From Selaginella moellendorffii (lineage: Eukaryota; Plantae; Lycopodiophyta), in contig NW_003314283.1 of assembly GCF_000143415.4 (NCBI RefSeq), positions 1,850,330 through 1,914,329 on the forward strand: 64,000 bases of DNA, read 5' to 3'. How positions within the stretch are numbered: position 1 is the first letter of the stretch; every line of letters begins with the position of its first letter. Below are positions 1 through 64,000 of the stretch, in pieces. The notes beneath the pieces are model-generated. The model made no database searches. It was not told where the DNA came from and worked only from the letters and a program-made list of their open reading frames with translations. A program made the translations under genes and the position numbers.

Positions 1-397
1 GTTGGAGTCCGAAGTGGAGTCCGAGATGGACTCGAGTTGGAGTCCGAAGTGGAGTCCGAGATGGACCCGAGTTGGAGTCCGAAGTGGAGTCCGAGATGGA
101 CCCGAGTTGGAGTCCGAAATGGAGTCCGAGATGGACCCGAGATGGAGTCCGAGATGGAGTCCGAGATGGACCCGAGATGGAGTCCGAGATGGAGTCCGAG
201 ATGGAGTCCGAGGTGGACCCGAGATGGACCCGAAATGGAGTCCGAGATGGAGCCCGAGATGGACCCGAAATGGAGTCCGAGATGGAGTCCGAGATGGACC
301 CGAGATGGAGTCCGAGATGGAGTCCGAGATGGACCCGAAATGGAGTCCGAGATGGACCCGAGATGGAGTCCGAGATGGACCCGAGATGGAGTCCGAA
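1..397. repeat. Tandem array of ~12-bp GAGATGGA(GT/CC)CC units in the internal region of an LTR element (runs off the window start)
   Basis: Repeated gagatggagtcc/gagatggacccg/gagttggagtccgaa units; the same array recurs at 1482-2135 and 28977-29460. Confidence 0.95.
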
Positions 398-1013
398 AGG
401 ATACCTCAAAAATGGAGGTAGCGATCCGATGTTGCTGGGTGCAACAATCAAGGATAGGAGCAAAGGACTAGTGGCCAAGTTAGGGCCATGGAATTTACTG
501 GAAGGGATCCAAATGGCAAAGTTAGCCAAGGAACACTAATGTGTTCGGTGCTAACAGCTTGTGGGAAAGGAAGTGGACTTCCAAGGATGGATTCCTAAGT
601 GCTCCAATTTGGCGAAGTAAAAGCTCCAAGTGAGGGAGCGGTAAGGTAGCCAAATGATAGGGCCATGGACAGCCCTAACACAAAGTATGATAATTGGAAC
701 TTAGTGCCTAAGGTGGCACGAAATAGAAGAGAGGATGATGGTGCCCTCAAGTAATGAACTTCCTAGGATGGGGAAGTGGAGTTGCATAATCTGTGCAATG
801 CAAGGTGTTGGAGACACCTAGGAAATTGACTTCCAAAAGTCAAAAGAGTAAAAGTTCCAAGGTGCAAACGTTCAATAGATGGAAATTGAGACTACTTGAG
901 AAGGAGTAGTGGGATTGACTTAGAGAAGGGTCTCTAAGAAGTTTAGCGAGAACCACTACATGTGGTCCAATCAGTCTCTAAGTTGGGGAGACTACCCTCC
1001 TTAGGGGATAGGC

Positions 1014-1140
1014 AAGGCATGGTGAGCATTTGGTGTCAAACCATTGAGGAAAATGCAAAAGGCATGGTGAGCCTTCAATGTCAAACCATTGACAAGTATG
1101 GAGAAGGCATGGTGAGCCTTCAATGTCAAACCATTGACAA
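1014..1140. repeat. ~45-bp tandem repeat, 3 copies
   Basis: aaggcatggtgagc(a/c)tt...tgtcaaaccattga three times. Confidence 0.9.
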
Positions 1141-1248
1141 ATATTGGCTAGGTGCCAAGGATGGAAATGGTAACACATGCGGGTGTTACTTTATAAAGTG
1201 GTTTACTGTTCGATGAGGACATCGAACTTCGTCTATGGGTGGTGGAGT

Positions 1249-1992
1249 TGTGAGACACAAAATCCCTAGGCCCCAAAGTGGAGCCGGAAAGGGTGCCACG
1301 TGGTAGTGGCTGAAGCGAGAGCCAAACGAGCGTAACACGTTTGGACCAAAAGCTCCGACTTGAAAAGTCAAGAGCGGGAGTGGAACTCCCAACGAAGTGC
1401 TCGAGGAACGAGCACGAAGCAAGCAAAAAGCGAGGCTCCAAAAAGGGACCCAAAAGGACCAACACATGACACATGGAAGTGTCCGAGATGGACTCGAGTT
1501 GGAGTCCGAAGTGGAGTCCGAGATGGACTCGAGTTGGAGTCCGAAGTGGAGTCCGAGATGGACCCGAGTTGGAGTCCGAAGTGGAGTCCGAGATGGACCC
1601 GAGTTGGAGTCCGAAATGGAGTCCGAGATGGACCCGAGATGGAGTCCGAGATGGAGTCCGAGATGGAGTCCGAGGTGGACCCGAGATGGACCCGAAATGG
1701 AGTCTGAGATGGACCCGAAATGGAGTCCGAGATGGAGTCCGAGATGGACCTGAGATGGAGTCCGAGATGGAGTCCGAGATGGACCCGAAATGGAGTCCGA
1801 GATGGACCCGAGATGGACCCGAGATGGAGTCCGAGATGGACCCGAGATGGAGTTCGAGATGGACCCGAGATGGAGTCCGAGATGGACCCGAGATGGAGTC
1901 CAAGATGGACCCGAGATGGAGTCTGAGATGGAGTCCGAGATGGAGTCCGAGATGGAGTCCGAGATGGAGTCCGAAGTCGAGACCGAGACCGG

Positions 1993-2030
<38 letters not shown>

Positions 2031-3138
2031 TCGGGACCGAGACCGAGACCGAGGCCGAGGCCGAGACCGAGCCCGAGCCCGAGTCCGAGTCCGAGTTCGA
2101 GTCCGAGTCCGAGTCCGAGTCCGAGTCCGAGTCCGGAGCCTGAGAGGGTGAAAGCCCAAAGCGTTCGTCTCCCAGACCCTGGGGGGTTTGGTGAGCTCCA
2201 AAAGTATAGTAGGGGGAGGACTGCAGTGGAGCCAGTTTGGCCAGGAAAGGCCAGTTTGGCCCAGGAAGGCCGGACCCAGTGTTGGGTGATGAGCTGCCCA
2301 CTGGGAAGTCCAAGACTAGAGTGAACACAGACCGACAAGCGGGGTAGCTTGGTGAAGTGTTCAAGAGCCGGCTCTAGTTCCCCCGGGAGATCGACTGGCC
2401 GATGCTCCCAGTCCAAGTGTGGGTGGCACTACCTACTTGGATACCTGTCGTGGCTCAACGGAACCCGCTCTAAGCCCATGGCTAGAGCACCCAAGGACAG
2501 AAGGCGAGGAGAGTACCCAGGTGGCTCGCGTAAGGCCACGGTGTTCCGAAATGTTGTCCCAAAGGCCCAGACTGTGGAAAGGAAGAGGAGCAGTCCTCTG
2601 GGGTAGTGACCAAGGACACAGTCGTGTGGTGAGGAAGTCCCAGAGGGCCGTGGGACTTAGTGGTCGGGCCTGTGGGTCTCGATCCAGTGGCAGTGTTGGC
2701 AAACACGGCCAGGGGCAGGAAGGGACTTAGTGGGGACTGACAGAGGGATATTGGGGAAGGCTATTCCCCTTGTCGGTGGGCATCCTAAGGATGCTAAGGA
2801 GTGGATCTGAGATCACCACTCACGGATGGTTTGCCTAGTCTTGGAGAGCCAAGACGGTGATGCAAGTGGTATTGGACTACCAGTGTGGCAAAGGTGATTG
2901 GGCATGGCCTTAGCGTAACGGGCTGCTATGTCGGTGGTACCTTTGAGTGTCGGTCATGGGATCGGACACGTGGAGCACTTGGACCAAGTGCAAATGTTGA
3001 GTGGCATGGATGCCATTCTCGGGGCTAGCAAGTCCCAAGTCCTGGATTGGACTTATGGAGGTTGTGAATGAGACTCCTCCAAGTGGTCAGAGGAGTGGTT
3101 AAGTGACTAAAGTAGAATGGAAAATTTAGTCGTTTACA
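1249..3138 (+). repeat. Long terminal repeat (~1.9 kb) containing 12-bp and 6-bp tandem arrays
   Basis: TGTGAGACAC...GTCGTTTACA termini; colinear with 28774-30403. Confidence 0.9.
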
Positions 3139-3449
3139 CTATGATAATGACGTTATTGAAGTTCAACAACTAAACACAAGAGTCCAGACTCAGGAAACCA
3201 TTTAGGAGATGCCAAATCCAAATACTGTTGAACCAGAGGAAATTGTACAGGAAATTCCAGCATAAGAAATTCCATTACCTGCTCCTCACAACCCTCGAAG
3301 GGGCCGTTGTGAAGCCTTTCATGAGAGTAAGGACTTTGATTTAGAACATTCTTTTATTCATTCTTGACTTCACTTTTTTTTTAATAGATGTTGTAGAGAG
3401 CAGCTATCAATCTTCTTGGCGGACTAAGACATTCTTCCCATCCCTCCCT

Positions 3450-3728
3450 ATGGCTACAGATGATGACCTGGAAGAGCTCTCCTTTGCAGCTATGCATAAA
3501 CAAGTTAGTAAGCATGAATTTTATCTCCAACTTTTAGTTCTAGTAATTGATTTTCCGATTCGCCCTCTATCCCCAACGGCCAATGTTAGGGAAGTTGCTA
3601 TTCTCATTGGGGATTACATGCAGCTTTTAGATGCTACTAGTCAAGAGCTTTACATGCTTGATCGGTGGATCCATGGTCTGGGTCAACTCACACCTTATGG
3701 GAAGATCGGTTTCATCTTTTTCGATCTT
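3450..3728 (+). pseudogene. N-terminal half of a beta-class N4C/N6A DNA methyltransferase-like gene, split by the transposon insertion
   Basis: VAILIGDYMQLL (resembles ..GD.l..L) and KIGFIFFDL; the reconstructed empty site reads FIFFDLPDRMPPP, at the position of motif IV (vDli.tDPPY). Confidence 0.7.
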
Positions 3729-3755
3729 AAGCTCTATTTCGTTAAAGTGGGATTT
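3729..3755 (+). repeat. Left TIR of the Sola-like element
   Basis: aagctctatttcgttaaagtgggattt. Confidence 0.93.
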
Positions 3756-4388
3756 ATTCAGTAAAATGGGACTAGGTACAAATTTTCAAGTATTTGAAAA
3801 TGACGTGAAATTATATGTTTTCTATCCAAGGGCTAGACATATCTGGGGCATGGTGACTAGCGCGGTGACTTTGTGTCCAGACTGAGTCCATCTGGTTGTA
3901 TAATAAATCTCATTGTCAAGGTGAACAAGCCGAATCTAAAGCTAAAGAAGAGCGATGGCATGCGCGCACACACTATTTGTTTGTTCATTGAGCGTGTGGT
4001 GAGCTTTCCAAGATGAATGTCATTCCTATTAGCTAGACATATAACTTAATGGTGAGAACATTTAGATATTATTCAATGTTATCTTTTTCTAACGAATCAA
4101 ATTGTGAAGGTGTAGCAAGAGGCATTGCTAGTCTGGAGAAGTCATTTAACTCATTTGACCTTTAGTGTATTTTCATAAAACTAAATAACATTCATATTAT
4201 TAAGGAATTTCTCTAGTACCTTTTTTTTACGACATAGAGGCTTGCATTTCTTTCAAAGGTGATTTAGTAAAAGGCCTGAGGGCACATGCCATTCTATTTC
4301 TCAGACCGGTATTAAAATATACTAGTGCAAAGGGAAAAAGGTATTTGGTGATCAAGTAAATGGCATGAGGGCACACGCCATTATAAGC

Positions 4389-4661
4389 CTAAGCGCTAGT
4401 GGACACCTCCTTTTTGGTACTCTCAGCGGTACTATCATCCTTCTCCGGGTCAGTTGTTTTGCTTTGGATTGTTGTCTCTGACGTTACTGGGGCGTTCTCG
4501 ATAGTTGTTAATATTGCCGTTTGTTCAAAAAAATAATCACCTGGAGTATAGTACGGGGAGTTTGGAAGACTTATATATTCTACATCTTCACCTATCTCCT
4601 TCTCCGTTTCCTTTTCTGCCTCACTTACAGATTTTGTGCTTGCCTTGAGAACGCTCTTCAC
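4389..4661 (-). CDS. Small unknown cargo ORF/exon (SLPxSxYYTPG motif)
   Basis: Protein-level similarity to ORF 25928-26272: SLPNSPYYTPGDYFF vs SLPQSLYYTPGTYYLF; NAPVTSETTIQS vs NAFVTSETIVQS. Confidence 0.55.
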   Translation of the reverse strand: MKSVLKASTKSVSEAEKETEKEIGEDVEYISLPNSPYYTPGDYFFEQTAILTTIENAPVTSETTIQSKTTDPEKDDSTAESTKKEVSTSA

Positions 4662-5359
4662 CCTAAAATATGGAGTTCATTGTGTTATAAAAGGAAACCA
4701 ACACACACGCTGCAAGGGAATGATGGTACATAAAGCACGTAAGCCCACAATATGGGTTTATGTGCCATTAATATGGGCCACACGCCATATTATTAGATTT
4801 ATGCACGTGTGATTGGTAAATGCATATGTCACATCATCTTTGTTTTACCTCACACATTATATCAGGCCTAATGAACCATATCACATATGCGCACATGCTA
4901 TATATATGGAGAAGTATTATGCAAGGATAGAAAAATTCAATGCATGATTGTGGAGAGCAATGGCATGAAGCCACATGCTAAATAACATTTTAGAGAAAGA
5001 ATTAAAATAAAAACATGCAAACAGTACTGAGTGGACCAAGACTTAGAAGTGCACAATTGAATGAGGTATTTCTAATAAATATTTCACTCACCTCATATAG
5101 GAATGGCTACCACTCTCAAATGGCGTATTGCCTCATGCTATCACCTCGCAATTTGTTATAACAATCTGATGAATTCATATTCGGCTTGTTCACCTTGAAC
5201 TTTAAGTAAGATTTGCTAGAACAACTAAGAATTTATACTTGTTATTTGTATCATCTCACCTAGGAATGGCGTAAGGCCACATGCCATCACACCTCCTCTG
5301 ATTCAGATTCGGATTGTTCACCTTGAAATAAAATACATTAGAAACTTAGTAAAGGAATA

Positions 5360-8185
5360 TTAATGAATCTCACCTTGAACCCGGGTTATGAATGCTCTTG
5401 CTGCATCTCTTGCATGGTCTGGCAAGGTGATGGTGGCACTCTGCTTCCGCATCCAACCATGCACAACATTATCCACCGATATGCTCATGTTGGGATCCCT
5501 TGGATTCAGCACCCATCTCTTTTCTAGGCAATCCTTCGTATATCCGGAACTTGGCTTGAACCACTCCACAGTTACATTGAAGGAGTTAGTTTCCACATCC
5601 TCCTCTGCATCAGTGATGCAGCGCCCCACCCATATCATTTGTTTTTTATTACTAGGTCTGACAAGCACGACCATTCCTTTGCAGACCTGTACTGGATTGA
5701 ATGCTGAATCCGGCTTCTTGTTCCTCGGCCCACAATAGTGATCCTCAACATCGTTATCTGTCACTGCATTTCCAGAGGACATTGTTCCGCTACTATCTGG
5801 TGCTCTGGGTTCTGGCCAAAAGGACTCTTCCAATTCTTCATATACAACCGGCCCATTTTGGATAGCAGATATAATCTTCTCCCAGTATTTGAGCAAAGGC
5901 TTGCACCTCTGAAAATAGGATTCTCCACCAAACACCAACCCCCTCTTCCAGAAGGCAATATGCTGTCTAATCCTGGCCACTATACTTTCCTGGTCTTTGA
6001 GTCCATCCGGGTGCATCGGCCGTGGGGAACCCTGAGGAATCATAGGTTCCCCAGTTATGGGATCTCTCTTGAAGAGTTCAATGTCGTCCACTGGCAGCCA
6101 CACTGTATCCCATTCTCTCATCTTGTACCTCATCACTGGAGCACTGTCACGCATGCTGAAATGAAACTGAAGAGGCTTGGAGTGGCCAATCAGCGTTTCG
6201 GATCCGTCCCTGATGTAGCCTCTTACAAACCCCTTAAAGTCTTGAACCTCTGTCAGAAGTGCAGCTTCAATAGTGCCTTTGATGCAATTTTGGAATTCAT
6301 CGTAGAGTTGTGGGAGGGTGAGGACATTGGATCGCCGGAGGGACTCTGCCAGGTGACTGAACATGGCATCGACGTCTTCATGAGTGTGCCGAACCATGAG
6401 AAAGCCAAGTGTAACCGTTTCAAATATGCATTTGGCAACAAGCATCGCCAAGTACGCGAAGACGTACATGTTTTTGTTCTCACTGCCAGCATTGTCTGTT
6501 TGGAGCAGAAGATGGGGTGGAAGGCCACATCGGCCGCAAGAACTTCCTTGAGATTCTGCTTCGTTTGGATGAGGCTGTGCATTCACCGGGCGACCAGCCT
6601 CGTCGGAATGGCATGAGGCCTCACGTGATAACCCTACAATCTGACGGCCAACATATTCACTGGGATGGCATGGGGCCTCACGCGATACTGCAAGCCTTTG
6701 CTCCTCCTCCAGCTGAACCCTGTATGGGGTTTGATCGACAAGGGCCTTATGCAAGGGTTGGCCGTTCAGCTCAGTCTGCGCACTTTGCAGAGACCTTAAG
6801 TATTTTGCTAGGGACGCAATCATCATGTTTGCACCCCCGCCACCCCATAGAGGTACAAAGAAGTTCCCATAGTTCTGGGCACCATGCCCATGAGCGATTA
6901 TGCCAAACAGAGACACAGGCAGCTGCATGGATGAAGAGATTGCCTTGGGGGCAGGATTGAGTCGAGGTAAGCACGTCTTTTTCTGGTCTATTTTGTCGTG
7001 GATGATGCAGAGGTAAGAGTCAGGTCTCTCCATGGAGAGAATCCTGTTATGATAATATGCAGTCCTGCAGCTTCTTTGCTCGATGTTGTGGTCGAGCCGC
7101 CTTCTAACCAACGTCTCTCGCTCTTGAGCGATGCAAGAATTCTTCGACAAAGCCATTTTGATAGCAGTGCACTCGTCACACTTTGAAAAGCTGGAGTACT
7201 TTCCTATACTCACATTCCTGAACCTGTTGCTCCACAATCTACTAAATCTAGATTGGCTCAGCTTCCTGTAGCCATTACTCTGGAGTTCCCGATTCACATC
7301 TTCCAATATGGCCCTCTTGGTATACATGGAAGGGAGAACTCGTTGGGTGTCTCGTGTTCCATCTTCCAAGAGGCGGGTTTTATGTGGTTGCTGCTTGCTA
7401 CATGTCTAGACAAACCTCTTGAAGATTGCCTCTCCATATACAACATGACCCCTGGTTTTGTGAGTACCGTCGTTTCCATGGACTGCCTGTTGAACCCTTT
7501 GTTCCTCGAACTCAGTTTTGATTCTGTAGAATGTGGTTCGAGGGACTCCATAAATGATTCTCCATGCCTTCATGCAGACCAAACCCTTCTGGAAGACCAT
7601 GCCCCCCACCTGATGTTCTGAAGCATCAACAGATGACCGTAATGCCTCATACACAAAATTGCAAGCTGCCTTCCAGGACAATGTCTTGTATCTTGCTCTC
7701 TCCTCTTCAATAGCATCCCAATTAGCATGTTGACAGCACCTCCTCTTGCAACAAGCAACTGTCGAGACCATTCAAACCTCTATCGCCATTTTCTGCCTTT
7801 TCGGTTCGTTGCTCAGATCCCTTTGGCTGCGCTTTAGGAAGGTGTACTTTCTTTTCCCATGAAGAGATGTTCTGTCATTAGTTGTAGTGGTGTTTGATTG
7901 TGAATCCTTCACATTCTCAAACACTAAGTGCCTCAATTTCCACCGCACAATGCTTCCAATAGTCAGACTATTTTCTTCTGTGTCAACAACCTCTAAAATC
8001 GCAACTCCAATATCATCCCAGCCCAATTCTTGATTAGCAACCACATCTCTTGGATCGACAACTGTGGCTAAGCCCTCAGCTACCACCTCCCCCTCGTGGT
8101 TGTTTAGAAACACCTTTGCCTGAATCCATATAGCACGGTTCTTAAGATCCACGGAGGGAAGATGTGTCGCACTTGCAGAGGCCAT
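5360..8185 (-). pseudogene. Sola1-like DDD transposase (~940 codons, two in-frame premature stops) with an N-terminal Tnp1/En/Spm-like beta domain
   Basis: ORFs 7772-8185, 7406-7771 and 5360-7369 share one frame; motifs SKCDEC, IIHDKIDQKKT, LQTDNAGSENKN, GFLMVRHTHEDVDAMFS; N-terminal VVAEG..VDP..V..LG; splice acceptor just upstream of 8185. Confidence 0.85.
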
Positions 8186-8373
8186 TCTGAAAGTGCAGAA
8201 AAGAAGTTAAGACCATACAAAAAATGATTGGAGAATGGCCTAAATCATAACATACCAAACAACCTCAATAGCATGAGGCCACATGCCATTATTCAAACAT
8301 GCTATTGACACCCACATGAAATTTTGCATTCACAAAATTGGCATGAGCCCTCATGCCATTAGTGGTACCACTA

Positions 8374-8565
8374 ATGGCATGAGGCCTCACGCTATCTTTG
8401 GCCCCTACTAGCCTATTGCTATATTCCTTTCGCCTTGCTGCAACTGTATATATTTTTGTGTGCGTGATTAGTCACCCATACAAAAATATATACAGTTGCA
8501 GCAAGGCAAAAGGAATATGGCAATAGGCTAGCAGGGGCCAAAGATGGCATGAGGCCTCATGCCAT
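8374..8565. repeat. ~190-bp foldback (inverted repeat) whose arms end in the 22-bp palindrome
   Basis: atctttggcccctactagcctattgctatattcc...tttttgt pairs with acaaaaatatatacagttgcagcaagg...ggggccaaagat; centre gtgattagtcac. Confidence 0.93.
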
Positions 8566-10622
8566 CTTGATATACACACAGCTGCAGGCAAGTAAAAACA
8601 TACATGACAATACGCTAGCCATGAAATTGCAAGGGCCCAAGATGGCATGTGGCCTCATGCCATTTCTAAATGTGGTCCTAAGCCATTCCATGGTGAACAT
8701 ACCAGGAAGCACAAGTGCCGAATATCAAGAGGAAGCGGTAGCCACACCAAAGACAGTGCCGCTCGCAACACCGCAACTGCTCGTAGCGCCGCTCGCAAAA
8801 ATTGCCACTCGCATATACTGCCGCTTGCAATGGCGCTCGCAATGCCGCAACCGCTCGTAGACGCATAAACCACAGCTCACAACGCTGCTTACACAAGCAG
8901 CGCTCACTGCGCTCAGCGGAACCAAGAACACAGCGCACAAAAATGATAGACCTAGGAATGAGTTCGAGAATTCAAAAATAACACACGCTTGAACGTCACA
9001 TCAAATCCTCTGACAAACCAGATCTTATAATTCCTCTGACAAATTTCAAACTGAGTAGCTTCTAGACTTTGCTGTCGGAGGTTGAACTTTGTCACATCAT
9101 GTCCTTGCCTCGATCCAGCTGTGCATGTCAGTGATTCGAACTTTGCCATGCCATGTCAGCGATCCGTGCCAAGATTATTCGCCGTGTAAAGGAATAATTA
9201 TGTTGTGTGTGTACGTCCATTTATGGCAATATAAGGCCACACGCCATTCAAAGAATAATGCTAGTCGAGCATTTTTTGGTGCATTTTTGGGTTCAAAATT
9301 GCATGAGCCCACACGCTACAAAGTTTACCTGTACCAAAAATAGAAACAGCTTTATTTACTTGGGAATTTAAGTGGTTGAGGCATAAACCATAAACCATAA
9401 ACCATAGGACCATAAACACATTTCAATAGAGAGGGTCCTTTTATTTCATACCTCGTTACGTAGATCTTGGTGAAACCAGAGTTAGTGAAGTTGGTTTCTT
9501 GTGATCCCGCATGTGATTGTGATGTCCCTTTGCAGTGTCGATGGAAAGGTCAATGCACACCAAACTGTAGAATTTTGGAGCAAAATAACGGTCGGATCTA
9601 TGGCAAATGCCCCTGAAACATTGTAAGGCTCGTGTGGTCTCATGTGGTGTCCGATCGAGATGCTTCTTTGCAGGGTTATCAAGAAGGACATTATATACCA
9701 TTCTTTATTTAGCTGAACATCTGGCATTTTTGGAAATACAAGATGCTTTGGAATATCCAATCATGCATGGTATAAATATAGCGAGGGTATTAAATGATAT
9801 CCCAATCATGATCTTTCTTTTGGATTTCGTGTGCATGCAGTCCGAGGAATGATGACGTTGCGGATTTCTTTTGGATTTCACGTGCATGCATGCGCGCGGC
9901 GATCTAGAAATTAATGGTGGCGCCCAAGTCTGAGGAATGATGACGTTGCGGGATTACCAACCGTCGTGACATTTCGTGCGTGTGAGGTTAGGTTTTGCAT
10001 TTTGCTTCGTACTCGCGCTCGCACACTCGCGCGTGTGAGGTTAGGTTTTGCATCGTACTCGCGCTCCCACTCGCGATCACGCTCACATTCGCGCTCATCT
10101 ACCTTCTCTACAGGTTTCTCGTGTGCATCGGCGTCCACTCGCGCTTGCATCACACTCGCGCTCGCATCGCGCTCCTGTGCATCGGCGTCCACTTCAAGAC
10201 ACACCCAGTTTGTAACTTCGCCGCCAACTCCGCCGCCCACTCTGCCACCCACACGCAGCCCACTTGGCATCCCGGGAGATTTCAGCGCCACTCTCCAACT
10301 ATAAGTGGCAGAGTAGCCTTGCTGCTACGATCCGCTGCACACACAGTGCACATTTGCTAGCGAGTCCGGCCTCGATTGTCACGGCCTCCATTCGGCTTCA
10401 AATGGTAAATCTTTTAGGCCAAGTAGAAAATGGCATGAGGCCACATGCCATTCAGTAGCAACATTGGCATGCACCGATTGGGCTCTCGAGTGCAGTCCGG
10501 TTACAGATGGCGTGTAGCCTCACGCCATCTTAGGATGCAGCCTCAAGACATCTGATGCAGTGGTGAATGGCGTGTGGCCTCACGTTATTTCCAGCTACTA
10601 GCTTTTCATTTGTCAGCTCTAA

Positions 10623-13200
10623 TTGTTGTGCATTTCTGAACAGGCGAGGAATTGCGTTCTTCTTCCAGCCACTGTCAATGTGGATGCAGAGAAGGGGGAG
10701 GAGCTCACCAGTTGGACTTTCGGGATGGAAGGCGAGGATCTGAGGCTGTACAACACAGATGGTGGGAGAAAAGAATGCATGGGGATCCTCATCCAAGTGA
10801 CAGACACTCCATGCAGTTCCATGCAAGAATATGGATTGGCACTTGTGGTACAGACAACGTCCGCCTTCAATATCCACCTTGCACATTCTAGCGGCTTCCC
10901 GGAGGGGGGCAGCGGCTATGAGGAATTCCTAGAGGGAGCTAGGGAGAGGTTGTCCAAGAGGCCCACAATTTCAAAGACGCTGCGGGTCTATGAAGATCAC
11001 ATGGAATCCACGGACCTCACCTACGGCGATGTTCAAAAACTATATTCCAACATTGAGCCGTTGAGAGTGCCTCCAGTTTGCGAAGCGAAGGGGAAGGGGG
11101 TCGATCTGGAAACTACCCCGAAGCAGAAAAGGGTGGTCAAGCTCAAGCCGACGTCTGACTCTCCTGCTCCAAAAAAGAAGCTACTTGGTGATGCCATTGC
11201 CTCGGGTTCGAACACTACACCCACCAAAAAGAAGAGCCGCAAAGAGCAAAAAGAGCAAGAAGAGGCAGCAAAAATCGTCGCAGATAATAGTACTTGTTAC
11301 TATTCCAACAAAGTATATACAATCGACGTGAGCCATATCGACATCCAAAGCAAATACAACCACAGGCTAGTATCTGATGAGTGGGTGGAGAAACTGAAGC
11401 AGAAGATGCTGGCAAGTCCAGTAAAACCCGACATCGCAGACGTGATCCCCTACTACCGAACAATGAAGGGCGAGACGAGGTTTCCAGACTTGATCAATAG
11501 GAAGGTGTTGGACGATCAAAACATCCGGTTCTATGCCGACTCTAGGCAACATTCTAGCTTGGCGATGCAAGAGATAGTTGTGGATATTATGGTGGGCGAG
11601 GAGGTGAAGAAAGTCTTCAAGACAAGAGTTGTCCGCCTGATAAAAGGCAACTCGCCCCTCCGATCTATCATATACATCTCCCACGCGCAGAATGTCAAGC
11701 AAGAAACATGCTACAAATCAGGTCTGCACGAGACATTGGCACAAACACGGAAGCTCTGGGTTCAACTGAAGAAGCCACAAAAACCAGGACAAGGACATGC
11801 ACTATCAACTAGCGCCTGGCAGGTAAGCCTCGTTGCATGTGGCATAGCATGTGGCCTCACGCCATTTCCATTGCAGGAATTCTCGAGTCTTCTCTCGAAA
11901 ACACTGGGGGTCAATGACACACTTAGCATCCATAACATTCTACTCGCGACAAAAGTTGTTTTTGACAAATGGGTAGATGTGCTGAGGAGGTACCATGACG
12001 GGGAGTTGCTAAACTCAATGGGTGTGGAGGATGGCCGAAAGCCCAATGATTTGAAGCTCAACGCCTTGCGTTTCTCGCGGTCTCTAGACGACGACGACCT
12101 TCTGACAGTGGCTAATGCTCTTCTACGTGGTGAAGTAGTCTTCAACAAGACCAAAATGACTCCCGGCCATATTATGACATACGAGGACTTGTGCACGACT
12201 CTGAGAGCTCGTGCGCTATTGAAGGATTGGATCTTCGAGCAAGTGGCCATGGAGAGGGTGAGCATCGACACCACACAAGAGATGATGGAAGAGCTGGAGT
12301 TGTCAAATGAAGACATCGACGACTACGTGAAGGGGGCCCCCAAGTTCATCGATCTGCTGCGGGATGCCACGAAAAGTAAAGCTGAGAAGTTGGATCAGTA
12401 TCCAAATTTCATTAAGAGGGATGTCGACCGCCGGCTTCAGAAACAGCTCGACCCCGCAGCAGAGGCCTATCGAGAACCTTACCGGGTATACGTGAATTCG
12501 GATGAGGATCAAAGGTGGAGGAGCATCGTTTCCCGCGGAGATGAGCAGGTCAAGAACATCTTTTGTGTGATGGACTTCACAAACGAGGAGATCACTCATG
12601 CAGACGAAGTCAGCTCCATCATTGACTTAATGGTGGGACTTGCAGAGGTGGAATCTTCAGTCCACTATATGATCTACGACTCCGAATCCTATCACAAGTT
12701 CTGGAAGGCCTTGAACGAGGTGAAGGCTCGGTTGAAAGGCAAGAAGATGCAAGAGATCCATGGGATAATGGCTAAGAAGAAGATACCGACGAATGTCCAC
12801 ATCTTCACACTCGCCCTTGTTATTGGTCCTGCAGCAAAGTGGGACTGGAGTGACTTCCCAGCTTTGTTCGACAAGGCCGATCGAATTGATCTGAGGGAGG
12901 TCAGTTTACCCGTGCCTGAGGAACTGAAGACGGCTATAGAGCTTTCGAATCCAGAGAAAGCTCCAGGTGCAGCATGGAAAATGCTCAGCTGGGTCTTCAA
13001 CGCAATAGCGGGTGGGTCACCTGCTTCCGACTCCAAGGGCAAATGCGTTGTCGAGTACAACTGCGGCGGACTATTATTTCGAGCCGCACTACTCAAGGGT
13101 GTCCCGTATGTTGCGGTGACAAACTCCATTGAAGAAGTGACTTCAATGGAGCATATAATTACAGTTGCCAAAGAAAAACAGTATCTTCTTTGCGAACCTG
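10623..13200 (+). CDS. N-terminal exons: ParB/sulfiredoxin-like domain plus amino-methyltransferase-like C-terminal region
   Basis: TIDVSHIDIQSKYNHRLVSDEWVEKLKQKM...FYADSRQHSSLAM resembles ParB-N (R....V..L...; G.HR..A); GKCVVEYNCGGLLFRAALLKGVPYVAV resembles VLDPF.GSG....AA...GR..IG. Confidence 0.6.
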
Positions 13201-15168
13201 GTGAGTACGCACTTTAAGTTTAAATGTTATCTCACAAGCTCTGTATGCAGGAGCGTGGCCACCCCCAGATGCTGAAACGGCGTTAACAGCTACTGTTGAA
13301 GATACCCATGTTGGGCCGAGCTCACAACCTGCACAAGGTAAGGTCACGTGAGGCCTCACGCCATTTTGATTATAAATCGTTGTTAATATTCAGACACGAG
13401 GACTGAAAAGCGCACTGGTGGCGCGTAGAAGAAGGACAAACAAACAAGCAATAGGAAAAAAGGAGGTACAAATTATATTTGCAATGGTGTGTGGTCTCAT
13501 GCCATTCCTTGCAGGAGACACTTCTTCAAAGGCAAAACAGGCAAGCACCAGCCAAGCTCAAACTGACAGTGGTCATAAAAAGCGAAAGCACGTTGGACAG
13601 TCATCGGGATCAGAGGCATTTGATTCGAAAAGGAAGAAGGGCAACGAAAAGATGATAGGTAATGCCTCGCGGTTATGGCGTGTGTGCTCATGCCATTCAT
13701 TGCAGATCAAGGGCTGAGTGAAAGCAGCCAGTCACCACCTCCTGACTCAGATTCCTATGGCGGACTCCCCTTCCCCAATCTCAATGGAGAGGTACAATGA
13801 ATGAAGGATGCTTTTCAAGTCAGGGCCACGTTTTTCTCATCTCGTCGTCTTCGAAGGGTGCAAGAACGTGCAGAAACCATGTTAAGACAGTCGGGTGAGG
13901 ATACGGTCCTAGGTTAGGCACTAAAACAGGCTATGGATGTCTTGTATTTTGAGATGGAGACTCGGCCAGATGATTTTCCCAAGATGGTCCTGGAAGAACA
14001 AGCCATCCAGCCTGAGCAGCCTATGGAAGAAATGCAGGAGGGGGATGAGGAGCCAGAGAAAGATAATGAGCAGGAAGAGCAGAAAAACGAAGAGGAGGAC
14101 AAAGAAGAGGAGGACGAAGAAGAGGAGGACAAAGAGGACTTGGATGGTCCTCACAATGGTGACGATCACAATAACGACGACGACGATGATGACGACGATG
14201 GCCAGCCTGAGGTGGCCAAAGAGCAGCGGAGGAAGGTCATACAAGACAAACCATCAGGTAAATAATAGTACATCCATTCCTAACCTTTTACCATTTCTAA
14301 CATTGTCCATGTAGATCGCAAAGCAAATGGTAAGTAGAGATTATTCAGTTGAATTAAGATACAAACTCTAGCCTTTAGTGTCGAGGAAGGATAGTGCCAA
14401 GCAAGGGTCGAAACGTATGTCCAATCCTTCAGAATCAACAGTGCGCCCAAGTGATATCGGTCCTAGTTCCTCAATAGCAGTTGATGGTAAATACAATATA
14501 GTCGATTCAATGTGCTAATGAGTTTGTTTTTAGTAGCCAGTAGGGAGGATACCATCTCAATCGAAGGGAGATATTTGGACATGCATATGGATCCGCCAGT
14601 GGACTCTACTTGCCTGCAAGAGTCATCAGAGCTGGTGGAGGCTACTATCCATATCAACGCCAAGCAAGCTGACCACGCTCCACTTGATGCTGCCCATACC
14701 ACTGAGTCAATCTTGTCCACGTATCCAACTGACGGTGACCAGGCGCCATTGGACCCGCATAAGGCCGCCCCAACCGCCGAGCCGGTCGTATCCTCATTTC
14801 CAACGGACTCAACGTGTGCCCAATCGTCTGACTACGCGCCGTTGGAACCTCCCTACACCGCCCCTACTGCTTGTTTGGTCATGTCCACTTTGCCAACGGA
14901 GGCACCAGCTGAAATGGCGTGTGATCACACACCATCAGAACCACCCCATGCCATTGTTGAGCCAGTTGTACCAGAGTCTACAGCTGAAATGGCATGTGCC
15001 CACACGCCATCGGATGTGATTGACCCCACATTGCAGAGGAGAGTATTTCCACCCTTCACGTTTCCTCGACCAAAACCCTCTCAATGACCATCGGGAGCAC
15101 CATTCGCTAATATTGTAGATGGTAAAATTGACTTGTACCATTTTTTATGTTGACGCATTTCATTTCAG

Positions 15169-16031
15169 AGTCACGGCGAAGGTACTGTATCGTTTTTGAT
15201 CTGAACGGTGTCCTTTTCTCCCATGAGCGTGGCTCGTCCTCGAATGTCACTTCACCCTCCAAAGCCTGCGGTCGCAAGTTGGTCAAAAGAGACAGATTCA
15301 CATTAATCACACGGGAGAAACTGCGGGATCTAATAATGACCATGCGACACTTAAAACAGAGGGCCGGGTTCAATTTGCAATTGGGAGTTTGGACATCCAT
15401 GATGCACCACAATGCATTAACGTTGCTACAGATGATGCACGATCAAATGCGAGTAATATTACCATTTGACTTTCTCCTAACACAGGAGGATTGCTTGACT
15501 ATGGTCCATGTGAGGGGTAGCAAGCCCATCTTCGTCAAGCCAGAGGCTGTAGTGATGAACTGGACTGCTAGGTCAAGTGAAATCCTCATCATTGATGACT
15601 CGCCGATTAAAACTGCAGCGAACATGCACACATATGCAGTGCACCCCATCTCTTGCAGTATGGAAACTAGGGAGAAGAAACCATATGTTCTGGGGGACCT
15701 TGCAAAACGGCTTGGAGCGATGGTGATAGAGAACCAGCCAGTCCAGGAGGTGGCTGCAGAAATCAACCAAATGGCAGATGGAACGGTATATCAGAAGCCA
15801 TTTGATCGGACAGACACCAATCATCATTTATGGCATGTATATTGTCTAGCCAAGCACTATCCGCATCTCCATAATCTGCTCAACCGGATGGGTTCTTCGA
15901 CCACTGAACATGAGCGTGGACGTATTAGAGAAGAGATGGCATTACTATTGGGTTTAAATCCTGATAGTGTGGAGAGTGATGAAATTCCAAGATTATTGTA
16001 TAGGCGTTGGAGGCAAAAAATAACAGTCTGA
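15169..16031 (+). CDS. FCP1/NIF-type HAD phosphatase-like domain (terminal exon)
   Basis: CIVFDLNGVL, LGVWTSMM, LLTQEDC, KPIFVK and ILIIDDSPIK..AN are hallmarks of the plant FCP1-homology (NIF) family. Confidence 0.85.
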
Positions 16032-16446
16032 GATGGCATGTATTTATTTTAAAATGTAACTTATTATGGCATGGGGTTCCATGCCATTGTATTAATATTA
16101 AAAGACAATTCTTTGAGAGGATTTGCATTATACTAGAAGTGTTACAGCATGTTATTGGAAGTCTACGAAGTTGTTTTATTAATAAGGGGAAAGTAAAGAT
16201 TGAATGGGGACTTGGGCTCCACCTAGACTCGGAGCAACTGAGCCAATATTAAAAGGATGGAAAGAAATTGGACGACGATGACAAAGAGAAGAGAGAGGTG
16301 AAGCAGTGGCAGGGGGAGGAGAAGTGATTGAGTAGACATTTCCTTGTTTAAAATAAAATGGCATGTGCCTCAATGCAGTTGAATTTTGTTATATTTATAT
16401 ACTATATAAAGGTTTGGAAACCTTATTTTACAAGTGGGATAATGAC

Positions 16447-16473
16447 AATTCCCACTTTAATGAAATAGAGCTT
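16447..16473 (-). repeat. Right TIR of the Sola-like element
   Basis: aattcccactttaatgaaatagagctt, reverse complement of the left TIR with 2 mismatches. Confidence 0.93.
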
Positions 16474-16477
16474 TCTT

Positions 16478-17101
16478 CCCGATAGGATGCCACCACCGCA
16501 AGGGGATACTCTATCATGGAGTGTGTTGTAAGCCCAACACATTTCCCAAGCCTTAAAGGTTGCGAGCAGCTTCATGACTTTTGAGGGTGTGGTTGTCATG
16601 ATCCTTCCCCGCTCTCTAATATGGAAAGGCCTTCTCGCACACTTGGCTGACAACAATGATGGATTTATCGAGTTTTCATCTAGTTGCCTTCTTTCGAGTA
16701 TGGTGGTGGACACAAAAGACACTAGTGGGCAAAAGCAAAAGGTGTGTGACTTCTTTATTTAGAAATTAACTCTATTCTTTTTTTTTTTTTTCCAGGTTTA
16801 TTCCTGGAACTACCATGCTCTATGCCACATTGGGAACCGGCGTAATACCATACAAGCTGATGAGTGTGCTGCTCTTGCTTTACTAGGATATGACAGCTCT
16901 ATAGACATCATCCCAAATGTGATTGACTTGGACATTCTTCACCCAGCATTCCTTGGTTATCGACATCGTTCGGTCACGGCCATGCAGATCTTGTTGGAGT
17001 TATTCTGTCCACCAAAGGGGATTGTACTTGATGCTACAGTAGGATTTGGGTCAATGGTACAGGCAGCGAAAGAGACAGGCCGAGAAGCAGAAAAAGATTG
17101 A
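16478..17101 (+). pseudogene. C-terminal half of the beta-class N4C/N6A DNA methyltransferase-like gene
   Basis: HRSVTAMQILLELFCPPKGIVLDATVGFGSMVQAAKETGR corresponds to motifs X/I of N6_N4_Mtase (KP..L...LI....G..VLDPF.GSG.T..AA...GR); one intron (~16742-16796) and a stop. Confidence 0.8.
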
Positions 17102-17366
17102 ATATATTCTGATTTTAATATAAGTTATGTGGTTTAATATATTATTTTCTTTCTTTGTAGACTAAAAGATTAGTTCATGTCGAACTAATAATCTACATGA
17201 GCTTATGGAATACCTTAAACACCTAGATTTTATGTTAAAAATTCTTGGTTCGAAACAAACTAAGGTAGTGCCATTAAACTTTCACTTGTTAGGGGATTGT
17301 ATTGACTTCTTTTGACTTTTGTTGACTTTTATTGACTTGAGCTCAGCTCAAAAACTACCCAGCCCC

Positions 17367-20300
17367 TGCCATTGCTAACGAATCTCACCACCTCCCATTC
17401 TGCCGAAGCATCTAGACCTCCACTCCTCTAGCTGCCTCAATTTCACTTGCTCCTTCAGGATGGTGTAATGAAGCTGCACTACTACAAGAGTGAGTCTCCA
17501 CCACAATGCCACCACCATCGATATCCTTGCTTGTTGCCCATAAAAGTGGCAATGGTTTTGTGCCTCCTAGAGTGCTTGCACTTCTGTCACTCTCCAGATG
17601 GACCAGCGCTCATGGCCCATCGCCTCCCAAACTAACATCCCGACTTCAGCCCCTATTGCGTCCCACTAGACCCAACTTCAACCCCTATCGTACTACTTGA
17701 ATCCTGCCCTTGACTTCATCATCCGTCACTATCGGCATGACCTGTTTATCTCCTGCTGGCAGCTGCATGTCGCCTCTCATAACCCGACAAGGACGCCCAA
17801 CATTCTGTTTTGGGGACACAATGAACCACACCTCCACATCACCATCCTCCCAAGTTGGTGTTGGGGCTGCAAACACCCGTGTCTAGGCCCCCAAGCTGAT
17901 GCGTTCCCTGTTTGGCTCCACGTCCCATTATAGAGCCACAACGTCTCCAGGTTTGAGACAATGCCTAGGCCAGAGCTGCCCTTTCTTCACCTCACTCACT
18001 GCTTTGATGATGCGAAGAAGATTGAGGTGGACTTTCCTCCACCATCCTTGGTTAAAGACTTGCATATGCCTTGTAGTCTTCCTCCTATCCTTGTCTAGAA
18101 CTCCCACCAGTTGCTTGAGGGTTCTGAAGCCTTCGCCATGCAGCTTTCTCCAGATTGTGTAGTGGTCTTCCCTACCCAATGTCTTGTCATCCACTTTGAA
18201 GAGGTCATTGAAGAATAGGGGTTGGTTCAGCCAGTCCTCCACTCGCCCTGGCATTTCCCTACTGACTAGAAACTTGCTCCATAACCTGAGAAACCCTTGA
18301 ACCAGTGTGCCCCCCTTGACTACTTGCTTCGGCCCTTCAACAAACAGCCAACGTGGATCCTTCTCCCATGGTGCCTAGTGTTGTGCCTAGGTCGAATTGC
18401 CAACAAACTCTGCCTAAACATGAGTCTTTACCTAGTTGAAGGCCCATAAGGAGGATTTTGTACCGTAGTGCCTTTGCCATGTTGCTCGGATCAATAACTC
18501 CAAGTCCTCCCAAGACTCGTGGACGTGTTGTGGATTGCCATGCAACCTTGGCCATGATCCTTCCTGTGACAAGCGCACCCCACCACACATACTTACGAAC
18601 CATCATGCGTACCTTTTTAAGAGTGCATTCAAGGACATGCCAGATTGAGAGGTGGTACCAAATGTTGGGCAGAATGATGCTCCTAGCTACAACCACTCTC
18701 ACTAGCAAACCAAGTTTCTGAGGAGCCCACTTCTGGATTAACATTTGTATCCTTCGGAGCAAGGTGTCATCTTGAAGTGTTGCATTAAACTGGGTACCAA
18801 CCTGAATCCCCAAGTACCTAGTGTCCTCTCTTGGTTTGAGCTACTGGAAGTCGATGTCTTGGCCCCATGACTCAATGCTTGGCTGCCCCTAGTTGATGCC
18901 CACTGATTTGTTCCAGTTGATTGCTGCGCCAACTGCGAGGTTGAAAGTCTCCAGTGCCTTCTTAGCTGCATCTAGGTTCTCCTTTGTTGCGAGGAGGAAC
19001 AAGGCCGTGTCATCTACAAATGCTCCATCCAGGAGTTCCTGAGTCACCCTTGCTATTCTTGGAAGTTGCTGTCTCACAGCTGGTAGGGTGAGTTCTTTGA
19101 TGCACCCACCTTCTGCTAGAAAAGTGCCTAGGGCCTTAACCACAAACCACTCGTGGGGGACACACTAGGGAAGGGATGCACGCACTTCCACTGCCGCATT
19201 TTCCCTCTCTGCAGTCCACTACTGGGCTGTGTACAGCAGTTGGTAGAACTCCTAGGTGAGCTGCTGCATCCCTTGTTGATCCTCGATGACCCTCCCATCA
19301 TTGTGCTTCAGTCCCAGGATGGGAGGACAGTCAGTCATTGGCCTGATTCCCCTAAAGAAAGACTTGTTGAGAAGGCATTCATTTAGGGCCCATTCATCTT
19401 CCATGGCCCAGACACCCTTGCTCCACGCTACATACTCCAGGTCATGTAGCTTGGCTTCCTGTTCATCCAATACTACTTGCCACTTGTTCTCATTTTGTGT
19501 GTTCAGCAACATCCTATGCACTGCTGCCACCTTCTACCTGGCCAATCTCACGTCCTTCATCACTGCTCCTTTGAGATCCTTTTGGCATGCCCGGAGCTTC
19601 TGGGAGCAAGACAAGAGCATTGGGATCAGTCCCATCTTGTCTTGCACGAGGGTGTCATGTATTAGCCCAATCGTCACTAAGTCTCGCACGTTGCTCTTGT
19701 GATTGAGTGCTGGACTGTTGTCCCTTTGTTCCTTTGAAGCTTGATCACACTGCAGAGGGGGTCGTGATCAGAGAAGGAGGTGAAACCGAGCCACGTCTTA
19801 AGGCTTCCACCATCCTACCATATGCGAGTTGAGGCATAAATCCGGTCTAGTCTCAATTGGGAGGTCACTGACTACCGCCTCGTAAAGGGGTGAGCATGAG
19901 ATGCAAACCCCATTGCATGTTGGAGGTCCATGATCCCTAGTGCATCCACAAGCTGACTCCACTGCTCCCACTCACAAAGTAGAATTATTTCCTGCATTCC
20001 CTTGCAATTGCAGATGTCCTTAACCATGTTGAAGTCTCCTAGAACCAGCCATTCATTTGCTTGCCCTTGGGTGGATTGCAATATGCTCAGCCAGAATTCT
20101 GCACATCTCCCTTTCCTCATTGGTGCATAGATGTTGATTATCCCCACCCGTCTGAAGTGGAGATGAAGGACAAGCAACTGAGCCTTCCCCGGAACCAGGA
20201 CAATGTGGTTTCGTACCTGAGCAGACCATTTGGTTGAGACTACCACTGCTGTGCCACCTCCTGATCTGGCCACCACTTGCGTGGCTGGGTTCCACCAGAG

Positions 20301-23300
20301 CCATCCCCTCATGCCAAAGGTGTAGTCTGGGGCTTCGATCATTTTGTGCTCTTGCAAACATAGGATGTTGATGCCTCCTAAGCTGATCTCGCGGATGTGG
20401 GACTTGAGTTGCACCCTTTTGTTGAGTCAACTGCTGGTCCAGCTGAGTCCCCGACAGTTCCAAGTGACAGTCATAAGTGTTGTCATGGAGCCATGTACTT
20501 CCAATAAAATGAGGTGTTGTGGGGTCTTGCCCTCCATTCTGTGGAGATGGTCCACACCATAGTCATCTTCCCTCTATACTTTGTCCATGAGAAGCCTTGG
20601 ACAATGTATCTCGCAAAGCTTGTCCACTTCATGATGGCACTCTCCATGCATTTCTAGTAGTCGCCAATGGTGACAACCTCCGGGAAGGCTGTGTCCCGCA
20701 GCACATCAGCCAGTCTCCTACCTCTATGGAACTTAATTCCCACTTAGGTGGAATCCACCTGATTGCCATTCCTACTGTCTAAGGGAGGACCGGCTGGAAG
20801 CCATCCCCTTCAATGTCAATGATAGGTCCCTCAAACAGTTTGGGCTGCAAGGAAGAGCCCAAGAGTGGTGGGGGCGACCGGGAAGCGAATGTGTGGCATT
20901 TGGTCAGGAGGGCGTGCCTTCAAGATCTTCTCTTGCTTTTCTGGTAACTCAAACGGCTTCTGGGAGGCTAGCCTGTTCCACTTGACTGAGCAGGCCTCCT
21001 CCCGGTATCCAGTACTCTAACAAAAGTTACATCTAGGTTCCGAGTTCTCCATTTGGATCCTGATATACTAGCCCAGCACTACACTCTCTACCAGGATTTC
21101 AGCCGGGGCTGAGACAAAAACCTTGAGTTGGATGGGGCCAAGGACACCCTCTGCTTCTACAGTATCAAGACCAAGCACCATCTGGCTGATACTCCCTTCA
21201 ACCAGCTCCTGGATCACCATTGTGATCCGCATTTCATGGGAATGTCCCACAATGAAATGTTCACTGGAAAGCTCCCACGCTTGAGGCGTGCCTAGTCCTC
21301 GCTGTGAACCTCGGGATCCATGGGTGGAATGACACCACCCAATGCTCTTGTCAATGAGGCCATGCATGGCCTCCTTTTGAGACTGTGCCTCCTCTGTCTC
21401 AAAGACAACTGTGTAACAGCCCTTCCCATGTGGTAGCATCTTCTTCATGAGGATCCCCTGTCCCAACGTTGTATTGATCAAGTTGTTAGCCATGCAACCT
21501 ATTGGGAACTTCCCTCTGAAAATTGCAATCAATGCCTTCTTACGGAGTTCCTCTTCCTTCTCTACCACTGCTCTTTGCATAGCCTCAGCTAGCTTCACAG
21601 GAATAGCCTTTCCTCTCGTGTCAACATGGACCAAGTCACTTTCACCTTCTCCTGCTGCTGCCACCTTGGGCACTTCTGCATGTCCAAATGTTTCCCCGTT
21701 CATGTTATGGGAGGCGTTCTTCTTGTTGCCATCACTATTCCCGTCCGAGGAGTGTAGTGCTTCTGCCACCTTTCCCTGGCCCCAAGTCTTCCCTGCTCTT
21801 GACTAGGCCTTTGCCACTCACTCAGACGTGTCAACCTCTTGGCACTTGTTCTCTTGCATACCTGTACTCTTATCAGTGGGGGCCTACTCCTCCTCGAGAA
21901 AGGCTTCAACTGTGTTTGTCCAGGATAGGCCCTCCTTGACAAGTCTCAGAGTTTTAAGTTTCTGCCATGTTGCTCGCTTCACTTTCTTCTTCTTGCATTT
22001 GGTCTTCCTCTTGTTGAAGATATCCCATTCCTGGAATTGAAGTGTCCCATCTGACTTTTCATCCAATGAGTGCTCGGTCTCTGGCTTTGTTTCTGGCTCT
22101 CCAAGTCTCACATCCTTTGTTGGTGTTGGTGCAACATCCAACTTGCCATCTTGCTCTTGTGCCCATGCATCAAACAGATCCACTTGCTGTGTGACCACTA
22201 CCTTCGTGATTAATTCCTGTGCTTCTCACAGTGCAGGTCCCAACACAAGGTCTTCTCCCAAAGGATTCAGGTCCAACTCTCTAGTCATGGACAGTAGAGT
22301 TGATTGGAGTTCTTTGGTCGAGCGGAGACCTTTGGATCCTTCCCTCAAAGTGGCAAGGGTCCCAGACCAACATCTCGGCCTCGTCAAGTCTTGGAAATGG
22401 AGAGGGGAGCAACACCTTCTGCCCCTCATATAGCACTGTGGGAGAGTCTAGGTCTGATTTCCTCTCTTGTGGCTGGTGTGCAAGGTCCACCTAGCATGCT
22501 TCCTCTTGCCTTCTTGCATGTACTGGGTCAGGGATGGGCCCATCCTTGTCTACAGGAGTCTCTGGGTGATATGGGGGGTTCCCACCAGCTGATGGCATGA
22601 GCTTGATGCATTCCCATGAGTAGGGAGTGTGCCAGTTGCCCAGTCCTTCTGTGTCTTGAGGTCCTTCGTTAGAATTCCAAGAGCTGCTTAACATGCATCC
22701 CACAGAGAGACGTTCCCCATGTCTTCCATGTCATCCATTTGGTGAGTTAGCTGCATGACTTCCTAATAGATTCGTTGTGTTGGATCACGATGCACCTGTT
22801 CCATGAACCTCTCACTATTCCAAAAGACTATACCACCACCTGCAAGCTTCAGCAAGAACAAGTGTAGACAATCTGTGTTGTCTCCAACCTGTCTTGCATT
22901 AGTGTAGAGCCTCGCCACTAGGGGCTGTGAGCTGGATCTTGGCCTCACACTTGAGGAACGAGCTGGTGAAGATGGGAGTGAAGCCCTGGGCTTGTTCGTA
23001 AGGTCTGACAAGCATTTGTGGGCAAACTTCAATGTCCGGAGTGGTTGTTCCTTGCTCGGCCCTAGGGCCACAACTGAACGGTCAATCTCCTTGGAGATCT
23101 CCTGGCCTTGGTTGTGTCTTTGAGTGAGGGATTGTGAACTCACCTTCTAATGAGACCTTCATATTGATCCTGCAGGACAGAAGCGCATCCACACTCGGGC
23201 CCTGTTCCTCCCTGTTTTTGGTCGTTCTGAGTGGGGGAGACTTGAGTTCTCCTGTCCCATGCCCTAGCTCTGCTGCTGCTGCATGTGCTGCTGCTCTGGT

Positions 23301-23890
23301 GGTGACTCCTAACCTAATCCTGGTGCACCGCTGCTGCACTTCTATGAGACATCCATCCCTATGAATCCCCTCAACTACAAAAGTGCTTGGGATGATTCCC
23401 CACAAGCCTTCCTAACTTGTGACTGGCCTGAGACTCTCACAAAGCTCCTGCACTCCAGCCAGTGACCATGCTAGTGGGTGAGGGGAGGTAGCTTTGTCCT
23501 CTCCTCCACTCTCAATGGCCAATTCGCCTCTAGCATGGCTTACACTTCCAGCTTTTTCCAGGACCTGGCCATCTCCCAACCTAGAAACGTCCACCACTTC
23601 TATCTCATAGTTCTTATCCTGTTGGGCTGCTACTTTGTGCGGCTCACTTGCTGCCTTGCACAGCAGTGTTCTGGCCGTTGATATAGAGGGCCCTTTCCCA
23701 TCCTAGCTTACTGCTGTGCATGTTCCAGGACCCCAACCTTGTAACAGTCCTCCTTGTGGGAGCCAAATGCTGTGGCCCCTACCTCACACTCCACAACCTT
23801 GAGAGCTTAGATTGATGGGCGTGGATGTTATGACTCCCTTGCAGCTGTTCTCCATGCTGCTGACAAGAGAGTGAATACACAACAGAACCA
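17367..23890 (-). mobile_element. Degenerate L1-type LINE (long ORF1 region with CCHC knuckle remnants; ORF2 with APE endonuclease and partly deleted RT)
   Basis: ORF2 start MTTLMTVTWNCRGL (~20486), ILCLQEHK, INIYAP, VLGDFN, AFVDDTALFL, INWNKS, GGLGV; many stops and frameshifts. Confidence 0.88.
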
Positions 23891-23914
23891 AAAAAAGGAG
23901 TACAATGTTTTGCC

Positions 23915-24194
23915 TAGGTATAATAGTTCCACTAACATCATACCCAACCTTATGGATGAGTAGATCTGTAACACGTTTCTAGGGTACTGATTTTGAACTT
24001 CATCGGCGATGCAAGTCTTGCTTGAGCTCTATTGCCCACCAGATGGTGTTGTGATTGATTGCACAGTAGGTAGCGGTTCTATAGTGAAGGTAGCATGTGA
24101 CTCTAGTAGGTCGGTGTTTGCTTTTGAAGAACATCATTTCTTCAAACACTGTATTAAAGGATTTTGTGAGTTCCCTCCATCCTCAAGGAGGTAA
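23915..24194 (+). pseudogene. N4C/N6A DNA methyltransferase-like C-terminal exon (diverged paralog)
   Basis: AMQVLLELYCPPDGVVIDCTVGSGSIVKVACDSSRSVFAFE. Confidence 0.8.
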
Positions 24195-25927
24195 ATTATG
24201 TTAATTAAAATTTCAATATATGTTTAATTCTATTTTATAGATCACAGTCACCTAGAGTTTTTAGAATTGGAGGCTTTGAAAGTCTCCCCAACTATGCAAA
24301 AACTTTAGCTCAACATATGCAAAGTGAATCTTCCCCACAATACCAATATAGGAGGAAGGATAAAAGAAATCAATATGTTGATAATGAGGTAGAAGAAAAT
24401 TAATTGCATCCTTACATAAAATGAAAAACTTATTATATGTTAGATGTTTATGAAGGTGTCAAATATCAATGAAGGTGTCAAATGTCAGTGAAAGTGTCAG
24501 TGTCAGATATCATAATTGTAAATTATCATTCTCACATATCACCATCACTTTGTAGCACTTGTGTGTTGCCATCTCCTCCTTCAACATTTTATAAACAATT
24601 GTATGTGATATGATAACATCTTCTAAAACAAAGTATGTTACCTACAACTAATATCATTTTATTATATTTTTTCGTTTAAAAGTAACAATACTATAGTATA
24701 GTAAAGTAGTTCTAAATCTTACATTCCACTATAGGGTGGCCTAAAAACCCCATATTTTGCATTAGCTGATACAATGTTTCCCAAGGGGATGTTATTTCCC
24801 ACAATGAAGTGATAGTAGGTATGTGTTTGTAACTCATTCTTGAATTTATTGTACATCCACATGTGCATATTTTTCAGACCCACCATTAGGCAATTGCTAC
24901 AGTGCTCAAGAAAAATTTATAAACTTATAGAGCCATTTGTCTTATCCAAGAAAAAGTAGCATATTGAACACCGAATGTAATAACATTCTGTGCTTTTAAG
25001 TAGTCCTGCCATATCAGAAGCAAGATCTTGCAAAAATATGTGACATTACTCTTGAAACACTAGAGGCAATCCCTCTCTAGTAGAAAAATCCAGAATTTTA
25101 TATATAGGGAGCTCTAATTTAGCTTTACTAGAGCCCTCAGCAAAAAAAAGATTGTTATGTGGAGGTGAAGGTAGAATGTTGGTAGAACTTAGGGATGGAG
25201 ATTGATATGAAATGCTAGGGGGCCAAGTACAAATAACAATGACTTTCCTTCGAGCTATTTCAAAACAAAATTCCAAGGAGCTCAAGGAAAACAAAAAAAC
25301 TATGATGATTATAAATTTTCTAGATAGTTTATATACCAAGTTTTAGTCTTGGGAATGAGGTTTATTTATTATGACACTGACAATACTTAGATTCTTTAAA
25401 TGTTAGTCTTGGAAATGGGGCTTCATAATCATAGCTTGCTTGTAAATATAAGAGAGTCTAAAATTTTAGATTATCATGTATACACATGCTCTATCATTAT
25501 GATGAAATCCTACTTTGCTACATATATATTCTTTTCTACACATGTCAAATGTCTAGAGAAATAGACTGCAAGGAAATATAGACTATATTATAGTGGCAGA
25601 GCACGTTAGCATGTTACCATTCTCTCATGTGAGATTGCCTTTCAGTCTTGGAAATGTAGATAAAGTTGATTCTTTGATATGATATTACTTTTGAGTCTTT
25701 TGAAAGATTTCGATTTCTTTTATTATTATTCACAAACAACTCCCAAAAACTTTTAATGAGGATTCACTACAAAAATAGACCTTAGTCTTATCATATGAGA
25801 GGATTGCGATATAGGTAGGAAACAGAGTTTTTGATATGAATTAATATGTAAATTACAAATGTCATGGAAAGTTTAATGAAGTAGATTTCTTGGTGCTTTT
25901 TACCGTGTTATTCATTTCTTCATTTCT

Positions 25928-26160
25928 TTAACTTTGGACTATTGTTTCAGAAGTAACAAAAGCATTTTTATCAATCGTAATAGTGGTCTCCACATTCCTA
26001 AATAGGTAATAAGTACCAGGAGTGTAATATAGAGATTGTGGTAGTGAAACAAAATTAACATTTTCACATTCCTTTGCATTACAACTTTTACTCATAGATC
26101 TTGTATTTTCCTTGCTTCCCATCTTCTCAAGAGCCCTAAAAAATCTTCTGAATAAAGGAA
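25928..26160 (-). pseudogene. Small cargo ORF homologous to 4389-4661
   Basis: SLPQSLYYTPG...VTSETIVQS shared motif. Confidence 0.5.
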
Positions 26161-26421
26161 TAGTATCTACAACTATAAAAGTATTCAAAATATTAGCTGT
26201 AACAGTAGTTATAATTAAATAATATAGCTTTACAAAAGATAGGTTCTCATGAATTTTGTATTTTTTAAACAATTCAACCTTATAGAAACTTTTAACTCAG
26301 ATATTTATATATTTAAATATTTTAAAGTTTGCTAGAACCTTCATTGTTGACTTTTAGTTGACTGTGTTGATTTGAGTTGACTTGTGTTGAATTGAGCTCA
26401 ACTCAACTTTAGACCATCCCC

Positions 26422-28644
26422 ATGGGAGCTTGTTTATTGGCCAAGTGATTTCAAATAGTCAACGCACTTTCATCTTCAAGATGTCAACTCTAGTGTGGAC
26501 CTTATATAATAAATGGATATAGATGGAGGTGGGGACTTAGATAATTCCTAGATCTATTTTGACCATATGAAATGAGTTTTAGGCTGGTCAACTATGAGAG
26601 CATGTTTATGATCACAAATAAGTGGTTTTTCATTTTATAAAGATTCCATACTATTTTACATTCTACCTATTCCTTCTATAGGTTGTAGTGCAATCTGACT
26701 ATAGCTATAGCTGAATTCAAGTTCCAGGATTTCCAAGTTCAAATTATCTTTTGGACATGTATGTCTGAGGTTTTTGAACAACGAACTAGGAAGAAACCCA
26801 ACTTCCATGGTTTTATGGCAGATGCTATGGTGCTAATTGGTTGACTATGCGGCAAGTGTTTGGAGGTGATAAAAGTCAACTGTTATAAGGTAGAGAGAAG
26901 AGTTATAAGTTTCATTAGGCAAGGAGTATCAACAAATATTGCTAATGCAACAAATTTGACTTCCATCATAAGTTCAAGTAACTTTATCAAGAATGGATGG
27001 ATGCACCAACTAAAGAAGAGCATGAGGCAAAGGCAAATAAGATGTGCATATAGTGGTGTGAAGGAGATAAAGTGCCAATTGAACACCTTCCATAGATGGA
27101 ATGTTAGCTTGTATGGTGAGAAGTTTGAATGTTTCAATAGGGCCATTATATTCTCCATGTAAGCTTTCTCCCATTTCTTTTGTTGCCACATTCAAATGTT
27201 GCATTTTTCCTAGGATCAACCACTTGATGACATTGAACATACACTAACAATTAATCTTTTTAAGAGTAAACATTGGAGTTGGAAAGCTTCTGAAGCAAAG
27301 AAAGGAAAAGTGTCCCTCTATGAAGTTATGCTCTCCAACCTCACTAAATCTCTTGAGCAGTCATCAAAAGCTTTGGCTACATAGGAAGCGAGGTTTGTTA
27401 GTACAAGTCCAAATTTAGATAGGCTTCAAGAGTGGGTTGATAGAAAGATAACACTAGTAGTAGGGTTAATATCTAAGATAGTGGAGGAAGTTGTTGTTGG
27501 AACTCCTATAGAATTAAGTTATAAACCACTTGGGGTCATGAGGACAGCCTGTATGAAGTGTCTACAGATATTTGATAGGCATAACATCACTCCTTCCAAC
27601 TCTCATTGCCTAGAGTTTGACTACCATTCTGTTCTATGACACTGGAAAAGAACTAAGGAATATAGAGTGGAGGAGGTGTCAGTTGTTACACAAGTAAATC
27701 TAGTGCCAAAGGTTAAGAAGGTTATTAATAGCTCGTGAACTAGTTTTTTGTATCAACTGGGCAATTCAAAGAGTCAGTACCAAGAGCAATGCACGTTGCT
27801 CCAGAATGATTGGGAGTTGAGGTCAGTGTCTTGCATGTATACGTTTAGATTCAAGTTCTTCAGCAGTGCCATGTTTCTAAAGCTGTCAAGATCTAGGGGT
27901 AAAGGGCTGCTAATCAAGCTAGAGTTACTATTGTGGAATTGATGTTACTCATACAAGCCAAATCCACAACTCAATTATTTTGAAGCCAGATTCTATGCTA
28001 GAAGAGTGGCTAGTTGAGCAAAGCTGCAATCTTTTGAAAGAAGAGATTGAAAGTTTGGAGTAAGCAAGTTTCAAGCTAAAGACTTCCTTAAATGTTACCA
28101 ATGTCAATACTAAACTGGCCTACATGACCAACTAGAAATAGAAAAGCTGTATAATATAAGTCTTCCATTTCAAAAAGGTGCACAAGAGAAGATCAAGTTA
28201 GCAAAAGAGTTGAAGTGCACAATCACAAAGATAAACTACATTAGTACCATAGCTAAGGAGTTTGTTGTTGTGATTGAGTCATCAAAAGGTACGAACTACA
28301 TTGTTAGAATCTACAAAAATCCATCTTATATCTACCTAGATTTTACATATAGGGAGAATAAGGGAAAGGTATATTTAGCCTACAAACACATTTGTTACAT
28401 TTTTATGTAGAAACTAAACCAAGATCCTCCACCAGGTAAGCCTTACAATTGCAGATCTTGAGAAGTGTTTTTAGATTGCTTTTAGTGTTCAGATCTATAT
28501 TTATATTTGTATTTTATTGGTCTAATTTATAGATTAAATCAAAATGTGAAAGATGAAAAAATGTTGGTTCAAGTTGAACCAATGTTTTTCTTGTGTTTGA
28601 GAAGTCATGAGCTCAGCTCATGAGCTTAAAACCTACCCGAACTC
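26422..28644 (+). mobile_element. Degenerate MULE transposase 3' portion with C-terminal SWIM finger and element terminus
   Basis: Stop-riddled frame PNFHGFMADA...VFGGDKSQLL.GREKS.KFH; SWIM remnant Y.V.I..NPS...DF.....KHICYI (28210-28410); end GAGCTCAGCTCA..AAAACCTACCCG. Confidence 0.7.
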
Positions 28645-28773
28645 ATTTGAATTGGCATAAAGTGTCTAATATGCACTAGATGCTAATTTCTCACAAAGAA
28701 AAGAGAAATTTAGCCAGAAAGAGGGGAAAAACACAAAGAATGTTGTGAAAATCACTTAGTAGGATGTGGATAT

Positions 28774-30403
28774 TGTAAGACACAAAATCCCTAGGCCCTA
28801 AAGTGGAGCCGGAAGGGCGCCATGTGGTAGTGGCCGAAGCGAAAGCCAAACAAATGTAACACGTTTGGACTAAAAAGCTTTGACTTGAAAGGTCAAAAGC
28901 AAGAGTGGAACTCTCAACAAAGTGCTTGAAGAAAGAGCATGAAATAAGTGAGGCTCTAAAAAGGGACCCAAAAAGACCGAGACGGAGTCCAAGATGGAGT
29001 TCGAGACGGAGTCTAAGATGGAGTCCGAGATGGAGTCCAAGATGGAGTCCGAGATGGACTGAGACGGAGTCCGAGATGGACTGAGACGGAGTCCGAGATG
29101 GAGTCCGAGATGGACCGAGACGGAGTCCGAGATGGACCCGAGATGGAGTCCGAGATGGACCCGAGATGGAGTCCGAGTTGGACCCAAGATGGAGTCCGAG
29201 ATGGACCCGAGATGGAGTCCGAGATGGAGTCCAAGATGGACCCGAGATGGAATCCAAGATGGAGTCCAAGAAGGACCCGAGATGGAGTCTGAGGTCGAGA
29301 CCGAGACCGGGACCGAGACCGAAATCGGGACCGAGACCAAGACCGAGGCCGAGGCCGAGTCCGAGCCTGAGCCCAAGTCCGAATCCGAGTCCAAGTCCCA
29401 GTCCCAGTTCGAGTCCAAGTCCAAGTCCGAGTCCTAGTCCGAGTTTGAGTTCGAGTCTGAGAGGGTGAAAGCCCAAAGCATTCGTCTCCCAAACCCTGGG
29501 GGGTTTGGTGAATTCCAAAAGTATAGTGAGGGGGAGGACTGTAGTGGAGCCAGTTTGGCCAGGAAAGGCCAGTATGGCCCAGGAAGGCTGTACCCAGTGT
29601 TGGGTGATGAGCTGCCCACTGGGAAGTCCAAGACTAGAGTGAATACAGACCGACAAGCGGGGTAGTTTGGTGAAGTGTTCAAGAGCCGGCTCTAGTTCCC
29701 TCAGGAGATCGATTGGATCTCAACGGAACCTCGCTCTAAGCCCATGGCTAGAGCACCTAAAGGCGGAAGGCGGGGAGAGTACCCATGAGGCCCACGTAGG
29801 GCCACAGTGTTCCGAAATGTTGTCCCAAAGTCCCAGACTGTGGAAAGGAAGAGGAGTGGCCCTCTAGTGTTGTGACCAAGGACACAGTCACACAATGAGG
29901 AAGTCCTAGAGGACAGTGGGACTTAGTGGTTGGTCCCATAGGCCTTGGTCCAGTGGCAGTGTTGGCAAACTCAGCCAAGGATAAAAAGGGACTTGGTGGG
30001 GACTGGAACGGAGATATTGGGGAAGGTTATTCCCCATGTTTGCAAGCATCCTAAGGATGGTAAAGAGTGGATTTGGGACGACCACTCATGGACGAATAGC
30101 CCAGTCTTGGAGAGATGGGATTGCAATGCAGGTGGTGTTAGACCACCGATGTGACCAAGGTGAATGAGCATGGCCTAGCGTAACAGGCTCATATGTCAGT
30201 GGTACTTTGGGGTGTCAGTCATGGGATCGGACACGTGGAGCACTTGGACCAAGTGCAAAGGTTGAGTGGCATGGATGCCATTCTCGGGGCTAGCAAGCCC
30301 CAAGTCCTGAATGGGACTTATAAAGGTTGTGAATGAGACTCCTTCAAGTGGTCGGAGGTGTGGTTAAGTGACTAAAGTAGAATGGAAAAATTAGTCGTTT
30401 ACA
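28774..30403 (+). mobile_element. Solo LTR (1,630 bp), same family as 1249-3138
   Basis: TG...CA termini; 5-bp TSD GATAT at 28769-28773 and 30404-30408. Confidence 0.93.
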
Positions 30404-31319
30404 GATATAAAATGCCACTTAAAAATGATGTAGAAAAGAAAAGAAATCAAGCTCCAATACTCATAACTAATCAAGGGGAATATGTTTCCATAGAAATCTC
30501 TTGACTTTACACACGAAATTGAGTATGGATAGATTCATTGGAAAGCCTAGGCTTAAACCAAGAGAATGACTAAAATCATGAGTTAAAATTACCAAAAGCT
30601 CAAAAACAAATTAACTCAAACATCAAATTTTTAATAAAAAGAAGAACAAAACAAATGCACTCCTTAGTATAAGAAATATTCATATTTTCTATGTTGGTCT
30701 TGGCATTGGGATACTTGATACTATAAGACTATTCCAATGTCACTTCATGCTCCTTCCCCTTCACTCCTTAGGCTGTATGATAGAGAGTTATTCCATGCTC
30801 TAGTTTCTTATGCTCTTTAGTTATATATTTAGGAGTTTGGCTCCATACCTTTATTCAATGGCTTAAGGCCTTAAACTTGGGTTCCAACCTTGGCCCACAT
30901 GTCTAAGGGTTAAGGTTCCACTCCAAGGTTAACTTATGGTAAATCACATAGGGTAAAGGGTGAAAACCATATTTGTTACACTTATGCTCTAGATTTATAG
31001 AAGTAAAGACCTTTATGAATATGAATTTAGCCTAAACTCTTCATTCTTTAAAGAAAGCTAAGCTAGCTCATTATGTCAGGTTCACCAACTATTGGGGCAT
31101 CTCTCAACCCTACCCATGGATCCATCCTTTACGAACATGCTCACAAACTCATAGTTCTGAGCTCAAGTGCAAGAACAATATAGGGTGGAACCCTATACTC
31201 AATCCTCTTATGTACAAGGATGAGGGAATATTCCAAGAACATATAATATTTTCTATGCTTTATTAAGCCAGAATTTAAACCATGATATGAGGAGAATGTG
31301 GCAATGAGCTAGTGCCGCA

Positions 31320-33151
31320 AAAACTCCTATATTTGCTCTCGGAGAGATTAATTGTTAGTGTAATATCAAGTGTTAATTTTTTTTTCAGTCTTATAATTGC
31401 CCTAGACAAATCTCAAGTATGGAATGTACCTTGAATTTTGGTCATAGAATGGCCCCATTGAAGCATTTAAACTTCCCACCATGTAAGTTAACACTCCATT
31501 TGTGGAAAGTGTTTTATTAGCACTTTGTCTCCTTCATGCTATCATAAGCACATCTCATTTGCCTGTCCCTCATAGTCCTCTTATTTGGTGTGCCCATCCA
31601 CTTTCGACAAAGCCACTTGAACTCATTATGAAAGTCACATTTAATGCAATAACAATGTTCGTTAACACTCTTTGCCCAATGAAACTCACAACTCTTCTCT
31701 CTACCTTATAATGGCTAATGTTTATCACCTCCAAAAAATTGTCATATACCCAACCAATTACCACCATTAGTATTTGCCAGATTCTTAACCTTGAATTTGG
31801 CTATAGCTATGGCCAAGTTGTATAGCAATCTATAGAAGGAATGGGTATAGTGGAAATTGGTATGAATTCCTAAAAAATGAAAAGCCACTTCCTTGTGATC
31901 ATAAACATAGGCTCCTATAATTGACCAGCTTAAAACTCGTTTCATGTGGTCAAAATGGATCTAGGGATTAGCTAAATCCCCATCTCCATCCATATCCATT
32001 TAACATATAAGATTCATACTAAAGGTAGGACCAAGAATCAACATCTTGAAAATGAAAGTGCATTGACTATTTGAAATCACTTGGCCAACAAATAAGTTTC
32101 CATAAATAAATTCATAGAGACATTTTCTCTTCACTTCCAAAATTACATCCAATCTAGATTGAAACTTCCGATTTCACCATTCTTGCATCCAGTTCTTTAT
32201 TCAACTAAAGAAAGAGTATTATTAGAGATGAAGTAGAGTTAAATATTAATCTTTTATCTATGTAAATTTATAATATATTTATGGGTTTTATATTTCAAAG
32301 CAGGTCCTTCAAGCTCACTTTGAAGTTGTGGCACTTTTCTTTTTAACCTCTACAACAACAATAGCTTTCAAATTGTGAAAAGAATCATGGCAAATTCCAT
32401 TCTTTATTGTGTGTTGGTGGTGTCTAATATGCATTGCTGCTCTATCTAAATAGCCATCCCACAACAAAAAGTAGTGCATCCTTGCATCAAAACATGCTCG
32501 ACACATAGATATCACCTTGCATTTGAAATATTTAAACCCTATAGCAACCTTGTCATGCCTAGAGGGATTGATCATTGAGCCTTCAAAGAAATATATATTC
32601 CTAGTCATTTAATGCTTTAAATATTAAGATATTAATATATGCATAATTGATTGTAAGAAAAATAATACTACTGAGATGAATGGGGTTATGAGCAAAAGGC
32701 ACTAACCAATTATAACAGTTGTAACACTAATAGCTTGTTCTCCCTCTCATCTCCATGTTGTTTCCCTAAGAGAGAGTTTCATTCTTTTGTAAGAAGTGAG
32801 AGTCAAGCTTAGAGAAGTTAGTTCACACATAAAACCAATTAGATATAGCTTCTTAGACAAAGAGGTGTGTTGCTTTTGGACTAGTTTTTGAAATGGTGGA
32901 TAAGGCATTTCAGAAATCTCAATCATTACAGATGGAATTGAAGGAAATTGAGTACATAAGAGATGAGGAACTTCTGTCTTCTTACAATGGGAATATATAT
33001 TCTTCAAATTTTCACTATGTCCTTGTAAAGAACACATTAAATCTTTGTTCATAGAAGATTTATCCAATAAATATATCCTACCATTTATAAAATTAAAGTC
33101 ACTAGAATCTAGGAAGCAATTGCCATCAAAGAAAATAAAAATTGTGACCAT
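31320..33151 (-). pseudogene. Degenerate MULE transposase with GCM/WRKY-like Zn region
   Basis: 31320-32100 is an inverted homolog of 26422-27260; upstream C..C...C.ARMHY...DRAAMH..H.H remnant at 32315-32608. Confidence 0.65.
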
Positions 33152-34012
33152 TCATTGTGACTATTGATTGTGTTAGGCACCAAGTCAAAATAATAGGATA
33201 AAGAAAGGGCCCTACAATGAAGTGATCACCCCTTTAGTTAATTAGCTTAGGGTGTAAGGGATAGGGGATAGGATCCTAACATTGGTATCGGAGCCTAATT
33301 CGATTCTCGTGGCTGATGAGTGGGGCAAAAATATTCTGAAGGAATATTCAACATGGTGGATCTAGAGAGAGAACCAAAGTTTAGTAGACTCTAAAAGAAG
33401 AAATACCTAAGTATGTGTTAGGATCCTATCCCTTACACCCTAAGCCAATTGACTAAAGGGGTGATCACTTGATTGCAGGGCCCTTTCTTTATCCTATTAT
33501 CCTGACCTGGTGCCTAACAATCCTCCCCCTCGTCAGGAAATGATCGTCCGCGATCATACTTAGGCCACCATCCGGTCACCATGGTCCTTCTCTTAGGGTC
33601 TACCAAACCTTGGTTCTCCCTCTAGATTCACCATGTTGAATATTCCTTCAAAATATTCCTGCCCCACTCGTTAGCCACAAGAATCGAATTGGGCTCCGAT
33701 ACCAATGTTATGATCCGGCGCAAAAAGACAAAGATCTAGTTGCCCTAGACTATGTTACGCCACCTCTTGAGGTTCCTCACCACCCAACCACCCCCGAGCT
33801 ACCTCAAAAGCTCCACTGCACCGCCGCTCCATTGTGAGCCCTAGGGTAGGTTAAGTCCCTTACCCTAACATGCCTTAATATACCCTTGAGCCTCCCTTTG
33901 ACCGATGTTGACCATGTAGTCAAAGCTGGCACCTAACAATTCTTCCCCCCCAACAAAGTCCTTGTCCCAAGGACGAGTTGTACCGGTGATCACCCTTTCT
34001 GGGGAATCCTGC

Positions 34013-37000
34013 TCAAGCTCCTGATCCATCTTCCACAGCCGTATACATCAAGGAGGCATTGGGCCCGTCACTCTGAGATAGTACACCTTTCAATTGGCTG
34101 ACATAAAATACCGGATGAATTTTCACCTCAGCTGGCAGCCGCACCCGATAAGCCGCTTTACCAATGTGCTCCAGCACTTCATATGGACCAGCATATCGAT
34201 GGGAAAGTTTATCACTCTTCCCTGTCCGTAAAGGCACCAAGGTGTTCTGCCGGACGGCACTTGACGGAAAGATCACTCGCACAAAGACGAGATCACCCAC
34301 CTTATATTCCTGGAATTGGCGATGCTCATTGGCAAACTTCTCCGCTCTATCCTGAGCTGCTTGCAAATTCCGTTTGCACACCACCAGAATCTCATCAAGT
34401 TCTGTGGCCCGATCAGTTGCCTCGGAATCAAGCTTTTCTTGAACGTCCTTACTCAAATGCAATCCCAACTCCACCGCTATTCAAGGATGCCTTCTAAACA
34501 TCGCAAAATAAGGACTTAGCTTGGTTCCACTGTGTTGGCTATTGTTGTAAGCAAATTGCACCAACAGAAGATATAAATCCCACTGTCCTTGCCTTTGACC
34601 AATACTACAATGTAACATATCCTCCACCACCTGATTCACACGCTCGGTTTGCCCATCTGTCTGAGAATGATCTCCACTCGAGAGTTTCAAAGTCACTTGC
34701 ATAGCCTTTGCAAAGCTTTTCCAAAATCCACTGGTGAACTTTGAATCTCGATCACTAATGATGTCCTCCGGCAAACCAAAATCAGGAAAAACCTTCTCCA
34801 AGTAAACCGCAGCCAAGTCTGAGGCAGTGACAGTCTTCCGAAGAGCCAACAACCGCACATAATTCGTCAACCGATCCACTATGACCCATACTTGCTCCTT
34901 TTGCCTCTGTGTTTGTGGCAAACAAGTGATGAAGTCCATAGAGATACTACACCAACGGCTCTGAGGAATAGGTAAAGGTTGCAAAAGTCCCCCCGGCTTC
35001 TCCCGTGGCACCTTAACCCACTGACAAAGTTCGCCTGATTTACAATACTTGAGGATATCAGCTTTCATATTCCTTCAATAAAAGTTGCGCTTAATCAACT
35101 CATACGTCTTCTTCCCCCCAAAATGACCGGCCTCTGGACGATTATGATAGTGGAATAAAACTTGAGTAATTAACGCATCCACCCGTGGCAAATATACACG
35201 GCCATTATAGTAGAGAATCCCATCCACCAATGAGAAAGGGTCTTCCATTTGGTCTCGCAAAGAGGCCACCTCAGCATCTTGAGCCTGAGCATGCTCAACC
35301 AACTGCCCAAACTCGCTGACCACCTTACTCAAATGATGACAAAATCGTGTTCGTAACGTCGTCACATGACGAACACGAGATAAAGCATCTGCCACCACAT
35401 TTGATTTTCCCGGACGATGCTCAATAGGAAACTCCCCAAACTCCATGAGTTTGACCATCCAACGAGTTTGCCTAGTGTTCAACTCCTTCTGTGTGAAAAG
35501 ATACACAAGTGGTTTGTGATCTGTCAACACCACAAACACTGCACCATAAAGATAGTGCCGCCACGTCTGTAAAGCATGAACAATAGAGAGTAACTCTTGC
35601 TCATATGTGGAATAACGTTGCTCCACGAAATTCAAAGTTCGACTCTCATATGCAATAGGCTGTCCCTCTTGCATGAGAACGCCTCCCAGTGCATAACCAC
35701 TCGCATCGCATGTCACCTCGTAAGGTTTCGATGGATCAGCAATGCGAAGCACTGGAGTCTCGCTCAACAATCGTTTCAACGCCACAAAACTCTCTTCTTG
35801 TGGCTTCTTCCACTCAAATGGCACATTCTTGCGTAACAACCGTGTCAAAGGAATAGCCACCTCTGCAAACTTATGCTGGAAACATCGGTAGTAACTAGCC
35901 ATACCAAGAAAACTGCGCAACTCAACTGTAAGCAACCAAAGGGAACGACTCTAGAGATGATCCATAGGGGTTCAAATATAAAGGGAAAGGGCCCATGAAT
36001 AAGAGTGCACCCCCTTTTCCAATCGGTCAAGGGTCTTGGGATAGTTGGAGTTAAGCGTCCTTGGGTTTGAATAGTACTGGGCTGGGTGACCTCCCGGGAA
36101 GTCCAAACTCAGGAGCTTACATTTGGTATCAGAGGGGTCTCGGGTCCGACTCTGTTGGTTGGCTAAGGGAATCACACCACATGTTGATTGACATCTGGCT
36201 GGTCCAGTTTGCTCCCGCTGGGCTCGACCTGAGGGGTAGGGTGTCAAGAGAGCGAGGCTCTCGGGAGAGCTGCGGCTCTCAGCTTCCGTTCACGAGGGCA
36301 TGAACTTGCAGGGAAGCGTGGTGGATTGTAAGCAACCAAAGGGAACGATTCGAGAGACGATCCATTGGGGTTCAAATATAGAGGGAAAGGGCCCATGAAC
36401 AATAGTGCACCCCTTTTTCCAATCGGTTAAGGGTCTTGGGATATTTGGGGTTAAGCGTCCTTGGGTTTGAATAGTACTGGGCTGGGTGACCTCCCGGGAA
36501 GTCCAAATTCAGGAGTTTACATTTGGTATCAGAGAGGTCTCGGGTCCGACTCTGTTGGTTGGCTTAGGGGAATCGCACCACATGTTGATTGACATCTGGC
36601 TGGTCCAATTTGCTCCCACTGGGCTCGACCCGAGGGGTAGGGTGTCAAAAGAGCGAGGCTCTCGGGAGAGCTGCGGCTCTCAGCTTCCGTTCACGAGGGC
36701 GTGAACTTGCAGGGAAGCGTGGTGGATTGTAAGCAACCAAAGGGAACGACTCTAGAGATGATCTATAGGGGTTCAAATATAGAGGGAAAGGGCCCATGAA
36801 TAAGAGTGCACCCCCTTTTCCAATCGGTTAAGGGTCTTGGGATAGTTGGGGTTAAGCGTCCTTGGGTGTGAATAGTACTGGGTTGGGTGACCTCCCGGGA
36901 AGTCCAAACTCAGGAGCTTACATCAACCACTGTAGTCAGTGTAGGCCAGTTTTCCACCACAGCCACCTTCCTTAGATCCGTCTTGACACCCTTAGATGTC

Positions 37001-39324
37001 ACAATATGGCCTAGATATTCCACCTCTGACTTTGCAAATTCACATTTGCTCTTCTTCGCATAAAGTTTGCTGTCACGAAGTAACAAAAGAACCTTGCGCA
37101 AATGCACCCTATGCTCCTCCATATTTTTGCTAAAAACAAGAATATCATCCAAGAAAATCTCCACAAAGTCATGAAGATAACGCCCAAATACCTTCGTCAT
37201 CAACCGAGTAAATGTGGCCGGTGCATTTGTCAAACCAAACGGCATAATTGTAAACTCAAAATGTCCGAAGCTTGTGTTGAATGCCGTCTTGGAGATAGAT
37301 GCATCATCCATTGCAATCTGATGATATCCACTCCTGAGATCAATCTTGGTAAACACTCGTGCTTCACCAAGTTTGTCCAGGATATCATCCACACGTGGCA
37401 TCGGCATCTTGTCCTTCACTGTCTTCTTGTTTAAAGCACGGTAGTCAATACACATCCGCATTGAACCATCTTTCTTCTTCACAAGCAAGACTGGAGCACC
37501 AAACGGAGACTTACTTAGCTGAATAAATCCAAACTCAAGTAACTCCTTGACTTGTCGTTGAACTTCTTGCTCCTCCGCATAACTTAACCGGAATGGACGC
37601 CAGTAAATGGGCTGTGTCCCCGGCTGCAATGTAATCCCATGCTCCACACCTCGTAATGGAGGCAATCCATGAGGAAGTTCAGATGGAAAAACATCAGAAA
37701 ACTCATCAAGTACATCCCGTACTGCTGCTTCTCCCCCATACGTGCCTTGGTCCCCCAAGTCACGAACAAACAGCAAGTAACTTGAAAGTGCTTTTCCATT
37801 ACGACAAGCCCACTTCAAAGATGTAGCAGAGAGCATAACAACTGGTGGTTGAACACCCTCGCCAAACCACACATCTTTAACGCCACCGTACTCCAGCGAG
37901 ATATGCTTAATGCTCCACTTTATCTCTAGATCCACCTTCACCAACCATGGCATCCCAAGAATGAGATCCACACGATGGATATCTGCGAGATAAAAAGTCT
38001 CCACAAGTGTGGTTTTGCCAACGAACACTTCCAGCCCCTCGACACAAGCATCGAAATGCTGAGCAGAGGTAGCCGCACCTTCCACTGTGTATGGAAGAAC
38101 TCCACGTGTGTTCAGGCAATGCTCCGCAACAAACTTTGCCGAAACAAAGTTGTCATCGCTCCCACTATCCAGTAAAATCCGCACTGGATCGCCACGGAAC
38201 ACGCCCTCCAGCATTAAAGCTGATTCACGCGTATCCTCAAGCTCCATCTTGTTCCACACATAGTTGAGTTGACGAGCAACGATCGAAAGTCGCTTCCTCC
38301 GACCGGAATGGTCATTCTCCTCATCCTCACGCTGCAAAGTTTGCAACTTTTTAGTAACTGACTTACCGTGAGAAGATGATTGGCCATTCTTCTTGTCCTG
38401 CTGCTTGTTCTTCAACTACGGACAATCAGCCTTGTAGTGTCCAAGTTCGCCGCAATGATGACAACCCTGTCTATAATTCTTCACAAATAACTTCTGCTTC
38501 TTGGACCAGCATCTAAAGTAGTCACCACCGACTTCAACTTGTGATGCTTGTTCCCATCCTTGTGTCCACGGTGATCATCACGACGATTCTCGACAGAAGG
38601 ACTCCGCGAACGCTTGCAAGACTTGTGCTTGTCATTGTCAAGTCAACGAGCCATCAAAGAGCTCCTCCAAACTCTTTGTAGGCTGAGAATGACACAAGTG
38701 TTGCTGCATGCTCTCACTATGTAGGCCATCAATGAAGTAGGACTTGTTCTGATCTGGATCCTTCGTTGGAACACGACTAATCAAGCGAGTAAGCTTCTCA
38801 ATATAATCCCCAAGCATCATTTTCCCTTGCTGGAAATGGTGAAGTTCTGTATGAGCATTCTCCACATCGTAATGAGGGGCAAAATGTAAACGGAAAGCAG
38901 CCTCAAACTCATCCATGGTAGACACTGGTGGTTTCTTATCCGCAACACGGGACTCCTCAAGCCAATTCCACCATTGAAGACCTGCATCACGCAAAACCAT
39001 CGGAATAGCCACTAAAGCCTCTGCATCTGGAGTTCCTCTAGCAGCCAAGAACTTCTTCACATTGGCTAGCCAAGCGAGACACTCGTCCACACCACCATCA
39101 CCGGAAAAAGTTGGAATCTTGAGTCGATCTACCAAAGAAGGCTTACTTGGAGCGCTACCCCATCCAGCCTCGAGTGCCTCAACCTGCCCATGCATGGTAT
39201 CCATCATGCCATGCATCTCGTCTTGTATCTCTTGCTGATTTCAGTTAAGGGCTCGCAACTCATGAACCACATCTTGAATGGTCCAAATCTCCGTAGGATT
39301 CCAGCGTTCAGCTTGGTCGGCCAT
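34013..39324 (-). pseudogene. gag-pol: Ty3/Gypsy gag-pol (gag, CCHC, PR, RT, RNase H, IN), disrupted
   Basis: LLDSGS protease, FLDDILVF RT, TCDASGYALG RNase H, ISMDFIT/SDRD integrase, GPY motif; order RT-RH-IN; stops and a Cassandra insertion. Confidence 0.95.
35927..36922 (+). mobile_element. Cassandra TRIM as a tandem three-LTR unit with 5S rRNA-derived LTR cores
   Basis: LTRs 35927-36121, 36327-36521, 36728-36922 contain GTTAAGCGT.CTTGGG...AGTACT.GG.TGGGTGACCTCCCGGGAAGTCC (5S A/IE/C boxes); PBS TGGTATCAGAG; TSD TCAAC on both sides. Confidence 0.95.
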
Positions 39325-39600
39325 TGCAACCAACTGCTCCGATACCAATGTTAGGATCCTATCCCTTACACCCTAAGCCAATGGACTAAAGGGGTGATCA
39401 CTTGATTGCAGGGCCCTTTCTTTATCCTATTATCCTGACCTGGTGCCTAACAATATGATCGCAGACAATCATTCCCTAATAAAGGGAGAATTGTTAGGCA
39501 CCAGATTAAGATAATAAAATAAAGAAAGGGCCTTGCAATCAAGTGATCACCCCTTTAGCCAATTGGCTTAAGGTGTAAGAGATAGGATCTTAACAGATTG

Positions 39601-42600
39601 TGACTATTGATTTTTAGGGTTTTACAGTTAGGGTTTGAACAGGGAAAGGCAAGAGAAAAGTGTTTCAATCTCACAATGCACTTCAAGACACTCCTCAATC
39701 AATATGATAGACACTCTCCAAGACACTCCTTAATCAATTGCTCCCAATGAATTGCCATCTCCTTGCTTTATTTCTTTCATTAGAGAAATAATGTTTTTTT
39801 TCTTGATTTTTGTTTTCTCTTGAACAATAGAAAGGATGGAGATGTCAGTTCTTGTATAAACTTACATCTCCTAGCATTCTATTTTGTTTTTTATTCAGTT
39901 TTTTACCCATCTTGGTCTTATTATTTCTTTTTATTTTCTTGTTGAAACATTGATTCACAAGTGAACCAATATCTCCCTATCATTGTTTTTCCTATAGGTG
40001 AACTTTCCTTGTTTTTATCTTATATCTGGGGGTGAGATTCTTATATTTTAAAAAATAGGGAGAGATAGAGACATCAATTCTTGTGTGAACCAACATCTTC
40101 AAGGATATTGTGATGTTTTTTTCATGATTTTAAAGACTTGACAGTACATTTCTCATGGAAATGGGAGGGTGGAAGATCTCAATTCTCATGCGAACCAACT
40201 TCTCTCATATGTTTGTCATTTTTTCTTTTTCTTCGAGGCATCCCCGATCTCAAGAATTTTTTCTTTTTGAATATTAGAGAGGTAGGGTAAGGTTGGTTCT
40301 TATATGAACCTACCTCTCTTGGTGACTTGCATTTTTTTTCATTGTATTTCTTGTAGTTTACAATTGATTTTTAACTTCTTTTATTTATAAACGTTTCTTG
40401 TGAGAGCAGATATAAATCAAGCTTAATTGGCTAGAACTTCTAAGAGGGGACTTGAATTTATAATGAGACAAGTTTGCTTTACTTTACAAGCTAGACATTA
40501 TAGTATTTTAATTTTTATTTTAGAGGAAGCATCAGACCATAACAATGAGATGGATACTGAGACAAACAATCAAACTGGTTTTAATGATATTGTTATTAAG
40601 GTTGTTGGTACTAGTGCTCTTAATGCTGTGACTGCTAGTGGTAGGGTACTTATGCCTGATGGTGGTGGTGGTGGGGGAGCTGTGCCTTTGGCTGCTGAGG
40701 TTACTTATGGTGGGGTAAATAAGCCTATTGTAGGATATTGGTAGTGTGGTAGCTATATCTACTGTAAAGGCTATTAGAGGTGAAATTGTTTCTCGTATTC
40801 ATAAATTTTAAAAATTTGTGAAACATTTCATAAATCCCTCTCTATATAGGAACTAGTAAAGCATTGGAGGAGTTCATTTACAACATCTCCAAAAGAAAAA
40901 TATCCTTTGCCAAACAAAGCTTTTACTTGGAACTTTTCAACACTTAGCTGCAAAATAATGAAAAATGTTGCAAGACAAGGATAAAGAAGGTAATGAAGGA
41001 GAAGGTATACATTTCTTAAAGTATTCTACTAGTGAGGAGATGTTGCAAGTCTAGAATGAGAAGTTTCTTTCTTACACTTGCATAGATATCACCCTCAAGA
41101 AATATATTCATGTTTGTCTTGTAGAGAGAAATAAGGAAGGTTGGCTTCCTTATGGTGGGATGAGTTTAGCCAAGTTCAAGAACTAATTAGGACAACCATT
41201 TCTTATGAGGTGCATAGTTCAAGTATTTTCTTAATTCTTGTTTATATACTTATATTATTGTTTCACTTTATAGATATTTAAAATAATACCACAATGCACC
41301 CGTATACATGGCTAATGTTTTGCATAGGCTCTTAACTAGAGGCAAGAATCTTATGATGTATAAGATAGAGTTCTATTATCCTTATATATATGAGAGGGAG
41401 TTATGCCTATGGTCCCTTCAACTTGTGGAGCAGATGTCAACATTAAACTTTAAGTTGGATCTCTATCTCAAATGTCATCTAGGTTTGCTTGAATCTCAGC
41501 GCTTAGCTAGGAAATATTAACCTTGAGTTATATTCTTCTTTTCTAAAGGCTCTTTTTAACCATGACGACAATGTTGTTGAAGTTCAACAACAAAACCAAG
41601 AATCCACACTTAGGAAATTGTTTAGGAGATGCCAAATCCAAATACCATTGAACTAAAGGAAATTGTACAAGAGATTCTAGCATAAGAGATTCCAGTGCAT
41701 GCTCCTCACAAGCTCCAAAAGGGCCATCATGAAACTTTCATAAGAGCAAGGACTTTGATTTAGAACTTTTTTTGTTATTATTCTTGACTTTGCTTTTTTT
41801 TTCATAGATGTAGAGAATAGCCACAAGTCTTCTTGGTAGACTAGAACATTCTTTCCATCCCTCCTTATGGCTATAGACAACAACCTAAAAGAGCTCTCTT
41901 TCACAGCTATGCACAAAAGGGTTAGTAAGCATGAATTTTATCTCCAACTTCTAACTCTAATAATTTTTTTTTTAGGTTTGCCCTCTATCCCTAACAGCCA
42001 ATGCTGGGGAAGTTGCTATTCTCATTGGGGATTACATGTGACTTCTAGATGCTATTAATCAAGAGCTCTACATGCTTGATTAGTGGATCCATGGTCTAGG
42101 TCAACTCACACTTTATAAGAAGATTGATTTCATCTTCTTCAATCTTTTTAATAGGATGCACCACCCCATGGGGATACTCTTTCATAGAATGTGTTGCAAG
42201 CTCAATACATTTCCCAAATCTTATAGGTTGCAAGCAGCTTCATGACACACAAGGGTGTGATTGTCATAATCCTTAATGTGGGAAAGCCTTCTTAAATAGC
42301 CATGTTGAGGACATAGGCTAAACGCACCTAGTGACTCTGCATAAGATGGCAAACTGGAATATGAAGATTTTCTTGCACACTTGGTTAACAATGATTACAA
42401 ATGTGACTTCTTTATTTACAAATTAACTCTTTTCTATTTGTTTTGCTAGGTTTATTCTTGGGATTACCATGCTCTATGCCATATTGGGAACTGTCAGAAG
42501 GCCACATGAGCTGACAAGTGTGTTGCTCTTTCTTTATTAGGACATAACAGCTCTATAGACATAATCCTGAAATTGATTGACTCAGAGGTTCTTCATCCAT

Positions 42601-43205
42601 CATTCCCTTGCTATCAACACTGTTCGGTCATGACCATGCAGATCTTGTTGGAGTTCCAAATGAGATTGTGCTTGAGAAGGAGAGTGCCTTTGAGGATATT
42701 CTTAGGAGATTTTGCAATAGGTGATATTAGTGTTTGAAATAATCTATAATATTTATTCTAAAATATTTCTATGTTATTAGATCCACCCTTATCACATGTC
42801 TTGATGATGTGGAAGTTCATATGGACCAAAGTCAATTCCACTTACCTATTTATGCTGAATGCATGGCACAACATTTTATGCAACATGAGCCAATAGTAAA
42901 GGAGCATTCCGCTATACCCATTCCTGCATTTTTGGACATAGAAGCAAAAAAAGACTAAATATTTCTGATTTTAATAATAATTATATTGTTTAATAAATTA
43001 TTTTCTTTCTTTGTAGACAAAAAGACTAGTTAGTGTCAAACCAATAACCTGTGTAAGCTTTTGGAATACCTTAAACACATAAATTTTAACCTAAAAAATC
43101 TTGGTTTACGATGAACTAAGTGCGTAACTTTAGCTAATTAGGGGACTGTATTAACTTCCTTTAACTTTCATTGACTTGAGCTCAACTCAAAAACTACTCA
43201 GCCCC
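39601..43205. mobile_element. Right half of an old MTase-carrying MULE-like element, divergent from the transposase at 31320-33151
   Basis: 41560-43205 is colinear with 3139-3728 plus 16478-17366; terminus GAGCTCAACTCAAAAACTACTCAGCCCC. Confidence 0.65.
41867..42720 (+). pseudogene. Uninterrupted but degenerate copy of the N4C/N6A MTase-like gene
   Basis: Nucleotide homology to 3450-3728 and 16478-17000; KIDFIFFNL; MQILLE. Confidence 0.7.
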
Positions 43206-43549
43206 CCCCAACCCCAACCCCAAAATGGTTCAATAACACCTTAGGGAATTCCTTCAAAATTGGATCCTAAACTTCAATATCTTTCTTATACTTCCCCCCA
43301 AGAGATGCACTTTAGACTTCATTTGTATTAGTAATCTTGGGAAGAATGGTTTTATGATAGGAAGCCAAGGATGGATTGAGAGTGCAATGTTTTGCATATC
43401 GAAGTTTGTGGCATTGTGAAAGAGATTGTCCAAACATACAATAATAGTGATACTCCATTGATTAATGTTTTTGAGTTGGTGAAGTGCACACATAAAATAG
43501 TTACGCATTTCTTTCTAATATGATCATGTCTCATTTGGTGTACGTTTAT

Positions 43550-46290
43550 GGTGGGGTTTATATGAAGTGCATTCAAGAGGAGTTCCATGACATTTTTCTG
43601 GGTGAGTTGCATGATGATTTACCCTCAGAACATAGAATTCAACATGAGATCAACTTTGTTCCTAGAGCTATTCCTTATTATTGATAGCCAGACTTATACT
43701 ATTCTTGCTAAAAATAAGGAGATCAATAGGCAACTTATTGAGTAACTTTGGAAATAGTGGTTATGGATAAGTAAGTTTCCTTGGGCTTCTTTAGTGGTGA
43801 AGGGATTGAATGATGAAGAACATATTACTAATCCCTCGTATTGATTATTTTCTTATTTGTCTTCATAGTGCTCAATACTTTATAAAGATTCATTTGAGGC
43901 AACATATCATCATATTTCTGTTAAGCTGAAAGATGTTCCAAAGACTACATTCTGAACAAGGACAGGTCACTACAAGTTTTTGTAATGCTGTTTGGTTTGA
44001 CAAAAGTTTCTAAAACTTTTCAAAGGTGATGAATCAAATTTTACAACCTTACTTGAGGATGTTTACTATTGATTTCTTGATGATATTCTTGTGTTCAGCT
44101 TTATAGTGGAGGAATATGACATGCATATGTAAAAGTTTTTTGCAACATTTGAGGGACAACAAACTCTACTTAAAGTTATCCCAAGTGCAAGTTTTTCTTA
44201 GAGAAAATTGGATATCTTGGGCATTTGATTTAGTACATAGTGTGAGAGTTAATCCCACAAAAATTCAAGTTATGCTTGATTGGCCTATACCTTTAATAGT
44301 GCATGATCTCTTTGGTATGGCTAGAGTTTTTCGACAATTTGTGAAAGACTTCTCAAAAATATCTACTCTTTTGGTCAATCTTTTTTAGAACATATTGAAA
44401 TTCATAGTTGGGATGAGAAGTGTCAAATATCATTTTAGTGATTGAAGCAATGTTGAGTCTTTTGAAGATTTTTAATCCTAAAAACTCTTTTGTGATCGAG
44501 ACAAATTAAAGTGACATTGCTATTAGAGACATATTGCTTCAAGTTGGGCATCCTCTCACATACATAAGCCATAATTCTGATGCCACATAGTGAAATTGGC
44601 CTACTTGAAATAAGGAGTTGTATGCCGTGATTGTTATTTTGAAGAAATAGTGATATTATATGTATGGATGTGGACTCAAACCATCAATCTCTCCAATATT
44701 TCAGTCATCAAAAAGATCTTCAAGGCCAATTTACTTATTGACAAGAGTTCTTGTAGAAGATATTTGTTAAGATCTAGTGGTGCTAACATATTATCCAAGA
44801 TGATGAATTCTATCTCATTTAAAAAGCTATCCAACAATCTCTTAGATGAGTTTAAAGAGTTTGTTAACTTTAACTCTTTTATCACTTTATTGAGGGACAC
44901 CTCTACAAATTTGAAGGGTGATAAGTTTGTGTCATTTGAGGTACAAAATAGAATCTTGGTAAAGAAAGGATGTGTAGTGGTTCTTTATGTTAACAAACTC
45001 ATCAAATGGATCTTAGTTTAGTGTCATGCAATGGTACTGAAGACATATATATTGGTGAAGAGGCATTTTTTTGGCTTGGGATGAAGTCAAGTGTTGAGAA
45101 GTACATACATAGTTATTTGACTTACCAGGAAATCAAAGTTGATCATCAAAAGTTCACAAGCCTCTATTATCCTCCACATCTACCCAAAAAAAAATAGGAT
45201 AACATCTCAATGGACTTTATCATTAGTTTGTCCTTAGTCCTTTCAAAGAAATGATGTTATTTAGGCTATTATTGATTATTTGATGAATATGGCTACCTAC
45301 TCCCCAAAACCCAAAGCCAAAACCCTATCTCCCCAACTTATCACCCTAGTGGTCAAGTTGGCCAAAACCCAAATAAAGAGGAGTAAACAAAGGTTTATTT
45401 TGTGGCAATATCTACTGCTGCCATTGCTGTTGGTATTGCCATATCACTACCCCATGCTTGAGACCAAATAATCTGTGCCACATTACTTAGCACTGCATTG
45501 TGTTTGGTGCTTGTGGCTTTGGCTTTAGGGAGAGCAAGTTAGCTGTAGATGGGTGGCAATCAGTGGGAAACATGGCTCACTTCTTCCCAATGAAGATAAA
45601 AATTAAAACTTCTAAACTTATTTAGGTATTTGTAGACTGATTATTCAATCTCTAAGGCAAACCTTAATGGTCCCACTCTCTAGGAAAATACAACAGCCTT
45701 GATTGCTATAGGCTTAGTTGATGGAGTGGAGATCCATCCTAAGTATCCAATGAAGTTTCTGCTGGTTGTGTTGAAGGAGGCAATGAGGTTTACTCCTAAG
45801 TCACATCTAAGTTTTAGAAAATGGTTTTTGATAAGCTATAAACTAAGCTAAGCATGAGCATGGTGAGCATCTATAATCAGATGGGTAGATAGAGCTTATA
45901 AATCAATTGTTGGAAGATATGCTTATGAGAAACTTGAGTCAATAAGGAGTATGGAAAAAATACTTGCCTTTACTCCAGTTTATTCATAATAGCGCTCATC
46001 AATCAGCTATTGGCATGTTTCTATTCATGTATGTATCCCATGAGTTTGAGTTTGGCTATGGTTCAAATGCCTCATACTTGTGATTTCTTAGAGGATATGG
46101 AAAACAAACTTGAGTTGGCAAAGTTGATTGTGAGATAAGCTCAAGAATGAGAGAAGAGACTGATTCATAAACATCATCTTCATAGGAGTATAAAATTGGT
46201 GACAAGGTCTTCCTTAAGCTATTGCATGCACAATAATCTTTGAAAGGAGGTGGCAGTGTTAAATTATCTCCATACTATTGTGAGCACTAG
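43550..46290 (+). mobile_element. Old, heavily mutated Ty3/Gypsy pol (RT, RNase H, IN)
   Basis: Remnants such as FLDDILVFS, VNPTKIQVMLDWPIP, KELYA, ISMDFII; many stops. Confidence 0.8.
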
Positions 46291-46609
46291 ATAATTTCAT
46301 AGCCATTTATCACAATATCGGTGTTGTTGTTTGTACATCTTTTCTCCATGGTTATATTGCTTTGGATTCCCATCACATAAGGCTTATTTAGCTTCTAAAG
46401 GCTACTATATGTAGCTTTTTCATAAGGGATAGAAGAATGACACAAAAAACAATAATATTGGCCTAGGGGATTTAAGGCAACACCTTAAGAGTTGGGAGGT
46501 TGGAGCTTGTAAAGAATTTATTTGGTTTGCAGCAACCCTATAGTCGTTTTGAGGAAATGTCCTATAGGGACTAATACAAATAAATTGCTATGCGTTGCAT
46601 GTAGCAACG

Positions 46610-46905
46610 CTTGGTTTGCTTAATGGTAGTTTTATTATTACTTATTAATCTAATTGATCAAATAAAGTTTATAATTATAAGCATGTTTATAATTTATAAA
46701 CACAAGATTAATCTTATTGCATATCAACCATTAGATGATAGAATAAAAAAGAATATACTAGAAAGGGTTTAAGAAAATTTATAATTTATAAACATGTTTA
46801 TAAATTATAAATACCAGATTAATCTAAATGAATACCAACCGTTAGATGGTAGAATATCCTAGAATATCCAAGCATATTCTAGATATATTCAGTCCCAGCA
46901 AACCA
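46610..46905. mobile_element. Possible AT-rich MITE
   Basis: Short inverted ends ttggtttgct...agcaaaccaa; internal ~63-bp direct duplication (46682 and 46792); no clear TSD. Confidence 0.3.
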
Positions 46906-47675
46906 AAAACCAGATGTACTGCCCTCTGGAGAGAACTACCTAGTGAAGCAAAAGCAGGCCTAAACTTGCAATGAGAATGGCTGTAGTACTGTGTCCAGGA
47001 CGACATCCCATCTATGCAGACCTGTGAACACTCTGGCTGTTTTGACCTGGCAAAGTCTGAGCCAAAACCAAAGGTAGGAGGTCCTATGTCTCATAGATTC
47101 CTCCAATCAAGAACCTAGTGAGCTAAACAGATTGTTTAGGGATGCGCTGTTTCCAGAGGTCAGCTGTGAGCTACAATCAAAGCTCTATAAATCACTCTGA
47201 GTGCAACACTCATCTACACAATTAAACATTTTAAACATTCCTAAATGCTTCAAGAGGCATGAGACTACTGTTGTCATCCTCTTCCTTTTATAGCCGTCTC
47301 TCAACATATCTCATTTGTCTCTTATTGAGGATTCTTCCTGCCTGGATCAAGGGAATATGTGTGCATCTCCATGTCATGCCATAAATACTGCATCGATCAA
47401 AACTCAACTTCAACTATTTCCAGTCTAGATGGTAAATGCTAGCTGGGGCAAGAGATCATCACCTAGTGGATAATAAATCTGGGAATTGAAGCACAGAATC
47501 TGTATAGACATTGGCCATGAAACCCTCTCTTGTTCTTAGGTTTTGAGACTGATTTAAAAGGCCTTTTCTTATGTGCATTGAGGCTAGGTAAAGATAACTC
47601 CTCAAACATTAAAGACAATACAATAAAGTTGTGGTATGAAGCTAATCCTGATTTAATCAATGAGTAAGAGCCAAT

Positions 47676-47712
47676 TTAGAGCCTCAGCTTTTTCCTATTC
47701 GGTTCCATATAG

Positions 47713-47755
<43 letters not shown>

Positions 47756-60861: not shown

Positions 60862-62960
60862 TGTTAGGCGCCAGCTTTGACTACGTGGTCAACGTCAGTC
60901 AAAGGGAGGCTCAAGGGTATATTAAGGCATGTTAGGGGAAGGGACTTAACCTACCCTAGGGCTCACAGTGGAGCGGCGGCGCAGTGGAGCTTTTGAGGTA
61001 GTTCGGGGGTGGTTGGGTGGTGAGGAACCTCAAACGGTGGCGTAGCATAGTCTAGGGCAACTAGATCTTTGTCTTTTTGCGCCGGATCATAACATTGGTA
61101 TCAGAGGATTGGTTGCGATGGCCGACCAAGCTGAACGCTGGAATCCTATTGTCGATGGTGGTGCTGACGATGGTGCCGACAAAGCTGCGGAGATTTGGAC
61201 CATTCAAGATGTGGTTCATGAGCTGCGAGCCCTTAATAAAAATCAGCAAGAGATGCAAGACGAGATGCATGGCATGATGGATACCATGCGTGGGCGTGTT
61301 GAGGCACTCGAGGCTGGACGGGGTAGTGCTCCAAGTAAGCCTTCTTTGGTAGATCGACTCAAGATTCCAACCTTTTCCGGTGATGGTGGTGTGGACAAGT
61401 GTCTTGCTTGGCTAGCTAATGTGAAGAAGTTCTTGGCTGCTAGAGGAACTCCAAATGCAGAGGCTTTAGTGGCTATTCCAATGGTTTTGTGTGATGTGGG
61501 TCTTCGATGGTGGAATTGGCTTGAGGAGTCCCGTGTTGCGGATAAGAAACCACCAGTGTCTACCATGGATGAGTTTGAGGCTGCTTTCCGTTTATGTTTT
61601 GCCCCTCATTACGACGTGGAGAATGCTCGTATAGAACTTTGCCATTTCCAGCAAGGGAAAATGACACTCGGGGATTATATTGAAAAGCTTACTCGCTTGA
61701 TTAGTCGTGTTCCAACAAAGGATCCAGATCAGAACAAGTCCTACTTCATTGATGGCCTACATAGTGAGAGCATGCGGCAACACTTGCGTCATTCTCAGCC
61801 TACAAAGAGTTTGGAGGAGCTCTTTGATGCAGCTCGTCGACTTGACAATGACAAGCACAAGTCTCGCAAGCGGTCACGGAGTCCTTCTGTCGAGAATCGT
61901 CGTGATGATGGCCGTGGACATAAGGATGGGAACAAGCATCACAAGTTGAAGTCAGTGGTGACTACCTCGGATGCAAAGGGGTCCAAGAAGCAGAAGTTCT
62001 TTGTGAAGAATTATAGACAGGGTTGTCATCATTGCGGCGAACTTGGACACTATAAGGCTGATTGTCCACAGTTGAAGAACAAGCAGCAGGACAAGAAGAA
62101 TGGCCAATCTTCTTCTCACGGTAAGTCCGATACTAAAAAGTTGCAAACTTTGCAGCGTGAGGATGAGGAGAACGACCATTCCGGTCGGAGGAAGCGACTT
62201 TCGATCGTTGCTCGTCAGCTCAACTGTGTGTGGAACAAGATGGAGCTCGAGGATAAGCGTGAATCAGCTTTAATGCTGGAGGGCGTGTTCCGTGGCGATC
62301 CAGTGCGGATTTTACTGGATAGTGGGAGCGATGACAACTTTGTTTCGGCAAAGTTTGTTGCGGAGCATGGCCTGGTCACACGTGGAGTTCTTCCATACAC
62401 AGTGGAAGGTGCAGCCACCTCTACTCAACATTTCGATGCTTGTGTCGAGGGGCTGGAAGTGTTGGTTGGCAAAACCACACTTGTGAAGACTTTTTATCTC
62501 GCGGATATCCATCGTGTGGATCTCATTCTTGGGATGCCATGGTTGGTGAAGGTGGATCCAAAGATAAAGTGGAGCATTAAGCGTATCTCGCTGGAGTATG
62601 GTGGCGTTAAAGATGTGTGGTTTGGCGAGGGCGTTCAACCACCAGTTGTTATGCTCTCTGCTACATCTTTGAAGCGGGCTTGTCGTAATGGAAAAGCACT
62701 TTCAAGTTACTTGCTGTTTATTCGTGACTTGGGGGAGAAGTAGTACCGGTCTACCAAACCTTGGTTCTCCCTCTAGATCCACCATGTTGAATATTCCTTT
62801 AGAATATTCTTGCCCCACTCGTCAGCCACGAGAATCGAACTGGGCTCCGATACCATTGTTAGGATCCTATCCCTTACACCCTAAGCCAACTGGCTAAAGA
62901 GGTGATCACTTGATTGCAGGGCCCTTTCCTTACCCTATTATCTTGACCTGGTGCCTAACA
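60862..62960. mobile_element. Gypsy/TRIM fusion bounded by LTR-B (+) and an inverted LTR-A (-)
   Basis: TSD AACGT at 60857-60861 and 62961-62965; LTR-B 60862-61094 with PBS; inverted TRIM 5' half 62748-62856; LTR-A 62857-62960. Confidence 0.9.
61118..62743 (+). CDS. gag: Gypsy gag plus protease (open frame, truncated before RT)
   Basis: Retrotransposon gag, CCHC knuckle, LLDSGSDDNFV. Confidence 0.88.
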   Translation: MADQAERWNPIVDGGADDGADKAAEIWTIQDVVHELRALNKNQQEMQDEMHGMMDTMRGRVEALEAGRGSAPSKPSLVDRLKIPTFSGDGGVDKCLAWLANVKKFLAARGTPNAEALVAIPMVLCDVGLRWWNWLEESRVADKKPPVSTMDEFEAAFRLCFAPHYDVENARIELCHFQQGKMTLGDYIEKLTRLISRVPTKDPDQNKSYFIDGLHSESMRQHLRHSQPTKSLEELFDAARRLDNDKHKSRKRSRSPSVENRRDDGRGHKDGNKHHKLKSVVTTSDAKGSKKQKFFVKNYRQGCHHCGELGHYKADCPQLKNKQQDKKNGQSSSHGKSDTKKLQTLQREDEENDHSGRRKRLSIVARQLNCVWNKMELEDKRESALMLEGVFRGDPVRILLDSGSDDNFVSAKFVAEHGLVTRGVLPYTVEGAATSTQHFDACVEGLEVLVGKTTLVKTFYLADIHRVDLILGMPWLVKVDPKIKWSIKRISLEYGGVKDVWFGEGVQPPVVMLSATSLKRACRNGKALSSYLLFIRDLGEK

Positions 62961-63203
62961 AACGTCTTCCTTCTCTAGCGGCCATACATCTCCCGAACAC
63001 AGCCTGCAAGACCTGTGGCGCCATAGAAACACAGTGACACATCTTATGGGAGTGCCCGGCAGCACAGGAAGTATGGGAATGTGCAGTAGCTGTACTCAAA
63101 AGAACATCAACCGGAGGAGCTGCAATCACATACGAATCAGCACTTTGGGGTAGCTTCATCCAGGGAAAAACAAAGAATCCTGATGGTTGGAAGTGGAGAC
63201 ACA

Positions 63204-63234
63204 TAGGGTTTAGGGTTTAGGGTTTAGGGTTTAG
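63204..63234 (+). repeat. Interstitial telomeric repeat, ~4 copies of TTTAGGG
   Basis: tagggtttagggtttagggtttagggtttag at a LINE breakpoint. Confidence 0.9.
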
Positions 63235-64000
63235 ACCAGACCTCCAACATGGGGCACAGAGCTGGGTTTCAAATGGCTGAACACGGAGGAGACCACCCGC
63301 TACCTTGGCTTCCAAGTCGGATGCCAGTATGATCAAGAACCTCAGAACCAAAAAGTAGTTACAAAACTAAGGGATCAACTCAAGTTCTGGGCGAGCAGAA
63401 AACTATCATTCTCAGCACGCTGTGTGGTGGCTAACAGCATCCTGCTTGGAGCGATATGGTTCCTGGCAGCATGCTTGGTTTGGTCCAGATTGATCGTCTC
63501 ACTCGCGGCCCGCCTGGACACGCTGATCAAAGGAGGCGTGGAAGGGAAGATAGCGAAGGAGAAGGAGCAGCATAGGAAGTATGGGAAGGTGCAGCAGCGG
63601 TACTCAAACAAACAACAACCGGAGGAGCGGCAATCACATACGAATCAGCACTCTGGGGTAGCGTCATCCAGGGAAAAACAAAGAATCCTGATGCTTGGAA
63701 GTGGAGACACAACGAGGCCCCACACTTTGATCAACTCAACCAAACTCGGACACACATTAAGCATCTCTACCAGGAGCTCTTTGACGCGCTTCGGGGATGT
63801 ACACTAGCAGAGATATGGAAGGCTCGCTGTGCCAGGCTGTTCGAAGACACGGACCCCTCGGCTCGAGCAACTATCTCAAAGGTTTGGTCCAGATTGATCG
63901 TCTCACTCGCGGCCCACCTGGACACGCTGATCAAATGAGGCGTGGAAGGGAAGATAGCGAAGGAGAAGGAGCTGTGGCCGTTTTTTAGAGAAAGAAGCAA

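Follow-up and report, generated by a model that had tools for sequence, protein, structure and literature searches.

Lineage-specific palindromes dispersed through a Sola-like DNA transposon of Selaginella moellendorffii as candidate landing sites for its transposase

The window, a 64,000-nt stretch of contig NW_003314283.1 from the lycophyte Selaginella moellendorffii, holds a whole, apparently high-copy DNA transposon that has terminal inverted repeats (TIRs), flanking target-site duplications (TSDs), a transposase gene and an accessory gene (features listed here and below without a sign have no strand):

3725..3728, +, left TSD, TCTT (read from the sequence)
3729..16473, whole DNA transposon, 12,745 bp
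3729..3755, +, left TIR, AAGCTCTATTTCGTTAAAGTGGGATTT, 27 nt, 93% complementary
5360..8185, -, transposase gene, DUF7869, DDD-type (PF25273, E=2.4e-41)
8187..8702, -, predicted intron in the 5' UTR of the transposase, from GT..AG in the sequence
10402..16031, +, divergent multi-exon accessory gene, six predicted introns, a single stop in the otherwise open spliced frame
16447..16473, -, right TIR, forming an inverted-repeat pair with the left TIR
16474..16477, +, right TSD, TCTT (read from the sequence)

The boundaries were placed using family copies taken from contigs of public sequencing runs: contig depth goes up near 3700 and down again near 16470, sequence resumes at 3729 in two junctions from other sites, and at the right end contigs stop at 16473/16474. 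Between 55 and 56% of the element's words occur in 17 runs, each of only 2-5 Mb of contigs. Intron predictions rest on GT-AG signals and continuity of the reading frame. The transposase frame has two in-frame stops in the window copy and is open at those positions in the family member P0001. A hint of a DNA-binding region comes from an HTH_psq match (E=0.08, below the cut-off), and the N-terminus of a relative, P0003, has a weak match to the TNP1/EN/SPM domain Transposase_23 (E=0.023, also below the cut-off). Transposase relatives were not found in viral contigs, and the literature searched, mostly without subscription papers, makes no mention of DUF7869.

We classify the element as a Sola-like DNA transposon, the Sola2 alignment having been compared by eye only. 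The 27-bp TIR has ends confirmed by contigs, the TSD is 4 bp long (TCTT/TCTT in the window and CTAT/CTAT at the related locus L055; ATAT/TTAT, with one mismatch, at L045), and a DDD triad, assigned from motif order, is conserved as the Asp residues of HDKMD, QxDN and GHTHxDxD in 6/6 aligned proteins. According to the available portions of reports on the Sola superfamily, which has been found in a moss, its members have in common with the window element a DDD-type transposase, a 4-bp TSD, short TIRs, a stated size range that includes the element, and a motif order of Asp, then Asp with xxKN, then His..Asp (PMC10741241; PMC3627910). Sola2 proteins, in the part of their alignment compared, have DFxEN and TSHGK words, whereas the window transposase has HDKMD, QxDN..ENKN and GHTHEDxD (PMC3627910). 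Set against the Sola2 motifs DFxENY, SDG..QYKN and ATSHGK, it differs in the first and third. We take its own words to be Sola1-like. The CMC/CMCT group (CACTA, Chapaev, Mirage, Plavaka) was rejected: in the available text most members end in 5'-CA..TG-3' (PMC12730594), the window element and the AT-rich clade of relatives described below both have AA..TT termini, and the conserved CxxC comes before the first Asp, not, as a C(2)C motif would, after the second Asp and ahead of the last acidic residue.

Scattered over this element are 27 copies of a 22-base palindrome, ATGGCRTGWGGCCWCAYGCCAT, from a first copy starting at 3955 to a last ending at 16379:

3955..5287, seven copies in the stretch separating the left TIR from the transposase stop, starts 3955, 4271, 4360, 4880, 4960, 5120 and 5266
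6608..6686, two copies within coding sequence of the transposase, starts 6608 and 6665, 57 nt apart
8268..8663, five palindromes in the predicted transposase 5' intron, starts 8268, 8338, 8374, 8544 and 8642
8374..8565, fold-back with 94-bp arms and a palindrome at each end (inverted-repeat detection)
9226..9319, two degenerate copies in the intergenic central region, starts 9226 and 9298
10430..10588, three palindromes in predicted accessory intron 1 (10405-10643; weight matrix and gene model)
11844..11865, palindrome in a predicted 54-nt intron, CTCAC at branch-point distance (-18)
13343..13364, palindrome in a predicted 56-nt intron (gene model)
13484..13505, palindrome in a predicted 49-nt intron, CTCAT at -16
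13675..13696, palindrome in a predicted 47-nt intron, CTCAT at -16
14914..15010, two copies in a predicted exon of low complexity, starts 14914 and 14989, 75 nt apart
16066..16379, two copies downstream of the accessory gene, starts 16066 and 16358

The original prediction, made from the sequence of the window, described a palindrome spread over the element rather than gathered near its ends, at about one copy per 450 bp and unrelated to the TIR, and all of this is borne out: 16/27 copies lie more than 2 kb from either terminus, the density is one per about 470 bp, and comparison of the sequences reveals no resemblance to the TIR. Enrichment inside the element is confirmed as well. Allowing at most 6 mismatches to the predicted 22-mer, we find 23 matches inside the element and 0 outside, with 0.19 expected per 64 kb; allowing at most 3, we find 12, all within 4360-13364, against 0.00 in shuffles. 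A symmetric weight matrix retrieves 27 sites at 5 bits or more and 26 at 12 bits or more (null expectations 0.9 and 0.1 per 12.8 kb) and none in the remaining 51 kb of the window, so that nothing like the density inside the element occurs in its flanks; because the matrix was built from these same sites, the count at up to 6 mismatches is the non-circular test. The exact degenerate pattern does not occur in the viral and prokaryotic collections searched.

The predicted consensus itself did not survive, having no exact copy and, at best, a copy with 2 mismatches; ATGGCRTGWGGCCWCAYGCCAT is the better description because half-site position 9 is A in 26 and T in 22 halves, and position 6 is A in 30 and G in 21. 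T7 is invariant (54/54 halves). Nor do the TG/CA variants read as decay from a perfect CG palindrome, as had been proposed. Change at the CpG is one-sided, with G6->A in 30 halves and C5->T in 4 (p=6e-6), or 16 versus 4 among 35 distinct halves, a pattern that symmetric CpG decay would not produce. Compared with other copies of the family, the window copy has 15 listed differences across 8240-9340, 13 of which are C->T, G->A or at C/G positions (6 CG, 4 CHG, 3 CHH). None of the 15 falls inside the seven palindromes of this region (2.1 expected, P about 0.10, not significant), and the CA/TG letters there are thus common to the family. Being one-sided and, where checked, family-shared, these variants are not decay of the window copy.

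Some features of the copies would suit a self-propagating or structural micro-repeat (hairpin or cruciform) that local duplication and conversion spread and that non-coding DNA tolerates, without any protein partner: the 94-bp fold-back, an inverted pair formed by the copies at 3955 and 5266, the in-frame 57- and 75-nt repeats, arrays with a 46-49-bp period in relatives, and strong folding of 8260-8670 (z=-19). We nevertheless consider this explanation quite unlikely, given that the motif is confined to the element, that many copies pair imperfectly (3-11 of 11 pairs) yet keep the same half-site positions fixed, and that flanks are mostly unrelated between copies, with common flanks in 5 copy-pair comparisons only. 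Similar length and core also persist across transposases about 35% identical. Rfam returned 0 matches at gathering score, and reading the palindrome as an RNA family was rejected.

Most copies (23/27) are non-coding, though coding sequence makes up 61% of the element (p=9e-7, with an inferred gene model and copies that are not independent). The 4 coding copies lie in a variable insertion separating the first and second catalytic Asp of the transposase (6608 and 6665) and in the low-complexity exon of the accessory gene. Of the clustering at both promoters, in introns and in 3' regions that had been predicted, the intronic part stands and the promoter part does not: the central promoter region has only 2/27 copies, and it is in the predicted first introns, immediately downstream, that copies are densely clustered. 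The least probable of the readings considered here is that the sites recruit a host factor, either a transcription factor or, through the branch point, the splicing machinery. A is enriched just outside each half (31/54, p=1e-5), and this outer A with the half-site presumably resembles YY1-type GCCAT sites, but CCATNTT fits only 7/54 halves. Similarly, the palindrome supplies CTCAY at -16 to -18 in three short introns, but most copies are off branch points, other introns have branch-like motifs without a palindrome, and a host factor would leave five different lineage-specific palindromes unexplained.

Those five palindromes come from the comparison with 80 related loci, among which, including the window, we recognise five lineages, each with its own palindrome: 26 bp in 4 copies at L001, 18 bp in 9-10 copies at L002, 20 bp in 10 copies at L018, and a 22-mer in an AT-rich clade (FastTree support 1.0), the four other lineages thus spanning 18-26 bp. 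The AT-rich clade motif has 335 matches, compared with 0-4 in shuffled sequence and none across 80 kb of transposase-matched sequence. It occurs in 56/80 loci and, after removal of 19 duplicates, in at least 1 copy in 42/61 and at least 3 copies in 35/61; in 11 aligned loci it lies inside the same predicted transposase intron. Among the 19 de-duplicated loci without it, 15 showed no palindrome family; most are contigs under 5 kb, but L030, which falls within the clade and has none, is 7.4 kb long. The window motif has the same length as the clade motif and a common GTGGCCAC core (half-site correlation 0.38, permutation p=0.03). Window sites score negative on the clade matrix, and the window matrix finds only four isolated weak matches in the 80 loci, which indicates that the exact window motif is lineage-specific. 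Core identity to the window transposase is 48-49% for L001 and L002 and 30-41% for the AT-rich clade, yet it is the more distant clade whose palindrome is more similar to that of the window. A blastn search for TIRs on these loci gave mostly noise, and ends were then set by alignment. A 16-mer, GCAACAAGCTTGTTGC, seen at L056/L070 was not attributed to the element.

Copies in the AT-rich clade are most frequent at 2-4 kb upstream of the matched core and at 0-2 kb downstream of it, and the last is often 60-90 bp from the right TIR, as might be expected if the transposase bound these sites only for assembly of the transposition complex, like ordinary subterminal repeats and with no regulatory role. 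In the window, by contrast, only 5/27 copies come within 1 kb of either end, the most crowded cluster lies 4.5-5 kb into the element, and palindromes occupy introns of both genes, making a role in assembly alone highly unlikely.

The accessory protein offers another possible binder. In order, it consists of an N-terminal putative DUF3723/ParB-like region, a helical region, a methyltransferase-like remnant, an acidic low-complexity part and a NIF/FCP1 phosphatase-like C-terminus (NIF, E=5e-5). The remnant is a tentative reading by eye that hhalign against the flanking methyltransferase fragment did not support, and no oxygenase or SET domain was detected in the window element. A ParB-like protein could bind the palindromes as parS-like sites, load and spread, its enzyme-like domains shielding the element from silencing, a scheme already proposed for PAG3 of red-algal Plavaka elements. 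This is consistent with an Atlas score of 0.96 for the N-terminal region to DUF3723 clusters, with its alignment to relatives bearing DGQH/SGQH motifs, which we take to be ParB-like, and with the seven palindromes in the gene's predicted introns. Word-index searches with the protein gave no relatives; another search gave 7 matches, 6 of them plausible; P0010, a repetitive and spurious match, was excluded from the alignments and the misaligned P0011 from alignment A3. There is also a precedent in red-algal Plavaka elements: the available text describes a DNA transposon with ParB-like and methyltransferase-like accessory genes PAG2/PAG3 (both types being putative in the window element) and inverted-repeat arrays, proposed as their target, next to PAG3, although the transposase is different and the arrays are tandem, whereas in the window element palindromes occur throughout (10.1101/2025.02.11.637652). 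Against such a binder, ParB matches were not found in Pfam, NCBIfam, PHROGs or PDB sequences, and AlphaFold models have pLDDT of 33.2 and 34.7. The protein has no match among the 80 related loci, 56 of which carry a related palindrome. L045, which may be a deletion derivative, has 9 palindrome copies in the 4.64 kb between its two TIRs, with transposase remnants as the only gene detected. Loci L001, L002 and L018 are too short to show presence or absence of an accessory gene; the clade members L017, L037, L038 and L073 have 5-8 kb of decayed upstream sequence that could encode a diverged binder, and this region of L037/L066/L073 matched no protein family. Overall, we regard binding by the accessory protein as unlikely.

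Comparison with relatives favours the transposase instead, since it is with transposase lineage that the palindrome trait goes, and the accessory gene is undetected in the 80 loci; the contrast with transposase-binding repeats implied by the original prediction is not upheld. Its proposal of a site for a dimeric protein fits positions that never vary, a length fixed at 22 bp, flanks that are mostly unrelated and the distinct palindrome of each related lineage. Our leading reading, to which we assign a probability of about 45%, is that the 22-mer is a candidate site bound by a dimer, either of the transposase that the element encodes or of a product of that protein's N-terminal DNA-binding part; that relatives have different palindromes of their own, placed mostly in non-coding sequence, makes transposase landing sites the likely candidates. 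One subunit would read each 11-bp half, because length is fixed and T7 invariant, and two DNA-binding modes would be needed, because the palindrome is unlike the TIR that the transposase must also bind. Also counting against this reading are the greater palindrome similarity of the more distant clade, the loci that showed no palindrome family, the below-cut-off level of the DNA-binding matches and the non-significance of the lower divergence inside the palindromes. A free C/T at the CpG (CAYG) would permit binding whether the base is C, 5-methyl-C or T, a tolerance suited to a protein that has to find methylated copies. Loading along introns and near both genes would then lead to self-recognition and upkeep of expression or low methylation, and perhaps also to pairing of the element ends; the element would recognise its own copies and possibly keep them active. 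Copies were probably born by local duplication, with the motif alone retained afterwards wherever the Sola-like transposon tolerates it, and site and protein would co-diverge, giving each lineage its own palindrome.

Recognition of this kind by the transposase would have parallels in flowering plants. According to the available text, Spm TnpA and the AtMu1 transposase have a shown role in upkeep of expression or low methylation, acting through family-specific motif clusters that are read by a transposase or transposase-derived protein and co-diversify with lineages, as would be the case here; those motifs are 8-10 bp and bound at termini or TIRs (10.64898/2026.08.24.746577), whereas the window element belongs to a different superfamily and its putative sites are 18-26-bp palindromes, mostly internal and intronic. 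VANDAL elements, in the portion of the VANC anti-silencing report available, similarly gather motifs in introns and in intergenic and terminal non-coding regions, with different motifs in related elements, but are Mutator-like and use a dedicated accessory protein and 8-9-bp non-palindromic motifs in tandem repeats (PMC5735166), in contrast to the long, mostly singly dispersed dyads of the window. The window element does have what marks VANC- and TnpA-type systems, a family-specific motif enriched in its non-coding parts. Palindromes are unreported for Chapaev- or Sola-type elements in the literature searched, which consisted largely of papers outside subscription.

A bolder version, which we consider doubtful, is that the whole 13-kb Sola-like element might be coated and reactivated by a methylation-tolerant dimer, either the transposase or a loading and spreading ParB-type clamp, on lineage-specific intronic palindromic operators. 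If true, it would be a eukaryotic counterpart of bacterial operator/parS systems and would supply orthogonal 18-26-bp protein-DNA pairs with which to target the epigenome. What is known of transposon escape from silencing comes from a handful of families in flowering plants, VANDAL, Spm and AtMu1, whose motifs are short; new here is a barely studied superfamily whose candidate target is long, symmetric, easily recognised and lineage-specific. Should the one-sided C/T tolerance stem from recognition of methyl-C, it would show how such a protein finds silenced copies. With five lineages and five palindromes, these elements provide matched motif-protein pairs for testing co-evolution and naming the binder, and the palindromes can serve as a lineage marker in their annotation.

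The 22-bp palindrome is real and well confined to a 12,745-bp Sola-like DNA transposon (3729-16473) and, once relatives are counted, is a recurring trait of the transposon lineage, in which predicted introns and non-coding parts carry long palindromes that are specific to each lineage and have a putative function. Allowing ≤3 mismatches to the originally reported 22-mer, we found 12 matches versus 0.00 in shuffles; at ≤6 mismatches there were 23 within 3950-16400 and 0 elsewhere in the window (expectation 0.19), and a symmetric matrix gave 27 sites spanning 3955-16379 and 0 in the other 51 kb, confirming the proposed restriction and enrichment. The better consensus is ATGGCRTGWGGCCWCAYGCCAT, and the perfect palindromic consensus of the original prediction is represented by no perfect copy. 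Position 7 is T in all 54 of the 11-bp half-sites, and an A just outside the half is enriched (31/54).

The element is delimited as follows.
3729-3755: left TIR, 27-bp inverted repeat
16447-16473: right TIR, 27-bp inverted repeat
Both element ends: target-site duplication TCTT

Contigs from public runs support both ends by a depth step at each; two contig junctions from other sites rejoin at 3729, and contigs end at 16473/16474. The presence of 55-56% of the element's words in 17 very small runs from one sample suggests a high-copy family. The minus-strand DUF7869 transposase (E=2.4e-41) has two stops in this copy, and its relatives span 1,054-1,069 residues with an additional DUF8039 domain. 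The divergent, multi-exon accessory gene on the plus strand has a predicted spliced frame open across six introns, with one stop. GT-AG introns of ~50 nt, a TAGGGTT repeat, and the C-to-T differences at CG and CHG that separate this copy from family copies point to a plant host. The insertion splits a decayed, amino-methyltransferase-like ORF (3345-3728 + 16478-17101; N6_N4_Mtase E=0.012, PHROG DNA methyltransferase E=6e-5), whose frame is unbroken across the empty site and which may have been an accessory gene belonging to a different element.

The palindromes are distributed as follows.
5: predicted 5' intron of the transposase gene
3: intron 1 of the accessory gene
4: one each in 47-56-nt introns
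7: beyond the transposase stop
2: central region
2: beyond the accessory gene
4 (coding): variable insertion of the transposase and a low-complexity exon

Thus 23/27 lie in predicted non-coding DNA, 39% of the element (p=9e-7, for an inferred gene model and non-independent copies). Only 5/27 are <1 kb from an end, in line with the predicted spread beyond subterminal positions; the clustering originally described for promoters fails, with 2 copies in the central region. Flanks are largely unrelated, with local duplication in 5 pair comparisons, and we consider a neutral micro-repeat improbable. Three short predicted introns (11823-11876, 13466-13514, 13659-13705) share a 3' end (palindrome + T-rich TGCAG), with CTCAY of the palindrome at branch-point distance; the introns may be duplicates of one another, and the motif may serve two purposes there. 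A near-perfect, palindrome-bounded fold-back with 94-bp arms lies within the predicted 5' intron (8374-8565), and a second small repeat, ATTCGGCTTGTTCACCTTGA-like, adjoins three palindromes (3916-3977, 5174-5198, 5265-5326), one copy being inverted, close to the left end.

The CG-to-TG/CA variants, originally read as departures from a perfect consensus, do not behave as decay: the change is one-sided, with G6 to A in 30 halves versus C5 to T in 4, and none of the 15 listed places in 8240-9340 where this copy differs from the rest of the family falls within the seven palindromes there (deficit P about 0.10), whose CA/TG letters are therefore common to the family. This fits a site in which just one position accepts either C or T, and there we infer that 5-methyl-C, sharing a methyl group with T, would be equivalent to it.

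A metagenome-contig scan gave 366 related loci, of which the best 80 were retained. A large AT-rich clade, which has a support of 1.0 in a tree of 47 rows, has its own 22-bp palindrome, core GTGGCCAC, with 335 matches versus 0-4 in shuffles, present in 56 of these 80 loci and absent from 80 kb of transposase-matched sequence. With 19 duplicates removed from this best-80 set, 42/61 loci contain one copy or more, and 35/61 contain three or more; in 11 aligned loci one copy lies within the same predicted transposase intron. The clade and window matrices resemble each other weakly (r=0.38, p=0.03), and window sites score negative on the clade matrix. Clade elements are bounded by AACACATATTT.. TIRs, with a 4-bp duplication that is perfect in L055 and has one mismatch in L045, where 4.64 kb between TIRs shows transposase remnants only and has 9 palindrome copies. 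TIR starts share a pattern between the window element (AAGCTCTATTT) and the clade (AACACATATTT). Distinct palindromes, each different, occur in L001 (26 bp), L002 (18 bp), and L018 (20 bp). Counting against generality, 15 other de-duplicated loci among the best 80 of 366 yielded no palindrome family; most are short contigs, L030 (7.4 kb) being an exception. A repeated 16-bp palindrome, GCAACAAGCTTGTTGC-like, lies upstream of the transposase match in L056 (5090-5538) and L070 (678-1131). In long clade members a shared, decayed 3-5-kb region, perhaps a second gene, separates the left TIR from the palindrome array.
L037: 514-5700
L073: 2106-7100
L066: 1-3800
L038: 2612-6800
L017: 2948-7800

We tentatively propose, at a probability of roughly 45%, that the palindrome is a binding site for the element's own transposase. 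The trait tracks the lineage of the transposase, and no relative of the window's accessory protein was detected among the best 80 of 366 loci, which together favor the transposase; DNA-binding hints in the latter are below cut-off. That same lack of relatives argues against the accessory protein as binder, an unlikely reading to which its DUF3723 likeness by language-model features (0.96), a few distant relatives, 5-8 kb of decayed sequence upstream in several clade members, and L045, which may be a deletion derivative, lend some weight; its putative ParB fold gave no hit in Pfam, NCBIfam, PHROGs or PDB sequences. Transposase binding with a role in assembly only is very doubtful, and a host factor has slimmer chances still.

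The transposase may be Sola1-like. The element fits Sola, as covered in the available portions of PMC10741241 and PMC3627910, by its 4-bp duplication, DDD motif order, and short TIRs; its transposase motif words differ from those of Sola2 (PMC3627910, same portion). CMC membership was rejected, the element lacking the defining features in the accessible part of PMC12730594. Judging from partial texts, the palindrome system may be functionally similar, in appearance, to VANDAL/VANC (PMC5735166), Spm TnpA and the AtMu1 transposase (10.64898/2026.08.24.746577), and the system proposed for Plavaka PAG3 (10.1101/2025.02.11.637652). The available sections of PMC5751038 and 10.1101/2021.12.13.472469 contain nothing on the palindrome motif, and the literature searched, incomplete in coverage, does not describe palindromes of this kind for the transposon lineage. 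Self-recognition by motifs specific to a transposon family is already known in principle; the palindromes would be a new variant of it.

Elsewhere in the window, satellite arrays of the GTCCGAGATGGA type (3-396, 1481-2135, 28977-29461, 57918-58690) have conserved flanks and are very high-copy, judged by contig depth. An intact 611-aa ORF (47676-49511, minus strand), its C-terminal region kinase-like by eye (HGD..N..DFD), sits between Gypsy-type retrotransposon remnants. Much of the remainder consists of decayed ORFs from LINE-like and Gypsy-like retroelements.
18340-21800, minus strand: decayed retroelement ORFs
34013-39240, minus strand: decayed retroelement ORFs
50195-56335, plus strand: decayed retroelement ORFs
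61046-62743, plus strand: decayed retroelement ORFs

Follow-up and report, generated by a model that had tools for sequence, protein, structure and literature searches.

Most knowledge of transposon anti-silencing by dispersed motifs comes from Arabidopsis VANDAL and from Spm elements. For the VANDAL21/VANC21 system of Arabidopsis, the available part of the published account describes a Mutator-like transposase and a 9-bp motif in tandem arrays, and places the VANC21 motifs in introns, intergenic DNA and terminal non-coding DNA (PMC5735166). In VANDAL/VANC systems an accessory protein binds the motif and lowers methylation. In Spm, TnpA is an element-encoded, sequence-specific regulator with many cognate motifs, and transposases can serve as such regulators, according to the accessible sections of a preprint (bioRxiv 10.64898/2026.08.24.746577). 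Sola elements, as characterized in the available part of another report, have terminal inverted repeats (TIRs) of 11-1124 bp and a 4-bp TSD, are mostly 2-9 kb long with some over 15 kb, and are known in non-seed plants such as moss, while the TSD of MULEs is 7-12 bp (PMC10741241). Introners, in the excerpted description, are short introns with a repeated, partly inverted common sequence, for which TSDs or TIRs at the borders are optional (PMC9860276).

The window analysed here, a 64,000-nucleotide stretch of Selaginella moellendorffii DNA, contains a TIR DNA transposon of 12,745 bp (3729..16473) with Sola-like anatomy and the TSD TCTT at both ends. Its TIRs, at 3729..3758 on the forward strand and 16444..16473 on the reverse strand, are about 27-30 bp long, have the termini AAGCTC and match at 26 of 30 positions. 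An uninterrupted paralogous site near 42,140 reads across the TCTT insertion point, and contigs of a sister copy (X3) have their ends at 3731 and 16473, with different flanks. CACTA elements have CACTA termini and a 3-bp TSD, unlike the AAGCTC ends and the 4-bp TSD found here. The latter is the TSD length of Sola, and the element further resembles Sola in its short TIRs, its non-seed-plant host and a size inside the reported extremes, although these size and TIR ranges are broad and non-diagnostic; a multi-intron ParB-like/methyltransferase-like/NIF second gene and an element-wide palindrome, both present here, do not appear in the available part of the Sola account (PMC10741241). Sola transposases belong to the RNase-H-like groups Sola1/2/3. 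We file the element as Sola-like, a label that implies no claim of membership, the transposase being matched by DUF7869 only.

The predicted transposase gene (DUF7869; 5287..8185, reverse strand) has two in-frame stops in its N-terminal part in this copy, and splice signals alone point to a 516-nt intron in its 5′ UTR (8187..8702, reverse strand). Gene 2 (10402..16023, forward strand) has 11 predicted exons encoding about 1,650 amino acids, with four in-frame stops in this copy. Its product consists of a region with a motif that marks it as putatively ParB-like, a helical domain, a degenerate methyltransferase-like region, a low-complexity region and a NIF/HAD domain. A profile search of the PDB with gene 2 returned RsrI methylase only, as a weak match (E 0.06), and an Atlas search led to fungal DUF3723-like clusters (0.96), which serve as a lead only. 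Two structure predictions of element proteins were poor (pLDDT 43.6 and 41.0), the transposase model being unusable, and a Foldseek search with a low-confidence model gave no match at E<=0.001. Our literature search returned nothing on DUF7869, and no description of a ParB-like/methyltransferase-like transposon accessory protein in Selaginella or Physcomitrella.

A 22-bp palindrome occurs in 26 copies by matrix, compared with 0-1 in each of 10 shuffles, and at three or fewer mismatches it gives 44 strand matches (22 sites) compared with none in 100 shuffles. All 26 copies lie within the 12,745-bp element and none elsewhere in the window. Twelve are in introns, 4 in coding sequence and 10 in other places, so that 22 of the 26 are non-coding, as in the family-specific enrichment of the VANDAL type; coding copies are few although 61% of the element is predicted coding (p about 2e-6). 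Seven copies lie 3′ of the transposase (3955..5287; at 3955, 4271, 4360, 4880, 4960, 5120 and 5266), where the motifs fall in predicted 3′-UTR exons and the adjoining tiny introns are motif-free; a 52-nt predicted intron of the DUF7869 gene (5322-5373, reverse strand) is likewise motif-free. On the reverse strand there are also two coding copies in a variable transposase linker (6608..6686; at 6608 and 6665) and five copies in the 5′-UTR intron (8268, 8338, 8374, 8544 and 8642). Two degenerate copies are intergenic (9226..9319; at 9226 and 9298), and a single one lies 3′ of gene 2 (16066..16087, forward strand). Within gene 2, predicted introns hold 7 of 9 copies (binomial p about 8e-7, for an intron model drawn with the motif in view), and the other two are coding copies in the low-complexity exon (14914..15010, forward strand; at 14914 and 14989), both reading CACAC and not CTCAY. 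The palindrome is element-wide, not intron-specific, and any non-coding space is used. The suggestion of the initial annotation that introns are slots for binding sites is supported in a wider sense: the copies avoid coding DNA, but 3′-UTR exons are used too.

On balance we favour the interpretation that the palindrome, confined to the 12.7-kb transposon and mostly non-coding, is a likely DNA site for an element protein and, in three introns, also a predicted branch point. With good probability, the motif would be bound as double-stranded DNA by the transposase or the gene-2 product, acting as a dimer, and the element would thereby stay recognisable for anti-silencing, activation or transposition. 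The copies would have spread by local duplication and would persist where the protein is unchanged. By analogy, the best reading is that the motif may work in the manner of VANDAL/VANC, as a dispersed site for an element-encoded protein. VANDAL21, as far as the available part of its account goes (PMC5735166), is likewise a large DNA transposon that combines a transposase with accessory gene(s) and carries a family-specific motif spread by local duplication; the motif here, however, is a dyad of 22 bp whose copies are mostly single and scattered. Unlike VANDAL21, the element has a DUF7869 transposase and a 4-bp TSD, and no VANC homology was seen. In Spm/CACTA the TnpA motifs and binding crowd at the termini, according to the accessible sections, whereas the copies here span the whole element (bioRxiv 10.64898/2026.08.24.746577). 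The element suggests that an unrelated superfamily also has a VANDAL/Spm-type design, here likely in a non-seed plant and based on a long dyad site.

The motif could also be a side effect of gene conversion or local duplication within the element that binds nothing and persists solely at sites where it is harmless, any branch role being incidental. Duplicated units of intron, exon and motif are indeed seen, in tandem at the 3′ end of the transposase (5373-5260 and 5259-5092), and an inverted copy lies near 3885-3977 on its 3′ side. Additionally, purifying selection on the proteins alone predicts the avoidance of coding DNA, and modelling identified no binder of the motif. However, the 22-mer is kept amid unrelated flanks over 12 kb and in both gene arms, the flanks being unrelated in most copies, four copies are maintained in coding linkers, and 0 of 26 is found outside the element. 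We consider such neutral spread unlikely, and prefer a motif that is bound.

Ten introns are predicted in gene 2, all on the forward strand. The first (10405..10643, 239 nt, phase 0) contains motifs at 10430, 10507 and 10567. Those at 10430 and 10567 had been described as sitting in GT...AG segments of their own, a description that carries little weight, since random 22-nt placements in the gene give such segments in 69% of cases by a loose definition (45-60 nt) and in 17% by a strict one; together with the copy at 10507, absent from the earlier list, they fit better in the single 239-nt intron. Four tiny GT-AG segments reported in the initial annotation were found as described, each with one motif copy: 11823..11876 (54 nt, phase 0, in frame and stop-free; motif 11844-11865), 13338..13393 (56 nt, phase 1, three in-frame stops; motif 13343-13364, 5′-proximal), 13466..13514 (49 nt, phase 1; motif 13484-13505) and 13659..13705 (47 nt, phase 1; motif 13675-13696). 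The distance from motif to 3′ end is 11, 29, 9 and 9 nt, respectively, which places three of the four at 9-11 nt as had been noted, and the 22-mer takes just 39-47% of each intron, so that "largely filled" was an overstatement. Nor is the motif tied to tiny introns, since 5 of the 9 tiny introns of gene 2 (47-57 nt) have none: 13201..13250 (50 nt), 14258..14314 (57 nt), 14330..14378 (49 nt), 14487..14533 (47 nt) and 15122..15168 (47 nt). Downstream of 13200, all eight introns are phase 1 whether they contain the motif or lack it, which points to a single origin independent of it.

Sequence evidence makes it very likely that the gene-2 introns are spliced. They have the consensus donor and acceptor of spliceosomal GT-AG introns, and their removal restores a single frame, which is then open to 16023 with four stops. 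The sister-copy contig of X3 has sense codons at all three of the spliced-frame stops that it covers, compared with 0 of 34 stops changed in the other two frames (Fisher p 1.3e-4). Retention of 13338, 13466 or 13659 would introduce a stop or a frameshift. The in-frame, stop-free segment 11823-11876 lies inside an 864-codon open frame and could be read as an 18-residue coding insertion, in which case some of the segments would not be introns; this is most improbable, as both of its splice sites match the consensus and the homologues join or break off at precisely this point, while the other three segments shift the frame and the model frame alone is rescued. The comparison with sequencing runs covered 7 of 23, including X9, X10 and X11 as raw RNA (about 12% of each) and three contig sets guessed to be RNA. 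In the raw RNA, coverage of gene 2 was confined to a shared patch of 40 nt and a patch of low complexity, with no real coverage of exons. Contigs of X1, possibly DNA, continue across introns 1 and 10 unspliced, while X2 and X20 yielded fragments only. No junction was seen at any gene-2 intron in the raw RNA or the three contig sets, a result that, given the lack of exon coverage, weighs neither for nor against splicing.

HMMER gave nine matches to gene 2, and P0011 (by its sequence) and P0015 (checked) were removed as repeat-driven. Word-based searches for gene-2 homologues found none, 0 of 343 pattern matches were confirmed in a viral contig scan, and 1 of 239 was confirmed in a metagenome scan. 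The junction WQ|EF of the spliced model at 11823 is also present in the S. moellendorffii homologue P0019, and a second annotation in the P0019 cluster differs there by two residues. Three homologous ORFs terminate in WKV(G)-stop at the donor, and two start with ..LQ|SF at the acceptor. The homologous locus L001 (24% identity) has a phase-0 intron at the same place, 101 nt long and 80% A+T, in which the nearest motif match has 8 mismatches. This intron position is common to homologues of 19-32% identity and is the only one of the four that is traceable, the orthology check covering this one intron at a single DNA locus (L001). At least one motif-bearing tiny intron, 11823, thus likely predates its motif.

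This bears on a further proposal of the initial annotation, that motif insertion created the introns, in the way of introners, by bringing a branch point beside a proto-acceptor. The short introns here carry a repeated, partly inverted sequence, as introners do in the available description (PMC9860276). The motif also holds the branch-like CTCAY, three introns have like ends (..CCATT..TTGCAG; nominal flank p 0.006-0.09), and the three phase-1 motif introns are untraceable in homologues. However, the proposal fails at 11823, the one of four introns where it could be tested, where the site is old and shared with distant homologues and the motif-free intron of L001 likewise ends in TTGCAG. A control pair lacking the motif reaches p 0.008, and the borders have only 1-2 bases in common, 4 in one case (GCAG), with no common duplication or inverted ends. 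Unlike in introners, similarity stops short of both intron ends, TSD or TIR borders are absent, all copies are in one element, and the sole testable position is old. We regard such intron creation as very unlikely, and this stronger claim is not supported by the sequence comparison. That the motif introns share an ancestry extending past the motif itself was considered separately and rejected, similarity being not above controls; among the three introns of similar build, the 5′ parts are not significantly alike (p 0.09-0.89).

In three introns the CTCAY arm of the motif is also a predicted branch point for splicing. Its A lies at -18 in 11823 (CTCAC), at -16 in 13466 (CTCAT) and at -16 in 13659 (CTCAT), with a chance of about 0.03 for three of four, and the predicted branch positions are 11859, 13499 and 13690. 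It is the sole YTNAY candidate in two introns, and in the third no other lies upstream of -8. In the motif-free tiny introns, YTNAY with A at -15 to -17 is present in 4 of 5, namely CTCAC at -17 in 13201, CTAAC at -15 in 14258, CTAAT at -16 in 14487 and TTGAC at -16 in 15122, with no YTNAY found in 14330. We propose that the motif stands 9-11 nt before the intron end because the A of its CTCAY arm then falls at the usual branch distance. Intron 13338, with its motif A at -36, is outside this pattern. The T that forms CTCAY is present in 10 of 12 intronic copies but in only 5 of the remaining 14 (p 0.02), a bias that could reflect orientation relative to the element arms. These values of p 0.02-0.03 come from four introns and a short degenerate consensus, with tests picked after data inspection.

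For an intron of roughly 50 nt, the easiest fit may be a motif laid over the branch site and so fixed 9-11 nt before the AG, an explanation to which we give an even chance. More tentatively, and with considerable doubt, an element protein, possibly the ParB-like/methyltransferase-like gene-2 product, would read as a DNA site the same 5-base stretch that the spliceosome reads as a branch site, in 47-54-nt introns of a non-seed-plant transposon lineage. A single base change would part the two roles, as the non-branch form is already in use in exonic copies. Our literature search, with subscription papers mostly outside it, found no overlap of branch point and binding site in any transposon, and the available part of the VANC21 account mentions none (PMC5735166). 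If the overlap is true, it shows how a minimal intron can accommodate a regulatory DNA site that splicing then keeps in place; if the dual reading is true, host silencing could erode the sites only at the cost of splicing in the gene for the regulator itself.

The palindrome had also been proposed to regulate splicing as a hairpin, which as RNA would mask either the 3′ splice site or the branch A and thereby control gene-2 splicing, possibly via an element protein. In 13466 and 13659 the stem extends to the acceptor (folding z -1.59 and -1.72; 13 and 8 of 200 shuffles equal), the predicted branch A would fall within the stem, and keeping 13338, 13466 or 13659 would break the gene-2 frame. In contrast, the folds of 11823 and 13338 do not surpass those of shuffled sequences (z +0.45 and -0.55), and 14 of the 26 copies, some of them intergenic, do not lie in predicted introns. 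The proposal is thus weak, and we judge it improbable. Broken arm pairs show no G-U preference over the 26 copies (G-U 18 vs A-C 20), and in the intronic copies alone the counts are G-U 8 vs A-C 4 (p 0.39).

Four GT-AG segments of the plus-strand gene 2 (10402..16023), located at 11823-11876, 13338-13393, 13466-13514 and 13659-13705, were confirmed to carry one copy each of a 22-bp dyad with the consensus ATGGCRTGWGGCCWCAYGCCAT. The initial annotation described them as largely filled by the palindrome, which was an overstatement, since the motif accounts for 39-47% of the intron length in each of the four. With up to 3 mismatches allowed, the dyad gave 44 strand matches, compared to 0 in 100 shuffles, and a matrix scan detected 26 copies, every one within 3955-16087.

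The motif-bearing segments are very likely true introns, as predicted from the sequence. Removal of ten GT-AG introns left a single frame that opens with the ATG at 10402 and closes at 16021-16023; in the window copy it is interrupted by four internal stops, one of them at 15085. X3, a sequencing run whose contigs represent sister copies, carried sense codons at the other three, as judged from 40 of its 42-43 differences; in the two other frames, 0 of 34 stops were altered in X3 and none was gained (p 1.3e-4). This rescue of the model frame supports the three frame-shifting motif introns (13338, 13466, 13659). The 54-nt intron at 11823 keeps the frame, and homologues were thus needed to test it. 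A HMMER search with gene 2 returned 9 matches, of which 7 were used, and those homologues that bear a name were all from Selaginella moellendorffii; the host is probably a non-seed land plant. Where the spliced gene-2 model reads SAWQ|EFSS, the homologue P0019 has REWQ|EFESF, and P0010, a member of its cluster, has two residues that are different there. Three other proteins (P0013, P0014 and P0017) terminate at the donor with WKV(G)*, P0012, P0016 and P0018 start directly past the acceptor, and the cluster-mates P0030 and P0033 start with ..LQ|SF at the acceptor. In the DNA of L001, a distant homologue locus, WK is followed by a 101-nt phase-0 intron and then by SFVE, and the post-intron sequence aligns gap-free with the next exon of gene 2. 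RNA joints at gene-2 introns were not seen in the RNA runs compared, because the element family is not expressed in those runs.

The motif characterises the element's non-coding DNA, not its introns in particular. Predicted introns hold 12 copies: 5 in the transposase 5′-UTR intron, 3 in intron 1 of gene 2 (239 nt) and 4 in the tiny introns. A further 10 copies lie in UTR, intergenic or subterminal DNA, and 4 are found in coding linkers or low-complexity exons. The part of the element predicted to be coding, 61% of its length, holds 4 of 26 copies (p ~2e-6). Of the tiny introns, five in gene 2 are motif-free; so are three at the 3′ end of the transposase, where motifs occupy the predicted exons adjoining them. 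The GT..AG slots initially annotated around upstream copies count for little, as the loose criterion was satisfied by 69% of random placements. By eye, two plus-strand GT..AG segments, 4259-4304 (46 nt) and 4341-4399 (59 nt), hold one motif each, in non-branch orientation and without gene-model support. A 192-bp near-perfect hairpin at 8374-8565 (94-nt arms, 93%), with a motif copy at each end, is located within the predicted transposase 5′-UTR intron and is either MITE-like or possibly a source of small RNAs.

It had also been proposed that motif insertion created the introns. For the intron at 11823 this is very likely not the case, because its position is common to distant relatives and the L001 intron, the one orthologous intron compared (24% identity), is motif-free: it is 80% A+T, with 8 mismatches in its closest motif match. 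An orthologous intron lacking the motif was one of the outcomes that the initial annotation would have taken as refutation. The L001 intron could hold another motif of its own. Homologues covering the introns at 13338, 13466 and 13659 were not found; neither a common duplication nor inverted ends were seen at their borders, and the flanks of motif introns resembled each other no more than those of a motif-free control pair did. Past the methyltransferase-like region, each of the eight predicted introns downstream of 13200 is in phase 1, with or without the motif, and the seven exons between them (13201-15168) are all multiples of three. Intron creation by the motif is refuted where testable. 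The introns did not show the features that define introners in PMC9860276, and membership was rejected. L001 also has a predicted intron past its methyltransferase-like region, in phase 1 by eye.

An effect of the hairpin on splicing, another of the initial suggestions, is unlikely. Folding z-scores of the four motif introns were +0.45, -0.55, -1.59 and -1.72. Non-Watson-Crick arm pairs in the 26 copies comprised 18 G-U, 20 A-C and 9 others, a distribution expected for a DNA dyad or methylation decay; in intronic copies alone, G-U outnumbered A-C by 8 to 4 (p 0.39).

The annotated position of the motif, ending 9-11 nt before the intron end in three of the four introns, was borne out. Motif positions 13-17 read CTCAY, resembling the branch-point consensus YTNAY. 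In four of the five motif-free tiny introns of gene 2, the YTNAY A is at -17, -15, -16 and -16, the fifth having none, and the motif A is at -18 (11823), -16 (13466) and -16 (13659). It is the sole branch candidate in 11823 and 13466; in 13659 no other candidate lies upstream of -8, and in 13338 the motif A is at -36. Random placement would bring three of four introns to branch distance with a probability of ~0.03, and 10 of the 12 intronic copies carry the T of CTCAY, compared with 5 of the 14 remaining ones (p 0.02), both tests being post hoc with few cases. The two exonic copies of gene 2 are both CACAC. Judged from these patterns, the chances that the motif serves as both a DNA site and a branch site are about even.

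The most likely mechanism is that an element-encoded protein binds the dyad as DNA throughout the element. Local duplication would multiply the copies, a step directly visible at the transposase 3′ end as a tandem intron+exon+motif unit and an inverted copy of it; copies would last in non-coding space, and introns of ~50 nt would accommodate the motif through substitution of the branch site. Gene-2 relatives share an aligned DGQH/SGQH motif, which we take to be ParB-like, the L001 product matches N6_N4_Mtase weakly (E 0.0011), and the gene-2 C-terminus matches NIF. Structure predictions for the element proteins were of low confidence and gave no usable model. As a lead only, language-model look-alikes of residues 225-620 of the protein P0001 were fungal DUF3723-containing clusters (score 0.96); DUF3723 is a Starship accessory family.

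The element (3729-16473, 12,745 bp) is delimited by an inverted repeat pair, whose terminal bases match at 26 of 30 positions, and a duplicated TCTT, and a paralogous flanking repeat near 42,140 is uninterrupted across the insertion site. It contains a DUF7869 transposase-like gene on the minus strand and gene 2 on the plus strand. X3 contigs cover it at ~75-fold depth and ~98.5% identity and exit both ends into different flanks, from which we infer a collapsed multi-copy family. At the transposase start (8176-8179), X3 has 245 additional letters and run X1 a loose end, an insertion polymorphism between element copies. X3 differences appear strand-biased: read on the plus strand, gene 2 has 27 G>A and 6 C>T changes (window 11800-14600; 13 in CHH context), with a mostly opposite bias, among the rows listed, in the minus-strand transposase (5900-7500); C>T decay would hit the antisense strand of each gene. 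The 40-nt patch 10298-10337 alone is matched by ~170-180 raw RNA reads of X9 and by X1 and X3 contigs, which run into unrelated sequence on one or both sides; capture of a host-gene fragment could account for the patch, as could a footprint that the element left in an expressed gene. The host site is a repeated gene with short introns (3150-3728 and 16474-17270, resuming near 23900-24300), which by eye resembles an N4/N6 DNA methyltransferase gene. Its paralogue 25 kb away (~41570-43110) is 82-84% identical and uninterrupted but decayed, and a decayed minus-strand LINE-like element with an endonuclease match (~17270-23900) breaks the flanking repeat.

According to PMC5735166, the VANDAL21/VANC21 motif and its binding are located in introns, intergenic and terminal regions; the spread of our motif across introns and other non-coding DNA suggests a similar way of working. 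Spm TnpA motifs cluster at the termini (bioRxiv 10.64898/2026.08.24.746577), and a comparable element-encoded binder may act on the repeated motifs here. The element belongs to neither VANDAL nor Spm; in its ends it is Sola-like, judged by the summary of Sola in PMC10741241. PMC4455052, PMC5751038, PMC6839031 and PMC9033089 served as classification background only. A literature search, with most subscription papers outside its reach, found no account of the element family or of branch-point/binding-site overlap. The design would be a known transposon one with a single twist, a motif possibly doubling as branch site.

Elsewhere in the window, the intervals 1-400, 1480-2140, 28970-29460, 33000-39600 and 50000-64000 contain repeats that are related to one another and carry long arrays of the GAGATGGAGTCC type, along with several Ty3-type retrotransposon ORFs. 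An intronless open frame of 611 codons at 47676-49511 on the minus strand had no Pfam match at E 0.01.
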